In this document: positions 1 through 64,000 of the stretch, piece by piece
How positions within the stretch are numbered: the stretch's first letter is position 1
Layout of the letters: every line of letters begins with the position of its first letter
Notes under the pieces: model-generated
Database searches by the model: none
Told to the model about the DNA's origin: nothing
What the model saw: the letters and a program-made list of their open reading frames with translations, nothing else
Translations under genes and position numbers: made by a program
Source: a virus
Virus record (IMG/VR): IMGVR_UViG_3300045988_084534
Coordinates: 37,276 to 101,275 of that record
Strand: one strand, 5' to 3'
Length of the DNA stretch: 64,000 nucleotides

Positions 1-434
1 TTAGCAAGTGCCATGGAAGTTGCGTCTAGTGGGCTTGCAACATATGGGAATGAATTTTCTGAGGTACTAGGATTAGTAACAGCAGGCACAGAAATTATGC
101 AAGGGAGATCATTGCAGGTTGCACGCGGGTTATCAACGATTGCCTCCCGCATTGCAAAAAATCAAGATGCCCTTGCAGAATATGGAATAGCAGTTCAAGA
201 TGCCAATGGCAATCTAAAGAGCACATATGATGTTCTTGCAGAATTAAAGCCAAAATGGGATCAAATGACCGATGCTCAAAGAGTAGCATTGGGTGACACT
301 CTTGCTGGAACCAATCAATACAAAGTCCTTGCCGCCGTACTCCAGAATTTTGAGCACGCAACAGCGGCGACTGAAACAGCCCTTAATTCCGCTGGCTCTG
401 CGGCACAGGAAAACGCGAAGTACCTAGAGAGCCT
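1..434 (+). CDS. Tail tape measure protein, exon 1 (5' partial, frame open to window edge)
   Basis: TP901-type TMP core (GTEIMQGRSLQVARG...GTNQYKVLAAVLQNF...AQENAKYLESL). The stop at 463-465 lies inside the intron. Joining U434 to C759 restores ...YLESL-EAREQSIKAEFEDF... Confidence 0.85.
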
Positions 435-758
435 TAACAAAATGGGGTTCTATAAACAAGTCTAATTGCGGGAACACCCTTAGAGCCTTATCAACCAAGT
501 TTTAATAGGAATATTAAGATGGCGAGGTTAGTGACCGAGGTATGGTAAAATTGATAAGGATTGGGCAACCAGACGCAACCAAGCGTCCAGAACGGACGAA
601 GGCTCATCGACCATCCCTTAATATGGGAGTAGGAGAAAGTGCTAGTCTCCGAAATGGCTTGACTTGCATAAGCAAGTATGATATGGTCAGTTCTCATATG
701 AAAATATGAGCGGTAGATGTCTACGACTAAGATTTAGCACATCTTAGTGAACATAAAG
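435..758 (+). mobile_element. Group I intron (T4 td-like, IA2-type core), no ORF
   Basis: P1: exon GAGCCU(429-434) pairs with intron GGGUUC(445-450), with U.G at the splice site. The intron ends in G758. The core AUCGACCAUCCCUUAAUAUGGGAGUAGG...GAUAUGGUCAG resembles td AACGACUAUCCC..GGGAGUAGG...GAUAUAGUCUG, with a compensatory P7 change (GACCA/UGGUC). Splicing keeps the frame. Confidence 0.8.
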
Positions 759-3700
759 CGAAGCCCGCGAACAATCCATCAAAGCAGAATTTGAGGATTT
801 TGCAAATCGCGTATTATCCAAAGAAGTAGTAGCAGGATTTTATGATGCTACTGAAGCGGCATTACAATTTATTAACACAGATTTTGGTGCAGCCACCACG
901 AGAATCATAGGCACAACAACGGCTATTACAAGTCTGGTTGGTATTCTTGGCACAATGGGCGCAAAATTGGTGCTTGTTGGTAAACAGCTACAGGCGGCTG
1001 GTGCGGCTAATGGCGTTCTTGGATTCCTTACTACGCCTAAGACACTGCTTATTATAGCTGGCGTGGTAGCCGCTATTGCTGGCTTAGTTGAGGTTATTAA
1101 GTCGGTTGAAAAAGCTCAATATGAGGCAAATCATGCTTTTGAGATAGCAAATCAAAAATTATCTGAGACACAAAACGAAATTAAGTCTACTGAGGAAAAT
1201 TTACAAAGTTATAAAAATTCTCTTAAAGAACTTAATGATGTGGCTGAAAAAGATAGAGGTCTTGCTTGGCAACAAGAACGTGCTGAAATTGAATTAAATA
1301 TTCAAAGTACAGAGACATACTTAAAGCTGTTAGAGCAAAAAGCCAAGTTAGAAGCGCAAACGGCGTATGAATCTAAGTTGCCAACTGGTTATACACTTGC
1401 AGGCAACCTAAACGAAAATAAATATAAGACCGAAGATTATTTTGGCGACTATTTTGCACCTGGCAATTCCCAAGTACAGTTGTCTATGGAGCAAGCTGGT
1501 GTTATAACGGCTGTGTATGACAGCGAATACGAGGCATTATCTAACATCGTTTTAGCACTTGCAAATGCTACAGATGAGCGCTATAGATACATCGAGGCAG
1601 AAGATTTAGCTCAACTTGAAGGCAAATCAACTGAAGAACAAATTCAGATTATGACTGATTTGTTAGGTAATTTGGGAATCAAGTTGTCCGCTACCACTGA
1701 AACGGCTACGCAATCTTTTGCCGCAATGGATAATCTTGCCAATAAATCTGGAGAACTTTCAACTAAAGAGAAAGATTTGGCGCAACGATACTTAGACCTG
1801 TATCGAAATATTGTTATCCTTGGTGTGGCAACCGATGAACAAACAAACAGCTATATTCAACTATTGGCTAGAATGTCTGCATTTGACTTGGAGACGGCTA
1901 GCACAACAGAAAAGATTAGTTGGTTAGCAAATGCTTTTGGTATAACAGCTAGTGAATCTGCAAATCTATTATATGCAACTGGTCAATTATCTCTGATTCA
2001 GGCTCAAGCTGCACGCGACATGGTACAACTTTCTAACGGTATGTGGGCTGCTAAATCTGCGTGTAAACAACTTGACGATGGGACATGGGAATTAAAAGAA
2101 AATTTAGACGAAACCGACGATTCAGCAGAAGACTTGTCCGATTCTCTCAATGCCTATCAAAAATCCATCAAGCAAGTAACCGATGATGAAAAAGCATTTG
2201 TCAATTCGCTATTTGATATGAATGGCAATTTGACCAAAGCGGCTCAACAAGCTCTTACCGCTGATAGTGCTATGGCGAGTTATGCACAGAAAATCCTAGA
2301 GGCTCAACAAGCACAAACGCAGTCTGATTATTCTAATTTAATACTTCAAATTGGTAAGGTTGGAGAAGCAGCTTACGTTAGTAGTAATAGATTACAGTCT
2401 TTGATTGCTAGCATTCCGGGCGTTACTTCTAGTACATGGTCTGCTGAAAATCAGGAATCTGTGATGCGCCGATTGTTTAACAAGCAAACGGGCAAGAACT
2501 GGAAACAAGACGCGGCAGCATATAGTGAATGGTCATCGAATTATTTGTTAAATTTGAGCCAAAAAAAATATGAAGAACGCTTAAAAGAGCTACAAAATCA
2601 AGCAAATGCTATATCTTCATTTGTTCCATCTACAGGTGGCGGAGGTGGCTCATCTTCTACAACATCTCAAAAATCCCCGGCTCAAATTGCGGCAGAAGCG
2701 GCAACGAAAGCGGCTAAGTATAGACTAGATGCCTTACAAGATGAGCTTGATGCGCTCAACGATGAAAAATCGGCACTAGAAGATGAAATTCAGCGAATCC
2801 AAGATGAGGTCAAGGCTGAATATCAGGCTGAGATTGATATTCTCAACGATAAGAAAGAGGCTATCCAAGAGGCATATGAGGCATGGGAAGAAGATGCTGA
2901 TGCTGTACTTGATAGACTCAAAGCAGAAAAGGACGCTATTCAAGCAGTCATTGACGCTATTGACAAAGAGAAAGAACAACTTGAAGCGGCGACCGCCTAT
3001 GCTACTGAATATGCCTCTAGGCAGATTGATGAAATTGACGCGCGGCTAGATGAGCTAGATGCCCGTGAAGCCGAAATCAATAAAAAATATGATGACGAGC
3101 TAGACAAGCTAAAAGCGACCAATAAAGAGCTGGACAAGCAAATTGAGCGCGAGAAGCTGCTACAAAATCTAGCATCTGCTAAAAATAAGAAAAAGCGGGT
3201 ATATTCGGCGCAACAGGGTTATATCCTAGTTGATGATATTGCCGCAATTTCTAAAGCACAGGCAGAGCTTGATAAATTTGACCGTCAGCAAAAACAATCT
3301 CTTGAGAAACAGGAGATTGAAAATAAACGCAAACAAGAGCTGTTAGCATCTGGTGTCGAGGCTGAACGCGCGGCATTAGAAGAGCAGAAAAAGCTCTGGG
3401 AAGAATATAGTAAAAAATGGTCTAGTATTGTTTCTGACTATGAGTTCAAGCAAAATAGACTAGCTTATATTCAGCGATATGGTAAGGCTATTGAGCAACA
3501 GAACTGGCAACAGCGCAATAGAACGGTTGACCAAGCTACCAAAGAATACGCTGATATTATGGCGCGGCTATTGGCTGAACAAGAGCGGATGGCGGCTAAA
3601 GAGGCTGAAATTGCGGCTCAAGAGGCGGCAATGGACGAAGCCAGAATTGCCAATCAGAAAGCAACTGCCGCTATTGAAAAGCAAATCAGCGACCTACAAG

Positions 3701-4377
3701 ATGAAATGGTGGCGGCTCAAGAAGCCAGAACTCGCAAGCAAGTAGAATCTCTAAATGCACTGGCTGATGCTATCGAGGACGCTCAAAGGCGTGTTAATCA
3801 AGCGCAGAAAGATTATGACTCCGCACAAGAAGATGAGGGCGCATATGATGTAGATAAGCCGCGTGTTCTAAAGCAAGTGGGCGGCAAAGCTCCCGATGAT
3901 GCCAAGGTAGGCGATTATATTGCTACGGCAGATGGCATTTATCATATTACTGGCGGATACGCTGGACATTGGAAGAGTAGACGAGTGAGCGGTACTGAGG
4001 GGCGTTCCGACTTAAATAATGCGAGAGCAGCGGCTAATTGGCTAGTTAAAAATGGCTATTTGACCGCTGGCGAATTTGGCTATAGGAGCGGAACAACATC
4101 TGCCACACCGGGCTTACATATGCTCGGTGAAAATGGCCCAGAGCTAGGCGTGTTAAGTCGCGGCGATGGGGTCATCCCAGCCGATATAACCAGAAACCTG
4201 ATGAACATAGGCAAGAATCCAGAGAAATTTGCAAATGCCGCTGTTGCCAGAAATGGCGGCGATATTATCATGCAAGGCGTTACTTTGGCATTCCCCAATG
4301 TGCGTGATGGCAGTGATGCCGCAACATTCACTAAGAATTTTGTCAACTTGGCGCATCAATATGCCTATAAGCGATAA
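759..4377 (+). CDS. Tail tape measure protein, exon 2
   Basis: Open frame from 757. It has a TM-like segment, a long coiled-coil region and the C-terminal motif GLHMLGENGPELGVLSRGDGVIPA typical of TMPs. This is the largest ORF in the tail module. Confidence 0.9.
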
Positions 4378-4384
4378 ATTGAAT

Positions 4385-4412
4385 AAGAGGGGTTGGGCAT
4401 CCCGCCCCTCTT
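4385..4412 (+). terminator. Hairpin after the tape measure gene (weak or partial terminator)
   Basis: AAGAGGGG(4385-4392)...CCCCTCTT(4405-4412), followed by an AT-rich stretch but no clean U-run. Confidence 0.35.
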
Positions 4413-4440
4413 ATATATTAAAACAAGGAGGCAATGATAT

Positions 4441-4683
4441 ATGACATCTGCAAAAGATTTACTAGATGCTATAAATTTGCTGATAGATAAAAAGCTAGAA
4501 AAAACGGCGCAAATATATACCTGTATCGTTACCTCTGTGAACACGACCACAAAAAAATGTACAGTTACAATGGGCGGTGTTAGCATCAATGTGCAATATT
4601 ACGGGAATGCGCCGACACCGGGAAAAGCATATCGTGTATTTGTACCACAGGGCAATACCAGTGATGCTTTTATTATCAATTAA
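4441..4683 (+). CDS. Small tail-module protein, unknown function
   Basis: 80-aa ORF preceded by AAGGAGG, immediately downstream of the TMP gene. Confidence 0.5.
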   Translation: MTSAKDLLDAINLLIDKKLEKTAQIYTCIVTSVNTTTKKCTVTMGGVSINVQYYGNAPTPGKAYRVFVPQGNTSDAFIIN

Positions 4684-4697
4684 GGAGGCGCAATATA

Positions 4698-5804
4698 TTG
4701 GCATTAACTATACCAACATTAAATCAGGTTGCCGCATTTGATGCGGGGTATCCGCAGACATTTACATTCAATGTTATTGGCGGCGACCAAGTAACGGGCA
4801 GTATATTGACCATTAAAACAAATGATGCGGCGGCAACCACAGTTTCTACGATTGAAACCACGTCATTTGATTATATAGTAACATTGCCAGCGGGTAGATT
4901 GACCAATGGCACATATTATCAGGCATATATTCAGACTAAGAACGCGGCGGGTGATACATCCGACCCGTCCAACATCATCCAGTTCTATTGCTATACAACG
5001 CCTGTCTTTGAGTTCGACCCAGCCGTTGTTACAGTAGGCAATTCTAGCGCGTCATTTAATGTGACATATGATCAGCTTCAGAAAGAGCCGCTTGTTCAAT
5101 ATAGATTCTATCTATATAATCAGGCTGGTATTAGAATTTCAGACAGTGGCGTGATTTACACAAATAGTACAGATGTGCCGTTTAGCGGCTCATATCTATT
5201 CACAGGATTTTCTAATAATACAACATATCAGATTGAATGTGTGGGCGTTACATCTGGTAATACATCTATCACTACGGGGCGTTCTACATTTACTGTATCA
5301 TATGAATCGCCATCTGTCTACTCAGATTTTATAGTCACTAATAACTGCGAAGGCGGCTATATGACCATAACATCTAATGTTGTCGGCATTGATGGTACAG
5401 TATTCCCAGAGCCGCCAAAATATGTAGATGACCCATATTCAACACAGGTAGTTCCAAAGAAAGAGTTGGATGTTACAGATAGTGACTCATATGTCGTATG
5501 GGATACTGGATATATCGTTACGGACAATTATGCTCTTGGTGCGTGGATTAGAAACCCCAATCCAAACAGTATGCTAATAGAGCTAAAGAATAATGACGGC
5601 GATATGGTGCAATTATGGTATATGACTAATGATGAAAAATCATGGATGGAACTATATGTAACACCAAGCGGCGATTTATGGAAATATGAAATTAAGAGCG
5701 CAGAAATCGCCGCACCGTCACATGATGAACAGCTATTTATCAAGCTGATATGTGAGAACAACCTATACGATATTAGTATAACTAATAGGGGGGCAGTGGT
5801 ATGA
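4698..5804 (+). CDS. Tail structural protein (distal-tail-like position, Ig/FN3-like N-terminal part)
   Basis: TTG start after AAGGAGG. Its position directly follows the TMP, the sequence is beta-rich, and its end overlaps the next gene. Confidence 0.5.
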   Translation: MALTIPTLNQVAAFDAGYPQTFTFNVIGGDQVTGSILTIKTNDAAATTVSTIETTSFDYIVTLPAGRLTNGTYYQAYIQTKNAAGDTSDPSNIIQFYCYTTPVFEFDPAVVTVGNSSASFNVTYDQLQKEPLVQYRFYLYNQAGIRISDSGVIYTNSTDVPFSGSYLFTGFSNNTTYQIECVGVTSGNTSITTGRSTFTVSYESPSVYSDFIVTNNCEGGYMTITSNVVGIDGTVFPEPPKYVDDPYSTQVVPKKELDVTDSDSYVVWDTGYIVTDNYALGAWIRNPNPNSMLIELKNNDGDMVQLWYMTNDEKSWMELYVTPSGDLWKYEIKSAEIAAPSHDEQLFIKLICENNLYDISITNRGAVV

Positions 5805-6712
5805 TTGGTATTCTAGGATATAATTTTTGTCGTGATGAAGATTGCCTAAATCCATATCCTACTCATGCTAATACGGTGCAATTTACTAGAGCGAGCAATG
5901 CTGTTTATGGGCATCTTAATATCACATCGAATATAGCCAATCCATATCCTGACGAAAATCCACCAACAGCATGGGATTTTAATACCATCATCAATATTGA
6001 TTTTGATGGGGATGTATCTGGCGGCTCGTCTGAAGGCGTAGAGGATATTATTGCTGTAAGAATCAAGCGGCGCATTCATGGTGAATTTGATTGGATGACA
6101 ATTAAGGAATTTACAATCACCAGTTCAGACCAGCTCAAATTTACCACTACAGATAATCTTGGGCTGAATTTCACCACATATGATTATGCTTTTGTTCCCG
6201 TTACGAATCAGGGTGAGGGCAATTATATTATTGCTGAAAGCAAGCTGTCAGAATTTGATGGTGTATTCATTTGTGACCAAGAGACCATCCATAAATTTGA
6301 GGCGGGTGTTGAATATGGCACTAATGATTATGTCCAGAAAATCGGCACGTTTGAGCCATATGGCAGGCAATATCCAGTTGTTATTAGTAATGGTCTAATC
6401 AATTATCAGACTGGTTCATTGACTGGCACAATTCTACCAGTTGATTATACATCCAATGGTAGGCTCAATCGCCAAGAAATGGTTGAAATTAAAAAGACGC
6501 TGGCGGCATTCATGACCAATAAGAAGCCAAAAATCATCAAGGATTTTAATGGCAACGCATGGCTCATTTATATTATTGATAATGTGTCTATTGATTACAA
6601 GAACAATTGGGGAATGGGCATTGCCGACATTACAGCCACATGGATTGAAACGGGTGATGTAAATAACAAGAGCGACCTGTATAAAAACGGATTAATTCCA
6701 ACGGAGGTATAA
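5801..6712 (+). CDS. Tail/baseplate structural protein
   Basis: ATGA overlap with the upstream gene; 303-aa ORF in the tail module with no specific motif recognised. Confidence 0.5.
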   Translation: MIGILGYNFCRDEDCLNPYPTHANTVQFTRASNAVYGHLNITSNIANPYPDENPPTAWDFNTIINIDFDGDVSGGSSEGVEDIIAVRIKRRIHGEFDWMTIKEFTITSSDQLKFTTTDNLGLNFTTYDYAFVPVTNQGEGNYIIAESKLSEFDGVFICDQETIHKFEAGVEYGTNDYVQKIGTFEPYGRQYPVVISNGLINYQTGSLTGTILPVDYTSNGRLNRQEMVEIKKTLAAFMTNKKPKIIKDFNGNAWLIYIIDNVSIDYKNNWGMGIADITATWIETGDVNNKSDLYKNGLIPTEV

Positions 6713-6713
6713 T

Positions 6714-8168
6714 ATGGCATATAATGTTGTAACCTCTGATTTAGATATTATCCGGCAACAGAGCATCAAGAAAATAATTCGGCTATATATACTAGATTTT
6801 AACTATGCTCGTGTTGCTGAAATCAGCGGTAATATGTTGGCTATGAATGTATCTATTGATTCAGAGTCAGATTTGCGCCGTAGCTGTAGCATTGAGCTTG
6901 TAGTAGTAGATGATTCATATAATGTAGCCGCTGGTGGACGTATATGGTTAGACAAATATATCCAACCATATATTGGCTATGAGAACATTCATACTGGTGA
7001 AGTACAGTGGTATAATCAGGGCATATATTTAATCAATGCTCCAAGCTGGCAATATGACGCTGAAACAAAGGTGCTCTCTTTTGCTGGGCTTGATTTGATG
7101 AGCAAATTGACGGGTTTGCGCAATGGGCAGCTAGAGGGCTTGACATATAGTATCCCAGCAGGACAAAATGTGCGCAATGTTATCATTGACACGATTAAAT
7201 TGGCTGGATTCAATAATTATATTGTATCAGAATGTAGAAGCAAGAACGGCGCAATCGTGCTTACTCCATATAATATAGAAATATCGGCAGGCGGCACAGT
7301 ATATGATATTTTGAGCGAATTGCGCGACATTATGCCCAATTATGAGATATTCTTTGATGTTGACGGCGTGTTTATTTATCAACCAATTCCAACTGGACAG
7401 AATGTTCCTGTTAAAATTGATGACACAATGTTAAAAAATGTGCTGCTCAATGAAGCCGTAGATACAGATTTTGAGACAGTTAAGAACTATATTGAGGTAT
7501 ATGGGCAAACATATGACCCCGATTATTATTCGGCTACGACCACATATTCAGGCGGCGTATTGAATCTAACCGTGTCCAGCTTGTCTACAGCAGCGGCTAG
7601 TGTTCCAAATGGTATATTGATTGGATTTACAGCGCCACAAGATATTAACGGCGCAATCAATGTTAAATTAAACAATCTGACATCTGCAATGCCGCTAATT
7701 GACCAATATGGTGAATCGACATATAGTCTTGTATCAGGTGGCTATTACATTATCCAATGGAATTATACAGATGCGTCAACATCGCCATACTATTATATTG
7801 GCAAGCAACAAATCAGCGCCATAGCAAAAGACGATAATCCAGATAGCCCATTTTATATTAGTGGTTCAGTCGGCATGATTAGAGAGGTACTGTCTGGAGG
7901 CGAATATGATAATATTATCACAGATTCATTAGCCCAGCAACAGGCAGATTATTCTTTGTGGCAAAAGACCCGATTACAGGATTCTATTGCATTAAGCATT
8001 ACGCCTGTACCATGGCTTGATGTCAATGATATTATCGGGCATAAGGCTGTTGGCGCATCAGAAGCAAAAAAATATATAGTGAAAAACATATCAACGGATT
8101 ATGGGCAGGTCGATGGTATGCAGACAATCACGGCTATTACCTATTATCCGTTATATCCAGATATTTAA
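6714..8168 (+). CDS. Baseplate/tail hub-like structural protein
   Basis: 484-aa ORF tightly packed after the previous gene. The call rests on position only. Confidence 0.45.
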   Translation: MAYNVVTSDLDIIRQQSIKKIIRLYILDFNYARVAEISGNMLAMNVSIDSESDLRRSCSIELVVVDDSYNVAAGGRIWLDKYIQPYIGYENIHTGEVQWYNQGIYLINAPSWQYDAETKVLSFAGLDLMSKLTGLRNGQLEGLTYSIPAGQNVRNVIIDTIKLAGFNNYIVSECRSKNGAIVLTPYNIEISAGGTVYDILSELRDIMPNYEIFFDVDGVFIYQPIPTGQNVPVKIDDTMLKNVLLNEAVDTDFETVKNYIEVYGQTYDPDYYSATTTYSGGVLNLTVSSLSTAAASVPNGILIGFTAPQDINGAINVKLNNLTSAMPLIDQYGESTYSLVSGGYYIIQWNYTDASTSPYYYIGKQQISAIAKDDNPDSPFYISGSVGMIREVLSGGEYDNIITDSLAQQQADYSLWQKTRLQDSIALSITPVPWLDVNDIIGHKAVGASEAKKYIVKNISTDYGQVDGMQTITAITYYPLYPDI

Positions 8169-8184
8169 TAAGGAGGGAATATAA

Positions 8185-8511
8185 GTGAGTACGGTTTTCC
8201 CCTCGGAAATTCAAACTTTTCCAACAATGCAAGATATGAGCGCCAGTGATGCCGCGCTGGTTAAGCAATATCAAGAGTTAATGAAGCAAGGCAGAATCAA
8301 TTCTGCTAGAGATGTATTGGCGCAAATCAGCAATTATCAGAATAAGCTAGTGACCGCAGAATTACTCAATACAATGAACGATACCATTGTGGCGCTAGAA
8401 GGATATTATACAACGAGATTTAGCCCAGCATATGTTGTATCTGCCACACAGCCAGCTAAACAGGATGTCGGTGATTTCTGGTTTAAGGTCAATAAGGAGA
8501 CAAGTGTCTGA
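8185..8511 (+). CDS. Small structural protein (paralog of 8511..8819)
   Basis: GTG start after AAGGAGGG. It shares the layout ...QY..(L/Y)...G....A...N.M...P....GD.(W/Y)F with the next ORF. Confidence 0.5.
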   Translation: MSTVFPSEIQTFPTMQDMSASDAALVKQYQELMKQGRINSARDVLAQISNYQNKLVTAELLNTMNDTIVALEGYYTTRFSPAYVVSATQPAKQDVGDFWFKVNKETSV

Positions 8512-8819
8512 TGAAATATCAAGATATACATAGAAGTGATGCGGCAATTTGGGCACAATATAAACAATATATTGACGAAGGAAAATATACTGAGGCTGCT
8601 AGTTTGATTGATGGGCTTGATGATAAGGCGCTCATTGCTAATGTATTTAATTACATGACAGGGCAAGATGGCGATTATAGTAAACCCAATCTCAAGACGC
8701 TACAAGAGCACCAAAGTAGCACATTCAAGCAAGACAGGATTCAAGTTGCTACTGAGCCGCCAGCCAATATGAAAGCAGGGGATGTATATTTTCATTTCGA
8801 CAGAGAAATAAGAGGGTGA
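8511..8819 (+). CDS. Small structural protein (paralog of 8185..8511)
   Basis: ATG overlaps the upstream stop (TGATG). The C-terminal PANMKAGDVYFHF matches PAKQDVGDFWFKV in the neighbour. Confidence 0.5.
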   Translation: MKYQDIHRSDAAIWAQYKQYIDEGKYTEAASLIDGLDDKALIANVFNYMTGQDGDYSKPNLKTLQEHQSSTFKQDRIQVATEPPANMKAGDVYFHFDREIRG

Positions 8820-8823
8820 ATAT

Positions 8824-9132
8824 ATGGCGACAACAAAACAAATTACAATGACAGAATATAATGGCACGGATTATGACGTGATATTGCCAAAATCTGTATA
8901 TACAGTGACTGGCACGTTATTAGGTACGGGATGGTCGAACAATCAGCAAACAATCAATATCCCGCAGGTTATGGCTGATAGTGCAGTTATCGTATCCTCT
9001 ACACCTGCTGATGCTGACAAGTATACCAATTCTGGCATTCTATGCACGGCTCAGGGTGATGGTACATTGACATTTACAAGAAAGAGGGCGGCAACATCCG
9101 CCAATATTGGAGTTAATATTTTCATTCTTTAA
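8824..9132 (+). CDS. Small tail-module protein
   Basis: 102-aa ORF with tight spacing to its neighbours. Confidence 0.45.
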   Translation: MATTKQITMTEYNGTDYDVILPKSVYTVTGTLLGTGWSNNQQTINIPQVMADSAVIVSSTPADADKYTNSGILCTAQGDGTLTFTRKRAATSANIGVNIFIL

Positions 9133-9147
9133 TAAGGAGGCGATGTC

Positions 9148-10023
9148 ATGTTAATGAATGTTCGCCCATCTTATCCAGAATTAGAGTATATCAATATTAT
9201 TGACATCACGCCAGAAGATAGAACATTTACAAGTGATATAGGTATAAGAAGCGTAAGTACATGGGGGCCTCTATATTATGAGGGTGAAGCATATCCACAA
9301 AAAGATACAGCGACATATTATCCGAGCGGACACACACCTCCGGGATATATAAGGTATGGTTTCAGAAATTTTACTGTTCATCCAATATCACAAGCCGAAT
9401 TAACTGTTGCTGGCACTGAATCAGAGCAGACATTTCAGCCAAGCAACAATGATGCTTTCTTATATAACAAAGTGACCGTTACTCCAAATCTATTACAGTC
9501 AAAACCACCAGTTACGCCATCTGCGACATCTCAACCTGTTACACCAGATAGTGGATATTATGCGTTGAATAGTGTTACCGTTAAGGGCTTGCCACTTGAA
9601 ACAAAGAATGTTCCAAGCATTACGCAAAACGACCAAGTTTTTACGCCATCTAGCGGATATTATGGCTTTAAGCAAATCAATGTTCCAGCTAGTACCACAT
9701 TGAAGATGTTGACCGTTACGCGCAATAGACCAGATAATATTCCAAATACTGTGGGATTTTCAACGATATATACAATATCTATTTTGACCACTAATAGCAT
9801 GGGATATACAGAGTATCAGAACGGAGTAAATATGATAACGGGCAGTTCTAGTCTAGGTGGTGTGGCAACAATTATTTGGGGTTATGGTGGAGATAGTATG
9901 CTTCAACAAGTGGTCAATTTCAATGAATTGGTAACTGTGACTAGTTCAACTATCAACATAAATATAAGTCAATTTGATCTTCGGTTCTCTGGCGAATATC
10001 AAGTGTTTATAACGGGGGCGTAA
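9148..10023 (+). CDS. Repeat-containing fibre/receptor-binding-like protein, paralog A
   Basis: Tandem units of about 35 aa, e.g. SQPVTPDSGYYALNSVTVKGLPLE and DQVFTPSSGYYGFKQINVP, followed by a unique C-terminal domain. Confidence 0.6.
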   Translation: MLMNVRPSYPELEYINIIDITPEDRTFTSDIGIRSVSTWGPLYYEGEAYPQKDTATYYPSGHTPPGYIRYGFRNFTVHPISQAELTVAGTESEQTFQPSNNDAFLYNKVTVTPNLLQSKPPVTPSATSQPVTPDSGYYALNSVTVKGLPLETKNVPSITQNDQVFTPSSGYYGFKQINVPASTTLKMLTVTRNRPDNIPNTVGFSTIYTISILTTNSMGYTEYQNGVNMITGSSSLGGVATIIWGYGGDSMLQQVVNFNELVTVTSSTININISQFDLRFSGEYQVFITGA

Positions 10024-10025
10024 AT

Positions 10026-10907
10026 ATGATTATTAACAAAAGCCCCAAGGAACTGCTTGGGTTACAAGAGAAAACAATGGAATATGGTGAACATATAACC
10101 CCAGATGCAGGTTATATGGGTTTTAGCAAGGTCACTATCAAAGGAATAACAAAGAGCGACGAATATGTTACGCCGGGAACGACTGAAATCGTGCTAACTA
10201 CGCCAAGTGGCGGCGCAGATACGATTGGCAGTGTGACAGTAAATGGAGTAAAGACGGATACGCTTACTGTATCCCCTAGTCAACAGACACAGGAATTTAC
10301 GCCAACAGCGCCGTCATCAGGATATGATAAGGTGGTTGTTAAAGCTGCTCCAAAATCTATTCTATTTGCCAATCCACAAGAATCCGATGTAACATACACA
10401 AAGAATGTCGGCGATTATGGTATTGGCAGCTTGCTTGTAAAATCTGCGGCGCTACAAGAGAGGACGATATATCCTTCAACATCACCGCAGACCATTAAGC
10501 CGGAATCTGGATATTATGGTATTAGCAAAGTGACTATCAAAGGCGGCACGACCTTAAAAAGCTATGAAAGGATATATCGTGGAGCTGGCGATTATTCTTA
10601 TTGGGATGCTAATGTACCAATAAATGAATTTATAGCAAATCCTACTTGTATTATAGTGTATGCTATCAACGATATGGACGCAGAGGGTGATGTCTATAAT
10701 CTATTTTCATTAACGGCATATCAATCCAATGGACGAATGTATGTAGATGATGGATATATGAGAACAAGGACTGCAAGCATTGCTGATATGTCATATACAA
10801 CGATTGGCAATAATAGGATGGGCTTTAATCTGCCTATATATAATAGTAATGATAGAGCGCTATATAAATCTGGGATGTTTTATTTCATTGGTATTTATGG
10901 TACATAA
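10026..10907 (+). CDS. Repeat-containing fibre/receptor-binding-like protein, paralog B
   Basis: About 5 units, e.g. EHITPDAGYMGFSKVTIKG, QEFTPTAPSSGYDKVVVKAAP and QTIKPESGYYGISKVTIKGG, followed by a unique C-terminus. Confidence 0.6.
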   Translation: MIINKSPKELLGLQEKTMEYGEHITPDAGYMGFSKVTIKGITKSDEYVTPGTTEIVLTTPSGGADTIGSVTVNGVKTDTLTVSPSQQTQEFTPTAPSSGYDKVVVKAAPKSILFANPQESDVTYTKNVGDYGIGSLLVKSAALQERTIYPSTSPQTIKPESGYYGISKVTIKGGTTLKSYERIYRGAGDYSYWDANVPINEFIANPTCIIVYAINDMDAEGDVYNLFSLTAYQSNGRMYVDDGYMRTRTASIADMSYTTIGNNRMGFNLPIYNSNDRALYKSGMFYFIGIYGT

Positions 10908-10928
10908 AAGGATAAGGAGGGAAAATAC

Positions 10929-11137
10929 ATGACAAATATTGAATTGGCAAAAAAGCACGAAGATGTAGCTAAGAAATATAAGACAGTATATATGTGGGGC
11001 TGTTTTGGTCATCCAGTGACCGAGGCGATTATCAGAGAAAAGGCGGCGCAATATCCTAGTTGGTATACAGCGGCAAAGCAGAGAGAACTAAGAAAGCTGG
11101 TCGGCAAGGGATATTTTGCATTTGACTGTGTAAATCT
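10929..11137 (+). CDS. NlpC/P60-type cell-wall peptidase (lysin), exon 1
   Basis: Ends in the ...GKGYFAFDCVNL catalytic-Cys motif. The downstream stop at 11157-11159 lies in the intron. The 5' splice site is at U11137 or alternatively U11131; both keep the frame. Confidence 0.75.
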
Positions 11138-12809
11138 CACTGACTTTAGTGCGCAATAATAGTAATGTTATTGTGTGTTTATTTGAATTGCTGGAAACCC
11201 CTTAGAGACATATCAACCACAACGTAGCTATGAAATATGGGCAAGCGTGATGGTTTGAAAATGATATAGATTGGGCAATCAGCAGCGAAGCTCCGAATAG
11301 GAGAACGTTCAACGACTATCCTGTTAGAGGGAGTACAACGCAAACGATTGGCGTTGGAAGCGGATAAGACCCTATTATATAGGGTGATGATATAGTCTCA
11401 TCTCATATGAAAGTATGAGGAAAATTGTTTGAGTTCACTTATAATACTATAAAAGCAAGGAGGTGGGTATGTGGACAAAAACAGACAACATTACAAGATG
11501 TCATTGCTTAAATGGTGTGAATCGAATAATAGTAATTTGGTTTACGAATGGGATGAAGCAAATGAAATGGCTATGAACGAGATTGGGTCAAGTAGTGGAA
11601 TAAAAGTGAAATGGATATGCTCTAGGTGTGGTTTTCATTTTGAGCAAAGACCTTCAGATAGGGTGAGGGGGCATGGTTGTCCAAAGTGTGCTAGAAAATC
11701 TCATTCAAGCGTCCCCGAAACGATATGTTATTTGGCTATCAAGCAGTATTTTTCAGATGCGATACATGGATATAAAACCGATTGGCTTGGACGTAAAGAA
11801 TTGGACATCTTTATCCCATCTATTAGTGTTGGCATTGAATATGATGGAAATTCTTGGCATAATAAATCCAGAAAACGAACAGATAATGACAAGACGTGGC
11901 TATGCGCCCAGCATAATATCTTGATCTATCGTATAAGAGAAAACGGATGCGAACCAATGGACGACGAGTCAAATAATATTTATTACAAGCCAAGCAAACA
12001 ATACAATGCTCTTAAGTATTCTATTATAGATGTACTAATGAGGCTTGGACATAATAATGTTGCTTTTGATGACTGGGAGTCGCTTATTAATAAGTCTAAA
12101 TGTGAATTTTCCAGTATTGAAAGAAGTAAATCTATTGGTGTAATAAATCCAGAATTTAGTGCAAAATGGGATTACGACAAAAATTATCCTTTAACGCCAT
12201 ATGATATATTGGCTCATTCCAATCATAAAGTATGGTTAAGATGTGATAAAGGACATTTGTATAAAAGAGCGCCAAACTATTCAAATCAAAAAGAATGCCC
12301 CATATGTATAAATAAAATTGTGCTTGAGGGCTATAATGATTTGGCAACAATAAGACCAGATTTGGCGTTGGATTGGAATTATGATAGAAATGGCGAATTA
12401 AAGCCAACGGAAATAACGTTCGGTTCTAATCGACGTATTTGGTGGAAATGCCATGCTTGCGGAAACGAATTTCAATCATCTCCAAATGCTAGAAAAGATA
12501 ATATGGGACATTGTTCAAAATGTGTGTTCACCAATGGCAATGAAACATTATCAAAAAACAAAGCGGTTAATAATAGTCTTGCTGAGTTTTATCCAGAAAT
12601 CGCAAAAGAATGGGATTATAACAATAATGAAAGAACGCCAGACAATGTTGCAAGGATGTCTGGATTGGAAGCGTGGTGGATTTGTTCAAACGGTCATTCT
12701 TGGAAGGCTAGTGTTCATAGTCGAACGCATGATGGGAAAAAGTGTCCATATTGTAAACAAACTCAAACAATAAACTGCTAGGCGTAGTGAACCTAGTTGA
12801 AAGAAAATG
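11138..12809 (+). mobile_element. Group I intron (td-like) carrying a homing-endonuclease ORF near its 3' end
   Basis: The core GUUCAACGACUAUCCUGUUAGAGGGAGUAC...GGAAGCGG...GAUGAUAUAGUCUCAUCUCAUAUGAAAGUAUGAGG matches the td-like cores of the other introns. The 5' block CCCUUAGAGACAUAUCAACC...GAUUGGGCAAUCAG matches the TMP intron. The tail UAGUGAAC...AAAAUG ends in G12809. Candidate P1 is UGUGU/GCGCA and candidate P10 is CUUUA/UAAAG. Confidence 0.75.
11471..12781 (+). CDS. Intron-encoded putative homing endonuclease: PD-(D/E)XK (Vsr/DUF559-like) core plus four treble-clef zinc-ribbon repeats
   Basis: GTG start after AAGGAGGTG. The nuclease core is ELDIFIPSISVGIEYDGNSWHN. There are four repeats of W(D/N)Y(D/N).N....P......S...(V/I)WW.C..GH.(W/F)......R......CP.C. 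Confidence 0.7.
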   Translation: MDKNRQHYKMSLLKWCESNNSNLVYEWDEANEMAMNEIGSSSGIKVKWICSRCGFHFEQRPSDRVRGHGCPKCARKSHSSVPETICYLAIKQYFSDAIHGYKTDWLGRKELDIFIPSISVGIEYDGNSWHNKSRKRTDNDKTWLCAQHNILIYRIRENGCEPMDDESNNIYYKPSKQYNALKYSIIDVLMRLGHNNVAFDDWESLINKSKCEFSSIERSKSIGVINPEFSAKWDYDKNYPLTPYDILAHSNHKVWLRCDKGHLYKRAPNYSNQKECPICINKIVLEGYNDLATIRPDLALDWNYDRNGELKPTEITFGSNRRIWWKCHACGNEFQSSPNARKDNMGHCSKCVFTNGNETLSKNKAVNNSLAEFYPEIAKEWDYNNNERTPDNVARMSGLEAWWICSNGHSWKASVHSRTHDGKKCPYCKQTQTINC

Positions 12810-13290
12810 TAAAGGAATTTTATGGGGCTGGAATGGTAATGCTAGGTCATATACAGGCGGCGCAAGATATGCTAGTAATGGCGTACCAGATGTTAGCGCA
12901 GATGGCATGATTGGCAAATGTAAGAATGTATCAACCACTGGCTGGGATAAGCTGGAAATTGGCGAAGGGCTATGGATGCCCGGACACTGGGGTCTATATA
13001 TTGGCAATGGTCTAGCAGTAGAATGCACGCCTATTTGGAAGAATGGTGTGCAAATCACGGCTGTTGGCAACATTGGTAATAAAGCAGGATATAATAGCCG
13101 CAAATGGACTAAACATGGAAAATTACCATATATTACCTATGTTCAGCCAGAGCCAGATACAGATGATAAGCATGAGGCGAATAAAGCCAAAGTAAAGGCG
13201 CGATTCGGCTTTACAGACAGCACTATTAAATGGCTTGATTCTTATAAATATAATAAAGACATCATGGACAAGCTGGCTAATAAAGGCTAA
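12810..13290 (+). CDS. NlpC/P60-type cell-wall peptidase (lysin), exon 2
   Basis: Continues KGILWGWNGNARSYTGGARYASNGVPD...MPGHWGLYIGNGLAVE (catalytic His region). The exon 1 plus exon 2 length is a multiple of 3. Confidence 0.75.
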
Positions 13291-13301
13291 GAGGTGAATC
13301 T

Positions 13302-14060
13302 ATGATTATCAATGCAAATCAAGGTGGTGGCGGTAATCTACAAGAAAAGACCGCCACCCCATCTACTGCACAACAGATTATTACCCCAGATAGTCAATAT
13401 GATGGCTTGAGCAAGGTGACTATTGCGCCTACGCCGCTAGAGGAAAAAACCGTAAAATCATCAACAGCGCAACAGACAATCACACCAACATCGCCTAATA
13501 TCGGATTTAGTAGTATTACTGTCGAGCCTAATCTATTACAAACAAAATCTGTGACATTGCCTACTAGCCAGCCGATTCAACCAGATACTGGATATTATGG
13601 ATTATCGGGAGTCAATGTATTAGCGCCACTATATCCATTAAACGTAACACCCACATCAACACAGCAAACATTTAATGTTCCTAGTGGATATTATGGGCAT
13701 GGTACTGTTACTGTTGGAGCAGCACCGCAGAATACGGGTTGGTATAAATATTTAACTCTGACAAACACAACCTCTTTATCTATATCGAATCCGGGAATTG
13801 ATGAAATTCTTATCTGTATGATAATGTCACAAGGAACAAATTTACAATATAACTATATTAAAAGTCTACAAATTGTCGGAGACCAATTCTGGAAGGGAGT
13901 TTCTGGCAGTGGAGAATTTATTAACAGTTCGGATTTTTCTGGTGGTAGTATTTCTATCAATAGTTCAACAATTTCTATTATATTACCACAATATAACGGC
14001 ACACAATTATATTTTAATGACTCATATTGTATAACATTTAGCGGAACTAAGATACCATAA
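13302..14060 (+). CDS. Repeat-containing fibre/receptor-binding-like protein, paralog C
   Basis: Four units (AQQIITPDSQYDGLSKVTIAPTPLE, AQQTITPTSPNIGFSSITVEPN, SQPIQPDTGYYGLSGVNV, QQTFNVPSGYYGHGTVTVG) followed by a unique C-terminus. Confidence 0.6.
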   Translation: MIINANQGGGGNLQEKTATPSTAQQIITPDSQYDGLSKVTIAPTPLEEKTVKSSTAQQTITPTSPNIGFSSITVEPNLLQTKSVTLPTSQPIQPDTGYYGLSGVNVLAPLYPLNVTPTSTQQTFNVPSGYYGHGTVTVGAAPQNTGWYKYLTLTNTTSLSISNPGIDEILICMIMSQGTNLQYNYIKSLQIVGDQFWKGVSGSGEFINSSDFSGGSISINSSTISIILPQYNGTQLYFNDSYCITFSGTKIP

Positions 14061-14082
14061 TTGATAAAGGAGGTCGGTAGAG

Positions 14083-14793
14083 GTGAATATAACATTAACG
14101 GGCACAAAAGTCAAGCTCGATAATCGCACATTAGCATTTGAGGGCAATAATGGCGTTGATGATATTATTGTCACTGTGGACACTGACCCGTCATGGACAT
14201 ATAAACTAGACATTGATTACGCAAATGAGAATTGTTGTTGCGGCGACGAGCATTATAATATCATTCAGCTAAATAGAGAGGGTGATGTGTGCTCGGTTAC
14301 GCTAACAATGGGTATGTTGCCGCATAATGGCAGATATATCATGCAGTTGCGCGGAATCAATGAGGACGGACGGGTGTATCACAGTGATTTATTTGAAGTA
14401 TGGGTAAAGAAATCAATCAACCCGTGGAAAATATATACGCCTGTTCCAAGCGAATTTTTACAAATTGAACAAAATATTACAGAGGCGAATCAGCATCCTC
14501 CTTATCCAGACCCCAATGGTTCAGGCTACTGGATGATATGGAATACTGAGAAGCGGCAATACGAGCTTAGTGATATTCCTATAACAGGTGGGAGTGGCGA
14601 TAAAACTTTTACGTTCGCCCAAGTAACAGCATCGGATACATGGGTTATTCATCACGGATTAAATAAGCATCCGTCTGTAACCGTGGTAGATTCAGGGAAC
14701 AATGTTGTCTTGGGCGCAGTGGAATATGTTGATTTGAATAATTGTATATGTAAATTCAACGCGCCTTTTTCTGGTAAGGCGTATTTGAATTAA
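14083..14793 (+). CDS. Tail-fibre-associated protein, unknown function
   Basis: GTG start after AGGAGG; 236-aa ORF between fibre genes. Confidence 0.45.
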   Translation: MNITLTGTKVKLDNRTLAFEGNNGVDDIIVTVDTDPSWTYKLDIDYANENCCCGDEHYNIIQLNREGDVCSVTLTMGMLPHNGRYIMQLRGINEDGRVYHSDLFEVWVKKSINPWKIYTPVPSEFLQIEQNITEANQHPPYPDPNGSGYWMIWNTEKRQYELSDIPITGGSGDKTFTFAQVTASDTWVIHHGLNKHPSVTVVDSGNNVVLGAVEYVDLNNCICKFNAPFSGKAYLN

Positions 14794-14813
14794 ATAAGGA
14801 GGAAGTATAAATT

Positions 14814-16562
14814 ATGGCTACAAAGAAAATTCTAGCAAATTTAGACCTTGTGCAAAATGAGTTACAAAATGCCGTGATTCAGGTGTTAGCTAGTGACCCT
14901 GCTACTGGCAAATTAGGGCAAATTTATTACAATAGCGCAAGTAAGGCGCTCATGCAATATGATGGTGCAAAGTGGAATAGGGTTGGTGTTGTATATCAGC
15001 AAGAATCAACCACTGGCGCTGTTATTACAGGACTTGATGATGCTGGCAATGTTACCACTACTAATGTAACCGGCTTAACTCTTGCTGATTATACACCTGT
15101 TGAGGGTGGCTATGTCAGCACAAATATGAGTCTAGAGGACGCGCTTAACGCTCTTGATACAGCCGTTAAGAATGCCGTAGCTGGTGGTGGTGAAGAGAAC
15201 CAGAACGCATGGTCTAAAATTTCTATTCCGGCTCAGAGTAAGGCTGATACGGCAGTTGCTGGTCAGCTTGAGGATACAACGCTAAGCTCTGATGCTAAAG
15301 TTGATACGTTCACAATCAAGACTGGGAATAAGTGGATTGATGTCAATGGCTCTGGCAAAACGGTTAATATTGGGCATAGCCTATCTGGCGCAACGGCTGG
15401 TGTATATGGCGCATCAAATACTGTTGCCAAAATTACGGTTGATAAAGCTGGTCATGTGACCGAAGTAAATAACGTAGAAATCACCCCAGAGGCTATTGGA
15501 GCGGCTACTACAGCAGAGGTAGAGGCAGCACAGAATGCGGCTACTGCGGCACAAGCAAGCGCAGATGCAAAGGTGGCTTCTGTCACTGCTACTGAAAATG
15601 GCGGCATTGATATTGGCGGCACTAAGACAGCTCCTACTGTTGGTATCAAGCTAGACCCAACACAGGGAAATGCGGCTACTCTAGGAGCGGCTGGTTTAAT
15701 GGTCACGATCCCAGAAGTAAATATTCCTGATTATACCATTGTCAAGCTAGGCACAGCAACAGAGGGCTATATTGCCACATACCAGCTTCAGAAAGATGGC
15801 GTTCAGGCTGGTGTAAATATTGATATTCCAAAGGATTATCTAGTCAAATCGGCTGAAATCAAAACATCTACAGGTGAGGGCGACCCATCTGGTCTACCTG
15901 AAGGCTCTAAATATATTGATTTTGTCATCAATACTAAGGTCGGCACAGGTGAAGAAAGCCATATTTACCTAGACGTTCAGAGCCTAGTTGACGCTTATAC
16001 AGCTGGCAATGGCATCGAGATTAGTGAAGCTAATGTTGTCTCAGCAAAGGTCGTTGCGGCTAATGGTCTGTCTGTTGATACAGATGGCATTAAGATGGGT
16101 GTGGCTTCTACTACTGAGGCAGGTGCAATGAGCGCGACTGACAAGACCAAGCTAGATGGTATTGATACTGGCGCTACTGCCAACACCATCACCCTGAATG
16201 GCACAGCGACTAAAACTCCTAGCTTCTATGCACCTACTACGGCTGGTACTAAGGGGCAACAGCTAGTATCTAATGGCACAGACGCACCTGTATGGCAGGA
16301 TATGCCAACCAACCTCAAGAAATATACGGCAACTAATGGTGCTATTACGGCGGCTGGTGGTGCATTCTCTTGGACTATTGCTGCCGCTACTCATGGCGTT
16401 TCTAGCCCTATCACAGTACAGGTATATGAGGTGGCAACTGGCGGCATGGTGCTAACAGATGTTGGCGTTGCCGCAAATGGCGATGTGACTATTGGTATTA
16501 ACGACACTGCGTCTGTTGGCACATTGACTGCTGGTACATATCGCGTAGTTATTATCGGATAA
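14814..16562 (+). CDS. Tail fibre protein
   Basis: The N-terminus LANLDLVQNELQNAVIQVLASDPATGKLGQIYYNSASKALMQYDGAKWNRVG is a typical fibre adaptor motif. The shaft is Ala/Gly/Thr-rich. Confidence 0.65.
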   Translation: MATKKILANLDLVQNELQNAVIQVLASDPATGKLGQIYYNSASKALMQYDGAKWNRVGVVYQQESTTGAVITGLDDAGNVTTTNVTGLTLADYTPVEGGYVSTNMSLEDALNALDTAVKNAVAGGGEENQNAWSKISIPAQSKADTAVAGQLEDTTLSSDAKVDTFTIKTGNKWIDVNGSGKTVNIGHSLSGATAGVYGASNTVAKITVDKAGHVTEVNNVEITPEAIGAATTAEVEAAQNAATAAQASADAKVASVTATENGGIDIGGTKTAPTVGIKLDPTQGNAATLGAAGLMVTIPEVNIPDYTIVKLGTATEGYIATYQLQKDGVQAGVNIDIPKDYLVKSAEIKTSTGEGDPSGLPEGSKYIDFVINTKVGTGEESHIYLDVQSLVDAYTAGNGIEISEANVVSAKVVAANGLSVDTDGIKMGVASTTEAGAMSATDKTKLDGIDTGATANTITLNGTATKTPSFYAPTTAGTKGQQLVSNGTDAPVWQDMPTNLKKYTATNGAITAAGGAFSWTIAAATHGVSSPITVQVYEVATGGMVLTDVGVAANGDVTIGINDTASVGTLTAGTYRVVIIG

Positions 16563-16580
16563 TATAAGGAATCTAATTAA

Positions 16581-16618
16581 ATATCCCCATGATTGGGATA
16601 TTGTGGGGATATATTTTT
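16581..16618 (+). terminator. Rho-independent terminator
   Basis: ATATCCCCA(16581-16589)...TGGGGATAT(16604-16612) followed by ATTTTT. Confidence 0.65.
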
Positions 16619-16634
16619 AGAAAGGAGGAATTTT

Positions 16635-16922
16635 ATGAAGGAGACATGGGTATGGAATAAAGCTATCCCGCAACGAGATACAAACTATAGTATTGGTTTT
16701 ATTTCAAATGGTAAAAATTTTAACACGATATATTTTTATGCTGATATAACAAGCAGTATGTCATATGATAGTGTAACGGTTGTAACTGGTACAGAAAATA
16801 TGAGTCATTGGACGAATGAAGCATATCGAACCGTTACATTTTCAACCTCGCCAACAGGCGACCTATTAACATACCTACAAGCTAATGCCACAAAACAATC
16901 TGCGGGGGGGGTATTGGCTTGA
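16635..16922 (+). CDS. Small protein, unknown function
   Basis: The internal ATG at 16635 is preceded by GAAAGGAGG. The longer tracked ORF from 16593 would begin inside the terminator. Confidence 0.45.
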   Translation: MKETWVWNKAIPQRDTNYSIGFISNGKNFNTIYFYADITSSMSYDSVTVVTGTENMSHWTNEAYRTVTFSTSPTGDLLTYLQANATKQSAGGVLA

Positions 16923-17977
16923 AGAATCTATCATCGTATAATCAAGATGTATCTGTACCTCGTAAAAAAGATGTTGATGCAAAACAAGATAAAATAACTG
17001 TCAACGGAATCGTCCAAGGAGATGGCAACGGCAATTTTTCTGCGGCGCAAACGGTCAATGGCGAGACCATCGAATTAAACGCCACCGCTGTTGGGCTTGG
17101 AAATGTTGATAACACGAGCGATGCCAATAAGCCGATCAGCACAGCGACACAAGAGGCATTGGACGGCAAACAGGACAAAATCACCGCCTCCGGCATTCTC
17201 AAGGGCGATGGTGCTGGTGGTGTATCAGCGGCTGTTGCCAATACGGATTATGCTACTTGCACGAATTTGAGGAATGGTAGTGCTGAAGGTAGCATAAGAA
17301 CTATAAGTGCAACAGAGGAAAGCTCGACATATACTATAGGAGGATATGCATTAGCGGAAGGATATGATACACGTTCGTCTGGAAACTATAGTCATGCTGA
17401 AGGATTTAAAACAAATGCTTCTGGAGAATATAGTCATGCCGAAGCATATAGAACAAAGGCTTCTGGTGCACAGAGTCACGCAGAAGGATCTTGGACACAA
17501 GCCTTGGATAGCAGCAGCCACTCAGAAGGGAATCGCACAATAGCTTCCGCTGAATTTAGCCATGCAGAAGGAGATAGTACAAAAGCTCAAGGTAAAACTT
17601 CTCATTCCGAAGGAACAGGAACAATAGCTAATCATCTCTCTCAACATGTTCAAGGTGAATACAATATTCCTGACGCTTCTACTACTGTTGCTACAGAGCG
17701 TGGTAATTACGCCCATATTGTGGGTAACGGCACATCTTCTGCAAGTTCCAACGCCCACACTCTTGATTGGTCAGGTAATGCTTGGTTTGCTGGTGATGTA
17801 TATGTGGGCAGCACAAGCGGCACGAATAAAGATGATGGAAGCAAAAAGCTGATAAAAGAGGGCGATGCTGGATTATTGCCTACCGTTACGACCGCTGACA
17901 ACGGGAAATTCCTGCGAGTAGTCAATGGCGCGTGGGCGGCGGCTACGGTCGATAATGCGAATGGAGGTGCATTCTGA
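16919..17977 (+). CDS. Tail fibre/adhesin-like protein with YadA-head-like repeats
   Basis: Duplicated KQDKIT(V/A)(N/S)GI(V/L)(Q/K)GDG.G..SAA units, then about seven xSH(A/S)EGxxTxAxG repeats (NYSHAEGFKTNASGEYSHAEAYRTKASGAQSHAEG...). The C-terminus is LPTVTTADNGKFLRVVNGAW. Confidence 0.6.
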   Translation: MKNLSSYNQDVSVPRKKDVDAKQDKITVNGIVQGDGNGNFSAAQTVNGETIELNATAVGLGNVDNTSDANKPISTATQEALDGKQDKITASGILKGDGAGGVSAAVANTDYATCTNLRNGSAEGSIRTISATEESSTYTIGGYALAEGYDTRSSGNYSHAEGFKTNASGEYSHAEAYRTKASGAQSHAEGSWTQALDSSSHSEGNRTIASAEFSHAEGDSTKAQGKTSHSEGTGTIANHLSQHVQGEYNIPDASTTVATERGNYAHIVGNGTSSASSNAHTLDWSGNAWFAGDVYVGSTSGTNKDDGSKKLIKEGDAGLLPTVTTADNGKFLRVVNGAWAAATVDNANGGAF

Positions 17978-19386
17978 TGGCAGCACCTGAACCTTCCTCC
18001 ATCATTGAATATCTGACAAACAGCACTGACCTGACAAAGGTCGCAGATGCAATCCGCGCGAAGGGCGGTACAACCGAACAGCTTATCTACCCGGACGGCT
18101 TTGTAACGGCGATTGAGGATATTCCGACTGGCGGCACGCCATCTGAACCGCCTGCGGAGGCGGACATCAACTTTTACGATTACGACGGCACATTACTCTA
18201 CGCGTGGACGCTCGCCGAGCTGGCGGGCAAGACGGCGCTGCCAGACCTGCCGACACGCACGGGGCTGATTTGTCAGGGCTGGAACTGGACGCTGGAAAAC
18301 ATTAAGGCGCAGGGGACACCGATCAATGTCGGCGCGAATTACATCACGGACGACGGCGCGACGCGATTTTATCTGGACATCCCGGAGGGCGGCGTGCTGA
18401 CGATGCCGCTGATGATCGCACAATCGGTATCAGGAGGCGTGACGATCTCATGGGGCGATGGACAGACGGAAACCATCTCCGGCACGGGAAATGTACAGAC
18501 CTCGCACACCTATGCAACGCCCGGCAAGTACACACTCAGTCTCCTGCCAGCAGAGGGCTGTGAAATCAATTTTGGGCATTCTGTTGCCGAGCAGAACGTA
18601 TTCGGAAGCATCAGCAACAATAATCTTGCACTGCAAGCAAATGTGAAAAAAGTGGAGCTAGGGCGTGGATTTTCAGGACTTCGCGCATTCTCGCTCCAGA
18701 ATATGCGGGCGGTAACGTGCATCTCAATGCCTGCCGGAATTACATCCATGAATAGCGCCTGTGTTGCACAGTGTGAAGCGCTGAAAGCGATCGCGCTGCC
18801 AAAAAACCTTACTACACTGGGCGGATCGGTGCTTACTTCGTGCACAAGCCTTGCCGTCGTTGCGGCATCGGACAGCACATATCCAGCGAATAACTTTTTG
18901 AGAGGTGCTTACGCCGCTCATAAGCTCATATTCCGCAAAGCGCTGAAAAGTATCGGAAACCTTGCGTTCCAGAACTGCTATGCTTTGTCTGCGGTGTATG
19001 GGATCGGCAACGTCACAAGCATGGGGAACAATGCTTTCCAAAACTGCCGGAACTTGTGCAATGATCTGCCTGCTCTAAAAATCACAAGCGTTCCGGCGAG
19101 TTGCTTCAGTGGATGCTATTCCCTCAGCAGACTGAGATTCACAGGGGCAATTACCAACATTGCGGCAGGTGCATTCACGAACTGTTATGGCATTATGCTC
19201 TACGACTTTACGGGATGTACCGCCGTGCCGACATTGGCGAACACCAACGCGTTCACGGGTATCAATGCAAATTGTAAAATCCAAGTTCCGGCGTCGTTGG
19301 TGGACGAATGGAAAGCCGCCACGAACTGGGCGACGTATGCAGACTACATCGTGGGTATCGCGCAAGGTGGAGGGAGTGCAAATTAA
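17977..19386 (+). CDS. BspA-type leucine-rich-repeat (LRR_5-like) receptor-binding protein
   Basis: Repeats such as IGNLAFQNCYALSAV..., VTSMGNNAFQNCRNL, ITSVPASCFSGCYSLSRL and ITNIAAGAFTNCYGI. The gene is markedly GC-rich relative to its surroundings. Confidence 0.7.
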   Translation: MAAPEPSSIIEYLTNSTDLTKVADAIRAKGGTTEQLIYPDGFVTAIEDIPTGGTPSEPPAEADINFYDYDGTLLYAWTLAELAGKTALPDLPTRTGLICQGWNWTLENIKAQGTPINVGANYITDDGATRFYLDIPEGGVLTMPLMIAQSVSGGVTISWGDGQTETISGTGNVQTSHTYATPGKYTLSLLPAEGCEINFGHSVAEQNVFGSISNNNLALQANVKKVELGRGFSGLRAFSLQNMRAVTCISMPAGITSMNSACVAQCEALKAIALPKNLTTLGGSVLTSCTSLAVVAASDSTYPANNFLRGAYAAHKLIFRKALKSIGNLAFQNCYALSAVYGIGNVTSMGNNAFQNCRNLCNDLPALKITSVPASCFSGCYSLSRLRFTGAITNIAAGAFTNCYGIMLYDFTGCTAVPTLANTNAFTGINANCKIQVPASLVDEWKAATNWATYADYIVGIAQGGGSAN

Positions 19387-19743
19387 ATGATAATCAGAGA
19401 ACACTACAAAACGCGCAGTGACGGCGTGGAGCTGTATAGGACGTATTCGGACGCAGGTTATCTCATCCGGCAGGTGGAAACCGGCGCGGAATACTCCGAG
19501 GCGATTGATATTGCGGACGCGCCATATACCTACACGGAAACGGACAAGCCGGATGTGAGCGGCATTGAGCCGATCCCCGCAGAGCGCGGCATGGAGTACA
19601 CCTATGGGCAGTATTACGCCGACCCGGAGGACGGCGCGCTGTACCTCTGCGGAGTGCCCGGACAGGAGAGCACAGGGACGGTCGTGCTGGACTATCTGCC
19701 GCATGAGCTAGTTGGACAATATTTCGAGGCGGTGAAGCAATGA
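19387..19743 (+). CDS. Small protein in the GC-rich cassette (possible fibre chaperone)
   Basis: 118-aa ORF directly after the LRR gene, with the same high-GC composition. Confidence 0.45.
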   Translation: MIIREHYKTRSDGVELYRTYSDAGYLIRQVETGAEYSEAIDIADAPYTYTETDKPDVSGIEPIPAERGMEYTYGQYYADPEDGALYLCGVPGQESTGTVVLDYLPHELVGQYFEAVKQ

Positions 19744-20213
19744 ATATACTTGGAGTAAACGGAAAGCCTGTTGTGGTGGGCGGTAAGGTCATTTTGCCGC
19801 CGAGTGGCGTGGACGTGAGATTGAATGCTATTACACCTGAAAGATACCAGTATGTTGAAGATGAGAATAAAGCCACTTTAGATTTGAGTGGATTGATTAC
19901 GGGCAACTATTTTATATGCTTTTTTAGTTTTGAAGGAATACAAAGAATCAATGGGAAATCCGTGGAAATCACTATTTCATTTCAATCTATGGGTTCTAAT
20001 TTTATGGGTGGCGCTATTCGTGGAACAGGTGTGTTTTTCTATCGTGATGGTTCTAATGGAGCTGCATCGATAAACGCTTACTTGGAAAGCGGCAGCGATC
20101 ATGTTTATGATATTTCTAACGACTTTACAACGTTGTTAGATTCTGAAGGTTATATCATGGCAAATTGTAGGATAGATCAAGTGAATGCTTCTTATGTAGT
20201 CAGTTGGAACTAA
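19740..20213 (+). CDS. Hypothetical protein
   Basis: ATGA overlap with the upstream gene. Composition returns to AT-rich. Confidence 0.45.
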   Translation: MNILGVNGKPVVVGGKVILPPSGVDVRLNAITPERYQYVEDENKATLDLSGLITGNYFICFFSFEGIQRINGKSVEITISFQSMGSNFMGGAIRGTGVFFYRDGSNGAASINAYLESGSDHVYDISNDFTTLLDSEGYIMANCRIDQVNASYVVSWN

Positions 20214-20237
20214 TAGTGGAGAGGAAGGTAATATAAT

Positions 20238-20561
20238 ATGTCTACAACACAAATTATTAACATTATTGTAGCAGTTCTTAGTGGACTAGCGGCTTGTATT
20301 CCACTAGTAGTTAAGCTAGTAGAATATGTAAAGAAAGCCACCCAAGAAAAGAATTGGGCTGGGCTACTTGGACTAGTTATGAAGTTAATTGCTCAAGCAG
20401 AGCAGAAATTTACTGATGGCGCGACCCGTAAAGAATGGGTTATGGCTATGGTTCAGACAAGCGCAGAATATGTAAATTATCCATTAGATACTCAAGCTCT
20501 AAGCAATATGATTGATGAGCTAGTCAAGTTGACCAACAAAGTTAATGTTGACAAGAAATGA
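20238..20561 (+). CDS. Holin-like protein (LL-H-type layout)
   Basis: 107 aa with an N-terminal TM helix (IINIIVAVLSGLAACIPLVVKLV) and a charged C-terminal part. Preceded by GGAGAGGAAGG. Confidence 0.5.
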   Translation: MSTTQIINIIVAVLSGLAACIPLVVKLVEYVKKATQEKNWAGLLGLVMKLIAQAEQKFTDGATRKEWVMAMVQTSAEYVNYPLDTQALSNMIDELVKLTNKVNVDKK

Positions 20562-20812
20562 GTAAATTAAATTATAAGCGAAAATGGCAAAAAGGGCAGA
20601 TGGCTCGGACGTTAGTAATATACTGCGTCCGAGCTATTACCTTAGTGGCAGTATGGGCAGTAGCCGTCAAAACATATGCCGTCATTAGATATGGCGCAAC
20701 GGATATTAGCGACGTGCTGATTTATGTTGCATCGGCATTTGGCGGAGAATTGCTCTTACTAGCTTTTAAGCGCGTATTTGCCAAAAAGAATGAAAATACA
20801 GATATAGAATAG
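20558..20812 (+). CDS. Two-TM membrane protein (second holin/antiholin-like)
   Basis: 84 aa with two hydrophobic helices. Overlaps the upstream stop. Confidence 0.45.
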   Translation: MSKLNYKRKWQKGQMARTLVIYCVRAITLVAVWAVAVKTYAVIRYGATDISDVLIYVASAFGGELLLLAFKRVFAKKNENTDIE

Positions 20813-20824
20813 AAAGGATAATGT

Positions 20825-21013
20825 ATGATAACCCTATATCGCCCAGCAGGATATGATAATCCAAGAGCGCCAGAATTTATAGGACGCTCTATTGATACTA
20901 AACCAACTGATGTAGAAAACGGCGCAAGCTACATTGAACTAGATACTGGACGCGTATACCGTTATGACAAGGAAAACAACTTATGGATTGAGGGAAAGGA
21001 ACAGCGCCAATGA
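20825..21013 (+). CDS. Small protein, duplicate of the N-terminal module of 21010..22902
   Basis: MITLYRPAGYDNPRAPEFIG...YIELDTGRVYRYDKENNLWIE aligns with MITLTRPAYYDKYRYAQYCG...YYEIDTAKFFRYNETSHEWIE. Confidence 0.5.
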   Translation: MITLYRPAGYDNPRAPEFIGRSIDTKPTDVENGASYIELDTGRVYRYDKENNLWIEGKEQRQ

Positions 21014-22902
21014 TTACATTAACCAGACCGGCTTATTACGACAAGTATAGATATGCCCAATATTGTGGATTAGAGAAAGATGACAAATCAACAATATCAG
21101 CAAACAATGGCGACGAATATTATGAAATAGATACGGCTAAATTTTTTAGATATAATGAAACAAGCCATGAATGGATAGAGCAACCAAGTGATGCCGCACC
21201 TATTGATACTGGTTTGCCGCCTATGACCAGTGAGACAGTAGGGCATTTTCTTAGTAATGATGGTTCTGTGACAAAATGGCAACCAATAGCATCTAAGAAT
21301 TTTGTGATTGGGCTTACTGAACACGTTGACAATGGTACATATACTGCGGATAAGACATGGGTCGAAATTAAGACGGCTTATGATGAATTACAGAATATAG
21401 TCATTAGGCATGATAGTGCAGAAATGCCATTGATGAACGTGCAACTAGCAAATAATGGCGATGCGACATTCTTATTTGGTCATGTTGAGATACAAACTGG
21501 CGGTCAGCGCATTGTGACACGAGGCATTCAATATAGTCATATAGGCGCAACAGATACATGGAGCGACTATGATATGGAGGCTGATTTATCTGAATATCTG
21601 CCATTAGCTGGCGGCAATATGCAAGGCGCATTGACTTTGGCTGGCGCTCCAACAGAAGATAATCATGCCGCAAATAAAGAATATGTGGATAAGCGCAATC
21701 TTGAAGTAAAGTTCACACAAGACGCCACTGCTGGTATTACTACACCTACTGAAATTCGTGAAATTACACAAGCGGTTATAAATAATCGTACTGTTACGGC
21801 TACTCTTGATGGTGATACATATATGCTCATGTCGGCATCTGCGGCTGATGCTTCATTTGTTAGAACTGAGGGCAATACAGTAAGCGTATTAAGATATAAT
21901 ATAGATGATGCTGGTTGGGCAAAAGAACAAACCACCCTGTTAGATACAAAGGGTGGCACAATGACTGGCAATATTGATATGGCGGCACATAGTATTATCA
22001 ATGTGCAGAAAATTCATATTGACGGGCAAGCTAATTTGTATCTTGGCTCTGTTGCTGAAAAGGCTGGAACAACCGGCGCTCGTTTGACAGGAGCGATAAG
22101 TGGTGGTGCGGCATTCGTTAAGCCAGACAAGCAATCTGAGTATGTGCCTGTATCAGTTGGCGCACCAACTGCATCTGAGCACGCTGTCAACTTAGGGCAT
22201 TTAACACAGCCACTATTAGCAGATGCGCCAGCTTCAGACGAATGTATATCCAACAAGAAATATGTTGATGACCAAGTGGCTACAAGAGTTCCATTAGTAA
22301 CAGCCAATCAAGGTCAAATTAAGGCGTATGTGCAAAATGGCACTAAGCCTGATGTATGCCTAGTATCAGATGGTGGAACGGCTCTGTGTATTGCTCGATA
22401 TACAGCCAAAGGACACCTGATTGACCAGACTGCACCCACAGAGAACAATCACTTGACTAATAAGCAGTATGTAGACACAAAGGTGGCTCAGACAGGTGGT
22501 AACATATCTGGCGACTTAATGATTGGCGGTTCATTAACAATCAACGGAATTGGCTCAATGATGGGTACGCCCACACAGAATGTTGACATTGTGAATAAGG
22601 GCTACTTAGATTCATCTATAAGTGATGTTATAAGAAAATCTAGCGTTACGGTAGGCGCAAATTCTAGTGTAAATGTTCCTTTGTCAAACGGCGCATATTT
22701 ACTTACTGTATCAGATGATATGCACGGTGGTCTAGTATTTGTATCTGTTTATCCTTCAGGCGAAACAATAAATGGTCTAGTTAATTTGAATAATTGGAAA
22801 TGTGAAAGAATTAGTAGTGGTAGTGGCGTGACGTTGACAAATAGCGCCACATCCGATATGACGGTATATATTACCTCTATTGGAGAAGGAACATATAGAT
22901 GA
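21010..22902 (+). CDS. Tail fibre-like protein
   Basis: Recurrent fibre motif (EDNHAANKEYVD, ECISNKKYVDD, ENNHLTNKQYVD, NVDIVNKGYLD, EHAVNLGHL) and a Gly/Thr-rich shaft. Confidence 0.6.
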   Translation: MITLTRPAYYDKYRYAQYCGLEKDDKSTISANNGDEYYEIDTAKFFRYNETSHEWIEQPSDAAPIDTGLPPMTSETVGHFLSNDGSVTKWQPIASKNFVIGLTEHVDNGTYTADKTWVEIKTAYDELQNIVIRHDSAEMPLMNVQLANNGDATFLFGHVEIQTGGQRIVTRGIQYSHIGATDTWSDYDMEADLSEYLPLAGGNMQGALTLAGAPTEDNHAANKEYVDKRNLEVKFTQDATAGITTPTEIREITQAVINNRTVTATLDGDTYMLMSASAADASFVRTEGNTVSVLRYNIDDAGWAKEQTTLLDTKGGTMTGNIDMAAHSIINVQKIHIDGQANLYLGSVAEKAGTTGARLTGAISGGAAFVKPDKQSEYVPVSVGAPTASEHAVNLGHLTQPLLADAPASDECISNKKYVDDQVATRVPLVTANQGQIKAYVQNGTKPDVCLVSDGGTALCIARYTAKGHLIDQTAPTENNHLTNKQYVDTKVAQTGGNISGDLMIGGSLTINGIGSMMGTPTQNVDIVNKGYLDSSISDVIRKSSVTVGANSSVNVPLSNGAYLLTVSDDMHGGLVFVSVYPSGETINGLVNLNNWKCERISSGSGVTLTNSATSDMTVYITSIGEGTYR

Positions 22903-22917
22903 AAGGAATGATTGAAT

Positions 22918-23448
22918 ATGGCTAATTTTTGTGGTGGCATTCGCTTAGGCGATGGACTCAAGATTATTAACGGGGTGATTTGTGATGCAAATGCAACAAC
23001 TGTTGATAGAAGTAAAGCAGTATCTACTTGCGGTCAACTCTGGGATGGCGCATTATTTACCGTGGTTAAAGTTGGCGGCGCTGGTTATATCACTCTACAT
23101 GGTTCGGAAGGCGAAGAAATTGGTGCGCCTATTGTGGGTCGTGGGAATTGCGGCGTTGGTCTTGATGGACGTTTTTTCAAGGTAGTAAAGGGCGCTGTTA
23201 CGCTACAAGAGGGCTTCCTACTTACTGTTGATGTAACACCAAAGGATGCTATTATCACCGTGACTGATGTTGATGGTGAAGTGATTGACCCAGTTAGTGG
23301 CAATGCCAAGCAATTCTTACTAAAGGGCATTGGCGACACATATACTGTTACAGCTACTAGAGAAGGATATACTACTGAAGCCAAACAAGTCAAGAATACA
23401 GGCGACCAGACGTTTACTATTGTAATGAAAGAAGCTACTGGCGACTAA
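22918..23448 (+). CDS. Ig/PEGA-like domain protein, last gene of the late operon
   Basis: The ATG at 22918 follows GAAAGGAA. The C-terminal beta-sandwich-like segment is LLTVDVTPKDAIITVTDVDGEVI...YTVTATREGYTTE. Confidence 0.45.
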   Translation: MANFCGGIRLGDGLKIINGVICDANATTVDRSKAVSTCGQLWDGALFTVVKVGGAGYITLHGSEGEEIGAPIVGRGNCGVGLDGRFFKVVKGAVTLQEGFLLTVDVTPKDAIITVTDVDGEVIDPVSGNAKQFLLKGIGDTYTVTATREGYTTEAKQVKNTGDQTFTIVMKEATGD

Positions 23449-23460
23449 TATAAATTTATA

Positions 23461-23508
23461 GGGAACATGAAATAGATAATTATATCTACCATGTTCCCTA
23501 TTTTTTTT
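23461..23508 (+). terminator. Strong bidirectional terminator at the convergence of late (+) and early (-) transcription
   Basis: GGGAACATG(23461-23469)...CATGTTCCC(23490-23498) followed by TATTTTTTTT. Confidence 0.8.
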
Positions 23509-23699
23509 CACTGCCTATCTCTTAGCCCTTGCTCATATCCAGATTCATATGCGGCATCAGCATTCCTAGCATCCTTATTGTGTTTATTGGCAATAAGCTC
23601 CAATAGATTACCAGTCGTGCCATCTTGGGTCATATAGATAGTATCGCCCCATTCATCATCTAGCTCATACCAATCACCGATTCTTCTAAATTTCCACAT
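23508..23699 (-). CDS. Hypothetical small protein
   Basis: 63-aa ORF, last gene of the - strand operon. Confidence 0.45.
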   Translation of the reverse strand: MWKFRRIGDWYELDDEWGDTIYMTQDGTTGNLLELIANKHNKDARNADAAYESGYEQGLRDRQ

Positions 23700-23701
23700 T
23701 A

Positions 23702-23932
23702 CTAATCATCCTCTTCATCCATTTCATCATAGGCTGTCATATATCCTATGTCATATCCCATACCATAATTATCTACACAAATAGTCAATAAATCATACCA
23801 CATAGCAACTGTATCTTCTGTTGTTGTCATAGACGTTTCGATAATAGGCTCATCATGTGGGTTGGTCAGGTCAATAAGTTCAATCCATGAGTCATTATCC
23901 GTGATATGTAGAGTAGGGATAATCATAATCAA
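23702..23932 (-). CDS. Hypothetical acidic small protein
   Basis: 76-aa ORF that overlaps the dut stop. Confidence 0.45.
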   Translation of the reverse strand: MIMIIPTLHITDNDSWIELIDLTNPHDEPIIETSMTTTEDTVAMWYDLLTICVDNYGMGYDIGYMTAYDEMDEEDD

Positions 23933-24387
23933 GTACCAGTAGAGCCAAAGCCGTTTGAGCCGCGCTCAGTAGAATCTAGCTCATCTACTTCAATGATTTC
24001 TATATCATAATAATTTAGTAGAGTAAATTGGGCGATTCTATCACCTTGACGGACAATTCGTGGCGTATCGCTATCATTATATAGAGGCACTAGCCATTCG
24101 CCTGTATACTGCTCATCAATCACGGCTACACAGTTAGCTGGTCTTAGCCCCTGTTTAGTAGCAAGCCCAGAGCGGGCAAATACAGCCGCCCAATAGCCAT
24201 GAGGGATATTAGTGGCAAATCCGGCTGGGATTTTTACTGTACTATGAGGCTCAATGACCACTGTATCAAAATACATAGATTGAACATCGGCATAAATATC
24301 GAAGCAAGCATCTGTGGGATGACTTTTTTGTGGTAGTTTGGCGGTATTTGATAGTCGCTTAATTTTTAATTCAAGCATTGGCATCAT
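23929..24387 (-). CDS. dut: dUTP pyrophosphatase
   Basis: Motifs ARSGLATKQGL, VIDEQYTGEW, GDRIAQ and C-terminal RGSNGFGSTG. Confidence 0.85.
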   Translation of the reverse strand: MMPMLELKIKRLSNTAKLPQKSHPTDACFDIYADVQSMYFDTVVIEPHSTVKIPAGFATNIPHGYWAAVFARSGLATKQGLRPANCVAVIDEQYTGEWLVPLYNDSDTPRIVRQGDRIAQFTLLNYYDIEIIEVDELDSTERGSNGFGSTGT

Positions 24388-24988
24388 ATCCTCTCTGTGT
24401 CAATTCCATGAACATTGGTAATTTTTCAATTGCATCACATAGACAAGCCCAGTCAGGTAGGGCATGATTGCGGCGCTGTTGATAAATTGTCTTGAGTTGT
24501 CTATAATTAGTGGTCATTGCAGCTGTAAGCTCAAAACCGCTGGGAATATTATATAGCATTTCAAGCCGCGCCTCTTTAATCATATCATCAAAGACAGAAA
24601 TGCCCATTTTCTTTAGTTTAACAAGTCGATTATATTCAGCAATCTTTTCATTTAGAATATCAATAGCTCTAGGGTCTACATAGCGATTACACTGCATTCT
24701 TGGGTTCATATTTTGAAGTTTGTGCATTGTAGAGCATGAAGATACAAAATCTAACCAGTGGTAGCGCTCAAATTCGACCCATGCTTTCTCGCTAATTGTT
24801 AGGTCAAACTGGACAATAATACCAGTCAAGAATTGGTCATGTCCAGTACCAGTAGGGCAAGTAGAGCAAGCCTTAATGCCATCTGTGAGGTCGGCGGTCA
24901 AGCCGTCAAGCTCAACCGCCTTTGGATACTTAGCCGCCCTAATCGCCTCATCTAGTCCATATACACGAACATTAGATACATTAGGCAA
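24371..24988 (-). CDS. Divergent ThyX-like (Thy1-fold) protein lacking the canonical RHRxxS motif
   Basis: GHDQFLTGIIVQFDLTISEKAWVEFERYHWLDFVSSCS parallels ThyX GHE..EH..FTF.I....F..Q..RHR..S..S.R, but RHR is replaced by RYH. The C-terminal ELTAAMTTNYRQLKTIYQQRRN resembles the ThyX helical region. Confidence 0.45.
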   Translation of the reverse strand: MPNVSNVRVYGLDEAIRAAKYPKAVELDGLTADLTDGIKACSTCPTGTGHDQFLTGIIVQFDLTISEKAWVEFERYHWLDFVSSCSTMHKLQNMNPRMQCNRYVDPRAIDILNEKIAEYNRLVKLKKMGISVFDDMIKEARLEMLYNIPSGFELTAAMTTNYRQLKTIYQQRRNHALPDWACLCDAIEKLPMFMELTQRGYDANA

Positions 24989-25264
24989 TTAGTAGTCCTC
25001 CTCCTCCATGATTTCATCGGTCACATCCACTACTTCAACATCGACAAGTGTCAGATTTGACCCATCTTCAATCATATCGTATGTAACACGCACTACCTCA
25101 CAGCACATCTCTGGCATATCAGTGTCGTCATGTTCATTGGTCGGTAGCCACACATATTCGCCAACACGCGGAATAATCATACGGGCGGCATGGGTGTATT
25201 CAAATGTATGCTCAGGACGGCACTCCACTGAGCCGTCAACAAAATATCTTAGCTTAAATGTCAT
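24989..25264 (-). CDS. Hypothetical protein
   Basis: Start moved to MTFKLRYF, which follows GGAGGA; this removes the overlap with the upstream ORF. Confidence 0.45.
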   Translation of the reverse strand: MTFKLRYFVDGSVECRPEHTFEYTHAARMIIPRVGEYVWLPTNEHDDTDMPEMCCEVVRVTYDMIEDGSNLTLVDVEVVDVTDEIMEEEDY

Positions 25265-25268
25265 ATTT

Positions 25269-25493
25269 TTAATCCTCCCAATTATATGGCTTGCAGAAAT
25301 AGCTAATCTCATCACCTGAGATATATTTCTGCATAATCACATACATCTCTCTATCTTCATCTTTGCCATCTAGTGGTAGCCACACTAGGTCGCCTTTGCA
25401 CGGTTCTGACATAAAGTCAAATTCATCACATGAGCAAATCCAGTCCTCATTGCCTGGCTTACCTAGATAAAAATTGATACGATTTTCTGTCAT
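25269..25493 (-). CDS. Hypothetical protein
   Basis: 74-aa ORF downstream of nrdJ. Confidence 0.45.
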   Translation of the reverse strand: MTENRINFYLGKPGNEDWICSCDEFDFMSEPCKGDLVWLPLDGKDEDREMYVIMQKYISGDEISYFCKPYNWED

Positions 25494-25509
25494 TTTAGTT
25501 TACCTTCCC

Positions 25510-25926
25510 TTATTCACATTTTGTCCAGCCACATGACTTACAAATTTTGCAACCGCCCTCAAACATAACGGGTTCACCGCATTCAGGGCATACCTCTGTT
25601 GAAATTGTGGCTAGTGCATTGCTCAACTTTTTAATGCTGTCTGTTGCTTTATTAGTAGCCTCTCTTAGATTCTTAGTCACATTAACCACATCATCCTCTT
25701 TATCATCTAGTTCACTCTGCATCTCATTATACATATCTACTAGAGCATTACCAATAGCCATAGGACAACAAGACCCCTTACTGGTATCATGGTGAGTTGC
25801 CTTGCGAGTAGCATAAGATGGGCATACACCAGTTGAATCAAGCTGGTCTTTGATGGTCATAATATCCACACCAGCGCGGCATAGTAGACTGACCATGCGG
25901 CTTAGACCTGTCATGAAATTTGCACA
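25510..25926 (-). CDS. nrdJ: Class II (B12-dependent) ribonucleotide reductase, C-extein
   Basis: Starts with the +1 Cys, CANFMTGLSRMVSLLCRAGV. The C-terminal zinc ribbon is CPECG...CKICKSCG. Confidence 0.85.
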   Translation of the reverse strand, partial: CANFMTGLSRMVSLLCRAGVDIMTIKDQLDSTGVCPSYATRKATHHDTSKGSCCPMAIGNALVDMYNEMQSELDDKEDDVVNVTKNLREATNKATDSIKKLSNALATISTEVCPECGEPVMFEGGCKICKSCGWTKCE

Positions 25927-26886
25927 ATTTCCAGTAATAAAGATTTTACCATTACGACGCAACACAAGCAAACCGCTTGGAACTGTAAAACAATAAGATT
26001 TGCCGTCGATTGGTTTATAATCTTCAATAGTTGCAGTTGATAAGCCATGTACGTTTTGGGTTGTCCAACGCACTCTATAACTATCTTGAATATTTTGTGT
26101 TCCGTTGTTCAATGAAATTGTAGCTCTAAAACCAAGCCTTGTCAATGCAAACTGGATAAAATCAGCTTCGTGCTTTTTTGACGTATAATAAGAACCAAGT
26201 CGGTTTCCTTCGCCAACAGAGCCATCCCAATATACACACTCATCCACAATACATTTTAATTGCTCATCATTACAAGCATACCATTTTGGTGTAAATTGCT
26301 TGTCAATAAACCATTGTTTAACACTTGGAATTGGATGAATATAAAACACGGTATATTCGGTATTGTTGATGTTTTTTTCAGTCCATCCAATATCACAATT
26401 TGTTAGTAGTTGACGAATACGAATTTTCTTTCTATCTTTTTTTACGTTAATAACAATTTTATTTCCATCAAATGTACCATCCGCATAAATTGCAACAAGT
26501 AGTCTAATTATCTCATTACTAAGCGGAATACCATTTGTATTCATAGAGAAGGTGGTTGGAATATGACGATTTTTAGAACCAGCCATGAAATCTTTTACAG
26601 TAATAATTTCATGGGTTAATTTGCTTCTAATTCCAGACATATATTTTGCATAATTTTTATACAAATACATTCTATGATCTTCTGAAAGAACCATATCCAA
26701 TCCAGTTGTATTGTGGAAATATTTCATATTCTCAACATTGTCATTAACAACGTAAGAAATTGGATAGGTTAAAGAAGCCGTTCCATCTTCATTGTACTGC
26801 AACACTTGTTCATACTCATCCATATTATATTCGCTAATTTTTTTCCACTCGATACCATTAAAATATTCAGTATCTTTGTCTACGCA
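25927..26886 (-). mobile_element. Intein (320 aa) with LAGLIDADG homing-endonuclease domain inside nrdJ
   Basis: Begins with Cys (CVDKDTEY) directly after extein ...KGSTGG and ends ...LVLRRNGKIFITGN before Cys+1. Has a block B-like SEDH. LAGLIDADG-type motifs are LLVAIYADGTF and ECVYWDGSVG. Removing it restores KGSTGG-CANF. Confidence 0.85.
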
Positions 26887-28034
26887 TCCACCAGTCGAGC
26901 CTTTATTGAAATATACCTCTTGTAGATTGCCGTCAATGGGGTCAAAGAATGCTAGAACATGAAGTGAGCCGCATCCTGTCTGGATTTTGCGCTTTTTGCC
27001 AATCAGGTCATTGCTTGGTTCAATGATTGAGCCGCGAGGTAGAATGGGGGATGTGGATTCAGGCTTGGTTTCATTATCTTTCTTATTGTCAGTAAGCAAG
27101 ATTCCCTGACGGATTGCATTAGGTCTAAAGATTGTACATCCCTTAATGCCTAGCTTCCAGCACTGCATATAGATGTCCTTGACTTCATCAAACGATGCTT
27201 CAGTAGGCACATTGATTGTCTTGCTAACGCTCATGTCGGTATATTTGCTGATAATAGCAAGCATAGCTACATGGTCATCGACAGACATATTAAGCGCAGT
27301 TGGGAAAATATCATGCTCGTCAAAATCAAGTTGCTCACCCTTATCCTTTAGCTTATGATAGAGATAATAAGCATAATCCATCATCTTGACGATTTTTACG
27401 TCCTTATCGTCCTGACCCCCAATTTTTACCTTGCGGTCATAGCTAAGAGAGAAGATTGGCTCAATGCCACTAGAGCAGTTGTTACCAAATACCATAGAGA
27501 TCGTGCCGCACGGTGCAACCGCTTGAATCTTGGCGTTACGAATACCATATTCAGCCATCTCGGCAATGACATCATGTTCTAGCACAGATTTGACATATGT
27601 GTTATCTGCGTGTTTATCTGGCTCACATAGAGGGAAACAGCCCTTTTCTTTAGCAAGCTGAACTGACGCATAATATTCTGCATTAGTAATCATCTGCATT
27701 AGAGATTCAACATAATCTCTTGCTTCCTGACTATCATACTTCATGCCAAGCATAGCCAGCATATCTGCTAAACCAGTAATGCCAATACCAATGGTGCGCA
27801 TACTCTTCTGATAATTTTCGTAAATCTTGTCAGGGAATTTATTTACATCAATAATATCATCAAGCATACGGACTGCAATAGAGATTGTATTTCTTAGAGC
27901 ATCAGTATCAAGATGTGCTTGCTTGGTAAATGGATTCTTTACAAAATTGTGTAGGAACAATGAGCCAAGATTACAAGCACCGCCATATTGCGATGGGTCT
28001 GTTGCATTGATTGTTCCTGCTAGATATTCAGCGC
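26887..28034 (-). CDS. nrdJ: Class II ribonucleotide reductase, exon 2 / N-extein part
   Basis: Spliced junction reads NP-C-AEYLAGTINATDPSQYGGACNLGSLFL. Followed by RTIGIGITGLADML, APCGTIS and SKTINVP. Confidence 0.85.
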
Positions 28035-28204
28035 CTCACACAATGCGTATCAAATACAGTTCGCATCGTGCGCTAGACTATCGCATCCCCTTGGGGTCTC
28101 CTCGCTTAGTCGTTCAGGCTGGCATTACCCTTGCCCCCTGTAGCTGTGTATTCAGCGTCCAAGTCAATCAGAGGAGATTTTACATCCGCACGTTTATATG
28201 GCTA
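28035..28204 (-). mobile_element. Compact (about 170 nt) ORF-less group I intron in nrdJ
   Basis: P1: exon AUCCGU pairs with intron GCGGAU (28184-28189), with U.G at the splice site. P3 is UCUCCUC/GAGGAGA, P7 is GACUA/UAGUC, P8 is the hairpin ACCCCAAGGGGA, and the terminal nt is G. Splicing creates the catalytic NPC codon (ccg u|gc). Confidence 0.8.
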
Positions 28205-29027
28205 ACGGATTACTACAAACAATTCTTTCTACATACCATGCAGGATTGCGATTATTGGCATTATCCTCATAGAATACGCCCGGTTCACCATTATCATATG
28301 CCATCTGCATGATTTCGTTCCAAATATCACGAGCTGGCACTAGCTTGGTAAATTGCTTATCCCACTTATCTGGCGGCAGTTTATTGCCCTTCTCGTCATA
28401 GATAGGCCAATGTAGTTTAACTTGACCATTCTCAATGACAAGATTCATAAAAGCATCATCTACAACAACAGATAGGTTGAAATGATTTAGCCGTCCTTCT
28501 GTAGCTGATTTAGCATGAATAAATTCAAGAATGTCAGGATGATATACACTGAGCATACCCATGTTTGCACCGCGCCTTGAACCTTGCTGCACAGTAGCCG
28601 TCTGAGCATTAAATACATCCATGAAACTAACTGGACCAGATGCAATAGCATCATTACGGGTTCTATAACCATTAGGCGCTAGATTGCTAAAAGCATAACC
28701 AATTCCGCCACCAGCTTTATGTGTCATAGCGCCTAGCTTAACCGCATTAAAAATCTGCTCCATGCTATTACCAATAATAGGTGCTACAAAGCAGTTATTG
28801 AGAGTTAGCTTTTCGCCAATACCGGCATTGCTCATGGTGCGTCCAGCAGGGAAGAAATAGCCTTCTTTCATAATACTGAAGAATCTATCTGCCCATTTAG
28901 GCGCGTTCCAATTTCCTTCGGCGGATGCTACAAAATCAGCTACACGCCATAGCTGGTTATCATATGACTCACCGTCCTTTTGGTATCTATCTTTCCAGAT
29001 AGATTCATATACCTCATTTACAAACAA
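28205..29027 (-). CDS. nrdJ: Class II ribonucleotide reductase, exon 1
   Basis: TTG start after AGGAGG. Motifs GRTMSNAG, LNNCFV, GGGIGYAFSNL, RRGANMG and ...VCSNP. The tracked stop at 28194 lies inside the intron. Confidence 0.85.
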
Positions 29028-29042
29028 TAAATCATCCTCCTT

Positions 29043-29225
29043 TTAATTCTCCTTAACATGAATAACAATATTTGACTTATTGGTATCCATATCAATTACT
29101 GTATTAATATGGTCAATATCATATAGCTGATTTCCAATGTGGATGCGAACTCGACTATCCATATCACATCCATCTAGCATAGCGGCATACTCCATTATAT
29201 ATCTAATAATATCCGTTGCCAGCAT
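29043..29225 (-). CDS. Hypothetical small protein
   Basis: 60-aa ORF preceded by AAGGAGG, downstream of promoter 29249-29277. Confidence 0.45.
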   Translation of the reverse strand: MLATDIIRYIMEYAAMLDGCDMDSRVRIHIGNQLYDIDHINTVIDMDTNKSNIVIHVKEN

Positions 29226-29248
29226 ATATAATTACCTCCTTGTCATAT

Positions 29249-29277
29249 ATATTATCACGATTCAGTTGATTTGTCAA
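29249..29277 (-). promoter_or_regulatory. Sigma-70-type promoter (TTGACA-17-TAATAT)
   Basis: On the - strand: cTTGACAAatcaactgaatcgtgaTAATAT. The -10 element is weaker than in the other copies. Confidence 0.5.
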
Positions 29278-29452
29278 GAGGCTTTTTTAAGCCTTCGACA
29301 TAGTGATAAATAGAATTGGCACAATCTGAGCATACGTCCTCAACAACTTTAAAATATTCAGCTTTTACGCAATCATTGTCAATGCTAACAGAATATCTGT
29401 CTTTAATGCTTATAATCTCTTTACCACATAAATCACATAGCCATTTGGTCAT
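29255..29452 (-). CDS. Zinc-ribbon small protein
   Basis: CDLCGKE...CSDC. Confidence 0.45.
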   Translation of the reverse strand: MTKWLCDLCGKEIISIKDRYSVSIDNDCVKAEYFKVVEDVCSDCANSIYHYVEGLKKPLDKSTES

Positions 29453-29646
29453 TCTTCATTCTCCTTGTCAAGCAATTTCTTTAATTTCTTTAGACATTCT
29501 GGACAGAGCCAAAATTCAGCTTTACTATAATATGAACCAGTATATCCAAGCTCATTTGTGCCGCATACTGAGCATATTCTGGTTGGCTTCTTAATTGTAG
29601 CTCTTGACTCATAGTCTTTTTCAATAAAGCCCCAAGCGGTATTCAT
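29449..29646 (-). CDS. Zinc-ribbon small protein
   Basis: CSVCGTNE...CPEC. Overlaps the next gene by 4 nt. Confidence 0.45.
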   Translation of the reverse strand: MNTAWGFIEKDYESRATIKKPTRICSVCGTNELGYTGSYYSKAEFWLCPECLKKLKKLLDKENEE

Positions 29647-29658
29647 CTCACATTCTCC

Positions 29659-30048
29659 TTATCTATCAGTTTGTCTATGAGCTTCAATGTGCTCATCATA
29701 ATCACTCCTAAATTTATTTACAGTATCAACAAGCTCATTGATTTTACTAATTAAGTCCTCAACCTGAACACCCCATTGCGGCTTAGTCAATTTTTCAATC
29801 TTCTTCTTTTCTTGCTTAGTGAAATACCCGAATGTATATTTACCAATTCTGCTAAAATGGCGAGGAATGTTAGAACACACAAAATCGAAAGTCATTGTTA
29901 CTTCTTTCCCGTCTTTCTTGACAATCCCTTTCAAAATCAAAGCGTGTTCGTGACAAACCTCTCTCCAATAGATTTTCCAGTAGTCTACATATCCAATCCA
30001 TCCATCCAACGTTTCAACATAATCCCCTACATGAAATTCATAGTTCAT
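29659..30048 (-). CDS. Hypothetical protein
   Basis: 129-aa ORF with operon packing. Confidence 0.45.
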   Translation of the reverse strand: MNYEFHVGDYVETLDGWIGYVDYWKIYWREVCHEHALILKGIVKKDGKEVTMTFDFVCSNIPRHFSRIGKYTFGYFTKQEKKKIEKLTKPQWGVQVEDLISKINELVDTVNKFRSDYDEHIEAHRQTDR

Positions 30049-30369
30049 TTAATCAACATCCTCATCTTCACATCTTTCACCAAGACCACCTAAAATCATA
30101 GCATAAATTTCTAAGAATTTATTGGTAATACCAGTAGTAATCTTAGCCATATTAGCCATTGTTCCATCATCCTTTGACCAATCCCAGCCATGCCATGCAC
30201 ATTCACTCTGCCAATAGTCAAGATAGAAAATCCTGTCATCATAGAGCTTTTCGATAATTGGCTTTAGATCAAGTAGATTATCGTGCACACCTGTCATAGT
30301 AACAGGCTTGTAACCATTATCGTTAATCATCTTGTTAATTTTATCAGCAGAATAAGTAAACGGGTTCAT
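30049..30369 (-). CDS. Hypothetical protein
   Basis: 106-aa ORF abutting its neighbours. Confidence 0.45.
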   Translation of the reverse strand: MNPFTYSADKINKMINDNGYKPVTMTGVHDNLLDLKPIIEKLYDDRIFYLDYWQSECAWHGWDWSKDDGTMANMAKITTGITNKFLEIYAMILGGLGERCEDEDVD

Positions 30370-31182
30370 TTAATCATCATCTCCTTTAGACCATCTGTTG
30401 TTATATTTAGTAATTTGATAATTTACTTGATTTTCAATATTTTTATTTTCGCAATCAATATCTTCTGGATAATTTAAGTAGGCAAATTCCCCATGCTCGT
30501 GATATGCAGCAATATCGTAGGCGTGTGCAGCTTCCTCTGGCGTTTCCCATCTACCAAGATAAACATTTTTCCCTTTTATCCTACAAAATGCAGAATACTT
30601 TTCGTCTGTTTTAGATACTCCCTTTAAGCCGATTTTATTTCTTTTATTTGGAGCAATATTTATATTGTTTTGTCGCGGAGTGCATTTCCTCATATTTTCT
30701 CTGCGATTATCGCCTTTATTTAGATTTCTATGATCGTAATACGCCCCAAATAAAAACCTATGTAATCGCATACGCATTCGTTTGCCATCCGACAAATACC
30801 AATATCCAGAATCTTTTTCTTTTCCAATATGTGCAAATTTTAATCTATCAAGATTATCCGCATCAACAATAGTGTAATCGGACATATCATCGAGATAAAT
30901 TTTTACATAATCTCCTTCTATTTCATAATGATTAAAAGGTTTCTTTCTTGCTTTAGAAATATATTCGCTTCTGGCGCATCCGCATGATTTGCAACTTCCA
31001 CTTCTTAATAATGCAAGCGTAAGAGTCCTAATTGTTTTATTTTCGCAATCGCATTGACAAATAACTCTGCGTTGGTAGCATTTCTTATTCCTTGTTTTAG
31101 AAAAATATTCTTTTGGCTCTGTTTCGTCTATGACTGTCCAGTGTGAATATTTATTGCCTATGACATCAAGTTTTTCAGCCAA
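30370..31182 (-). CDS. Free-standing HNH endonuclease with C-terminal AP2 DNA-binding domain
   Basis: HNH motif DHRNLNKGDNRRENMRKCTPRQN. AP2-like segment YSAFCRIKGKNVYLGRWETPEEAAHAYDIAAYHEHGEFAYLN. The N-terminal Cys module (C.C.CENK...SCKSCGC) is shared with the polB-intron HNH. Confidence 0.75.
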   Translation of the reverse strand: MAEKLDVIGNKYSHWTVIDETEPKEYFSKTRNKKCYQRRVICQCDCENKTIRTLTLALLRSGSCKSCGCARSEYISKARKKPFNHYEIEGDYVKIYLDDMSDYTIVDADNLDRLKFAHIGKEKDSGYWYLSDGKRMRMRLHRFLFGAYYDHRNLNKGDNRRENMRKCTPRQNNINIAPNKRNKIGLKGVSKTDEKYSAFCRIKGKNVYLGRWETPEEAAHAYDIAAYHEHGEFAYLNYPEDIDCENKNIENQVNYQITKYNNRWSKGDDD

Positions 31183-33305
31183 GTATTTCTCTCCTTTTCT
31201 TCTTGTATTTTTATGCCATCTTTAACACAATCAATATCTGCGATTAAAACAAGGTTTTTTTGCGCTCTTGAAACTGCCGTATATAATAAGTTTCGTGTTA
31301 ATAATCTTGCATGGGATTTATCTGCAACTACAATTACGGCTTTAGCTTGACAACCCTGTGATGAATGCGTAGAAATTGCATATGCTAATAGCATATTCTT
31401 GATATGCGCTTTATCCACTATGCAATCGCCGCAATCATACCGCACAATCATATATGGCTCTTTTTCATCAGGCACAATTTCCATTACTGTACCAATATCG
31501 CCATTAGCTACAAAAGCCGTATCATCATCAACAAGCGGCATAGCATATTCATTCTTTTTATTGATTACCTTATCACCCACTTTGAAATAGATAGGCGTAT
31601 CATTGACTGTATGCCCAACCTTGCTTAATTCATTTGGATTGAATTTGGCTTGAATCGCCGCATTGATAGCCAATGAGCCAACATCGCCCTTATTGAATGG
31701 AGATAGAATCAGTACATCATCCTTACTATATCCATCCGCTAAGAGCCGCGCATATTCTTGCTCAATTTGATTGATTACTAATGTATCAGTTTTAATGAAC
31801 TTATAATCTGTGAAAGTATCTGTCAGATGGTCATTTACTCCATTTCGTACATCAGTAGCTATGGTAATAATGCCAGATGTGTTATATCTGAACACCTTAG
31901 TTAAGTTGCATACAGGCACGATGCCGCTATCAAGCATATCCTCAACAATATTGCCGCAAGCAATAGATGCAAGCTGAGATGGGTCAGCTATGAAGATTAT
32001 CTTGGTACGGTCTGTTACCTTATCAAATAGCATTGATAGCAAATGGACGCTAACCATACCCATCTCGTCAATTAACACATAATCGCCCAGATTGCCATCA
32101 CAAGTTAAGAACATATGAATTGTACTTGCTTCACGTCCTGTTGCTTCTCTTAGCCTCTTTGCCGCGATTCCAGTTGGGGATAATAGGGTATAAGTATAAT
32201 TATTGGCTTCTAGCATCTCAATGATTGCCTTGGTTGTTTGGCTCTTGCCCGTTCCGGCGCTTCCCGTCAGCATCATCACATCCTGCTTACAAGCCATCTC
32301 AAGAATCTGTGCCTGTTCATCTGTCAGCTCTAAGCCGTCTACGTTTGTAAACTTCTGCCAATCCATAGGATAATAATGTGGATTGGCTATTTTTTTCTTG
32401 ATAACATCAGCGATATGCTGTTCAGCATTATATGTGGTTTGTAGAGCTGTATTTTGGCTAGGAGCGTCATAATGTACTTGCGCTGATTTAGTCACAACAT
32501 CGAGGAGGCTACGAATACACTGAGGCGCGCGGCGTTTGACTATATCGAATAATGCCTTAGCTTGCATCCTTGTATTGCCGTTCAGCTCATTATGCTTTAA
32601 GGCATAAATAGTAGCCGCCTCGCATCGTTCATAGCTATCAAGCCATTTTCTTGTTTTCTTAATTATCGCCTTATCAGCTCTATCAAATGACCACTCAAGC
32701 AAGTTAATCATAACAGAATATGGATTGGTATTTATATCCTTGCTAAATCCATATACATTTTTATATGTTGCGGCGATTTTGTTTATATCCTCATCATGCT
32801 CAATACCCCAAGCATATGTTTCGCCCATAAATTCAACGCGCTTATTGATTGTCTTGATTTTATCAATATATCTTGGTAATAGCACCTTACCTACACCACG
32901 AATTTTTTTATAGTCCAGCTTGTCGGCTTCACCATTTAGTACCATACTGACAAAATGAGGATATGCGGCATGACATGATTCAGCTTGCCCATTGGTCATT
33001 AAGCTGCGTAGCGTCTGCAATTCGGCTTTTTCGGTCAAGTTGAATTTGCCATCTTTAGCCACAAATCCAGCAAAGCCAATGAATTTATAGCTGTATTTGT
33101 ATTTATCGTCCACACATGGCTCTATGATACAATCAATGGATTGCCCCATCTTTAGGTCTGCTATACCAGTTCCTTTTAGGCTGATTGTGCCATATTTAGG
33201 ATGGGTTTCTATTGTTTCATCCTTAGTGCTGCATGATATAATTGAGAAATTGGATTCAGGGTTGTTGAATATCATGCGCATGGGAGTTAATTTTACTGTT
33301 TGCAT
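31158..33305 (-). CDS. RecD-like SF1 DNA helicase
   Basis: Walker A is LTGSAGTGKSQT and Walker B is YVLIDEMGMVS. The C-terminal AISTHSSQGCQAKAVIVV...LLYTAVSRAQKNLVLI is also present. Confidence 0.8.
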   Translation of the reverse strand: MQTVKLTPMRMIFNNPESNFSIISCSTKDETIETHPKYGTISLKGTGIADLKMGQSIDCIIEPCVDDKYKYSYKFIGFAGFVAKDGKFNLTEKAELQTLRSLMTNGQAESCHAAYPHFVSMVLNGEADKLDYKKIRGVGKVLLPRYIDKIKTINKRVEFMGETYAWGIEHDEDINKIAATYKNVYGFSKDINTNPYSVMINLLEWSFDRADKAIIKKTRKWLDSYERCEAATIYALKHNELNGNTRMQAKALFDIVKRRAPQCIRSLLDVVTKSAQVHYDAPSQNTALQTTYNAEQHIADVIKKKIANPHYYPMDWQKFTNVDGLELTDEQAQILEMACKQDVMMLTGSAGTGKSQTTKAIIEMLEANNYTYTLLSPTGIAAKRLREATGREASTIHMFLTCDGNLGDYVLIDEMGMVSVHLLSMLFDKVTDRTKIIFIADPSQLASIACGNIVEDMLDSGIVPVCNLTKVFRYNTSGIITIATDVRNGVNDHLTDTFTDYKFIKTDTLVINQIEQEYARLLADGYSKDDVLILSPFNKGDVGSLAINAAIQAKFNPNELSKVGHTVNDTPIYFKVGDKVINKKNEYAMPLVDDDTAFVANGDIGTVMEIVPDEKEPYMIVRYDCGDCIVDKAHIKNMLLAYAISTHSSQGCQAKAVIVVADKSHARLLTRNLLYTAVSRAQKNLVLIADIDCVKDGIKIQEEKERNTWLKNLMS

Positions 33306-33306
33306 A

Positions 33307-34002
33307 TTATCCCTTATATTTGAACAATTTTTCTACTTTCTTTGGTTGATTGGATTTATTGTAGTCAAGTGTTCTCGTTAATTCTTGCGACCAAATACAT
33401 TCAAAATCATCTGGCGAAGATTCCTCGCTGATATATACATTACATCTCTTAGATAGCTGACACATATAATCCCAAAATTCATTCGTGTCAAATTGCCCAA
33501 CTGTATATCCTGTCGTATTAGCATAAGGCGGATCACAATATACAACTGCGCCATCTGGAATTTCTACGTCATGGTAGTCAAGGCAAGTAAATGTAGCAGA
33601 TTGTACTCCGGGTAAATCTTTAAGCAAACTGCGTTCTGCTCTTGCACAATAATTATCACCTCTCTTATTGCTTGCCAGACCGCCCCACCATTTGCCGCCA
33701 AATGAGCAACCAAAGCCAACAAATCCAGTCAATGCAGGATTTTCGTCCATATTAGCTTTAACACGATAATCTTCTTCTTTAGTTACAACATCAGGCGGCA
33801 TCCAACCATTTTGTAATGCTTGCCACATAGCAATAAGATATGGATGTTTGTCATTGAGAATTTTAACATCTGCTTGCACTTTTGATTCAATAGCGCATGA
33901 ACCACAGAACAGACTTACAAACGATGTGTTTTTACCGATAGCTGAATTTAATACCTCTGCAATTTGTTTAGAAATGCGGCTTTTGCCACCCATATATCGC
34001 AT
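33307..34002 (-). CDS. dam: DNA N6-adenine methyltransferase (Dam/D12 class)
   Basis: N-terminal MGGKSR and catalytic CDPPYANTTGY. Confidence 0.8.
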   Translation of the reverse strand: MRYMGGKSRISKQIAEVLNSAIGKNTSFVSLFCGSCAIESKVQADVKILNDKHPYLIAMWQALQNGWMPPDVVTKEEDYRVKANMDENPALTGFVGFGCSFGGKWWGGLASNKRGDNYCARAERSLLKDLPGVQSATFTCLDYHDVEIPDGAVVYCDPPYANTTGYTVGQFDTNEFWDYMCQLSKRCNVYISEESSPDDFECIWSQELTRTLDYNKSNQPKKVEKLFKYKG

Positions 34003-34262
34003 TATTTATCCTCCTCAATTAGTAACATATCCCACTCATCAATAATCATCTTCATCAATGCAGTTGCACCCCAAGCTGGTTCAAATCCGTGGTTATATGC
34101 GTAATAGATGTGTGCCACATTGATAAATGTAATCCAACGATACTTGCTTGCTGCCACCTTAAATTCGTTATTACCTGTTATGCTTACATTTGCTTTTAAT
34201 AAGCTATTGCAGATATGACATACAGCATCAAGCCATGCTTCATAGGTCAATACGTCTTGCAT
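34002..34262 (-). CDS. Hypothetical protein
   Basis: 86-aa ORF overlapping the dam start by 1 nt. Confidence 0.45.
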   Translation of the reverse strand: MQDVLTYEAWLDAVCHICNSLLKANVSITGNNEFKVAASKYRWITFINVAHIYYAYNHGFEPAWGATALMKMIIDEWDMLLIEEDK

Positions 34263-34511
34263 TTATGATTCCCTCCAAGCGTCATAGATTTCAATGGCTG
34301 GTTCATAGCCTTCAGTGCTGATAATAAGCTCCCGATGAAGGTCGAGACTCAAATTGACAAGTTGCTTCAAAGAATTGATATGAATATACGTTCTGATATT
34401 TTTGCACTTATCCTGCTTTTCATCCAATTCATATTCATTGAGCACGGGATAATTCTTTCTAAGGTCATTAAGCGTGGGGTAATAGTCAGTTTGATGAATC
34501 CAGATTTTCAT
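34263..34511 (-). CDS. Hypothetical protein
   Basis: 82-aa ORF preceded by CAGGAGG, downstream of promoter 34545-34573. Confidence 0.45.
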   Translation of the reverse strand: MKIWIHQTDYYPTLNDLRKNYPVLNEYELDEKQDKCKNIRTYIHINSLKQLVNLSLDLHRELIISTEGYEPAIEIYDAWRES

Positions 34512-34544
34512 AATTAAAACAACCTCCTGTTCTTTGATAAATCA

Positions 34545-34573
34545 AGTATATCATAGAATCAGGAGGTTGTCAA
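34545..34573 (-). promoter_or_regulatory. Sigma-70-type promoter (TTGACA-17-TATACT)
   Basis: On the - strand: aTTGACAacctcctgattctatgaTATACT. Confidence 0.65.
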
Positions 34574-34586
34574 TACCCTATTTTAA

Positions 34587-34841
34587 TTATTTTTCAATCA
34601 TTTTCTTTAATTCTGCAAATAGCTCTCTACCGCAAATAGGGCAAGTAGAATCAATGTCAACTACATATTTTTCATCTACCATTAAGCCGCAATTTGGGCA
34701 TTTAATAGGCGCATATTTTAGTGGATGTTCAGTCCGTTTGCGGCGATTTCTTTCTGCTCTGCTCAATTTCTTCCTTCTCCTTATATTTTGCTCTGTATTC
34801 ATTTCGCTTGGTTTCATCACCATCATTCCACCATTTGACAT
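34587..34841 (-). CDS. Basic zinc-ribbon protein (start uncertain; overlaps the upstream gene in another frame)
   Basis: RRRKKLSRAERNRRKR...CPNCG...CPICG. Overlaps the 3' end of 34729..35826 by 74-113 nt, depending on which Met is used. Confidence 0.4.
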   Translation of the reverse strand: MSNGGMMVMKPSEMNTEQNIRRRKKLSRAERNRRKRTEHPLKYAPIKCPNCGLMVDEKYVVDIDSTCPICGRELFAELKKMIEK

Positions 34842-35826
34842 TGATATAATCTAATACCTTAGCCATACCAAGTCCCTTATCAGGAATCCACATGCCAGTT
34901 TGTTCATCATATTTGCCACCGCGCATACAATAATCATAAAGTTGTGGGTGGGTTTGAGCAAGAATTTGAAATTTATTAGGATGCTCAAGATGACAGCCAT
35001 AACCGCAGAACACGCACCCAGTTCGCTTCTGTTTGGTTGTTGTATACACGCCACCCTCACATACAATATCCCCGTACACGGCGGAACAATATGGCACATT
35101 GAACTTTAGCAAATATTTAAGTACGTCGGATTTAGACCAAAAGGAGAGTGGCTTTGAAGAAGGTCTATCACCATCAAAAGCATTACATCCTGTCCGCAAC
35201 CAAGCAGTCTTTCTTGTGGTTGACTCTTGAGCCATCGTTCCAATAAAAGGATGGTAGTTAGTCTGTTTCTCATAAATTTTTGCCGGGTGCTTTTTCATAA
35301 TGTAACAACACTGGTTTGCTAATGGTATGTCACCATTTGTTAGATATTTCCATTTAATATTTCCCTGTCGAAAAGGATTTATCGTTCCGTCTGGATTAAC
35401 GCCGTTCATTTTGTCGATACCGTATTGACTGCCGTTTTTTGCTGAATATACAGCATAAGACAACTCCTTACTAATCAATGGGTATCCATACCGTGTGATA
35501 ACTTCGGGAAATGTAATATGCTCATACTGCCGAGATTTACGGTTATATACAGACGGCTTGAGGACGATAACATTTGACTTACTCATAATGAACTCACGCA
35601 GTTCAGGATATTCCAAACCAGTATCGCAATATACGTCCACCACATCAGGATATATGCGATGCACAAGATGGCTCAGTACGGTGCTATCTACACCACCACT
35701 ATTACTGATATACACCTTCCCATCCCAATGTTCATACCATTCAATAATTCTAGCCGTACTAATTTGGATTTTTTCTTCAAGAGATTTAGATTGCAGCTCT
35801 TTCAAATCTTCCTTTGTATGGTTCAT
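34729..35826 (-). CDS. PAPS-reductase-family PP-loop ATP pyrophosphatase (DndC/SspD/IbrA-like) with Cys-rich C-terminal region
   Basis: PP-loop SNSGGVDSTV, CCYIMKKHP, QESTTRK, and the C-terminal cluster GCVFCGYGCH. Confidence 0.7.
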   Translation of the reverse strand: MNHTKEDLKELQSKSLEEKIQISTARIIEWYEHWDGKVYISNSGGVDSTVLSHLVHRIYPDVVDVYCDTGLEYPELREFIMSKSNVIVLKPSVYNRKSRQYEHITFPEVITRYGYPLISKELSYAVYSAKNGSQYGIDKMNGVNPDGTINPFRQGNIKWKYLTNGDIPLANQCCYIMKKHPAKIYEKQTNYHPFIGTMAQESTTRKTAWLRTGCNAFDGDRPSSKPLSFWSKSDVLKYLLKFNVPYCSAVYGDIVCEGGVYTTTKQKRTGCVFCGYGCHLEHPNKFQILAQTHPQLYDYCMRGGKYDEQTGMWIPDKGLGMAKVLDYINVKWWNDGDETKRNEYRAKYKEKEEIEQSRKKSPQTD

Positions 35827-36920
35827 CTTACGAATTTCTCCTTATACTCAACCACAGCATTTATAAATGCATCAATATCACGTTCTGTTGTTTCATCACC
35901 AAATGACACTCTAACAACACGGCTTGCCTCATCATTGGTTAAGCCGCAAGCATTGAGCACTCTAAAATCATGTAGACTAGAACAAGCAGAGCCGCCAATT
36001 CCAATATATATCTGCTTAGATGCTAGATACTGTTGCAAGCTATCAGCGTTAATATCATCAAATATAATGGCATTGATAGCAAATACGCTATGTGCTGGTT
36101 CATTTGCATCTGACTTATCTGGTTTTAACACATTATTGATAACAGCTCCATGAATATCATTATCAGTGAATTTATCAAGCATATATCGGTATAGCTCATA
36201 TGCTCTTGCCTCATGTTTCTCTGCGTTCTTACAAGTATCCTCAGTAGCATCAGCCATAGCCATAGCACCAGCTAGATTAGGTGTGCCATGCAGTTTGAAA
36301 TCGCCTAGCCATTTGTCTAGTCTATCTGAAATCCAAGCACATCCAATACCAAGCTCCGTTGCAATCTTATGCCCAGAAAAACAATAAAAATCGCACCAAT
36401 CATCAATGTTTGGTTCAATGGGTGTGTGTCCAACTTGAGCCGTTCCATCACAGATATAAAACCCATTATGCTTATGAACAAGCTCTCCAATCTGCTTAGT
36501 TGGAAAAATTTCACCTGTGATATTTTGAACGGCTTGCCATAATACAAATAGCGTATCAAATCTGCTTGAAAATTCATCATGAATAGACAACGACTTGTCC
36601 AATAAGCCTACATTATTAACCACGCCTGTTTCATATTTAAAGAAGCTATCATGTTCATAAGCAGAGCAAATGACACTATAAAAAGAAGCAGTCTGGCTTC
36701 TAATAGCATTCATCAAATTCTCAATCAACTGGCTACTTGTGCCGCCAAATACAACCTTACCACTCTTTGCGCCAATAGCTGCCTTTACTCTATTTGCACA
36801 ATCATCAAGCAATTTCTGTTCCTTATAGGCATAGTTGGCATTAGGATTAAGAAATTGACCATATTTACTACATGGATATTTGATGAATGGATTAGTTGCG
36901 GCGTAATCAAGATAAATCAA
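35823..36920 (-). CDS. Class V aminotransferase-fold cysteine desulfurase (NifS/IscS/DndA-like)
   Basis: LDYAATNP, PLP-Lys motif FSGHK, HGTPN and active-site loop GGSACSS. Overlaps both neighbours by 4 nt. Confidence 0.75.
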   Translation of the reverse strand: MIYLDYAATNPFIKYPCSKYGQFLNPNANYAYKEQKLLDDCANRVKAAIGAKSGKVVFGGTSSQLIENLMNAIRSQTASFYSVICSAYEHDSFFKYETGVVNNVGLLDKSLSIHDEFSSRFDTLFVLWQAVQNITGEIFPTKQIGELVHKHNGFYICDGTAQVGHTPIEPNIDDWCDFYCFSGHKIATELGIGCAWISDRLDKWLGDFKLHGTPNLAGAMAMADATEDTCKNAEKHEARAYELYRYMLDKFTDNDIHGAVINNVLKPDKSDANEPAHSVFAINAIIFDDINADSLQQYLASKQIYIGIGGSACSSLHDFRVLNACGLTNDEASRVVRVSFGDETTERDIDAFINAVVEYKEKFVR

Positions 36921-38545
36921 TTAAAATATTCACTCCAATCATATTCATTTTCTTTTGGTTTATCAATAATTTCATATCTCTCAATAATGGCTTGAGGCTT
37001 AATCTGTCCATTATATTCATTCAATCCAAGCGATACTACTACTTCTATGGATTTGCCTTGAGCAGATTCAAATTGACTTGCTTCTTCATTACTAACAAAG
37101 AATTTGATGAACTCAATGTCGTCCTGAACTAGCTTAACGGTAGTTGAACGATTACGATATACATAAATCTGCGGAGATGTTAAAGTACAATGGAATAACG
37201 GCTTGCTTACATCTTTAGCCCATAGGATATTATTTTCTACACACACATTTGCAAGATTGCGTGTGATATTATTAGGCTCGATTTGAGTCGCTACTTCAAT
37301 ATCTGGCTCTACGTCCAAATCAAGTCCATCTAAGAATCGCGCAAATCGCTTGAGGTTTGATTTCTTGACGGTGATACCAGCTGCGGCATCATGCCCTTGA
37401 CATTTAGCTAATCCTGATTCATTGATAATCTCAAGTAAATCAATGGGGCTACGCATCGAGCCAGACCATGTTGTGCTATTTAGCTCTCTCAGCAGGAATG
37501 TAGGCTTATTATATTTACCACAGAATTTATTGGCTACAAGCCCTAAATAGGATTTATTCTCAGGTTCGCCAAAGCCTATAATAACCTTATGAGATGTGTC
37601 AAGCCCATCTGACAGCTTATCTACGACCTTCTTGACTTGATAATCCTGCTTGGACTTGACGGCTTTCATAGCCTTTATAGCGGCTTCTGGCTCAATTTTG
37701 CCAATCAGCGTATCAAAGAATAACCGCTTAGTAGACTGGTCATCGCTACGAGCCAGCGCATTAGCAAGAGGCGCAATGCCAAATGCCACACCCTCTGGAT
37801 TAACGCCACGATTGCAACAATGCTCTAAGCAGTATTTAATAAATGGATTGGTTGGATTCGTCAAGCCGTCATATACATATTTGCGGTTCTCAAGTGAACG
37901 TAAGCTGCAAATATCAGATATTAGACTAACTGCCACTAGGTCTTTGAAAGATTGATTTGAGCCAAGCGCACAAGCAAATTTTTCTACAACGCCTGTACCA
38001 CTAATATCTATATTACAAGTATATGTGACCTTAACACCATTATAGATGCGTTCAACTAGCTCAAGTTGGTCATCTGGCATTGGTGGAATAATAACACTAT
38101 TATATGGATTGACTACAACGGCGTATTTATTTTCCCTTTTTGCAACAAATTCAATGATATGGTGGTCTAAGATAATAACCTTGATACCATGTTCATATAG
38201 TTCTCTACAAGCATCAACCTCATTCGACCCAGCATCAGGGATAATAAGCGTCTTTACATTTGCGGCAATAATATCAGATAATAGGTCACTACAACCATGC
38301 TGTTTGCCGGTGTGAAAAAACATAATCGGCTCGATGCTTGGATGATATTCTTTACATAGCATGTAGGCAATAGCAGCCGAACAAGCCCCATCGAGGTCGG
38401 AATCAACAACAATGCCAATATTACCAGTAATATGATTAAACATATCAACAGCTACATCCATATTCTTATACATATCAGGCGATTGATATTCAATACTATC
38501 TGGATTTAGATATGCGTCAACATCAGTTAATTGGCAAGCGGCCAA
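36917..38545 (-). CDS. DHH-family phosphoesterase / RecJ-like ssDNA exonuclease
   Basis: Motifs VVDSDLDGACS, IIPDAGS, IILDHH and QGHDAAAG. Confidence 0.7.
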   Translation of the reverse strand: MAACQLTDVDAYLNPDSIEYQSPDMYKNMDVAVDMFNHITGNIGIVVDSDLDGACSAAIAYMLCKEYHPSIEPIMFFHTGKQHGCSDLLSDIIAANVKTLIIPDAGSNEVDACRELYEHGIKVIILDHHIIEFVAKRENKYAVVVNPYNSVIIPPMPDDQLELVERIYNGVKVTYTCNIDISGTGVVEKFACALGSNQSFKDLVAVSLISDICSLRSLENRKYVYDGLTNPTNPFIKYCLEHCCNRGVNPEGVAFGIAPLANALARSDDQSTKRLFFDTLIGKIEPEAAIKAMKAVKSKQDYQVKKVVDKLSDGLDTSHKVIIGFGEPENKSYLGLVANKFCGKYNKPTFLLRELNSTTWSGSMRSPIDLLEIINESGLAKCQGHDAAAGITVKKSNLKRFARFLDGLDLDVEPDIEVATQIEPNNITRNLANVCVENNILWAKDVSKPLFHCTLTSPQIYVYRNRSTTVKLVQDDIEFIKFFVSNEEASQFESAQGKSIEVVVSLGLNEYNGQIKPQAIIERYEIIDKPKENEYDWSEYFN

Positions 38546-38597
38546 ATATTCCCTTAAAAATGTGGCTTCATTAAGGGAATCTAGTAGTGGATGAATC

Positions 38598-38834
38598 TTA
38601 ATCTAAATCACCATCCTTTTTTGGCAAGTTGATGTATGCCCACTGGTCATCATCATATATTGTAGATTGATCGTAATCATATAAGCATTCCCATACATCA
38701 CAATTATATTCATCTACAACCCTTTTCATAATAAACATGACTTCTTCTGGATATGTTTCTCCGCATTTACACGCTACCAAAACAGGAATATTATATGGTG
38801 GCAATCCCTCACTTGTCCTATTCCATTCAATCAT
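38598..38834 (-). CDS. DUF551-like small protein (paralog family)
   Basis: MIEWNRTSEGLPPYNIPVLV...WAYINLPKKDG. Confidence 0.55.
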   Translation of the reverse strand: MIEWNRTSEGLPPYNIPVLVACKCGETYPEEVMFIMKRVVDEYNCDVWECLYDYDQSTIYDDDQWAYINLPKKDGDLD

Positions 38835-38836
38835 AT

Positions 38837-39103
38837 TTATTCACCATCCTTTTCTGGCAGATTGAAATAAGCCCACCAATCATTAGAAAAATATATTGTC
38901 CCAATGCTGCCATTTTTGTCTTGCCAATCCATCTTTTCTTCAATTTCATTCGTGCCTGTATATGGGTCATAAACCGTGACATCAACCTTTACATATCTGC
39001 TTTGCTTAATATAATGTTGCCCACTGCGCGGTCTATATGTAAGTACCCATTCATCTATTGGCGGTAAATCAGATACACCTATAACTCTATGCCATTCAAT
39101 CAT
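38837..39103 (-). CDS. DUF551-like small protein (paralog family)
   Basis: MIEWHRVIGVSDLPPIDEWVL...WWAYFNLPEKDG. Confidence 0.55.
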   Translation of the reverse strand: MIEWHRVIGVSDLPPIDEWVLTYRPRSGQHYIKQSRYVKVDVTVYDPYTGTNEIEEKMDWQDKNGSIGTIYFSNDWWAYFNLPEKDGE

Positions 39104-39465
39104 TCTTTTTCTCCTCCAATCTTAAACGACCTACCTTTCTTAGCTCTAAGATAGCCAGAGCGATATGCCAAAGCAATAGCTTTAACTGTCTCATCTGCAT
39201 TGAACATAGTATGGTCATGATAGTAACATCCATACTTTAGAACATCTGCTTTGTACAATTTCGGCTCGAGCATCTTGTAGATTTCGTCATCGGTCATATC
39301 AGGGATTTCTTCATATGGCATAATAACACTTTCCGGCATGATGATACGATAACCGTTGCCAATCTCAACATAATATCCACCAAATGCCTTGCCTCCAATA
39401 CGGCCAAGCAGCAAATTTGGCGAACTCTTAAGGACCACCATATCTCTTATTTTGAATTTACTCAT
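39100..39465 (-). CDS. Hypothetical protein
   Basis: 121-aa ORF with a 4-nt overlap with the downstream gene. Confidence 0.45.
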   Translation of the reverse strand: MSKFKIRDMVVLKSSPNLLLGRIGGKAFGGYYVEIGNGYRIIMPESVIMPYEEIPDMTDDEIYKMLEPKLYKADVLKYGCYYHDHTMFNADETVKAIALAYRSGYLRAKKGRSFKIGGEKE

Positions 39466-39472
39466 AATAAAA

Positions 39473-40087
39473 TCAACCTCCTCGATTTAACATTGCTTTT
39501 TCTTTTGCGCTCAATCGCCATGTTGGTGTATATTCAGTGCAAAGATGCGTTCCCTTGATTTTCTTAACGTATATTAACTTAATCTCTGTATCTAACCTCT
39601 TTGATTTATTTTGCATACCATTATGTGTCTTTGTACTACCCTTTGTTTGTCCTACATATTCCCAATTATCAGCTTTATACATACATCCTTTTCTTGTTTC
39701 GTTCTCAATGACAAATGTTTCAAATCCATGAACACGCACATGATACTGCGCTTCCCAATCTGCGGCGATTTGTTTGCGCCACATAGCTAAAATTTGCGTA
39801 CCAAGATTAGGCAAGTTCTTTTCCAACCGAAATACAGTATTGTTAATAATTGAGTTAAGCGCGACCCTCTTATTTTCTTTTGTCAAGCCGAAATAATCAT
39901 CTCTGGCTTTTACAGCATATACAGCAGATGCACCAGAAATAATCCCAACTGTCTCGCCATCCAATTTTATAAGATAATGAATTTGCTGACCAAATGTGCC
40001 ATGATTCGGTATATAATGTCTATCTCTAATTTCTTGATATTCTGGATTACTACGTTTACATCTTATCAGCTCTACATTATATTTCAT
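39473..40087 (-). CDS. DUF4338-like protein (the domain also found in Druantia DruA)
   Basis: HYL...G..VG...ASAVYAVKARDDYFG...NNTVFRL...NLGTQILAMW....DW...Y......ETFV.....G..YKADNW.YVGQTKG matches my recollection of the DUF4338 signature. Confidence 0.45.
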   Translation of the reverse strand: MKYNVELIRCKRSNPEYQEIRDRHYIPNHGTFGQQIHYLIKLDGETVGIISGASAVYAVKARDDYFGLTKENKRVALNSIINNTVFRLEKNLPNLGTQILAMWRKQIAADWEAQYHVRVHGFETFVIENETRKGCMYKADNWEYVGQTKGSTKTHNGMQNKSKRLDTEIKLIYVKKIKGTHLCTEYTPTWRLSAKEKAMLNRGG

Positions 40088-40125
40088 AAATAATAAAAAT
40101 CAACCTCCTTATTATTGATATAGTG

Positions 40126-40154
40126 ATTATATCATAAAGGAGGCTGATTGTCAA
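40126..40154 (-). promoter_or_regulatory. Sigma-70-type promoter (TTGACA-17-TATAAT)
   Basis: On the - strand: cTTGACAatcagcctcctttatgaTATAAT. Confidence 0.7.
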
Positions 40155-40162
40155 GAACTATA

Positions 40163-41215
40163 TTAAATTTTTACCCTACTTTCCCATAATTTCATTGCTT
40201 GCTTATATGGTATATCCATCATATTGCATTTATACATATTATATCCTTGATTATTATATACTATGCCGACTGAAAAATATGGCTTTAGCTTAGCCGCCAA
40301 TTTCTTCATCTTAACCACAAAGAACTTAAATTCATCATCACCTACTTGCTTATAGTCGCTATCCAGACATAATACCACATCATTCACACCTAGCTCTAGC
40401 AATAGCTGTATATGTTGTTTGCTTATATTAGAGCCAAAGACGGCTAGAGCATTATACAAATTGTAGCTTGGCGCTTTTAGCACTGACTTTTCACTCTCAA
40501 ATAGCACTACTTGATGTGATTTTTCAATAGCATCTTTATTTTGGTCATATCCATACATGACTTGTGACGTTGCCAGCTTTAGCACCTGTCCATCCAGCGT
40601 ACATATTGGTCTATATTTGCCCTTAGCTACATCTTGTTCTCTTGTATATCTCCCTCTTACGCCTACTAGCTGTCCATTAAATAGGACAGGTATGGATATA
40701 CACGCCTGACGCGCATACCAGCCTATACCAAATTTATCAAGTATATCCGCTGAAATTCCATAATCCAGCCATTCTTGCGGATATAAATGGTCAAACAGAG
40801 ATAATATGGACTTGTCATATGTCAAGAGCTTATCTGGCTCTGGCTCGGCATTAGGTAAAAATTGGCGCAATTCAGCCCAATTATCAAGTTGTTCATTTTG
40901 CTCTATTTGCCCTACTTGTAGATGCAGGACTGAGCAGATATATGACACAGCTTGATTGAAGTCAAGATGCTTGACGTGCTGAACTAGAGATATGACATCA
41001 CCTGAAAAGCCGCAGCTCCAACAGTGGAATGAGCCAGATTCCATATAATACCATAATTTGGGTTTATGCTTATCCCAATCAGAACCCCAATGACAAATTG
41101 AGCCGAATATCAGATTATTGCTATCAGCCTTCATCAATGGCGCACCCATAGCATCCATTAGCTCTATAATGCGGTCTTCAGTTAGTTGCGATTTGAGAGA
41201 TGTGATGTCAATCAT
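40163..41215 (-). CDS. dnaG: DNA primase (DnaG-type: CHC2 zinc finger plus TOPRIM)
   Basis: Zinc finger CH...17...FHCWSCGFSGDVISLV. TOPRIM residues VVLFESEKSVLK...VVLCLDSD. Confidence 0.75.
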   Translation of the reverse strand: MIDITSLKSQLTEDRIIELMDAMGAPLMKADSNNLIFGSICHWGSDWDKHKPKLWYYMESGSFHCWSCGFSGDVISLVQHVKHLDFNQAVSYICSVLHLQVGQIEQNEQLDNWAELRQFLPNAEPEPDKLLTYDKSILSLFDHLYPQEWLDYGISADILDKFGIGWYARQACISIPVLFNGQLVGVRGRYTREQDVAKGKYRPICTLDGQVLKLATSQVMYGYDQNKDAIEKSHQVVLFESEKSVLKAPSYNLYNALAVFGSNISKQHIQLLLELGVNDVVLCLDSDYKQVGDDEFKFFVVKMKKLAAKLKPYFSVGIVYNNQGYNMYKCNMMDIPYKQAMKLWESRVKI

Positions 41216-41481
41216 ATTTCATAGGGTTCACTTTCCCATCTAGCACCACAGGTGTAGCAACTGTAACAATCCACTTGCATATAGCGAAATTTGAACGAAC
41301 CCTCTGCATAATTCCTACAAGTCAAAGCCTCGGATAATCCTTTATTTAGAATTCCCTCTTTGAAATATTCAAGAAAGTTTTTTGTTTCCCCACAGCAGGG
41401 ACAAACATCACAACCCACATTAGCTAATTTCTTTCTTTGAGCATCATTTAGAGCGTCGTAATTGCTTCTAGTAATTTTCAT
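41212..41481 (-). CDS. Cys-rich small protein
   Basis: CDVCPCCGE...CYSCYTCG. Confidence 0.45.
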   Translation of the reverse strand: MKITRSNYDALNDAQRKKLANVGCDVCPCCGETKNFLEYFKEGILNKGLSEALTCRNYAEGSFKFRYMQVDCYSCYTCGARWESEPYEI

Positions 41482-41690
41482 TTATGTCTCCTTTTGACAA
41501 TGATTGGAATTTCTCCTCGTCTATCTTTCCATTCCCAATAATAATCACTGTCATTTATAGTGGCGACAAGAAAATCCATAGCATCTGCAAGTTCACCGGC
41601 ATAGCAATAGTATGCTCCACCATAATCTCCTCCATGTTGAACGGCAGCTTCAATAACGTTGTTTAATGCTTTAAGTTGTTTATCGTTCAT
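41478..41690 (-). CDS. Hypothetical small protein
   Basis: 70-aa ORF with overlapping stop/start. Confidence 0.45.
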   Translation of the reverse strand: MNDKQLKALNNVIEAAVQHGGDYGGAYYCYAGELADAMDFLVATINDSDYYWEWKDRRGEIPIIVKRRHK

Positions 41691-41886
41691 TTATATTCTC
41701 CTTATACCACAATACAATTTCCTCTGGCACATATCTCTGTACCACTTTAACAAACGGCGCTTCATCATCGTGTAGTCCAATCACAATATCGTAGTCTTGA
41801 TAATATGGCACATCAGCCAATAGTTTAGCTGCATTTACGGCAATATCCTGTGCACATAGTTGTAACTTTTTTACTCTATCAATCAT
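41680..41886 (-). CDS. Hypothetical small protein
   Basis: 68-aa ORF with overlapping stop/start. Confidence 0.45.
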   Translation of the reverse strand: MIDRVKKLQLCAQDIAVNAAKLLADVPYYQDYDIVIGLHDDEAPFVKVVQRYVPEEIVLWYKENINER

Positions 41887-43355
41887 TTAGCATACACCAA
41901 CCTTGTTCTTTGAAGATTATAGGGATTATCAAATTTTGTGGTTACAAAACAATCCTTTGTTCGACCTGTATTCAAATCAAGATGAAAATATATCTTAATT
42001 CCTTGTTCAACTTGTGAAAAGCGCATTTTATAGACGGATAAGCACCTGTTTGGCTTTACCTTATCAGGATATTTTTCCATCATCATATCAGCTATCTCTT
42101 GCTCTTTACGGCGCAATGGCATGATTACGCCAGCCACATCAGCCTTGTTTTGAATGGCTCTTGAACCAGCCGCAACGCCACTATCCATAATCTCCTGCGT
42201 CATAGCATTAGCGTTTACCTGAGTAAATGTCAAGACGGCTATATTATATTCAACAGCTAAATCCTTGAGCTTGCTTGCTATACCAGATAGCACCTGATCT
42301 GAACGAGTAGATACACCATTCTTTTTAGCTAAGTCGCTTGATACAGATGAGGATTCAACGATATAATCATAACATAGAAAGCCTACTTGCTTATTGACTA
42401 CATAATCCTTTACATAGGATTCAATTAGGTCAACAGTATAATTAGGCATTGTAACAATATATAGCTTAGATTCATGCAGAATTTTAATAGCCTCATCTAC
42501 ACGTTCTTCTTCGCCTTCCTCGTACCGCCCATTTAGGATGCTAAAGCATGGTACGCCGCTAATTGTAGCCACAATCTTAGGCGTAATTTCAGTATCACCA
42601 GCCATCTCAAATTGGAGATATAGACCAGCCTTATGCTGATAGCATGGATTATCTACATATTGCTCCTTATCTATATCATAGATTCTAGGACAGCATACTT
42701 GCACAAGATTGGCTAAGCCAAGAGTTGACTTGCCTACGCCTGAGCCGACTGAATAAATAGATAGTTGCCCCGGAATCCAGCCTCTAGCCGCTGTGTTTAG
42801 ATATTCACTAAAGGTTGTTGCGCCAAATAGCGGTTCTGCCTTGAAGCCCTCTTTAACTGCCTCAAATCCATCACCGGCTTTTAGTTCATCTATATCTTTG
42901 TCTTTATAGAATTGCTTCTTTATAGCTATCTGCTGTGCATCAAAATATTGTACTATATCTTCTATGTTTGCTTTATCATCTTGCTCAAATTTGTCTACGT
43001 TGTAGCCAGCCGTCTTATATGAACGGAGTAACGTTGCGCGGCGTACATTGTTGTAATAGACCTCAAAATTACCTACATTAGCAAGTTGCTTGACTGTATC
43101 AATGAAATCGTCTAGCTGATTTAGCTTGAATATATCCTCTACTTGCTTATTGTTCTTACATAGTATATAGAGGTCTAGTGCAGATATAGATTCAGCTCCA
43201 CGTTTAGCTAAAGCAACACAACCCTGCCACAATCTGAGATGAAAATCGACCGTGAAATCATCTCTGCTTAGGGGGTACTTATCAGAAATAGCAAGAGAGG
43301 GCTTGATTAGCAAACAACCCAATAGCAACCTAACAGAATTTTGGTCATAGAGCAA
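41883..43355 (-). CDS. dnaB: Replicative DNA helicase (DnaB-like)
   Basis: The N-terminal LLGCLLIKPSL is DnaB-N-like. Walker A is SVGSGVGKSTLG. A RecA-like core follows. Confidence 0.7.
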   Translation of the reverse strand: MLYDQNSVRLLLGCLLIKPSLAISDKYPLSRDDFTVDFHLRLWQGCVALAKRGAESISALDLYILCKNNKQVEDIFKLNQLDDFIDTVKQLANVGNFEVYYNNVRRATLLRSYKTAGYNVDKFEQDDKANIEDIVQYFDAQQIAIKKQFYKDKDIDELKAGDGFEAVKEGFKAEPLFGATTFSEYLNTAARGWIPGQLSIYSVGSGVGKSTLGLANLVQVCCPRIYDIDKEQYVDNPCYQHKAGLYLQFEMAGDTEITPKIVATISGVPCFSILNGRYEEGEEERVDEAIKILHESKLYIVTMPNYTVDLIESYVKDYVVNKQVGFLCYDYIVESSSVSSDLAKKNGVSTRSDQVLSGIASKLKDLAVEYNIAVLTFTQVNANAMTQEIMDSGVAAGSRAIQNKADVAGVIMPLRRKEQEIADMMMEKYPDKVKPNRCLSVYKMRFSQVEQGIKIYFHLDLNTGRTKDCFVTTKFDNPYNLQRTRLVYAK

Positions 43356-43418
43356 TGATTATTCCTCCACTATACCTTTGATTTCTTTTACCTTTTCAAT
43401 ATATTCTTTGAAGCTAAA

Positions 43419-43724
43419 TCATTTATCTTTCATTAGATGTCCAACTTTATCAATCGTGTTGTGATCATCTATATGGACTCGCACATATTTACCCTTTAGG
43501 TCTTCCCATTTATCAACCTCAAGCGTTTTCATCAACTCAATAATAGCACCATATCCATCAGATGAACCGTAATGTCCAGCTTCATTACACCAATGGTCAA
43601 GGCAGTAACCACCCATACCACCACCCCAACCAGCACCTTCAACAAAAATATAGGCCGTTAGACAGCCATGATCTTCACCTAATTTAGTATCTGTAATTTT
43701 AGCATTTAGCGTTTCGTTTCTCAT
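43419..43724 (-). CDS. Hypothetical protein
   Basis: 101-aa ORF. Confidence 0.45.
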   Translation of the reverse strand: MRNETLNAKITDTKLGEDHGCLTAYIFVEGAGWGGGMGGYCLDHWCNEAGHYGSSDGYGAIIELMKTLEVDKWEDLKGKYVRVHIDDHNTIDKVGHLMKDK

Positions 43725-43836
43725 ACTACCTTATTCCTCCTTGCTTAATACGTCTAATTCACAGAATGTGCCTTGCCAATGCGGGCAATCTGTATCAGGA
43801 GCGGTGCATTTAGCACCATCTTTATATGGACACATA

Positions 43837-44100
43837 TTAACTATACACCTCATCAAAATATATCCACTGCCCACATTCATGACAGTATCTAAAATCAGAG
43901 TTGATTGGCTCTCCACAAGCAGGACAACGACCCTCCCAATTATGAAAATCAGCCCAATATGTTTTTTCTGCCTTTCGCGGTATCTGTTTCTTCAGCGCTT
44001 TAATAATGGTATCCATATACGGCTCAATATCGCCTGTATCAAGCATACCGCTTGTTAAAGCATCAAGAGCTTCATCGTATTCATTGACATATTGTTTCAT
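43837..44100 (-). CDS. Zinc-ribbon small protein
   Basis: CPACGEPINSDFRYCHECG. Confidence 0.45.
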   Translation of the reverse strand: MKQYVNEYDEALDALTSGMLDTGDIEPYMDTIIKALKKQIPRKAEKTYWADFHNWEGRCPACGEPINSDFRYCHECGQWIYFDEVYS

Positions 44101-44594
44101 AATCTAGCATTCTCCGGCAGTTTAATTCTAATCCAGCAATCAGAGCTATCTACAAGCCGCTCTTCACCCGTGTCACTATCTACCCATTCATGTTCATCAC
44201 AACGATATTCGCACATATGGCATAGCGGATATAGATATTCTCCATCTTCTGTGCAATGTGCAACCAATACTTCTTCAAAATCATTTGGCAGTTCGTCGTT
44301 TAATACTTTATTCCATTTCATTATTTCTGGTTCCTCCTTATCAATATTATCCCAATCAATCATCTGTCCACAACTGTGGCAATATGTATCCTTAATCCTA
44401 CCATAATCATGCTCTATGCCCATATCGCAATTAGGACAGGCCCATCCCTCTGCATCTTCTTCTTTACGATAATAGGGTTTATCTGGTAACTGCTTATTAA
44501 GGGCATCTACGATAGCACAAAGCACCTCTGGATCAGATTCATACATGATATTTGAGAACACCCATCTTAGTGCCTCATTATAATCATATTCCAT
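44097..44594 (-). CDS. Zinc-ribbon protein with C-terminal DUF551-like module
   Basis: CPNCD...CHSCG, then IMKWNKVLNDELPNDFEEVLV...CWIRIKLPEN. Confidence 0.5.
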   Translation of the reverse strand: MEYDYNEALRWVFSNIMYESDPEVLCAIVDALNKQLPDKPYYRKEEDAEGWACPNCDMGIEHDYGRIKDTYCHSCGQMIDWDNIDKEEPEIMKWNKVLNDELPNDFEEVLVAHCTEDGEYLYPLCHMCEYRCDEHEWVDSDTGEERLVDSSDCWIRIKLPENARL

Positions 44595-44597
44595 TTC

Positions 44598-44819
44598 TTA
44601 TTCCTCCGGCAATTCAATATATGCCCAACGGTCAATATCTGATGCGCCAATATATTCTGTCCCGCCATCATAATATTCCCAGCATCCGTTTTCACTATAT
44701 TTCATAACATAAACAAAATTTTCGTTGTATTGGTCATAATAATTTGGCATCGCAACAAACACAGGTTTTTTAATTGGAGGCAATTCGTCACTCACTTTAT
44801 GCCATTTCATCATCATCAA
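44598..44819 (-). CDS. DUF551-like small protein (paralog family)
   Basis: MKWHKVSDELPPIKKPVFV...RWAYIELPEE. Confidence 0.55.
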   Translation of the reverse strand: MMMMKWHKVSDELPPIKKPVFVAMPNYYDQYNENFVYVMKYSENGCWEYYDGGTEYIGASDIDRWAYIELPEE

Positions 44820-45072
44820 TCTCCTTCACAACCATATTATCTTTATCAACTCTAAAGTCAGCAACTCTAAAACAATGAAAATCAGAGCAACATCCACAGC
44901 CATCAGCTATTTTTTGATGCTCTTGGTCATCATGTAATCCACACCCAACTAGCCCACTACAAACAATATCTCCGTCTTTATTAAAGAAAAATTCATGATG
45001 GGCATACATACAGAAATCACAACAAGCAAATTTTAGACATTCTTCAGAGCATCCAATCATTTTATGCTTCAT
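44797..45072 (-). CDS. Cys-rich small protein
   Basis: 91 aa with about 14 Cys residues. Confidence 0.4.
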   Translation of the reverse strand: MKHKMIGCSEECLKFACCDFCMYAHHEFFFNKDGDIVCSGLVGCGLHDDQEHQKIADGCGCCSDFHCFRVADFRVDKDNMVVKEIDDDEMA

Positions 45073-45551
45073 CCAAATACATCCTCCTCATCATTTCTTT
45101 TCACAATCGTCTCAATCCCATCTTCAGCTTGCCATTGCTGTATATTTTGTCTTACCTGATTTAGCCAAGTATAATATTTTTTACATTCATCGTATTTATA
45201 CTTGACTAGTCCGAGCGGCGATTTAGATATATCCAATCCTTGCTCTTTATTGATATATCTGATAGTATAAGCAATGCCTCCATATGTCATATCAGGGTTA
45301 TCGCTCATTAGCTTCGCAAGTTGTATGCCTACAAGTCGCATATTGGCATCAGGGGCGATTTGGTGTATATAATCCAGCAATTTGCGCCTATCATCTTTTG
45401 ATTCTGTCTTTGGCTTGGCAGTATGAGCATTGATATAATCCTGCTTACATTGCTCACAGCAAAAATAGAATTTAGGCTTATATTCGATTGCATTTTGTTT
45501 TGGCGTTGATTTACCACATTGACGGCATTTAATTGTAGGTGGCTTTCTCAT
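45069..45551 (-). CDS. Zinc-finger protein, unknown function
   Basis: CRQCG...CCEQC at the N-terminus; 160 aa. Confidence 0.45.
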   Translation of the reverse strand: MRKPPTIKCRQCGKSTPKQNAIEYKPKFYFCCEQCKQDYINAHTAKPKTESKDDRRKLLDYIHQIAPDANMRLVGIQLAKLMSDNPDMTYGGIAYTIRYINKEQGLDISKSPLGLVKYKYDECKKYYTWLNQVRQNIQQWQAEDGIETIVKRNDEEDVFG

Positions 45552-45700
45552 TCGCTCACCACTCTTGCCGCGTCTACTCTAAGGTCAATACGACGAGCTT
45601 TAGCAATCGCCTCATCAAAAGAATCGGCTTCAACGTAAATGTACGTTTTCTTATTGCCATTGATATAGTCATAATACCACGCTTCCCATTTCATCATCAT
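45548..45700 (-). CDS. Small ORF (50 aa) missing from the ORF track
   Basis: GGAGGT then ATG at 45700. Translation is MMMKWEAWYYDYINGNKKTYIYVEADSFDEAIAKARRIDLRVDAARVVSE. Its stop overlaps the next ATG (ATGA). It lies downstream of promoter 45725-45753. Confidence 0.5.
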   Translation of the reverse strand: MMMKWEAWYYDYINGNKKTYIYVEADSFDEAIAKARRIDLRVDAARVVSE

Positions 45701-45724
45701 TACCTCCATCTCTTTGATAATCTA

Positions 45725-45753
45725 AGTATAGCATATATTGATTGATTTGTCAA
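45725..45753 (-). promoter_or_regulatory. Sigma-70-type promoter (TTGACA-17-TATACT)
   Basis: On the - strand: cTTGACAaatcaatcaatatatgcTATACT. Confidence 0.65.
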
Positions 45754-46379
45754 GAGGAAATTATCTCATATTCTAACATCCACTTATCAATTTCTTCTTG
45801 ACTCATAGCCGCATCTGTTCTCTTACAATCAACCACGCTAAGACCGCTAGGATGCGTTATGACTCGATTTTGCTCTATGCTATATCCTACATCATATTCA
45901 AGCCGCAATCGGCATATACAGCCCTCACAGCCGTCAGGACGCTTGATATTGAATACCCTAGGCGAATCGCCGCATATATTTAAGAACCGGCTCGAATCAA
46001 TCCATTGTCCATCCATTTCTATGTTCATGCTATCAGGCGCATTATCTTCAACGATACGGCAATATTGTACATTATAATACAATGATTTTTTCCATTCATT
46101 GATATTGCCTGATACCAATAGCCTAGTAGGCATATCAGATTTTTTCATTGTATAATAATGTTTGTTTTTGACATATATATAGCTGTCTATTCGTGGATGG
46201 ATATATTGCACCATATTGAGTAATGATTTGATTTGCGCCTCATTCCATTTGCGACTCAATGTTTGGCTCATGGTAAGGCATTGATTATTGGTGATGACGC
46301 TGAATCTGGTTTTCATATGGGTCTGATATAGGTCAATTCGCAGCTCTTGCAGTTGAGCTACACATAGAAATCTATTCAA
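45750..46379 (-). CDS. Hypothetical protein
   Basis: TTG start 7 nt after GAGGTG; 209 aa. Confidence 0.45.
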   Translation of the reverse strand: MNRFLCVAQLQELRIDLYQTHMKTRFSVITNNQCLTMSQTLSRKWNEAQIKSLLNMVQYIHPRIDSYIYVKNKHYYTMKKSDMPTRLLVSGNINEWKKSLYYNVQYCRIVEDNAPDSMNIEMDGQWIDSSRFLNICGDSPRVFNIKRPDGCEGCICRLRLEYDVGYSIEQNRVITHPSGLSVVDCKRTDAAMSQEEIDKWMLEYEIISS

Positions 46380-46398
46380 GCATCATCACCTCACAGAT

Positions 46399-46427
46399 AT
46401 TATATAATAAAAAGGCGGGATTGTCAA
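46399..46427 (-). promoter_or_regulatory. Sigma-70-type promoter whose -35 lies in the loop of the preceding terminator
   Basis: On the - strand: cTTGACAatcccgcctttttattaTATAAT. Confidence 0.65.
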
Positions 46428-46438
46428 GCCCCGCCTTT
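46405..46438 (-). terminator. Rho-independent terminator after the SSB-like gene
   Basis: On the - strand: AAAGGCGGG-gcttgacaat-CCCGCCTTT followed by TTATTAT. Confidence 0.7.
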
Positions 46439-46445
46439 AATATTT

Positions 46446-47078
46446 TTATAGATTGAATGGATTATCGTCAGAATCATCCCACGGATTTTCTGATTCAGCA
46501 GGAGTTGGCGTATCAGTAGGCGTTGTATTGAATACATCACCAAAATCAGGAATTGGGTCATTGGCAGGAGCGGTTGTTGTTTTGGTGGTGGTTAGTCTCT
46601 TAATCTCTCTGATTGTGAAATCACCACTACGAATCTTGTCTGCACTGTGGAACATATCTGGCTTGCAACTAACGGCAACCTTACCATTCTGTCCTACAAA
46701 TTCCTCCTCACGGAATGTTGCACCAACCAGCTTCTTTACAAACTGCTGTTCATGCTCCTCATCCCAAACAAATCCCTTGTTACTATTCTGAACAGCGGTT
46801 ACAAACTGCTTAAAGAATGGAAGGGCGCGTTCGTTATTTTCATCATAGGACTTAGAGAATCTGCCGCCCCACTTTTTATTCTCGTTTGTGTTTGACTTAT
46901 ACCGCTCATTATAATAATCCTTATATTCGCCCTCTGCGATGTCATAGTAGAAATCTAGCCGGTTATACTCAGGCACATCGACAACCTCCAAGATGCGAAG
47001 GACGTAGCCTCCGACTGGCAGTCTCTTATAACTACCGCTTCCTGCTTCCTTAACCTTACTTAGATCAACTTTCTTCAT
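46446..47078 (-). CDS. SSB-like protein (DUF669-type, acidic C-terminal tail)
   Basis: N-terminal SGSYKRLPVGGYVLRILEV and C-terminal WDDSDDNPFNL. Adjacent to the Sak4-like ATPase. Confidence 0.5.
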   Translation of the reverse strand: MKKVDLSKVKEAGSGSYKRLPVGGYVLRILEVVDVPEYNRLDFYYDIAEGEYKDYYNERYKSNTNENKKWGGRFSKSYDENNERALPFFKQFVTAVQNSNKGFVWDEEHEQQFVKKLVGATFREEEFVGQNGKVAVSCKPDMFHSADKIRSGDFTIREIKRLTTTKTTTAPANDPIPDFGDVFNTTPTDTPTPAESENPWDDSDDNPFNL

Positions 47079-47146
47079 AATTCTTTACCTTTCTGAAATT
47101 TAATGAATTTTATTTATATCTTACTCAGCTTTTTTAGCTGTAGTAA

Positions 47147-47779
47147 TTAGAAATCTTTCAGCGCATCAATGACCAGTATAATGTCATTAGGAATTTCATC
47201 CTTTTCAAACGCGCCTCTTGGTGTCTTAGCGGTGCTATTCTTGGCTCTTGTTTCAAACACATATTCGCCATTCTCATTGATTCGAGATAGTAGCACAGTG
47301 GTCATCTTGCTCTCAAGACAAATCTTGTTGAGCTTGCGCCCATTAGTAAGCATACAGGTAAATCCGTCATCACTGGTCTGAGTATGACCAATGAGAATCA
47401 CAGTCAGATCGTCACGCATCTTATTAGAGAAATCAACAATGCTATATACGCTCTGTGCTAAGTCCATCCATTTGTCATATGCCTTTTCCTTGGCTCGGCG
47501 CATCTCATCTGCTACCATACATCCATTTAATGTATCAATCACAAGATACTTAATCTGCTTCTGCTTATCATTGATTTGCTGCATCAGACTATAAATAGAA
47601 TTGGGGTCATCACATACAAAATAGTTCTTATTTGCCTTATTGTACTGATTACGCCATCCTTTCCAACTTAGTCCCTTACCATCCGCATCAATATAGAATG
47701 TCAGCTTTGGGTCAAGATGTTCTAGGCTAGTTGTCTTACCAGAACCGCTTGCTCCAAGAATCATAATTGCCTTACTCAT
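47147..47779 (-). CDS. Sak4-like RecA-fold ATPase (AAA_24-type recombination protein)
   Basis: Walker A is ILGASGSGKTTS and Walker B-like is YLVIDTLN; about 210 aa. Confidence 0.6.
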   Translation of the reverse strand: MSKAIMILGASGSGKTTSLEHLDPKLTFYIDADGKGLSWKGWRNQYNKANKNYFVCDDPNSIYSLMQQINDKQKQIKYLVIDTLNGCMVADEMRRAKEKAYDKWMDLAQSVYSIVDFSNKMRDDLTVILIGHTQTSDDGFTCMLTNGRKLNKICLESKMTTVLLSRINENGEYVFETRAKNSTAKTPRGAFEKDEIPNDIILVIDALKDF

Positions 47780-47787
47780 TTACTTAC

Positions 47788-47988
47788 TTAATCCTCCTCT
47801 AATTTTACACAATATTCTGATTCATAAAATATACAATCTTCACAATTAAATGTATTGTAGCAACACTCTTTGCAATTCTTTGGCACATCATATCCCATAT
47901 CACTATACCAATCATATTGACTATCAAGCGCAATCGGGCAATGCCCGGTCACACATTCATTTGCACAGAATCCTTTACATTTCTTCAT
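47788..47988 (-). CDS. Cys-rich small protein
   Basis: 66 aa with 12 Cys residues. Confidence 0.4.
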   Translation of the reverse strand: MKKCKGFCANECVTGHCPIALDSQYDWYSDMGYDVPKNCKECCYNTFNCEDCIFYESEYCVKLEED

Positions 47989-49436
47989 GCTTCTTCCACA
48001 CTTTCATCTCCTGATACGTTTCAGATAATGTCACCCATTCGCCATTTTCGTCTTTTTTCATTTTGTTTTTCTCTTGCAATACTACCCTTGCTACATCACC
48101 CTTTTGTAATTGATGGTTCGTCCAGAATTTCTTACTAGCTCTATATGTGCGTTCTGCCCCATAACAAATATTGTATAGTGTGCAATAAACCGTACCGTAT
48201 CCTGTTGTCTTGACATCTAGCACTAACCAGTCATTAGAGTCTGAATTGGGGTCACTGCAATCTACATATCCTAATAGCTCAATCTGCCATTTCAGCTTAT
48301 CAGCAATAGTTGTCTTAGGCATTTTCATTGAGCGCAGGATTGATAAGATGATGCCGCGATTATCAAGCTGACTAGCTGTTTTCTCTGTTAGCTTACCAGT
48401 ATACGGCGTAAGCATATCTACATTATAACCCATTTTAGCCCATTTGTCAAGTTTAATTGTCTTACATTTTGAAAAATTTTTATATATATCAATGCCAATT
48501 AGCAATGCTTTAGCAGAACCATAGCAATCAAGATAGCCCAACTTAATCAATTTATCAAGTTGCGAATAACCGCATTTTAGATTGGGCAAATCATCAAGTA
48601 AATCGAGGAATGATGGATATGGCTTTTCTTTACCAATCAATTCTATCTCATTCTTGATTTCGTTATCTACACCCTTGATTTCATTCTTAACCTTAGATTG
48701 ACCTCTGCCTGTTAAGAAATCGTTAAGACGCTTATTGGCTTCATCAATATAATATTGCTTATCAAGATAATCTGGTACTTTTACGCCTATGACGTTCTCG
48801 TTATAGATAAAGCATCTATCAGCAGTTCCAGCCATCTTTTCAGGATTGCCACCATCTTTTACCTTGAATACACCAGCATCCGATTCTCTTGTAGATGCAA
48901 ATACGCGTAATACGCGCTCTCTTAAAACCGTGTCGCCGTGCATAGAATGGACATATGAACCGCCTATTTTGACAATCTTCTGAAATTCAATCAGGTCATT
49001 ACAGTTGTTGATTGTATCTTCAATGGGTGTACCTGAGATGAAATAAGAATTGAGGGCTTTGTTAAGAATAGGCAGGTCATAATCAACCTTGCTCAATTTC
49101 TTTACATACGCGCCTTTGCTTTTCGGACCATCCTCTTCAACTAAGATATAGTTATTTACATCCTTTTGCCAGATAGCTGAAGCATAATCAAATTCAAGAG
49201 ATAGCCGCACCCTCTTTTCCCAATCGTGCATGATTTGCTCAACAATCGGTTCATTTGCTTCATCCTCAAAATAGACATATACACCATCTGTGTTAGACTG
49301 AATCAATTTACAGTATGGCTCAATTTTCTCAATCAAGTCAAGCAACAATAGCTGACCTGTTACACAGACACACCGGCACATTCTTGGATCGTATAGTGGA
49401 TTGTGTTCATCACCAGATGCCCCGTAAGTCGAATTT
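47975..49436 (-). CDS. Family B DNA polymerase, exon 2
   Basis: The spliced junction gives motif B KIVL-NSTYGA. Motif C is SNTDGVYV. The frame is open back to 49436. Confidence 0.85.
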
Positions 49437-49542
49437 CCTTAATACCCATGATTTACCATTTACATGAGAGTAGACTATATCATCAAGTTCACCGCTTCCA
49501 TCGTCGTGCCAATAGACGATGTACTCCCGTAAGGGATAGTCG

Positions 49543-50046
49543 TTACACTTTATTCTTATAGTAATCGGCGCATTTTCTTTGGGTTTTATTTTTCTGTTGC
49601 TCTTGAATGGTTATCCACCTGCAATTATCAGGTTCATAATTTCCATCATTGTTTATTCTATCTATGGTTAATCCTTCACGATAACCAGATATTCTTGACC
49701 ACTCGTAGAAATTTTCAAATTTATACCATTCTTTACAAATTGAAATTCCTCTACCGCCATATCTTTGATAATGTTTGTCATTTGGATTATTTACTCTATT
49801 TTTCATAGATGCCCAAACATGATATAGCTTGGTTTTAGATTGATTATGAGTAATAATGGCGTGATCAAATTGCAAGCAACCGCAACTTTTAACAGTTCCA
49901 TTTTTAAGACAATCTGATCTAACTTTACATTTATTACCACATTCGCATACACAGTTCCAGTAACTATGCTTTTTATCCATATGCGAAAAATCTTGTACTG
50001 TCAATCTTCCAAAAACCTGTCCAGAAATATCAATTCGTTTCCCCAA
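49543..50046 (-). CDS. Intron-encoded HNH homing endonuclease
   Basis: C.CECGNKC...SCGC zinc module, YGGRGISICKEW, and HNH tail IDRINNDGNYEPDNCRWITIQEQQKN. Confidence 0.8.
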   Translation of the reverse strand: MGKRIDISGQVFGRLTVQDFSHMDKKHSYWNCVCECGNKCKVRSDCLKNGTVKSCGCLQFDHAIITHNQSKTKLYHVWASMKNRVNNPNDKHYQRYGGRGISICKEWYKFENFYEWSRISGYREGLTIDRINNDGNYEPDNCRWITIQEQQKNKTQRKCADYYKNKV

Positions 50047-50126
50047 AACATTTACACCGACTTTCCAAAAATCTTAGCACGGGATTGCCCTAAAATAGTG
50101 GAGGGTGTTCCCCGTTAGCACTTATT

Positions 50127-50155
50127 ATTATATCACATTTTCAATAAAATGTCAA
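50127..50155 (-). promoter_or_regulatory. Sigma-70-type promoter inside the polB intron, upstream of the HNH ORF
   Basis: On the - strand: aTTGACAttttattgaaaatgtgaTATAAT. Confidence 0.6.
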
Positions 50156-50215
50156 TACTTTTAAGCACACCTTTGGCAAAGTTCAATGAATTTTTTAATT
50201 GACCCCAATTCGTTA

Positions 50216-51189
50216 AGGACAATTTTATACGGCTTCTGCATTGGATTCTTTTCTTTCTTTAGCTTTAGGCGCGTATCTCTAATCTGCCTATACAAATCAG
50301 GGTCTTTAACATTACGACTGAGCAATCCATACTCAATCATAATGGATGGGTATAGAGATGCCACGTCAGCACATAGAATCTTGCCTTTGTATTGGAAATT
50401 ATCGATGCACCCATGTATGCCGCCCCAACCAATGACATGTGGAATACCGGCTATTGTGGTATATAACGATTTATCTACTCTATGATTCTTTGGGTCTTGA
50501 AACCATTCTAGCACATATCTATATTTATCCAGAATCAATGTATCAGGATAAATAATGTCAAATTCATCATCGTGCTTTTGCTTGACTGCACCTAGAATTT
50601 TAGCGACAAGCTGCGCCTTTGTTCTATTGAAATCCTCAAGCGGTAAATTGAACGCCTCAATCAATGATGCTTGGCTATCAAATTCCTCATGCTTTGCGTC
50701 GAACACCTCAATGGTCTGCTCAACATCATGGGTACAGTAATATATTGTCTGCTCAAGTTCATCTCTAGTCAACGGATGGTCAATAGTAAAATCAATATCA
50801 GACTCTTTGATTTGCTGACCCATAAAACCCTCAAATTGCTTAAGGCTATGGAATTTATCACTAATGTCAAAATTAAGCAAAGGATATTGCTCTTTTTGTT
50901 CCTTGGTTAAAATTTGATGCTCTTTCAATCCTTTGTTAATTAGAGCATCGTTCACTTCATATGCGTTTTTGCCACACAATAGTGATTTAAGCAACGGCGC
51001 ATCATAATTTCTTGAATTATAGCCAACCCATATATAGCCTAGCTTATTACATTTTTCATATACTTGCCGCAATCGGTCTACATCATTATGTATGATACAT
51101 TTACGCTTTGAGGTGTAGTCGATTAGCACAACTAACCAATCGTATCTAAACACCTCAAAGTCATAGAACATTAGTTTATAGTTCATCAC
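50216..51189 (-). CDS. Family B DNA polymerase, exon 1 (exonuclease domain plus motif A)
   Basis: ExoI is FYDFEVF, ExoII is GYNSRNYDAPLL, ExoIII is YCTHDVEQT and motif A is CADVASLYPSIM. The tracked tail ...ELGSIKKF... is intron sequence. Confidence 0.85.
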
Positions 51190-51204
51190 TTCATCAACTC
51201 AAAT

Positions 51205-51477
51205 CTACTCTTTTTCAAATTCTGGACAAATCTCTCGCAGATGTTTGGAGCAATAATAATAGTAATTGTATAATGAGCCACTAAATGGATACACTCCTAC
51301 TTTTGCAAAATTCTTATGTTCTTCATCGTTCGCTAATCGAGCCATTCTGCAATATTTGTAATCCTTGCACCATGCTCCAACCGTGCAATTTTCTACTTTT
51401 GCGTTGATTTCGTCGGTCAATTTTTTAATATCATCGTTGAGTTGATTGATTGTATCGTTATATGCGTCGGATAGCAA
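51205..51477 (-). CDS. Coiled-coil/Cys protein; probably longer, starting at 51557 across a frame break at A6 (51504-51509)
   Basis: An upstream ATG at 51557 encodes MDIFGKRKISELELALKK. A -1 shift on the A-run continues SNEERNEYKLLSDAYNDTINQL... Confidence 0.45.
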   Translation of the reverse strand: MLSDAYNDTINQLNDDIKKLTDEINAKVENCTVGAWCKDYKYCRMARLANDEEHKNFAKVGVYPFSGSLYNYYYYCSKHLREICPEFEKE

Positions 51478-51561
51478 CTTATATTCGTTTCTTTCTTCGT
51501 TGCTTTTTTAAGCGCCAACTCAAGCTCTGAGATTTTACGCTTACCAAAAATATCCATCTTT

Positions 51562-51981
51562 TTATTCCTCCTCATATTTCTTTTTTAATCTATCAAGTTC
51601 CGCTAATTCTTTCTGTTTTAACGCTTCTGCCTTCTTCGCGGCTTCTCTTTCTCTTTGTGGTGCAGCAAGCATCCAATTAAATTCTTTCTGTGCGTTTTTG
51701 GCTGTTTCGCGCATCTCAAGGTACTGATATAACAAATCTTGGGCAATTTTTTCTGCCTTCTTACGATCAAATCTGTCCTGATTTACCGTTACTTTAATCC
51801 AGTCCCACCAACCACCACAATCAATGTAGTTTGACTGGACATCCCCAGAATATACAGAATATCTATCAGGCTCATTCAGCATGTTCCACGAGCCATTGTT
51901 ATACCTGAATGTGACTTTATGGCTATATGGAGGATGAACGTCCGATACGTCATCTTTTCCGTCAAGACAATTTACATACAA
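51562..51981 (-). CDS. Hypothetical protein; probably longer, starting at 52111 across a frame break at A8 (52006-52013)
   Basis: AGGAGG then ATG at 52111 encodes MSKIYLVVQGYYSDWDILGYFTNKDEAEKWCILKK. The other frame continues KKDKYYAPYVLYVNCLDG... Confidence 0.45.
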   Translation of the reverse strand: MYVNCLDGKDDVSDVHPPYSHKVTFRYNNGSWNMLNEPDRYSVYSGDVQSNYIDCGGWWDWIKVTVNQDRFDRKKAEKIAQDLLYQYLEMRETAKNAQKEFNWMLAAPQREREAAKKAEALKQKELAELDRLKKKYEEE

Positions 51982-52124
51982 AACATATGGTGCATAGTAT
52001 TTATCTTTTTTTTAAGATACACCATTTTTCTGCCTCATCCTTATTCGTGAAATAACCTAAAATATCCCAATCACTATAATATCCTTGAACTACCAAATAA
52101 ATTTTGGACATATTTTATTCCTCC

Positions 52125-52766
52125 TTATTCATGCTTCATCGGGCATACACACCCATCACCATTTTCAGCCGTTACATAAATCGGGCTGATACTATTTGTC
52201 GCATATGCCTTACAATCAGGCAGACATTCCATAGCATTAAGTAGATACTGAGGATTGACCCAAAGATTCAATTCCTCATTAAGTAGATAATCAGCTACCT
52301 TCTCAAGATTATTCTTTTCTTTGATTTTATGCGTTTTGATGAACACTTTGAGTTCACCAATATCAGGCAGTTTGATTTCTTTAGAACCGTCCATAGGTTT
52401 AACAATCTGCTCAAATTGCATTTCCTGTCCATGATATTTTTCATCAATCTCAGGCAGGAGTGTCTTTTCATTGAATCTAACCGCTACAAAAGAATCACAT
52501 ACACAATACAACGTCGAGCCATCTATTGTTTGATTGGTGAACATACCTTCAATAACAGGTATCTTGAGCGATTTAGCATTTTTAATGATACGATTAGCCG
52601 CAGTTATAATTGACTTAGTTCCAGATTTCTTTGACTGTTCAATGAGCATATCCGCTTCAAGTTGTTTCAGTGTGATATTCATATCCTTGGCAATTAGATA
52701 CAACCCGGCAGTATCGCAAGAAACGCACCATGATTTAATAGTATTGTATAGCTTTTTAGTGGTCAT
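52125..52766 (-). CDS. Possible sliding-clamp (DnaN C-terminal)-like protein
   Basis: The C-terminal VNPQYLLNAMECL...PIYVTAENGDGCVCPMK resembles DnaN (f)NakYLlDaL...P....d....yvlMPmr. The start was moved to MTTKKLY because the promoter TSS lies near 52792. Confidence 0.35.
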   Translation of the reverse strand: MTTKKLYNTIKSWCVSCDTAGLYLIAKDMNITLKQLEADMLIEQSKKSGTKSIITAANRIIKNAKSLKIPVIEGMFTNQTIDGSTLYCVCDSFVAVRFNEKTLLPEIDEKYHGQEMQFEQIVKPMDGSKEIKLPDIGELKVFIKTHKIKEKNNLEKVADYLLNEELNLWVNPQYLLNAMECLPDCKAYATNSISPIYVTAENGDGCVCPMKHE

Positions 52767-52798
52767 AATAACAACCGCCCCTTTCATTTGATACTTGG

Positions 52799-52827
52799 AT
52801 TATATCATAGATTGGAGCGGTTGTCAA
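52799..52827 (-). promoter_or_regulatory. Sigma-70-type promoter (TTGACA-17-TATAAT)
   Basis: On the - strand: aTTGACAaccgctccaatctatgaTATAAT. Confidence 0.7.
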
Positions 52828-52837
52828 TAGGGTTTAT

Positions 52838-53041
52838 TTAATTTTTTTCTATTGATTCACCAACAATTTCAAATAAATGCGGGAACTCAGGAAGCAATAT
52901 AATATTTCGTCCGAGTAGAGTAAGACGCAAAACCTTCATCCACGCTTCGGCATCTTTACTCCTTATACCGTCTTTGAATCTAACAATATATGTGCCACCA
53001 TCTTGTAGAGATTTAACGGTTCTAATTTCTTCATTATTCAT
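52838..53041 (-). CDS. Hypothetical small protein
   Basis: ATGA overlap with the upstream stop; starts MNNEEIRTV. Confidence 0.45.
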   Translation of the reverse strand: MNNEEIRTVKSLQDGGTYIVRFKDGIRSKDAEAWMKVLRLTLLGRNIILLPEFPHLFEIVGESIEKN

Positions 53042-54438
53042 ATGAATACCTTCTGATTTTGCTGAGTACATATTACTCTACTTGATTTACCTTGTTTAAT
53101 TAGCTCATCTTGTAGAGTATTGGCAAACTCTACTTTACTTGAAAATTCACTATGTACTAAGCATAGTTTATCATAATCTATATTCTGGTAATATTGCATT
53201 AGTTGGTTATAATTAGCATGAGATGAAAATGTATTTAAACAATATATCTGAGCATTGTTCTGAATCATCTCACCATCAAGCATGATTTCTTTTGCACCAT
53301 GCTTAATTTCATATGCAAGCGTATTAGGACTAGCATATCCAGAGAATAGCACAGCATTGCGGCTATTAGGCAAGATATATTTGAGATGCGCCAAAGCCCG
53401 TCCAGCGTTCAGCATGCCGCTACTAGCCACTATAATGGCTCGTTCATTTGATTGCTGAATAGCTTGACTTTCTTCCCACGATTCAATTAGCCGTAGATTC
53501 AACTTATCTTCATAATCTAGTTGCTCTGACCATGCCCTATAGATACGACAAGCAAGCGGCGAATCAAGATAAACAGGAATCATCTGTCCATCAATCTTGT
53601 GCTCTGTAGATCGGGTGCGCCATAGAACATCAAGAATATCCTCTACACGTTGTAGACTAAAAGCTGGCATCAGTATACGATTATATTGGCATATAGCGGC
53701 ATTGATAATCTGTTCATCATACCATCGGTCTTTCTTCATGCTATAGCATCTAGTCTGGTCACTATATGTGCATTCTCCAACCACAACATTACATCTTGGC
53801 AATGACTCGATTGGTGGTACAGATACGCTCTTGGCTTCTGTATTGAAATCACCAGTAAAACCAATTCGCTTGATGCTGTAGCCCTGTTTAATTTCCAACA
53901 CAGCTTGAGCCGAATGGATGATATGTCCAGCATGATAATATGTCAGCTTTGCACCGCCTACAATGGTCGTAGGAACTCCAAACGGTACTTCAACAATCCA
54001 TTGCATTACTTTATCAATATCAGTCTCAGTAGCCAATGACGGCGCTTTGATTCCATGCTTATTCTGCATCTTTAAGCTATCCTGCGCCATGATTTTAATG
54101 CAATCATCCATCATTATCTTGAGAATAGGAATTGAGCCTTGAGGGATATAAATATATGCTTGCATACCCATAGCAACAGCGGCAAGCAACCCAAGACAAT
54201 GGTCAGCGTGTAGATGGGATATGATAACGCCATGCACCGTCTTTGGCTTGATTTTCTTCATTTGGTCACGATTGGCGCGATAATCAGCTACTAGATTATT
54301 GGTCTGGATTAGACCCATATCAACAGCTAATTTGATATTATCGAATCGAACAATCGTGCATGAGCCAGTTACAGATGCAGAATTACCGCCAATAAAATGC
54401 AGATATGGCTTGGATGTACCAGATGATTTAGCTGACAT
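53038..54438 (-). CDS. Metallo-beta-lactamase / beta-CASP family nuclease (RNase J/CPSF-like)
   Basis: HLHADHCLG (HxHxDH), YYHAGH, and the beta-CASP C-terminal FSSHANYNQL. The start at MSAKSS follows GAGGAG. Confidence 0.7.
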   Translation of the reverse strand: MSAKSSGTSKPYLHFIGGNSASVTGSCTIVRFDNIKLAVDMGLIQTNNLVADYRANRDQMKKIKPKTVHGVIISHLHADHCLGLLAAVAMGMQAYIYIPQGSIPILKIMMDDCIKIMAQDSLKMQNKHGIKAPSLATETDIDKVMQWIVEVPFGVPTTIVGGAKLTYYHAGHIIHSAQAVLEIKQGYSIKRIGFTGDFNTEAKSVSVPPIESLPRCNVVVGECTYSDQTRCYSMKKDRWYDEQIINAAICQYNRILMPAFSLQRVEDILDVLWRTRSTEHKIDGQMIPVYLDSPLACRIYRAWSEQLDYEDKLNLRLIESWEESQAIQQSNERAIIVASSGMLNAGRALAHLKYILPNSRNAVLFSGYASPNTLAYEIKHGAKEIMLDGEMIQNNAQIYCLNTFSSHANYNQLMQYYQNIDYDKLCLVHSEFSSKVEFANTLQDELIKQGKSSRVICTQQNQKVFI

Positions 54439-54748
54439 TAGCCGACTCCTCATCCTTTTTACCAGTAGGCATATACGCCCATGCTACTACGTCATCCCAA
54501 TCGCCGCGATTATCTAAGTATGTTCCACTATATTCAGTATGTCTATCTATCATACAAATATCTTGCCATACATCACCGCTTTTACCCAATACTAGAATCT
54601 TTCTATTGTTATCTGGCAATTCACAGTTAAACATATAAAGAGGATATTCATATTCGGCTAAACCCCATTCGGCAAATTCTTCAATTTCTTCCTCAGTAGG
54701 TGGTCTAGTCACAACCTCATGCCATACAATTTTTTCAATCCATTCCAT
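54428..54748 (-). CDS. Hypothetical protein
   Basis: The start MEWIEKIVW follows GGAGGG, with a TAATG overlap with the upstream gene. Confidence 0.45.
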   Translation of the reverse strand: MEWIEKIVWHEVVTRPPTEEEIEEFAEWGLAEYEYPLYMFNCELPDNNRKILVLGKSGDVWQDICMIDRHTEYSGTYLDNRGDWDDVVAWAYMPTGKKDEESANVS

Positions 54749-54945
54749 TAAGCTGACTTGCCCTCCTTCCTCATCTTTAGTACATTTCTCAGTACACAAT
54801 CCATACAATTCAAATCAGCATCATTCCACATCTTATCTCTCTGTGCTGTCATGCGCGGATCGATTTTTACATATTTATCACAATCAGATTGATAATCACA
54901 ACGGTTACAAGGAATTTCATACAATTTTTGAGGTCTACGGCTCAT
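54748..54945 (-). CDS. Cys-containing small protein
   Basis: 65-aa ORF containing CNRCDYQSDC...C.DC. Confidence 0.4.
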   Translation of the reverse strand: MSRRPQKLYEIPCNRCDYQSDCDKYVKIDPRMTAQRDKMWNDADLNCMDCVLRNVLKMRKEGKSA

Positions 54946-55217
54946 TCATATTCCTCCTCATATTCAGGCTCAGAATCAACTTGGAATCCAATAGCTTGCG
55001 TCATTTGTGAACTGGGTTTAATTGTTTCAGCGGCAGCTTGTGCCTCTCTCTGGTCAAGCTCTAGGTCAATCTGCATACGACCAATCTTAGCATTGATGGC
55101 TGACTGCACCAAATCAATAATTGAGTTACACAGAGGCAACAGATAACTTACAAACAGCACTGCGCCTCCTGCAATCCATAGTGGCGTTAGGTCGTTCTTT
55201 TTATTTATATGAAACAA
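54942..55217 (-). CDS. Small membrane protein
   Basis: N-terminal TM helix LWIAGGAVLFVSYLLPL and an acidic C-terminus. Confidence 0.45.
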   Translation of the reverse strand: MFHINKKNDLTPLWIAGGAVLFVSYLLPLCNSIIDLVQSAINAKIGRMQIDLELDQREAQAAAETIKPSSQMTQAIGFQVDSEPEYEEEYE

Positions 55218-55289
55218 CCTCCTCTATCATTGTTGTCTAAAAATATAAGAATTAGGAATAACACAAGTGTGACAAAAAGTTTAATAGAA

Positions 55290-55505
55290 TCATTCATTTT
55301 CTCTCATTTTCACTCTGACATCTGCTTCAGCCACCTTTGCTTTAATTAGTTCTTTAATTGCTTTAGCAGATGTGATGTTGGCAATTTGCTTATCAATGGA
55401 ATAAATACAGGCGTTCCATCCAGCCATTAGCCCCTTATCAAACCATTCTTTGAATTTTGCATCAAGATTCTCTTTCAGAAAATCATGCAGTTCTTCATTA
55501 GACAT
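55290..55505 (-). CDS. Hypothetical small protein
   Basis: The start MSNEELHDF overlaps the upstream stop (ATGTCTAA). Confidence 0.45.
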   Translation of the reverse strand: MSNEELHDFLKENLDAKFKEWFDKGLMAGWNACIYSIDKQIANITSAKAIKELIKAKVAEADVRVKMRENE

Positions 55506-55794
55506 AATAATCTCCTGTATAAATATCGCAATTTGGACAGTATGTTTCTGTGACTGTTTCATAATATGGCGGCTCATCTACCTCGCCATGATATTCTTTA
55601 TGAGTATATGTTTCCAGTTTACAACCACAAGTTGTGCATCGCCCCATATCATCAAGAGCAATTTGAGAATGAACAGCAAGCGGCAGGCATTTTAGTGACG
55701 CTAAATATAACAGACAATCAGCCGCAATATCCTCATCAACGCCATTGTAATGCTCTACAACGGCCTCTACAACCTCATCGTGCATATCTGTCAT
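55498..55794 (-). CDS. Zinc-ribbon small protein
   Basis: CTTCGC...CPNC. Confidence 0.45.
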   Translation of the reverse strand: MTDMHDEVVEAVVEHYNGVDEDIAADCLLYLASLKCLPLAVHSQIALDDMGRCTTCGCKLETYTHKEYHGEVDEPPYYETVTETYCPNCDIYTGDYYV

Positions 55795-56342
55795 TACGAT
55801 ACTAGCTCCAGCTTTTCAAGACGCACAACGAATTCAATATCCGTTTTTTCATGTCTTACAAGAGCGACCCGTACATTCTTATTGATAGTTCTATCAAGGT
55901 GATCTCCTACATACAGTACCTCATATCTCCACAATTTATCTGGAAGGACACCAGAAAAAGCAGTAGACATAGTTCTCATAATGTCATAAGTGGTAACCTC
56001 AGCAGTGTCAAAGAAATCACAGAGCTTATTTGGGTTATAAAAATCAGTAAATACGAATTTAACCTTATCTCCAACCTTAATTTCTCTTGGCTTCTTTGCT
56101 TCAGCCATTCTTTCCTTCAGCTCATCAATGCCGACCTGTAGCCGCCAATCATCGTCAGGATGACAACGAGCCTCAACCTTTTTACCATCCTTACTCGTCA
56201 TCGTCATGCGATTGCCCTCAATATGTAGATCATAATCGCCTTCTAGCCACTTAGGTGCTAGATTCTTTTCATAGAATTTATGTTCAAAATTCATCTTGTC
56301 TTTATTTTCCTTTATTGCTTTCTCAATTTCTTCCTCAAACAT
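55794..56342 (-). CDS. Hypothetical protein
   Basis: 182-aa ORF. Confidence 0.45.
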   Translation of the reverse strand: MFEEEIEKAIKENKDKMNFEHKFYEKNLAPKWLEGDYDLHIEGNRMTMTSKDGKKVEARCHPDDDWRLQVGIDELKERMAEAKKPREIKVGDKVKFVFTDFYNPNKLCDFFDTAEVTTYDIMRTMSTAFSGVLPDKLWRYEVLYVGDHLDRTINKNVRVALVRHEKTDIEFVVRLEKLELVS

Positions 56343-56476
56343 ATAAAATACGCTTGAGTTATCGTCCTACTTGCAAAGCCACAGATGGACATATGAGAAA
56401 TATACCCATGTTTTTGCTGGCTTCCCATTATGAATAAATTGTGTACCCGTTTTAATCATTTTTGCATCCTCCTCAA

Positions 56477-57313
56477 TTAAAAATTAACAACGCTCATTGC
56501 ATTTACTGCTCTCTGTTCAGTTCTCTTAACGTACCTAGATGTGATCTGGATTCCAGAATGTCCCATTGCCTTACTAATGACCTCAATAGGCACATCAGCT
56601 TCAGACATCATAGTAGCAAATGTACGGCGCATCGTATGATTACTAACATGTAATTCCTCCCAATTCTCAATACCAGCTTTTCTAGCACATACCTTGAGCA
56701 TTGCACTGGTATTCTTACCATCCATTTTATTGCCACGATTACCAACGAACAAATATTCACAGCCATCCTTGCGCTCATTGGTAATATAGCTATCAATCAG
56801 CTTAATCGTTTCATCAGCCAGACCAACTAGTCTATCTTTATCGCCCTTACCACGGATGACCAGTACATTATTACTACGGCTTTCATACTGTTCAAGCGTG
56901 ATATTAGCAAGCTCATGGATACGCAAGCCGGTCTGAGCAAGCATCATGATAATCGCCTTATTGCGCTCATTGGTCGCAGCATATATCATCGACCTTACCT
57001 GTTCACCATTAAGAGCCGACTGTTCACGATTCTTAATCTGCGGCGCTTCAAGCATCTCAGCCGGATTGCGACTAATGAACTCGTTCCTATAAAGGAATTT
57101 GAAATATTCACGAACCGCAGATGTTCTCTGAGCAACAGATGCAGAGCTAAGATTGCTCATGCTGGACTGCCACAATTCAAGGTCAATCGGCTTGATTTCG
57201 GCTTCAGGCTTATTGACATAATCCAAGCAATTCTCAATCGCCTTGGTGTATTCATGAATAGTACCTTCACTACGGTGCTTTGCTCTCAAACTCATAACAA
57301 ACAGTTCATTCAT
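56477..57313 (-). CDS. Tyrosine recombinase / phage integrase family (XerC/D-like)
   Basis: GLRIHEL (Arg I), HTMRRTFAT (HxxR) and GHSGIQITSRYV (catalytic Tyr). The start at MNELFVM follows GAAGGAG, downstream of promoter 57343-57371. Confidence 0.8.
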   Translation of the reverse strand: MNELFVMSLRAKHRSEGTIHEYTKAIENCLDYVNKPEAEIKPIDLELWQSSMSNLSSASVAQRTSAVREYFKFLYRNEFISRNPAEMLEAPQIKNREQSALNGEQVRSMIYAATNERNKAIIMMLAQTGLRIHELANITLEQYESRSNNVLVIRGKGDKDRLVGLADETIKLIDSYITNERKDGCEYLFVGNRGNKMDGKNTSAMLKVCARKAGIENWEELHVSNHTMRRTFATMMSEADVPIEVISKAMGHSGIQITSRYVKRTEQRAVNAMSVVNF

Positions 57314-57342
57314 ATCATTCAGCTCCTTCAGTTGATGGTTTA

Positions 57343-57371
57343 AGTATAACACCATAGTGAAGATTTGTCAA
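57343..57371 (-). promoter_or_regulatory. Sigma-70-type promoter (TTGACA-17-TATACT)
   Basis: On the - strand: cTTGACAaatcttcactatggtgtTATACT. Confidence 0.65.
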
Positions 57372-57383
57372 GAGTTATTTTTT

Positions 57384-57614
57384 TTATTTTGGGAATGCCT
57401 CACATACTCTTACGCCGTCAGCATATAAATACCACTTGCCACTCTCCGCATCTTGCTTGAAATCGTAATGCGTAGTAATTTTCATTGCTATGTCAATGTC
57501 ATGCTGTGTAATTGTAATTGGTTTAATTTCATGACTAAAGCAATTATGTGATTCAGCAACTAACTTGTCGCCATTGTAAAATTTAACAATGCCTGTTTCT
57601 GCTACATATCGCAT
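57384..57614 (-). CDS. Hypothetical small protein
   Basis: 76-aa ORF. Confidence 0.45.
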   Translation of the reverse strand: MRYVAETGIVKFYNGDKLVAESHNCFSHEIKPITITQHDIDIAMKITTHYDFKQDAESGKWYLYADGVRVCEAFPK

Positions 57615-57636
57615 TTCACCACCTCATTTCTTTTAG

Positions 57637-57670
57637 AAAAATCCCTACAATCTTTCGACCATAGGGATTT
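57637..57670 (-). terminator. Rho-independent terminator after the HU gene
   Basis: On the - strand: AAAATCCCTA-tggtcgaaagattg-TAGGGATTTT followed by TCT. Confidence 0.65.
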
Positions 57671-57685
57671 TAACAGGAGGATTAT

Positions 57686-57961
57686 TTACTCATTGATTTC
57701 TGCCTTTAGTGTGCTTGTCGGCTTAAATGTCAGAGCATACTTGGCAGGAACTTCAATGGTTTCACCAGTCTGTGGATTACGAGCCGTTCTTGCATCACGC
57801 AGCTTGGTTGTGAACTTGCCAAAGCCATGAATCACAACATCCTCATGCTGGACTAGGCTATGCTTGATATAGTCAATGAACGTGTCTACGATCTCAGTTG
57901 TGTCCTTAATCGTATTTTCTGTGCTATCTGCCACAAACTTGACGATTTCTTTCTTGGTCAT
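57686..57961 (-). CDS. hup: HU/IHF-family DNA-binding protein
   Basis: MTKKEIV...GFGKFTTKLRDARTARNPQTGETIEVPAKYALTFKP. Confidence 0.85.
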   Translation of the reverse strand: MTKKEIVKFVADSTENTIKDTTEIVDTFIDYIKHSLVQHEDVVIHGFGKFTTKLRDARTARNPQTGETIEVPAKYALTFKPTSTLKAEINE

Positions 57962-58083
57962 AAATTCCTTTTAGTTTCCTTTCAGTTTCTAATAAAATTT
58001 TATTAAAACAAGTCGCAATGTTCATGCGCATATTGACTTGATAATGGTACTGGTTATTATCTATGTACACTCAATTTCATATA

Positions 58084-58335
58084 TCACTTAATACGTTTAG
58101 GACGCTTCCTATTAAGAAACACTTTTCTTCGATTAGACAACCACTTAATCTGTTCTTTAGTCAGTTCCTCACTTAAATCTACAAAACAAACTTTAGGATA
58201 AACACTATTCATCCAATTAGAAAGTTCATAAAGGTCTTTGAATGTTCTAGCAAACTTACCTTTAAATTTCCTATTGAAATGGTCAACTGTACCAATTCTA
58301 ACACAAGTTACTTTAATCATCTTAATCTCCTCCAA
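58084..58335 (-). CDS. Basic small protein
   Basis: GGAGGAG then ATG, directly after the rRNA-like locus; 83 aa. Confidence 0.45.
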   Translation of the reverse strand: MEEIKMIKVTCVRIGTVDHFNRKFKGKFARTFKDLYELSNWMNSVYPKVCFVDLSEELTKEQIKWLSNRRKVFLNRKRPKRIK

Positions 58336-59407
58336 TAAGTCATTTCATCTACACAGTAAGCAGAGGTGTTTACTCTTACTCCTTCGCACATCCTAACAAT
58401 TTGTGCCCCTCGTAATCTAATGATTACACTTTCTCAACCCTCGATTACTCTGACTTACCCAACACCCTCTTATCATTAAGCAAGTTTACATCGTAGTTGT
58501 TGGGTGCCTGAATGACTAGGCATTACATAAGACTCATATTGGGCGTGCTTACTACACTTGATATTGAAATCTAGCCCCTCTGGTGCGGGATAGGGAACTC
58601 GAATCCCTACGCCTTGCGGCAACAGATTTTAAGTCTATCGTGGCTGCCATTACACCAATCCCGCATATTCAATCTCAAGCCGACTTCCTACCTCATAGCT
58701 ATTTCTAGCATCGGCTCGTGAATGATGTTTACATATGATGTGCTATTACGCCAAAAAATCCATGTCTCTAAGGCATATCTCAACATACAACATAATGCTT
58801 AGAGAGACAAATTTGTATGCCAACAGTCGCTAACTGCTCTTGAGAACAAGTGGATATTGGACTACCATTTCTGGACGGGGCGACCGATTTATCCTTATGC
58901 AAAGCACTATGTTCATCCACTGTTAGTGACTCGCGATTGGGCTTCCTCCAATTTAACTGTCACCATTGCCACGATTTACTCTTTAGACGATGGCTGCTTC
59001 TAAGCCAACGTTTCATATGCTTGAATAATATCCTTATATCACCTTTGCCGTTATGTTTTTGTCCTCATGCTAACGGAACACGCTCAGGCGCGACCCCAAT
59101 TCTCTATTAAGCTATCTGCCGCTTCTCAAACTCTGCACAGACCCGCTTCACAGGTGTGATATAGATTTGACGGTTATCTTCAAATCCGTTCGGATATTAT
59201 ATTGATACAGTATTTGTCTTTGTACTTCAGACACTCCCACCGCTGTATCACCGGGTTCGAGCCGTTTCTTTACTCTAGCTGGCTCTATACACTAGCTCTA
59301 AATGATGGCTGTTCATCTCACTCCATTTACTACTGCTCCTGTACTCCCCAGTCCGGCGTTCCATGGATAACGTCATCTGTGGGCTTCGTAGCACCATCAT
59401 CTTTACA
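58336..59407 (-). ncRNA. Large non-coding locus collinear with 23S rRNA domain II (5' segment 58665-59407, embedded tRNA-Leu, 3' segment 58336-58580)
   Basis: There is no credible - strand ORF. A consensus promoter lies at 59414-59442. Blocks matching E. coli 23S occur in 23S order, including an exact GUUGGCUUAGAAGCAGCCAUC (58989-59009) and GCGUAAUAGC (58742-58751). See the findings for the full block list. The ends are approximate. Confidence 0.6.
58581..58664 (-). tRNA. tRNA-Leu (anticodon UAA), type II, CCA encoded
   Basis: Acceptor stem GCGGGAU/AUCCCGC, 3-bp D stem, anticodon arm AUAGA-CUUAAAA-UCUGU, variable arm GCC-GCAA-GGC, T arm AGGGA-UUCGAGU-UCCCU, and discriminator A followed by CCA. 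Confidence 0.9.
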
Positions 59408-59413
59408 TTCTCA

Positions 59414-59442
59414 ATTATACCATACTTGATTTTATTTGTCAA
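59414..59442 (-). promoter_or_regulatory. Consensus sigma-70 promoter with extended -10, driving the rRNA-like locus
   Basis: On the - strand: cTTGACAaataaaatcaagtaTGgTATAAT (17-nt spacer). Confidence 0.75.
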
Positions 59443-59584
59443 GTGTTAAATTGCATTTATTTAATGTTTTTTCAATGGCTTCATCAAGTTCTTTTTCTAC
59501 TTTACGCCAGTATAGATACACAATCAACATTCCAACTGCAACGCCAGCCGCAAATGAGCCTAGACAAGATAATAAAATAATCAT
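59432..59584 (-). CDS. Possible 50-aa single-TM protein (not in the ORF track)
   Basis: MIILLSCLGSFAAGVAVGMLIVYLYWRKVEKELDEAIEKTLNKCNLTLDK. No clear RBS. Its end overlaps the promoter -35. Confidence 0.3.
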   Translation of the reverse strand: MIILLSCLGSFAAGVAVGMLIVYLYWRKVEKELDEAIEKTLNKCNLTLDK

Positions 59585-59645
59585 ACACTAATAATCAATA
59601 AATTTTCCTAAACATCTAACCCTACAACTTACCTTACTTAATCAA

Positions 59646-59882
59646 CTAATCTGAATTTTCTTCATTATTAGTCAATGATTTCTTTGCTAAACGAGCTGAT
59701 TTTAGCCGTTCAGCCGCAGCTTGTTTCTGTTCATCTGTCATTGAGCGGGTACGCCCTGATTTGCCAAATCTCAAGTCATAAAGCGGACAAGACTTAATTG
59801 GACAATGCTTTACTTCGTTTGCGGAATCGCCTGAACATTGTAAACAATATTGTCGTATTCGTTTTAGCGGAGATATTTCCAT
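59646..59882 (-). CDS. Zinc-finger small basic protein
   Basis: GAGGTG then ATG. Sequence contains CLQCSGDSANEVKHCPIKSCPLYDLRFG. Confidence 0.5.
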   Translation of the reverse strand: MEISPLKRIRQYCLQCSGDSANEVKHCPIKSCPLYDLRFGKSGRTRSMTDEQKQAAAERLKSARLAKKSLTNNEENSD

Positions 59883-59913
59883 ATTATCACCTCGTTAGTT
59901 TATATTTTGTTCA

Positions 59914-60003
59914 TGGTCTTCCCGGCTGGGTACGATCCAGCACATGCCTTGTGAGGGTCTTACTCTTATAAGGAGTAGGCTTTTCCAATTAAGCTACGGG
60001 AAG
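59914..60003 (-). tRNA. Atypical tRNA, anticodon UAU (Ile/AUA) with a 19-nt variable region and a non-canonical T-loop
   Basis: Acceptor stem CUUCCCG/CGGGAAG followed by ACCA, D arm GCUU-AAUUGGAA-AAGC, anticodon arm UACUC-CUUAUAA-GAGUA, variable region AGACCCUCACAAGGCAUGU, and T arm GCUGG-AUCGUAC-CCAGC. Confidence 0.6.
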
Positions 60004-60101
60004 ATATTTGAGCCTTTTATCGTCATGCTCAGGACTATATTCTAGGAGGTTCACAATGAAGAACTGTAATTGAGATTACCCAATTTCTCAATCACATCTG
60101 T

Positions 60102-60130
60102 ATTATACCATATGAGATGCTATTTGTCAA
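60102..60130 (-). promoter_or_regulatory. Sigma-70-type promoter (TTGACA-17-TATAAT) upstream of the atypical tRNA
   Basis: On the - strand: cTTGACAaatagcatctcatatggTATAAT. Confidence 0.7.
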
Positions 60131-60335
60131 GAATTATTTTTTCAAATTTTTCTCGCCATTCATCGCGCCAGATATTGATTGCATCCATATCCCCAGATCG
60201 CTCATATTCGTAGCAACAAGCTCCAACGGCTTGAAAGGCATAAGATTTGACATCAAAATAATCATTGCACATAGTTGCCGTTTGGTATGTTTCTTCAAGG
60301 AACTTGATTAATTTCTTATCCATAATATTTACCAT
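60120..60335 (-). CDS. Hypothetical small protein
   Basis: 71-aa ORF downstream of promoter 60355-60383. Confidence 0.45.
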   Translation of the reverse strand: MVNIMDKKLIKFLEETYQTATMCNDYFDVKSYAFQAVGACCYEYERSGDMDAINIWRDEWREKFEKIILDK

Positions 60336-60354
60336 CCTTTCATTTGGTAATTAT

Positions 60355-60383
60355 ATTATATCACACAATTAGTCATTTGTCAA
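60355..60383 (-). promoter_or_regulatory. Sigma-70-type promoter (TTGACA-17-TATAAT)
   Basis: On the - strand: cTTGACAaatgactaattgtgtgaTATAAT. Confidence 0.7.
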
Positions 60384-60535
60384 GAACAAATTTTATTCAT
60401 TTTAATAAATGTTTCACAAGCCCAGCCATTGAGAACTGGCACTTCATCACACCTATAACCCCATAGTCCAGTTTCTCGGTCATAGCAGTCAACGTGGCAA
60501 AGGTAATCACCGAACATAAAATAGGTATTAAGCAT
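60380..60535 (-). CDS. Cys-containing small protein
   Basis: The start MLNTYFMF overlaps the upstream stop (ATGCTTAA). Confidence 0.4.
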   Translation of the reverse strand: MLNTYFMFGDYLCHVDCYDRETGLWGYRCDEVPVLNGWACETFIKMNKICS

Positions 60536-60752
60536 AAGTCCAACCATCCACATAATATGTTTCACATACATCTGATACATCGTCTCTGTCCGACTTAATA
60601 TTCAACGTTGCATATGTAGGATTTGCGCCTTCATATACAATTTTTAGTTTACAGTCAAGCCCAAGATTTTTCATTACAGAGGTGATTTTATAAAATGCCT
60701 TGTTAAGCAATTCTTCTCTACGCTGATATTCTTCTACTGTTGTCATAATCAT
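60528..60752 (-). CDS. Hypothetical small protein
   Basis: 74-aa ORF preceded by GAGGGAG. Confidence 0.45.
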   Translation of the reverse strand: MIMTTVEEYQRREELLNKAFYKITSVMKNLGLDCKLKIVYEGANPTYATLNIKSDRDDVSDVCETYYVDGWTYA

Positions 60753-60775
60753 TATCTCCCTCGTTTGGTAACTTG

Positions 60776-60804
60776 ATTATACTATATAGAATTTGATTTG
60801 TCAA
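60776..60804 (-). promoter_or_regulatory. Sigma-70-type promoter (TTGACA-17-TATAAT)
   Basis: On the - strand: cTTGACAaatcaaattctatatagTATAAT. Confidence 0.7.
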
Positions 60805-60807
60805 GTA

Positions 60808-61383
60808 TTATTTGAATAATTCTTCAAGATTTCTGACATGATATTGTCTATCTTTCAAATCGTCCACTCTAGTTCTAGCCAGTTCCCAATTTGAATTAAC
60901 AAAGCCGCTTTTCATCACATCGGCTATGATTTGCTCGTCCTTATATTTGCGCCGTTCTAGCCGTAAATCATGTAGTAGCTTATATATCTTATATCCATCT
61001 CTAGCATTGTATGAATTGAACTCAATAGCATGAAGTACATCCTGAATTTTATTCTCTACCTCAGTCAATTTATGATCCATCCATGGCGCTCTTGCTACAA
61101 GCTGGTCATGTAGATCGCAGAACGAGCCAATTTGTGCCAATGCTGAATCATAATTTACCAATTCCACATTTGTAAACTGGTCGAAATCGACGGGTTTAGA
61201 TGGCGCATCAATCTGTTGCACAAAATAACCCAGATTGCGCATTTGCTTTGGTAGATTAGCAAGCGCATTATCGGCTTTGGTTTTATCATGGAATTGAAAT
61301 GATTCATTCAATTCGGGCGTTGGAACGAATTGCTTAATTGCATTCTGCATGAGATAGTATTTATTGTTATAGAGTACATACAT
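60808..61383 (-). CDS. Hypothetical protein
   Basis: 191-aa ORF. Confidence 0.45.
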   Translation of the reverse strand: MYVLYNNKYYLMQNAIKQFVPTPELNESFQFHDKTKADNALANLPKQMRNLGYFVQQIDAPSKPVDFDQFTNVELVNYDSALAQIGSFCDLHDQLVARAPWMDHKLTEVENKIQDVLHAIEFNSYNARDGYKIYKLLHDLRLERRKYKDEQIIADVMKSGFVNSNWELARTRVDDLKDRQYHVRNLEELFK

Positions 61384-61385
61384 AA

Positions 61386-61670
61386 CTATCTTTTCTTTCT
61401 TTTCAATTTGCGGCGTTCAGCACGATTTCCAATTTTATCCTCTTTGGGAGGTTCTATAACGTATTTGTCACACTCATCCAATCTTGTATTTGGAATATCA
61501 TAACACAACCAACCAGCATCTGAGCCGTCAGCATTTATTAACTTCTTTTTCATCCGAATCTTATAATTACCATCTGGTTTTAACGTAACAATGGCATATT
61601 CTTCACGGAGTGCAGAATCTAATTTCTCCACATCGTATTTGAAATCCCATTTTATATTCTTGTTTTTCAT
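61386..61670 (-). CDS. Hypothetical basic protein
   Basis: 94-aa ORF downstream of promoter 61677-61705. Confidence 0.45.
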   Translation of the reverse strand: MKNKNIKWDFKYDVEKLDSALREEYAIVTLKPDGNYKIRMKKKLINADGSDAGWLCYDIPNTRLDECDKYVIEPPKEDKIGNRAERRKLKRKKR

Positions 61671-61676
61671 GACTCA

Positions 61677-61705
61677 ATTATACCATATTCATTTACATTT
61701 GTCAA
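61677..61705 (-). promoter_or_regulatory. Sigma-70-type promoter (TTGACA-17-TATAAT)
   Basis: On the - strand: aTTGACAaatgtaaatgaatatggTATAAT. Confidence 0.7.
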
Positions 61706-62295
61706 TCCCATAAAGCAAAGAATTTTGTAGCGCCAATTTCAAAGATGAATTTTTGAGATTCATGCCAATCACTACGTCCATATGCGGGTGCATAGAAATA
61801 TAGAATCGGCTCGTCTGTAATAAAATCCTCATCATCAAAAATCTGTGATACGGCTCGGCGCACATTATCAGCTGCATCGGTCGATTCTTCCGCAAGCATA
61901 TCCATTGATTTCCAACCAGCATATTGATAATTGATTCTTACTTCTTCAGGCGTATAATCATGCTTTAGCATAGCATTATAGATACACTGCGCTACAGCTA
62001 ACATTGCATCATATGGCTCACCGCCTACTTCACCAGCCACCATACATTCAATATATAGCCGCCAATCGTCAGTGAGATTGAATTTTACGGCACGGGGCAG
62101 CTCGGCGCTGGTTAGCTCGTTGACAACCACAGGTGTCATGTCAATATATGTTACAGGGATTTCACGACTTGTTGGCTTTTCAATTTCAATTTCTTGTTCT
62201 ACAATCTGTGGCTCGATTTTATCATTTGCAGCATTATATACCAGAGCCGACATGACAATAATAGCCGCCAGCCCAGAAGCAATAATCATTTTCAT
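61702..62295 (-). CDS. Membrane-anchored SleB-type cell-wall hydrolase domain protein
   Basis: N-terminal anchor MKMIIASGLAAIIVMSALV. ECMVAGEVGGEPYDAMLAVAQCIYNAM resembles the SleB/Hydrolase_2 motif (A)EARGEP..G..AVA.V(I/V).NR. Confidence 0.55.
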   Translation of the reverse strand: MKMIIASGLAAIIVMSALVYNAANDKIEPQIVEQEIEIEKPTSREIPVTYIDMTPVVVNELTSAELPRAVKFNLTDDWRLYIECMVAGEVGGEPYDAMLAVAQCIYNAMLKHDYTPEEVRINYQYAGWKSMDMLAEESTDAADNVRRAVSQIFDDEDFITDEPILYFYAPAYGRSDWHESQKFIFEIGATKFFALWD

Positions 62296-62927
62296 TTTTC
62301 CAATTCTCCCATCTTATTGATTTGATACCATCCTACAATATCTCCATCCATACCCGGAGTCGTATTGATACATGGATTTGAATTTGTATAGATAGGCCCA
62401 TCAATGATATTCGTATCTACATAAAACTCAATATATTCGCCACATCGAATTGGATTTCCCAGCTCGTCATAGCGTCCTGATATAGTACCAATCATATGCT
62501 CATCATCTAACGTATGGTCATTATGCTTAACATCCACTTTGACGATTGGAATTTCTGTGCCGTCCGAACAAACAAAAATCCAGCGTGTGCCGATTGAATC
62601 AGCATGATAACCGCCAAAATATGAGCCGAGCGCGGCAGCAATGAATCCATCATCATCACGCAGATAGCCATCATCGCATACGGTCAACGATTTTAGAATT
62701 TGATTCTGCGCCACACGATAATCTGTGTATGCTTTAGTGGCTAGAGCAACAGGTGCGACTTCATAGTCTGAAACGGATTGATAGCATCGTATCTCACCGT
62801 CTTGATTCACTACATACCATGTGATTGTATCATCTGGATTCGCGGCTTCAGCATTATTACTAAGCCAACCAATAAATCCAATGATACCCAAGATAATAAA
62901 TAACCATTTCCAAAATCTAATTTCCAT
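62292..62927 (-). CDS. Membrane-anchored protein, first gene after the leftward promoter
   Basis: The start MEIRFWKWLFIILGIIGFIGWL follows GAAGGAGG. The longer tracked ORF would begin inside the promoter. Confidence 0.5.
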   Translation of the reverse strand: MEIRFWKWLFIILGIIGFIGWLSNNAEAANPDDTITWYVVNQDGEIRCYQSVSDYEVAPVALATKAYTDYRVAQNQILKSLTVCDDGYLRDDDGFIAAALGSYFGGYHADSIGTRWIFVCSDGTEIPIVKVDVKHNDHTLDDEHMIGTISGRYDELGNPIRCGEYIEFYVDTNIIDGPIYTNSNPCINTTPGMDGDIVGWYQINKMGELEK

Positions 62928-62955
62928 TTTTGACCTCCTTCGATTTTGTAAACGG

Positions 62956-62984
62956 ATTGTAACATATATGAATCCATTTGTCAA
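62956..62984 (-). promoter_or_regulatory. Sigma-70-type promoter (TTGACA-17-TACAAT), outermost of the - strand series in this window
   Basis: On the - strand: cTTGACAaatggattcatatatgtTACAAT. Confidence 0.65.
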
Positions 62985-63176
62985 GTACGATTTTCAAATT
63001 TGATTCTACGATTGTAAATATCAATTTCAATTTTGGAATTTAATTTTCGGGCTGTATTTACATATAGGAAAATCAATTTTCATTTTCCAGCTCGTGCATA
63101 TATAGATATACAATAACAATAACCATTATCATTTATATATCCATATATCAATCAATCGATACATTAACATATCCAT

Positions 63177-63226
63177 CTACATCATTATGCACATAAATGA
63201 TGTAGGTAACAATACGCATGATGTAG
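63177..63226. repeat. Inverted repeat CTACATCATT/AATGATGTAG plus a third direct half-site
   Basis: 63177-63186 is the reverse complement of 63196-63205 (9-nt spacer). ATGATGTAG occurs again at 63218-63226. Confidence 0.6.
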
Positions 63227-64000
63227 ATAGATATGTTTATCGACAATACGCAGCTTTATGTCTATAAATATAAACATTACTTTCATACATATATCACGAT
63301 TTATATTAGTATCAAAGTAACACATATCATGATTTTCACATTTTTTCATATGAATATTCACTCACATCATCACATTTTCTGTAGGAGATTTGTGTACATT
63401 CGCACATTTTTCCATCGTAAAATAATGTGTGAATGTCAGTTGTTCTAAGTTCGGTGCGAATAACCTATATATATATATGATATACACCATATAAGCTATG
63501 AGCGCAAATTACATCCTAGTCATGTCGCGCCGTCTGTGTTGATTTGAGCCGAGTTCACATACATCCTAGGCAAGATATGCCCGTAGTCGATTCGAGCCGC
63601 TACGGACAACGCAGAGCCTTATAGATTATATATACATATAAGCGATTGTATATACTAGGGCGCGGGAAAATAAAATGTTGCTCTCGCATACGCGCATGCG
63701 AGAAAAAATCCGGGTCGATTGTACGCCCGAAAAAAATAAACATCAAAAAATACGTTTACACACGAATGTTCGCAAAATTGATTTACACTTTAATTTATTA
63801 AAGCATATGCTGGAAAAAACAGGGAATTAGATTAGTCTAACTCATATGGTAAAAATTGACAAGTTGGAATTTGTGCAGATTGCATAATGTAGACTGTTAC
63901 CGCTTGTGTATATTGTATAATGCCTCTGTAGCGGCTCTAGTGGACGTATATGGCGCGAACTATACCGGGAATATAGGAACATAGGGAAGCAAAAAAAAAG

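Follow-up and report, generated by a model that had tools for sequence, protein, structure and literature searches.

Genes annotated as "PAPS reductase" are among the most reported auxiliary metabolic genes of viruses and studies of bee, infant-gut, rumen, and marine viromes, for example, widely read them as sulfur assimilation genes. In a rumen virome study, no metabolic genes were found on more viral contigs than iscS and cysH (PMC5704599). The genome of an uncultured gut phage, about 100 kb long (IMGVR_UViG_3300045988_084534), carries a cysteine desulfurase gene next to a gene for a PAPS-reductase-fold protein, which raises the question of whether such a pair serves sulfur metabolism or the modification of nucleic acid. 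We analysed a 64,000-nucleotide stretch of this genome, called the window below, and use CD for the cysteine desulfurase gene or protein, PAPS for the PAPS-reductase-fold protein, and Znr for a zinc ribbon protein. Judged from the sequences, the CD-PAPS pair may well put sulfur into phage DNA rather than serve sulfur metabolism.

Organization of the operon

CD and PAPS lie within a replication and DNA-modification module, in a minus-strand operon of eight genes encoding a DruA/Mom-like protein, three small ORFs, RecJ, CD, PAPS, and Znr (Table 1). The probable start of the operon is the promoter-like sequence upstream of the DruA-like gene. A second promoter-like sequence, likewise found by pattern match only, marks the next transcription unit, which contains orf82, orf86, Dam, and RecD. 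The start of CD overlaps the RecJ stop codon as TTGA, and ATGA holds both the CD stop codon and the ATG of PAPS, which is preceded by the Shine-Dalgarno sequence AAGGAG. By this arrangement, the CD and PAPS genes are translationally coupled. The Znr gene overlaps the PAPS gene by 38 nt, and its start is most likely the TTG at position 34766, which has GGAG-rich sequence upstream and is called alike in relatives.

Table 1. Features of the CD-PAPS operon and its surroundings, in window coordinates.
Feature	Coordinates	Strand	Evidence
Sigma-70-like promoter, 12/12 consensus with extended -10 TG, upstream of the DruA-like gene	40126..40154	-	Pattern match only
DruA/Mom-superfamily protein, 204 aa, operon gene 1	39473..40087	-	Pfam DruA 2.4e-21; weak Mom 0.0074
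RecJ-like ssDNA exonuclease, stop overlapping the CD start	36917..38545	-	DHH, DHHA1, RecJ_OB domains; TIGR00644 7e-60
CD: group-I (IscS/NifS-like) PLP-dependent cysteine desulfurase, 365 aa, TTG start	35823..36920	-	Aminotran_5 2e-27
PAPS: PAPS-reductase-fold PP-loop ATP pyrophosphatase, predicted [4Fe-4S] site, 365 aa	34729..35826	-	PAPS_reduct 2.6e-15; phrog_424 1.4e-42
Znr: 59-aa protein, basic N-terminus, C4 zinc ribbon (CPNC...CPIC), last operon gene	34587..34766	-	Weak zinc-ribbon Pfam matches
Sigma-70-like promoter, 11/12 with TG, directly after the Znr stop	34545..34573	-	Pattern match only
Dam: D12-class N6-adenine DNA methyltransferase, next transcription unit, downstream	33307..34002	-	Domain match

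A preliminary description of this DNA had recognized a NifS/IscS/DndA-like gene and a PAPS-reductase-family gene by their motifs, a 4-nt overlap between them, and the lack of DndD/E or SspB/C partners. The domain matches and the alignment of CD to IscS bear out both gene identities, the overlap is as described, and none of DndB/D/E, SspB/C/E, or BrxC was found among 15 neighbouring proteins scanned against PADLOC. The grouping of the pair into one operon with an upstream RecJ and a downstream zinc ribbon also stands, except that the 84-residue version of the Znr ORF is probably too long. As to the nearby genes that had been named, Dam is present, whereas the ThyX-like gene is not confirmed: the ThyX signature RHRxxS is absent from every ORF of at least 80 residues. 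Two nucleotide-metabolism functions were identified nearby, namely a dUTPase (23929-24387) and a class II ribonucleotide reductase, which is split; the phage also encodes two tRNAs.

The DruA/Mom-superfamily protein, which also matches the PHROG family "Mom-like DNA modification protein" (1.4e-5), is a candidate second DNA-modification enzyme of the operon. We considered it as kin of the Mom proteins that adjoin PAPS in other phages; a pairwise comparison detected no similarity, and the relation exists at the profile level only. The RecJ gene is found in relatives whatever their CD or PAPS content, and it therefore probably does not belong to the sulfur module. The idea that it is a pAp phosphatase tied to PAPS chemistry was rejected, since the protein has the full length of a RecJ, including the OB domain, and its occurrence is independent of CD and PAPS. 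Znr is about 90% conserved in relatives, and its position is constant with or without PAPS. A blastn search of positions 34500-38600 against 50,697 phage records gave zero matches.

CD is a probably active desulfurase of a phage lineage

CD aligns end to end with Escherichia coli IscS (residues 2-356) with an identity of about 25%, and contains the motifs LDYAATNP, FSGHK, and GGSACSS. The lysine of IscS that binds PLP is matched by K185, and its persulfide cysteine by C313, within GGSACSS; H90, D158, and R337 likewise align with their IscS counterparts. Since all the catalytic residues are intact and were kept in all 12 phage homologues compared, CD is probably catalytically active.

The profile comparisons place CD at a distance from the named desulfurase families. 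It scores 82 bits with the NifS and IscS profiles of NCBIfam, which have equivalog cut-offs of 304-643, and its 52.8 bits with the DndA profile TIGR03235 do not reach the equivalog level of 480. The best PADLOC match is SspA (3e-30), followed by DndA (1e-29), in models that have no curated cut-off. Among proteins in the PDB, DndA (3vax) and SspA (6m4j), each with 28 bits, are weaker matches than IscS with 53 bits. A scan of 185,579 representative GTDB genomes with CD as the query found only housekeeping desulfurases, with identities of 28% or less, and cultured phages seldom have CD genes (13 records, 24-32% identity). By these comparisons, CD is a phage-specific lineage. Because the scan returned only housekeeping desulfurases, and the nearest cultured relatives by DnaB, phages of Enterocloster bolteae, are 35% identical, the host can only be guessed to be a member of the gut Clostridia.

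CD and PAPS are recurrently linked and separable

At least five different gene contexts contain a CD-PAPS pair, with CDs that are only 22-36% identical to that of the window. The loci that carry it (L012, L014, L016, L117, L124, L128, and L010/L011) include both gene orders, and in L010/L011 CD accompanies three PAPS paralogs in tandem, which in L010 are preceded by an RNA ligase gene. In a PAPS subclade with the tail KWWNDGDE, represented by 16 IMG/VR contigs, CD adjoins PAPS or is one gene away in 9 of the 13 assessable cases. Given the scarcity of CD in cultured phages, it is unlikely that CD came to adjoin one family repeatedly by chance.

This coupling is not obligatory. On near-identical backbones, CD occurs without PAPS at the locus in the arrangements RecJ-CD-Znr (L097), RecJ-CD-HNH-Znr (L005), and CD-HNH (L007), and PAPS occurs without CD as RecJ-PAPS-Znr (L015, L122, L123, and L127). 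The CD-only genomes were seen over about 17 kb each, and the absence of PAPS refers to that stretch; a scan with PAPS motifs had no match in them, yet it also missed L006, which is a PAPS carrier. In L006, CD was kept and PAPS contains a CAA-to-TAA nonsense codon. CD without PAPS is common, as L097 represents a large CD subgroup (357 residues, about 75% identity). In the PAPS family as a whole, CD was found within 6 kb in only 4 of 80 IMG/VR loci, so that about 95% have no phage CD nearby. The linkage of CD and PAPS is thus recurrent in unrelated phage contexts but not strict, with sister phages that have CD alone, PAPS alone, or CD and a PAPS with a nonsense mutation.

This separability is what would be expected if CD were a general sulfur or Fe-S supply gene of the phage clade, perhaps boosting tRNA thiolation or Fe-S assembly of the host, which shared a hotspot slot with PAPS while PAPS mostly used the IscS or SufS of the host. 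Such an arrangement has precedents: housekeeping desulfurases can replace DndA (PMC10853773), and the division of host IscS between Fe-S assembly and TusA/tRNA thiolation is described as altering lambda infection via frameshifting (PMC3296357). We nevertheless consider the supply role unlikely. It fits poorly with the adjacency of CD and PAPS outside this slot, in unrelated contexts, with divergent CDs, in both orders, and with triplicated PAPS; the overlap of the start and stop codons and the rarity of CD in cultured phages also speak against it.

PAPS resembles an ATP-using Fe-S enzyme

PAPS belongs to a widespread phage family, phrog_424, which is usually labelled as the metabolic gene "cysH"; the match spans residues 8-313. 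Homologues with identities of 25-45% occur in phages of Ruminococcus, Clostridium, Enterobacter, and Vibrio. The protein contains the motifs SGGVDS, CCYIMKKHP, and GCVFCGYGC. In alignments of 25 and 30 sequences, the PP-loop signature SxSGGxDS is invariant (S41, S43, G44, G45, D47, and S48), and in the family alignments the cysteines C173-C174, C214, C271xxC274, and C300 are invariant as well. Of these, the pair C173-C174 lines up with the two adjacent cysteines that bind the cluster in Mycobacterium tuberculosis APS reductase, and a [4Fe-4S] site is predicted for PAPS.

The AlphaFold2 model of PAPS has a pLDDT of 92.6. The best Foldseek matches of the model are the CysH/APS reductase structures 6vpu, 2goy, and 1sur (E 1e-7 to 1e-6, TM-score to target 0.55-0.60), and lesser matches are TtuA and LarE (E about 2e-4 to 1e-3). 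When structures of DndC, SspD, or TdpC were sought in the PDB with single sequences, with profiles, and with Foldseek, the matches were only CysH/APS reductase, CysD, FAD synthase, GMP synthase, TtuA, and LarE, and the matches in BFVD are generic phage PAPS reductases only. Residues 121-160 form a hypervariable helical segment. Between PAPS paralogs, identity is 69-75% in the PP-loop domain but about 20% in residues 121-165. Two members of the phrog_424 family have N-terminal fusions to HTH DNA-binding domains.

The scores of PAPS with CysH-type profiles are all below the cut-offs: 40.9 of 154 bits with NF002537, 28.6 of 165.1 with TIGR00434, and 22 of 235 with TIGR02055. The PP-loop sequence SGGVDS of PAPS corresponds to SFGIQA at the aligned positions of E. 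coli CysH. Furthermore, the PAPS sequence lacks ECGLH, the C-terminal motif that carries the catalytic cysteine in CysH and APS reductase. In these features, PAPS is more like an Fe-S enzyme that uses ATP than like CysH.

DNA-modification genes are enriched near PAPS

In the 80 IMG/VR loci, genes for DNA methyltransferases and Mom have a density of 0.104 per kb within 3 kb of PAPS and 0.020 per kb at 3-6 kb, about a five-fold difference. A methyltransferase or Mom gene is located within 3 kb of PAPS in 30 of the loci, and five loci contain Mom-PAPS-methyltransferase trios. This association points to DNA marking, and the HTH fusions and the hypervariable segment are further evidence for a DNA target.

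Proposed mechanism and alternatives

We propose that CD and PAPS may well form a reduced module for DNA sulfur modification and anti-restriction of the DndA/DndC (or SspA/SspD) type; we hold this reading tentatively, and the analogy with DndA/DndC is the best one available for the pair. CD, with PLP on K185, would take sulfur from L-cysteine to form a persulfide on C313. It would then hand the sulfur to the co-translated PAPS, build the [4Fe-4S] cluster of PAPS, or do both. C173, C174, C271, and C274 are the predicted cluster ligands, and C214 is a candidate persulfide acceptor. PAPS would adenylate its target with ATP at the PP-loop and then exchange the activated oxygen for sulfur. Phage DNA is the likeliest target and a backbone phosphorothioate the likeliest product, which would shield the genome from host restriction; the hypervariable segment may determine the target preference. 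It is also possible, though more doubtful, that CD and a single PAPS-fold Fe-S adenylating enzyme constitute a self-sufficient two-gene DNA sulfur-modification system of many gut and rumen phages, with the insert conferring specificity, and without DndD/E, SspB/C, or BrxC.

An intact PP-loop, Fe-S-type cysteines, and a dedicated CD also mark thiolases of the TtuA/TtcA type. PAPS could thus thiolate a nucleobase instead of the backbone, with a carbonyl oxygen adenylated and then replaced as in ThiI, MnmA, TtcA, and TtuA, and with phage DNA, the dNMP/dNTP pool, or tRNA as the substrate. The structural matches to TtuA and LarE, the two phage tRNAs, and the RNA ligase gene before the paralogs in L010 would fit such an activity. 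It is still quite unlikely, as the fold and motifs of PAPS are nearest to the PAPS/APS-reductase branch (CysH, APS reductase, CysD, and FAD synthase), which acts on sulfate or phosphate adenylates, and tRNA thiolases are more distant. Moreover, the surroundings of PAPS are enriched in genes for the modification of DNA, not tRNA.

It is less probable again that PAPS counters host defence without marking the phage DNA, by hijacking or blocking Dnd, Ssp, or BREX-4 or by consuming a nucleotide or sulfur intermediate, with CD only maturing its Fe-S cluster. The invariance of the catalytic motifs speaks for an enzyme that turns over, the hypervariable segment and tandem paralogs are more easily reconciled with a range of substrate specificities than with one target in the host, and the methyltransferase/Mom association indicates DNA marking. 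What makes the counter-defence role conceivable is that the anti-Dnd effect of a Vibrio phage locus, described below, is purely genetic and was seen in a host with a full Dnd system, that members of the family occur in Aca-regulated anti-defence operons (PMC13551039), and that a target-recognition partner is absent. Finally, it is highly improbable that both genes are metabolic, with PAPS as a cysH reducing PAPS or APS to sulfite and CD as an iscS for cysteine catabolism or Fe-S assembly that together boost host sulfur metabolism: this is the standard virome annotation (PMC5704599, PMC13369170, bioRxiv 10.64898/2026.02.18.706556) and agrees with the CysH-like fold, but the CysH profile scores are far under the cut-offs, the PP-loop is intact where that of CysH is degenerate, ECGLH is lacking, cysC/D/N/I/J genes did not turn up in the window, and the pair is located inside a replication and DNA-modification module.

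Implications for viral "cysH" genes

Because of the intact PP-loop, the coupled dedicated CD, and the placement beside methyltransferase and Mom genes, we argue that at least this branch of PAPS proteins would be sulfur-inserting nucleic-acid enzymes. If so, a very common viral "cysH metabolic gene" would be an anti-restriction DNA-modification enzyme, and a large annotation class would have to be reassigned. The pair would represent the first phage-encoded phosphorothioation, or a new DNA thio-modification, and would add sulfur to the known chemistries of phage DNA modification. Our literature search found no demonstration of a phage-made phosphorothioate, and the gut-phage paper of Benler 2021 mentions neither the CD nor the PAPS gene. 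The pair would also offer a compact two-gene system for the study and engineering of DNA thiolation, small enough for direct cloning.

Comparison with known systems

CD is similar to IscS and NifS in its full-length alignment, PLP lysine, catalytic loop (GGSACSS in CD, SGSACTS in IscS), and His, Asp, and Arg residues, and differs from these housekeeping desulfurases in its low identity and in profile scores far under the equivalog cut-offs. CysH is the best structural match of PAPS, whose CC...CxxC cysteines are arranged similarly to those at the Fe-S site of APS reductase; unlike CysH, PAPS has an intact ATP-binding PP-loop and about 130 extra residues, and lacks ECGLH. IbrA (COG3969) has a C-terminal DUF3440 domain and an adjoining or fused ParB-like IbrB. 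These features are absent here, as PAPS_reduct is the sole Pfam match of PAPS and no scanned neighbour contains a ParB domain.

The preliminary description had likened the pair to the core of the Dnd and Ssp systems, and this is supported by the recurrent pairing, the DNA-modification clusters, and the TdpC and anti-Dnd precedents given below, but by profile PAPS falls outside DndC and SspD. As in Dnd, a NifS/IscS-type desulfurase is combined with a PP-loop ATP pyrophosphatase of the PAPS-reductase superfamily that has Fe-S cysteines, and DndA both builds the Fe-S cluster of DndC and supplies sulfur (PMC8569181, PMC10853773). In contrast to Dnd, DndB, DndD, and DndE genes are missing, and the 365-residue PAPS has its own conserved C-terminal domain and hypervariable insert and is encoded by a phage, in a replication operon. 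PAPS had no match to the DndC profile at E <= 0.01 in NCBIfam or PADLOC, and a tblastn search of plasmids returned no gene annotated as DndC, only generic "PAPS reductase family" genes with 24-27% identity over long matches. The likeness to SspA-SspD and BrxP consists of the best PADLOC match of CD, to SspA, and of matches of the N-terminal PP-loop region of PAPS to SspD (1.3e-7, residues 40-103) and BrxP (5.8e-8, residues 25-77). These matches cover only about 50-65 residues, and there is no SspB, SspC, BrxC ATPase, or DUF4007 domain, whereas the published minimal sets, SspBCD or BrxP with BrxC, require an NTPase (PMC12914056).

Compared by its published description, TdpC of the Tdp system of thermophiles is, like PAPS, a single PAPS-reductase-type enzyme, and is described as making phosphorothioates alone, with adenylated DNA as the intermediate (An et al. 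2025, cited in PMC12914056). Tdp is a bacterial restriction-modification system and not a phage module, and the description mentions no desulfurase dedicated to it; the reported sufficiency of TdpC makes a reduced pathway without DndD/E possible. A phage precedent is a two-gene locus of a Vibrio phage that provides resistance to host Dnd (Piel et al. 2022; bioRxiv 10.1101/2021.05.05.442762). One of its genes encodes a PAPS-reductase domain fused to Dam, a phage cysteine desulfurase is lacking, and the two genes were transferred jointly in the experiment. Related Vibrio phage proteins are about 32% identical to the PAPS of the window over 70% of its length, and the Vibrio fusion is likewise a phage protein with a PAPS-reductase domain that enables escape from the Dnd restriction of the host.

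Probable operon containing the cysteine desulfurase and PAPS-reductase-like genes

The minus strand between 34.5 and 40.2 kb of the window contains a closely packed row of open reading frames. The analysis confirmed that the genes for a cysteine desulfurase (CD) and a PP-loop protein with the PAPS-reductase fold (PAPS-like protein) form a pair with a 4-nt overlap and lie in one operon with the RecJ and zinc-ribbon genes, as proposed in the preliminary description. The start of the PAPS-like gene overlaps the CD stop codon as ATGA, and an AAGGAG Shine-Dalgarno sequence is present. Two promoters probably flank the predicted operon, which comprises the DruA/Mom-like, orf121, orf88, orf78, RecJ, CD, PAPS-like, and zinc-ribbon genes. 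A ThyX-like neighbour had also been listed; the ThyX signature was not found in any ORF of at least 80 aa. The DNA shared by the last two genes of the operon encodes the conserved charged tail of the PAPS-like protein (KEKEEIEQSRKK...) and the basic N-terminus of the zinc-ribbon protein. The DruA/Mom-like protein, which is 98% conserved in locus L127 and is also present in L097 (L-numbers denote other phage loci compared with the window), may provide the phage with a second DNA-hypermodification enzyme.

Coordinates of features in the window and, where a locus is named, in related phage loci
Feature	Position	Strand	Description
DruA (DUF4338)/Mom-superfamily protein	39473-40087	-	204 aa; first gene of the CD-PAPS operon, behind a perfect sigma-70-like promoter
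RecJ	36917-38545	-	Overlaps CD start as TTGA
CD	35823-36920	-	365 aa; class-V aminotransferase match 2e-27
PAPS-like protein	34729-35826	-	365 aa; PAPS_reduct 2.6e-15, phrog_424 1.4e-42
Zinc ribbon	34587-34766	-	59 aa; TTG start at 34766 most likely, same call in relatives
PAPS-like 3' end and zinc-ribbon 5' end	34729-34766	-	38-nt overlap in different frames
Predicted consensus promoters	40154-40126 and 34573-34545	-	Pattern match
HNH/AP2-like homing endonuclease	30370-31182	-	
Related homing endonuclease, L005	9212-9850		
Related homing endonuclease, L007	9212-9916		
In-frame TAA in PAPS-like gene, L006	9689-9691		CAA (Gln) in homologues; adjoining genes intact
PAPS-like paralogs, L010/L011	3903-8299		~100-kb phage contig; RNA ligase gene, three tandem paralogs (52-57% mutually identical), 408-aa CD
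Gene behind CD-PAPS, L012 (distant phage)	7037-7444		Opens with CxxC...CxxC zinc-ribbon-like motif; sequence unrelated to window zinc ribbon
DNA polymerase	47975-51189	-	Two ORFs (50161-51189, 47975-49381) with HNH endonuclease ORF (49543-50046) between
Class II-type ribonucleotide reductase	25510-29027	-	Split (28194-29027, 25510-27960); gap ~230 nt
tRNA-Leu(UAA), tRNA-Ile(UAU)	58581-58664 and 59914-60003	-	Two phage tRNA genes
Tyrosine recombinase or integrase	56477-57355	-	Phage_integrase 1e-32; in ~100-kb phage
GC peak	18001-20000		0.52, ~0.39 elsewhere; within plus-strand gene block

Classification of the two enzymes

The alignment of CD with E. coli IscS spans the whole length of CD. The PLP lysine K185 (FSGHK), the persulfide cysteine C313 (GGSACSS, SGSACTS in IscS), H90, D158, and R337 are in register, and CD is classified, from its sequence, as a group-I cysteine desulfurase. 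The protein is strongly divergent: it scores ~82 bits with the NifS and IscS profiles, whose cut-offs are 304-643, and 52.8 bits with the DndA profile (cut-off 480), and its identity to the nearest relative among 185,579 representative genomes is 28%.

Alignments of 25-30 homologues of the PAPS-like protein contain an invariant PP-loop (SxSGGxDS), DTGLE, C173-C174, C214, C271xxC274, and C300. C173-C174 correspond in alignment to the CC that binds the cluster in M. tuberculosis APS reductase. Confidence in the AF2 model is high (pLDDT 92.6), and its best structural matches are CysH and APS reductase, followed by FAD synthase, GMP synthase, TtuA, and LarE. The protein does not pass the profile tests for DndC, SspD, BrxP, or CysH, and the matches of SspD and BrxP are confined to a PP-loop stretch of 50-65 residues. 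Together with the motifs and fold, these failed tests place the protein, at the level of sequence, in a phage branch of its own within the PAPS-reductase superfamily. The family is a large one and comprises 524 clusters (50% identity, E <= 1e-30). The features of the protein resemble those of an enzyme that uses ATP and carries an Fe-S cluster more than those of a reductase of sulfate assimilation.

Recurrence of the gene pair

The phage clade of the window is abundant in gut metagenomes, with contigs of 85-110 kb, and the gene order RecJ-CD-PAPS-zinc ribbon also occurs in L004, L008, L094-L096, L098-L100, and L119. Outside the clade, the pair is found in varied contexts, and the CDs there share just 22-36% identity with that of the window. 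The order is CD-PAPS in L014, L016, L117, and L128, and PAPS-CD in L124; in L016 the two genes are separated by one ORF, and in L014 they overlap by 4 nt close to a Pol III alpha gene. L012/L013 contain Dam, one small ORF, CD, PAPS, two ORFs, and RecJ. L010/L011 are a further case outside the clade, in which CD comes after the three PAPS-like paralogs. Within the PAPS-like subclade with a KWWNDGDE tail, CD adjoins the PAPS-like gene or is one gene off in 9 of 13 assessable IMG/VR contigs.

Where the backbone is nearly the same (RecD and DnaB 90-97% identical), the genes between RecJ and the zinc ribbon differ. L097, the representative of the largest CD subgroup, has CD only, L005 has CD and a homing endonuclease, L006 has CD with a PAPS-like gene carrying a CAA-to-TAA nonsense codon, and L015, L122, L123, and L127 have the PAPS-like gene only. 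The more distant L007 has a CD-HNH arrangement like that of L005. The interruption in L006 could be a pseudogene, a sequencing error, or a site of read-through. PAPS-like ORFs are also split in L035 and L079. Related homing endonucleases are scattered across the clade, and those of L005 and L007 occupy the exact position of the PAPS-like gene of the window. In the wider PAPS-like family, CD is located within 6 kb in only 4 of 80 IMG/VR loci, and the homologues from cultured phages are stand-alone genes, several of which adjoin terminase or portal genes. The coupling of CD and PAPS-like genes is real but facultative.

The CD-only state is not accounted for by the pair hypothesis. Such phages, on near-identical backbones, favour the explanation that CD is a general supplier of sulfur or Fe-S clusters that is loosely linked to the PAPS-like gene, but the recurrence of the pair in unrelated contexts with such divergent CDs argues against it, and we consider it rather unlikely.

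DNA as the putative target

The commonest neighbours within 3 kb of PAPS-like genes in the 80 loci are DNA methyltransferases (N6_N4 in 17, C5 in 15, and D12 in 6 loci) and Mom-family genes (6 loci). Such genes number 0.104 per kb up to a distance of 3 kb versus 0.020 per kb at 3-6 kb, and 30 of the 80 loci have at least one such gene within 3 kb. Mom-PAPS-methyltransferase trios occur in five loci; the directly adjacent Mom-family, PAPS-like, and N6_N4 methyltransferase genes of L059, L068, L069, L071, and L090 look like a recurrent three-enzyme DNA-modification cassette of other phages. In the window, the DruA/Mom-superfamily gene opens the operon, and Dam lies in the next transcription unit. 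An HTH DNA-binding domain is present at the N-terminus of two family members. Residues 121-160 of the PAPS-like protein are hypervariable, with column identities of 0.25-0.32 versus 0.6-0.9 in other parts. In the three L010 paralogs, the PP-loop domain is 69-75% identical and residues 121-165 ~20%, a pattern that would be expected of a target-recognition element. The neighbourhood, HTH, and hypervariability data point, circumstantially, to DNA as the target.

Other features of the window

The arrangement of the DNA polymerase gene suggests an intron or intein-type insertion. Ribonucleotide reductase is a single ORF of ~780-810 aa in some relatives (L097, L100). The sign of the GC skew reverses near 23-24 kb, at the site of the coding-strand switch. 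Searching representative genomes with CD as the probe yielded no prophage relative.

Possible function and comparison with known systems

The earlier proposal of a sulfur-based modification module holds in part: the recurrence of the pair and the DNA-modification neighbourhoods speak for it, and the failed DndC and SspD profile tests and the facultative coupling weaken it. We tentatively favour a reduced sulfur-insertion module that is encoded by the phage and acts on DNA, for which phosphorothioation would be the chemically closest precedent. The PAPS-like protein might instead thiolate bases, which we regard as unlikely, and a role in anti-defence that involves no DNA modification appears improbable. 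A Vibrio phage locus with a PAPS-Dam fusion defeats host Dnd (bioRxiv 10.1101/2021.05.05.442762), and phage PAPS reductases occur in anti-defence operons (2026 paper, PMC13551039). The weakest alternative, that these are metabolic cysH and iscS genes, follows the cysH naming usual in virome papers (PMC13369170, bioRxiv 10.64898/2026.02.18.706556) and the description of iscS and cysH as the metabolic genes present on the largest number of viral contigs in rumen viromes (PMC5704599), but is highly improbable given the failed CysH profile test and the PP-loop SGGVDS at the position of SFGIQA in E. coli CysH.

The literature searched contained no description of a phage CD-PAPS module as a DndA/DndC-like unit. 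In Dnd, cysteine is desulfurated by DndA, which also assembles or loads DndC, a PP-loop enzyme with an Fe-S cluster (PMC8569181, PMC10853773), and in Ssp and BREX-4, SspD or BrxP works together with an NTPase (PMC12914056). TdpC is reportedly sufficient for the formation of phosphorothioates via an adenylated DNA intermediate (An et al. 2025, as cited in PMC12914056). The facultative presence of the phage desulfurase resembles that of DndA, which is often replaced by housekeeping IscS (PMC10853773).

Follow-up and report, generated by a model that had tools for sequence, protein, structure and literature searches.

Mosaic organisation of the locus

The locus studied here occupies positions 58336-59442 on the minus strand of the window, i.e., the whole 64,000-nt stretch of viral DNA that was analysed, and all features of the locus described below are encoded on that strand. 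It is driven by a sigma-70-type promoter with an extended -10 region (TTGACA-17-TGgTATAAT; 59414-59442), which agrees with the consensus at 12 of 12 positions, additionally carries the TG extension, and was also seen in related phage loci. Two further promoters of the same kind are located at 60383-60355 and 60130-60102, and no terminator-like sites were found between positions 57600 and 60400. The longest ORF within the locus comprises at most 86 aa, in agreement with an earlier sequence-only reading of this DNA, which had described a promoter-driven RNA with no credible ORF.

Related phages (L001-L026) were found using the 78-aa ORF located upstream of the locus; the downstream 83-aa ORF, used as the query, yielded no relatives, and blastn and megablast searches revealed no homology to the whole locus in cultured phages. 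The 1.1-kb locus is a mosaic composed of the promoter, clade-specific RNA modules, a tRNA, a probable 5' UTR, and one 290-nt element, and these pieces have been gained and lost independently among the related phages. The 5' module, termed domain 0 (59301-59413), is conserved in some of them (query positions 38-180, 85-99% in L010, L025, L008, L023, and L020 by blastn) and appears, as read by inspection, to be closed by a stem formed by GAUGAUGGUG and CAGCCAUCAUU. It is followed by a variable segment (59204-59300), which is present only in the window, L021, L026, and L020 and contains the CGAACCCGGUGAU block that the sequence-only reading had matched to 23S rRNA.

Domain 1 (59025-59200), closed by AUAAUAUCC and GGAUAUUAU, and domain 2, a hairpin at 58673-58721 ending 8 nt upstream of the tRNA gene, are parts of a clade-specific structured RNA, in which RNAalifold predicted 61 base pairs across 13 relatives, 15 of them with compensatory changes. 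Domain 1 matched no Rfam model, and its motif is limited to the phage clade of the window and five other contigs; the domain 2 hairpin is kept in all relatives, regardless of the tRNA that comes after it. The tRNA gene of the window, overlooked in the sequence-only reading, encodes a type II tRNA-Leu with the anticodon UAA (58581-58664), identified by ARAGORN and scoring 49.4 bits with the Rfam tRNA model. The 3' segment (58336-58580), which contains the last three blocks of the earlier 23S comparison, is probably the 5' UTR of the ORF at 58084-58320, in which a GGAGG ribosome-binding site lies 7 nt ahead of the ATG at 58320. This segment showed no homolog in L001-L026 by blastn, no Rfam match, and an alignment with 23S rRNA at the level of shuffled sequences, and the small ORF downstream of the tRNA gene had no match in Pfam.

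The L11-binding domain copied in the element

The 290-nt element (58731-59020) sits in the linker between domains 1 and 2, with tRNA-Leu 76 nt downstream on the same strand. Most relatives do not carry it, and in these phages query positions 277-464 join 746-817 directly; it is also found in L018, L021, and L026. The clade-specific structured RNA ahead of tRNA-Leu is unrelated to the element, and the insertion has taken place in its single-stranded linker. The two pieces resembling the GTPase-associated center (GAC) of 23S rRNA had been noticed earlier, and it had been overlooked that both lie in one discrete insertion that is rare among the relatives.

The element reproduces the complete 58-nt L11-binding domain (23S positions 1051-1108; the end of helix 42 and helices 43 and 44), interrupted by a 226-nt domain between 23S positions 1090 and 1091. 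Its closing helix comprises eight pairs (59020-59013 with 58738-58731), with an H42-like 5' strand, GCAUAUGA (59013-59020), and a 3' strand, UCAUAUGU (58731-58738); this helix covaries in the family described below. The helix 43 mimic with the A1067 loop (58987-59011; 23S 1057-1081) includes the 21-mer GTTGGCTTAGAAGCAGCCATC (59009-58989), identical to E. coli 23S 1059-1079, and is followed by the junction and the 5' strand of helix 44, CUAAAGAGU (58978-58986; 23S 1082-1090), so that helix 43 and its 1067 loop lead into the nUAAAGAGU motif characteristic of the family (59011-58978). The inner domain (58752-58977) opens with AAAUC, the pairing partner of GAUUU, and has UUUG at its end; behind it stand the loop and 3' strand of helix 44 with the A1095 loop, GCGUAAUAGCACA (58739-58751; 23S 1091-1103), including the 10-mer GCGTAATAGC (58751-58742), identical to E. 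coli 23S 1091-1100. Both exact matches had been reported in the earlier reading. By inspection, 11 of 12 nucleotides are identical over 23S 1091-1102 (GCGUAAUAGCAC versus GCGUAAUAGCUC in E. coli), and the succession of AAAUC/GAUUU, UUUG, and GCGUAAUAGCAC at 58977-58740 corresponds to the insertion found across the family. The sole significant blastn match to E. coli rrlH covers 59009-58980 (23S 1059-1088; 28/30 identities, E 3.5e-8). The pair 1082-1086 is a C.A mismatch in the window and C-G in the closest relatives, and position 1095 is G in the relative L018.

Two further candidates in the locus were rejected. A 281-nt indel, considered as a mobile element with a target-site duplication, was set aside, the CATATG "repeat" being palindromic and consisting of the two closing-helix strands. 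A second GAC relic at 59311-59288 (a 13-nt match, 59311-59299 versus 23S 1072-1084, E 0.03) is probably due to chance, since these 13 nt are the 3' strand of the domain 0 closing stem.

Distribution and conservation of the family

The element in the window belongs to a family with at least 126 distinct members in viral contigs. A two-part pattern gave nine matches, each single key gave at least 119, and among the matches listed only 6 of 89 new viral loci with the exact H43 19-mer represented contiguous real 23S rRNA. Cultured phages also carry the element without annotation, for example Serratia phage BF (KY630187, 285218-285454), Pseudomonas phage Astolliot (OM982621, 78752-78920), Cronobacter GAP32, and Xanthomonas XacN1; altogether, the cultured carriers are phages of Serratia, Erwinia, Pseudomonas, Xanthomonas, Cronobacter, Aeromonas, and Paenibacillus, and the host range of the family extends over several phyla. 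A scan of one genome per species (185,579 species) returned only five matches, and the family is carried almost only by phages.

The genomic context is uniform with respect to tRNA genes. Among the matches listed, the nearest tRNA is encoded on the same strand in all 87 loci with tRNAs in view, at a distance of at most 30 nt in 41 of them and at most 300 nt in 67, and some of the arrays also contain tmRNA. The element shares the niche, orientation, and close spacing of phage tRNAs and tmRNA, and such spacing implies co-transcription and shared processing; like these RNAs, it represents a part of the translation machinery of the host that is carried by a phage. No phage protein recurs beside the element, the largest protein cluster being present in 12 of the 126 loci among the matches listed. 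The lack of a recurring phage protein neighbor, together with hosts from several phyla, suggests that the partner of the element is probably a universal host component.

A model (R1) was built from 53 members, including the copy from the window, which makes the test of that copy partly circular. In the window it matched 58954-59026 (32.9 bits, E 4e-4) and 58722-58794 (19.3 bits, E 0.39, alone not significant), i.e., in two parts, because the long inner domain splits the match. R1 also recovered members found by the H43 key whose 3' motif had been missed by the pattern filter (53-79 bits), and it matched real 23S GACs at about 40 bits.

The fold is supported by covariation. In the gap-free alignment of 53 members, 92.1% of cells are paired compared with 64.7% in shuffles, and the covariation score is 0.693 compared with 0.169, a value reached by 0 of 500 shuffles; when the partners were slid, the score was at most 0.19. 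Double changes were found in 18 of the 24 pairs. Covarying pairs comprise all nine of the closing helix, whose sequence is unrelated to 23S rRNA, all five of the stem at the base of the insert, and the pairs 1057-1081, 1058-1080, and 1082-1086, the last of which occurs as UA, CG, and AU. The pair 1058-1080 varies among UA, GC, AU, and CG, which bears out the earlier proposal that C-G at this position in the window is a compensatory change.

Since the census was built on exact-word keys, the invariance of the key words arises partly by construction; as a control, each end of the element was scored in the set retrieved via the other end. In this control, U1060, G1063, U1066, C1072, C1075, and A1077 of the H43 loop core were conserved at 100%, and in the set retrieved via H43 only, positions 1091-1095 and 1098-1102 were conserved at 97% or more, with 1096 and 1097 varying. 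With this ascertainment bias avoided, U1060, G1071, C1072, G1091-C1100, and C1092-G1099 show 97-100% conservation, and A1088 is invariant in alignment A1. These positions (U1060, A1088, G1071, C1072, 1091-1100, and 1092-1099) are the ones that build the tertiary fold of the GAC in published crystal structures of L11-RNA complexes. The loop tips are variable (A1067 85%, A1096 65%, U1097 33%), with A1095 at 98%. Conserved fold-forming nucleotides and variable loop tips fit recognition of the fold and recognition by uL11 better than recognition of the loop tips.

Some nucleotides are specific to the family, namely GAGU at 1087-1090, A at 1101, and UUUG before G1091, and they are kept whatever the host. 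Serratia phage BF, for instance, has AUAAUGAGU, whereas UUAAAGAAA would be expected from its enterobacterial host, the host sequence being assumed by analogy with E. coli and the enterobacterial L257. In comparison with the GAC of 23S rRNA (helices 42-44, E. coli 1051-1108), the element shares the helices, the 1067 and 1095 loops almost nucleotide for nucleotide, and the nucleotides of the fold. In contrast, the ribosomal domain continues into H42 and the remainder of domain II, lacks an insert as well as the family-specific G1089, U1090, A1101, and UUUG linker, and is encoded in rrn operons, whereas the element is free-standing, closed by an arbitrary helix, interrupted by a domain of 41-369 nt between 1090 and 1091, and encoded by phages beside tRNAs. 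We consider it very probable that the element in the window belongs to this phage family and has been selected as a mimic of the GAC domain structure.

Translation components already known from phages are tRNAs, tmRNAs, and a small number of ribosomal proteins. The large RNAs ROOL and GOLLD are also phage-associated, non-coding, highly structured, and often adjacent to tRNAs. They differ from the element in size and architecture, and we know of no rRNA-like domain in them; the suggestion that the locus belongs to this class is excluded at the level of Rfam models, none of which matched at E<=10 on the locus or at the gathering score in the window. Full-text literature searches found no prior description of a phage rRNA-domain mimic, as the sequence-only reading had anticipated, and nothing relevant on phage mimics of the GAC, L11, or rRNA. 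Rfam 15 does not contain the family, its copies in phage genomes of GenBank carry no annotation, and no overlap with rRNA is reported in a 2023 catalogue that lists 10,006 candidate RNAs of viruses. A large family of GAC-mimic RNAs in phage tRNA arrays thus apparently has not been described before.

Proposed function and alternative readings

Phage tRNAs and tmRNA can functionally replace the corresponding host molecule, whereas ribosomes cannot incorporate an isolated rRNA domain, which leaves the role of a mimic or decoy as the only obvious one. Among the functions suggested earlier, decoys for L10/L11 and for toxins are the leading hypotheses. We propose that the element is transcribed together with the tRNAs and would be released by tRNA-processing enzymes as a stable RNA, which would fold as the rRNA domain and bind a universally conserved host ligand of that domain. 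The most likely candidate for this ligand is the ribosomal protein uL11, for which the RNA would be a sponge or decoy. Titration of free uL11 may then give rise to uL11-poor ribosomes; since such ribosomes cannot activate RelA, the stringent response would be blunted, or the stalk base might be otherwise retuned, during infection. The helices of the L11-binding domain are borne out by covariation in the element; judging from conservation, the RNA would bind uL11, with a putative effect on the host. The extent of a sponge effect is uncertain because most cellular uL11 is already in ribosomes. The insertion in helix 44, the changed pairing of G1089 and A1101, and the UUUG linker are foreign to rRNA and could alter the surface presented to uL11 or translation factors. 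The C.A mismatch at 1082-1086 in the window and the G at 1095 in L018 likewise count against this proposal. In its entirety, from a family of GAC mimics through co-maturation with tRNAs to binding of uL11 as a decoy, this chain is one in which we place middling confidence.

Binding sites on rRNA are also mimicked by autoregulatory mRNA leaders of ribosomal proteins, e.g., the rplJL leader bound by L10(L12)4 and the site for L1 in the L11-operon mRNA. Like the element, they are extra-ribosomal copies of the rRNA sites of ribosomal proteins, and they compete with the ribosome for the protein, as is proposed here for the element. They act in cis on their own mRNAs and copy the rRNA site loosely, whereas the element copies it almost exactly, lies in phage tRNA arrays, and is presumably a stable RNA acting in trans; there is no ribosomal protein gene downstream of it and no match to an Rfam leader model (e.g., L10_leader). 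Phages have also been reported to encode stalk proteins, namely bL12 domains (PMC6375957).

The best-surviving alternative, which we nevertheless regard as unlikely, is that the RNA serves as a decoy or pseudo-substrate not for uL11 but for an agent that attacks the GAC, i.e., an rRNA-modifying or rRNA-cleaving toxin, a defence effector, or a thiopeptide. With the attacker titrated by plentiful phage RNA, the ribosomes would remain active during infection. Phage tRNAs have been proposed to counter tRNA-targeting defences, and the placement of the element in tRNA arrays parallels this anti-defence role. Agents aimed at exactly this site exist: Tre23 ADP-ribosylates GAC helix 44 at bases 1095-1098, and thiostrepton, nosiheptide, and micrococcin bind H43/H44 (PMC8661411). 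The 98% conservation of A1095 in the family would also be expected if the RNA lured an enzyme or drug directed at the A1095 loop; however, helix 44 varies most at positions 1096 and 1097, which belong to the bases targeted by Tre23, and A1067 is variable too. Moreover, carriers in many phyla would demand an equally widespread attacker, and no companion gene recurs beside the element. To our knowledge, no anti-phage defence directed at the GAC has been described.

Alternatively, the GAC shell may be a mere scaffold, a compact fold stabilized by uL11, that protects and presents the inner domain as the real effector. The inner domain is indeed structured: the stem at its base covaries, compensatory changes distinguish the window from L018, L021, and L026, the other three of the four window-type copies, and recurrent types exist, such as ..CACCCC-hairpin-GGUAAGG.. 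in 21 members. RNAalifold applied to these four copies misfolds helix 44 and was set aside for the GAC part. The inner domains, however, vary from 41 to 369 nt, fall into at least three unrelated types with no motif common to all, show no similarity to any part of 23S rRNA (median z -0.05), and have no Rfam match in the window locus or in 17 member loci. A near-invariant shell around inner domains of at least three unrelated types places the shared function in the shell, which is conserved to the nucleotide, and such a function is hard to assign to the least conserved part. We therefore consider the scaffold reading improbable.

A still less probable reading treats the inner domain as an intron or an intervening sequence, whose removal would leave a contiguous or two-piece 58-nt GAC mimic. 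The insert is preceded by U and ends in G as in group I introns, which is compatible with this reading and not diagnostic. All members have ..GAGU before the insert and ..UUUG before G1091 (..GAGU|AAAUC....UUUG|GCG in the window), and exact removal would give ..AAAGAGU|GCGUAAUAGC.., as in Firmicute 23S rRNA. A true group I intron does occur elsewhere in the window (11122-11419), where RF00028 scores 93.9 bits; nevertheless, this model finds nothing in the element locus and, at E<=1, nothing in 17 member loci. In addition, inserts of 41-80 nt are too short for group I ribozymes, the ends of the insert pair together, and G1089, A1101, and UUUG have the appearance of a three-way junction that persists. 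A genome scan for the architecture gave only free-standing elements and none inside a real 23S gene. The more specific idea of a group I intron captured with rRNA exon flanks was rejected on the same grounds (the model result, the 41-nt inserts, the paired ends, and the absence from 23S genes).

The sequence-only reading interpreted the entire 1.1-kb transcript as 23S domain II (approximately positions 450-1250), either mimicked in reduced form or left as a decayed relic. Its promoter, its lack of an ORF, and its two exact GAC matches stand, and the collinearity of the remaining locus does not: the mimic is a 290-nt module restricted to 23S 1051-1108. Some excess over chance does exist. After removal of the GAC element and the tRNA, the chain of collinear seeds shared with E. 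coli domain II, which includes several of the blocks originally noted, reaches 77 nt compared with 53+-9 nt in shuffles (4 of 300 shuffles reach 77), and segment 59204-59300 aligns with E. coli 23S 661-707 somewhat better than shuffles (31.5 versus 24+-3). The excess of the chain recurs, however, with one enterobacterial 23S and vanishes (z ~0) against four real non-enterobacterial 23S sequences, the signal of 59204-59300 is not reproduced against four other 23S sequences, and local alignments of the other modules remain at shuffle level. Selection on E. coli words would give just such a mildly high E. coli chain. The LSU covariance model (RF02541) gave no match in the window at the gathering score and none at E<=10 on 57800-60300 or on 58336-59442 alone. 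The mosaic of independently varying pieces also speaks against a relic, as do the tRNA gene within the locus, the covariation-supported folds of domains 1 and 2, and the other family members, which are directly flanked by tRNAs or genes with no extra rRNA-like sequence. This reading is largely refuted, and we hold it to be highly unlikely.

A role as a homology arm for recombination with rrn operons, also suggested earlier, is implausible because only 21 and 10 bases are identical. Recently captured or chimeric host rRNA already looked unlikely in the sequence-only reading, and we reject both a fresh capture from the host and an assembly chimera as the origin of the element: the 21-nt and 10-nt identities could suggest one, but the flanks are not 23S rRNA, the unrelated closing helix covaries freely, the family-specific nucleotides depart from host rRNA independently of the host, and the idea is refuted by the family distribution, since more than 100 unrelated phage contigs, as well as cultured phages with complete genomes, show the same architecture.

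The GAC is a docking platform for uL11, EF-G, and EF-Tu, takes part in RelA signaling, and is the target of thiopeptides and at least one ADP-ribosylating toxin; because of this central position, a viral decoy of it would point to a new way of manipulating host translation or stress signaling. Occurrence in cultured phages makes the hypothesis testable at once, and RNA engineering could draw on the family as a natural set of GAC variants and on helix 44 as a place where an insertion is tolerated. In its broadest form, our proposal is that phages of many bacterial phyla may carry a dedicated gene for a stand-alone rRNA domain and express it from their tRNA arrays; by capturing uL11, or a different ligand of the GAC, this RNA would disable stringent signaling through RelA or retune the factor-binding stalk, a view that we put forward tentatively and with some doubt. 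If true, it would represent the first viral mimicry of an rRNA domain and a new class of anti-host RNA, to which the variable inner domain might contribute lineage-specific functions.

Resemblance of the locus to 23S rRNA

The 1.1-kb locus at 58336-59442 (-) had been read as an RNA collinear with 23S rRNA domain II. Its sole significant alignment to the reference E. coli 23S rRNA gene (rrlH) paired 59009-58980 with 23S positions 1059-1088 (28/30 identities, E 3.5e-8), an alignment containing an exact 21-mer; an exact 10-mer, GCGTAATAGC (58751-58742), is identical to 23S 1091-1100 and collinear with it. Comparison with rrlH thus confirmed the exact copies of two loop sequences of the GTPase-associated centre (GAC; 23S helices 42-44, positions 1051-1108 in E. 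coli numbering). The other proposed domain II blocks did not stand: the remaining words common to the locus and rrlH were 7-13 nt long and scattered across 23S rRNA on both strands. The Rfam models for LSU, ROOL and GOLLD gave no match at the gathering score or at E ≤ 10, on 2.5 kb or on the 1.1-kb locus alone, and by their models the GAC element is not a member of the LSU rRNA, ROOL, GOLLD or group I intron families.

Collinear chains of exact seeds were scored with the GAC element and the tRNA taken out first. The best chain against the entire 23S rRNA (111) fell under the shuffle mean (118 ± 12). Against E. coli domain II alone, the chain was mildly high (77 vs 53 ± 9, reached by 4 of 300 shuffles), included several blocks of the sequence-only reading, and its excess was seen again with an enterobacterial 23S; against four other real 23S sequences z was ~0. 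We take this excess to be most likely a chance effect, enlarged because the blocks were matched to words of the E. coli sequence. Module-by-module local alignments to 23S were at shuffle level, except for 59204-59300 (-) against E. coli 23S 661-707 (helix 35 region; 31.5 vs 24 ± 3 in shuffles), a match absent in four other 23S sequences and probably due to chance. By the sequence-only reading's own standard, collinearity with domain II was not found outside the GAC, and a domain II mimic spanning the whole locus is less likely. Both the observation and its interpretation were thus upheld in part: the mimic is a GAC element of 290 nt (58731-59020 (-)), not 1.1 kb. This finding is narrower than claimed and much more general, as the element belongs to a widespread phage RNA family.

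Mosaic organization of the locus

The locus begins at a perfect extended -10 promoter, TTGACA-17-TGgTATAAT (59442-59414 (-)), and contains no ORF longer than 86 aa, both as proposed; tRNA-Leu(UAA) at 58581-58664 (-), found by ARAGORN and the Rfam tRNA model, had been overlooked. This promoter is one of three perfect TTGACA-17-TGnTATAAT promoters in less than 1 kb (60383-60355, 60130-60102 and 59442-59414 (-)), and its sequence was also found at further sites in related loci. This recurrence suggests an early-promoter cassette that is repeated. No terminator-like site was found downstream of the locus promoter. The only further Rfam matches in the whole window were a second tRNA and a full-length group I intron (11122-11419 (+); RF00028, 93.9 bits), with an ORF 3' of it (11471-12781) carrying four DUF4379 treble-clef zinc-finger repeats.

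Twenty-six related IMG/VR phage loci (L001-L026) were gathered through the upstream ORF for a Cys-rich (zinc-ribbon-like) 78-aa protein (59646-59882 (-)), which has no Pfam match and whose C-terminal KQAAAERL..AR motif also occurs in many unrelated viral contigs. A putative tRNA with anticodon UAU, called Ile (59914-60003 (-)), is also found in these loci; its variable arm is long and type-II-like, and its T-loop, GAUCGUA, is unusual. Nearly all related phages keep a version of it, 76-95 nt in length.

Most relatives join locus positions q277-464 directly to q746-817 (blastn, MAFFT), so ~58736-59016, with both GAC pieces, is an insertion, common only to L018, L021 and L026 among the relatives. 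The RNA common to the relatives (L003-L025; window 58673-59200 (-) minus the insertion) is a clade-specific RNA of ~240 nt made up of two domains. The first (domain 1) is closed by AUAAUAUCC/GGAUAUUAU, the second (domain 2) forms a long hairpin, and the insertion site in the window is the single-stranded linker between them. RNAalifold predicted 61 pairs in this RNA, 15 of them with compensatory changes, and no Rfam family matched it. Its signature word was found only in this phage clade and five other contigs. It always adjoins a tRNA, which is swapped among phages (Leu-CAA, Leu-UAA, Ile-UAU, Val-UAC). The presence of the 5' module and of the variable segment 59204-59300 (-) differs among relatives, the latter being limited to the window, L021, L026 and L020; the 245 nt 3' of tRNA-Leu have no homolog in any of the 26.

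Architecture, conservation and distribution of the GAC elements

In a scan of viral contigs, the pattern GGCTTAGAAGCAGCCA-N(215-245)-GCGTAATAGC was found with the same architecture in nine unrelated contigs, and single-end scans gave at least 119 matches for each end. Among the matches listed, 89 new loci carried the exact helix-43 19-mer; 6 were contiguous real 23S rRNA, 51 had a plainly interrupted architecture, and most of the rest were recovered at 53-79 bits by a covariance model built from 53 aligned members, whose E-values are rough and whose seed sequences include the window copy. The family comprises at least 126 distinct elements, a lower bound since the census keys were exact words, with cores (helix 43 start to helix 44 end) of 99-410 nt. 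The consensus runs from the closing-helix 5' strand through GGAAUGUU, GGCUUAGAAGCAGCCAUC, nUnUAAAGAGU and a stem to an inner domain of 41-369 nt, followed by the stem partner, UUUG, GCGUAAUAGCACACC and the closing-helix 3' strand. It amounts to the whole 58-nt L11-binding domain of 23S rRNA (1051-1108), interrupted by an insert that separates 1090 from 1091. Inner domains are of at least three unrelated types, without similarity to 23S (median z -0.05) or an Rfam match; they are structured, as indicated by compensatory changes among four window-type copies.

The GAC secondary structure and the base stem of the insert were tested on the 53 members, in a gap-free alignment of the outer parts only that was not fitted to a structure. 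Paired cells amounted to 92.1% (64.7% in shuffles), and the covariation score was 0.693 (0.169 in shuffles), reached by 0 of 500 shuffles and at most 0.19 with partners slid. Double changes occurred in 18 of 24 pairs: 9/9 in the closing helix, 5/5 in the insert base stem, basal pairs 1057-1081 and 1058-1080 and upper-stem pair 1062-1076 in helix 43, and the 1082-1086 pair (UA, CG, AU). The structure of the GAC element is under selection.

As the words used for searching predetermine some of the sequence, conservation at each end was read in the set found through the opposite end, among the members listed. In helix 43, U1060, G1063, U1066, C1072, C1075 and A1077 were 100% and G1071 98% conserved, with lower values at A1067 (85%), G1068 (78%) and A1070 (81%). 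In helix 44, positions 1091-1095 and 1098-1102 reached 97-100%, A1096 65% and U1097 33%, and the family-specific A1101 and UUUG were 92-100% conserved. Read against published L11-RNA crystal structures, from which we assume the assignment of fold-forming nucleotides, these values suggest that the invariant nucleotides are those building the GAC tertiary fold, while both loop tips vary. The 1082-1086 pair is mismatched (C.A) in the window copy (58978-58986 (-)) and C-G in its closest relatives, and in L018 (~7070) G replaces A1095; both may represent early drift in this subclade.

Member loci are tRNA arrays, the genomic niche of phage tRNAs and tmRNA. For 87 of the 126 elements counted, a tRNA was present in the surrounding stretch analysed. 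In all 87 the nearest one lay on the element's strand; its distance was at most 30 nt for 41 elements and at most 300 nt for 67. One array with a GAC element, in viral locus L102, also holds a full-length tmRNA (1829-2161 (-), 102.5 bits). A scan of genomes from 185,579 species, one per species, gave only five copies, all of the free-standing architecture: four in MAGs and one in Flintibacter muris. Across the ~125 nt compared, the copy in F. muris appears identical to L058, a viral contig. In GenBank, the element is present, unannotated, in cultured phages, including Serratia phage BF (between BF_0402 and BF_0403) and Pseudomonas phage Astolliot (14 nt upstream of tRNA-Met). Matches to both ends were also obtained in seven Erwinia phages (including the pEa_SNUABM series and Kaldavass), Xanthomonas XbC2 and Pseudomonas UNO-G1W1, and the helix 43 end only in Xanthomonas XacN1, Cronobacter GAP32, Pseudomonas Milchi and pf16, Aeromonas 4_4572 and Paenibacillus Pd_22F. 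At the site where enterobacterial 23S rRNA has UUAAAGAAA (read from E. coli and the enterobacterial sequence L257), the copy in the Serratia phage retains the family AUAAUGAGU. This indicates that GAC elements form an independent lineage and were not captured recently, in agreement with the proposal that recent capture of host rRNA is unlikely.

As the sequence-only reading had supposed, no description of such an RNA was found in Rfam 15, GenBank annotation or full-text literature searches. In a 2023 catalogue of candidate RNAs from viruses, no mention of an rRNA-like motif was found; the element may be listed there nameless. Ribosomal protein mRNA leaders mimic rRNA sites in a similar way, but the GAC element is in none of those families.

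Possible function

The GAC element combines a conserved, covarying fold with restriction to phages, co-orientation and tight spacing with tRNAs and, in the window, a strong promoter. Its RNA would be transcribed together with the tRNAs and set free by RNase P cleavage and 3' maturation of adjacent RNAs; a predicted phage-encoded beta-CASP/RMMBL metallo-beta-lactamase (RNase J/CPSF-like RNA nuclease; 53038-54453 (-)) could take part in processing phage stable RNAs. The RNA would then fold as the rRNA domain and bind a host component, presumably a universal one, since the genes next to the elements include no recurrent protein family and the hosts belong to several phyla.

The main alternative to a ribosomal protein ligand is that the RNA serves as a decoy for GAC-directed agents, as Tre23 ADP-ribosylates helix 44 at 1095-1098 and thiopeptides bind helices 43/44 (PMC8661411); however, positions 1096, 1097 and 1067 are variable, which is mild evidence against such a decoy. 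It is less likely that the GAC shell is a scaffold or that the inner domain is intron-like. Phage-encoded bL12 domains provide a precedent for phage changes to the ribosomal stalk (PMC6375957).

The obvious candidate ligand is uL11, favoured by conservation that tracks the fold instead of the loop tips and by its binding site, which corresponds exactly to the 58-nt domain. Ribosomes poor in uL11 cannot activate RelA (the relC phenotype). As a uL11 sponge, the GAC element could produce uL11-poor ribosomes, and this would blunt the stringent response of the host.
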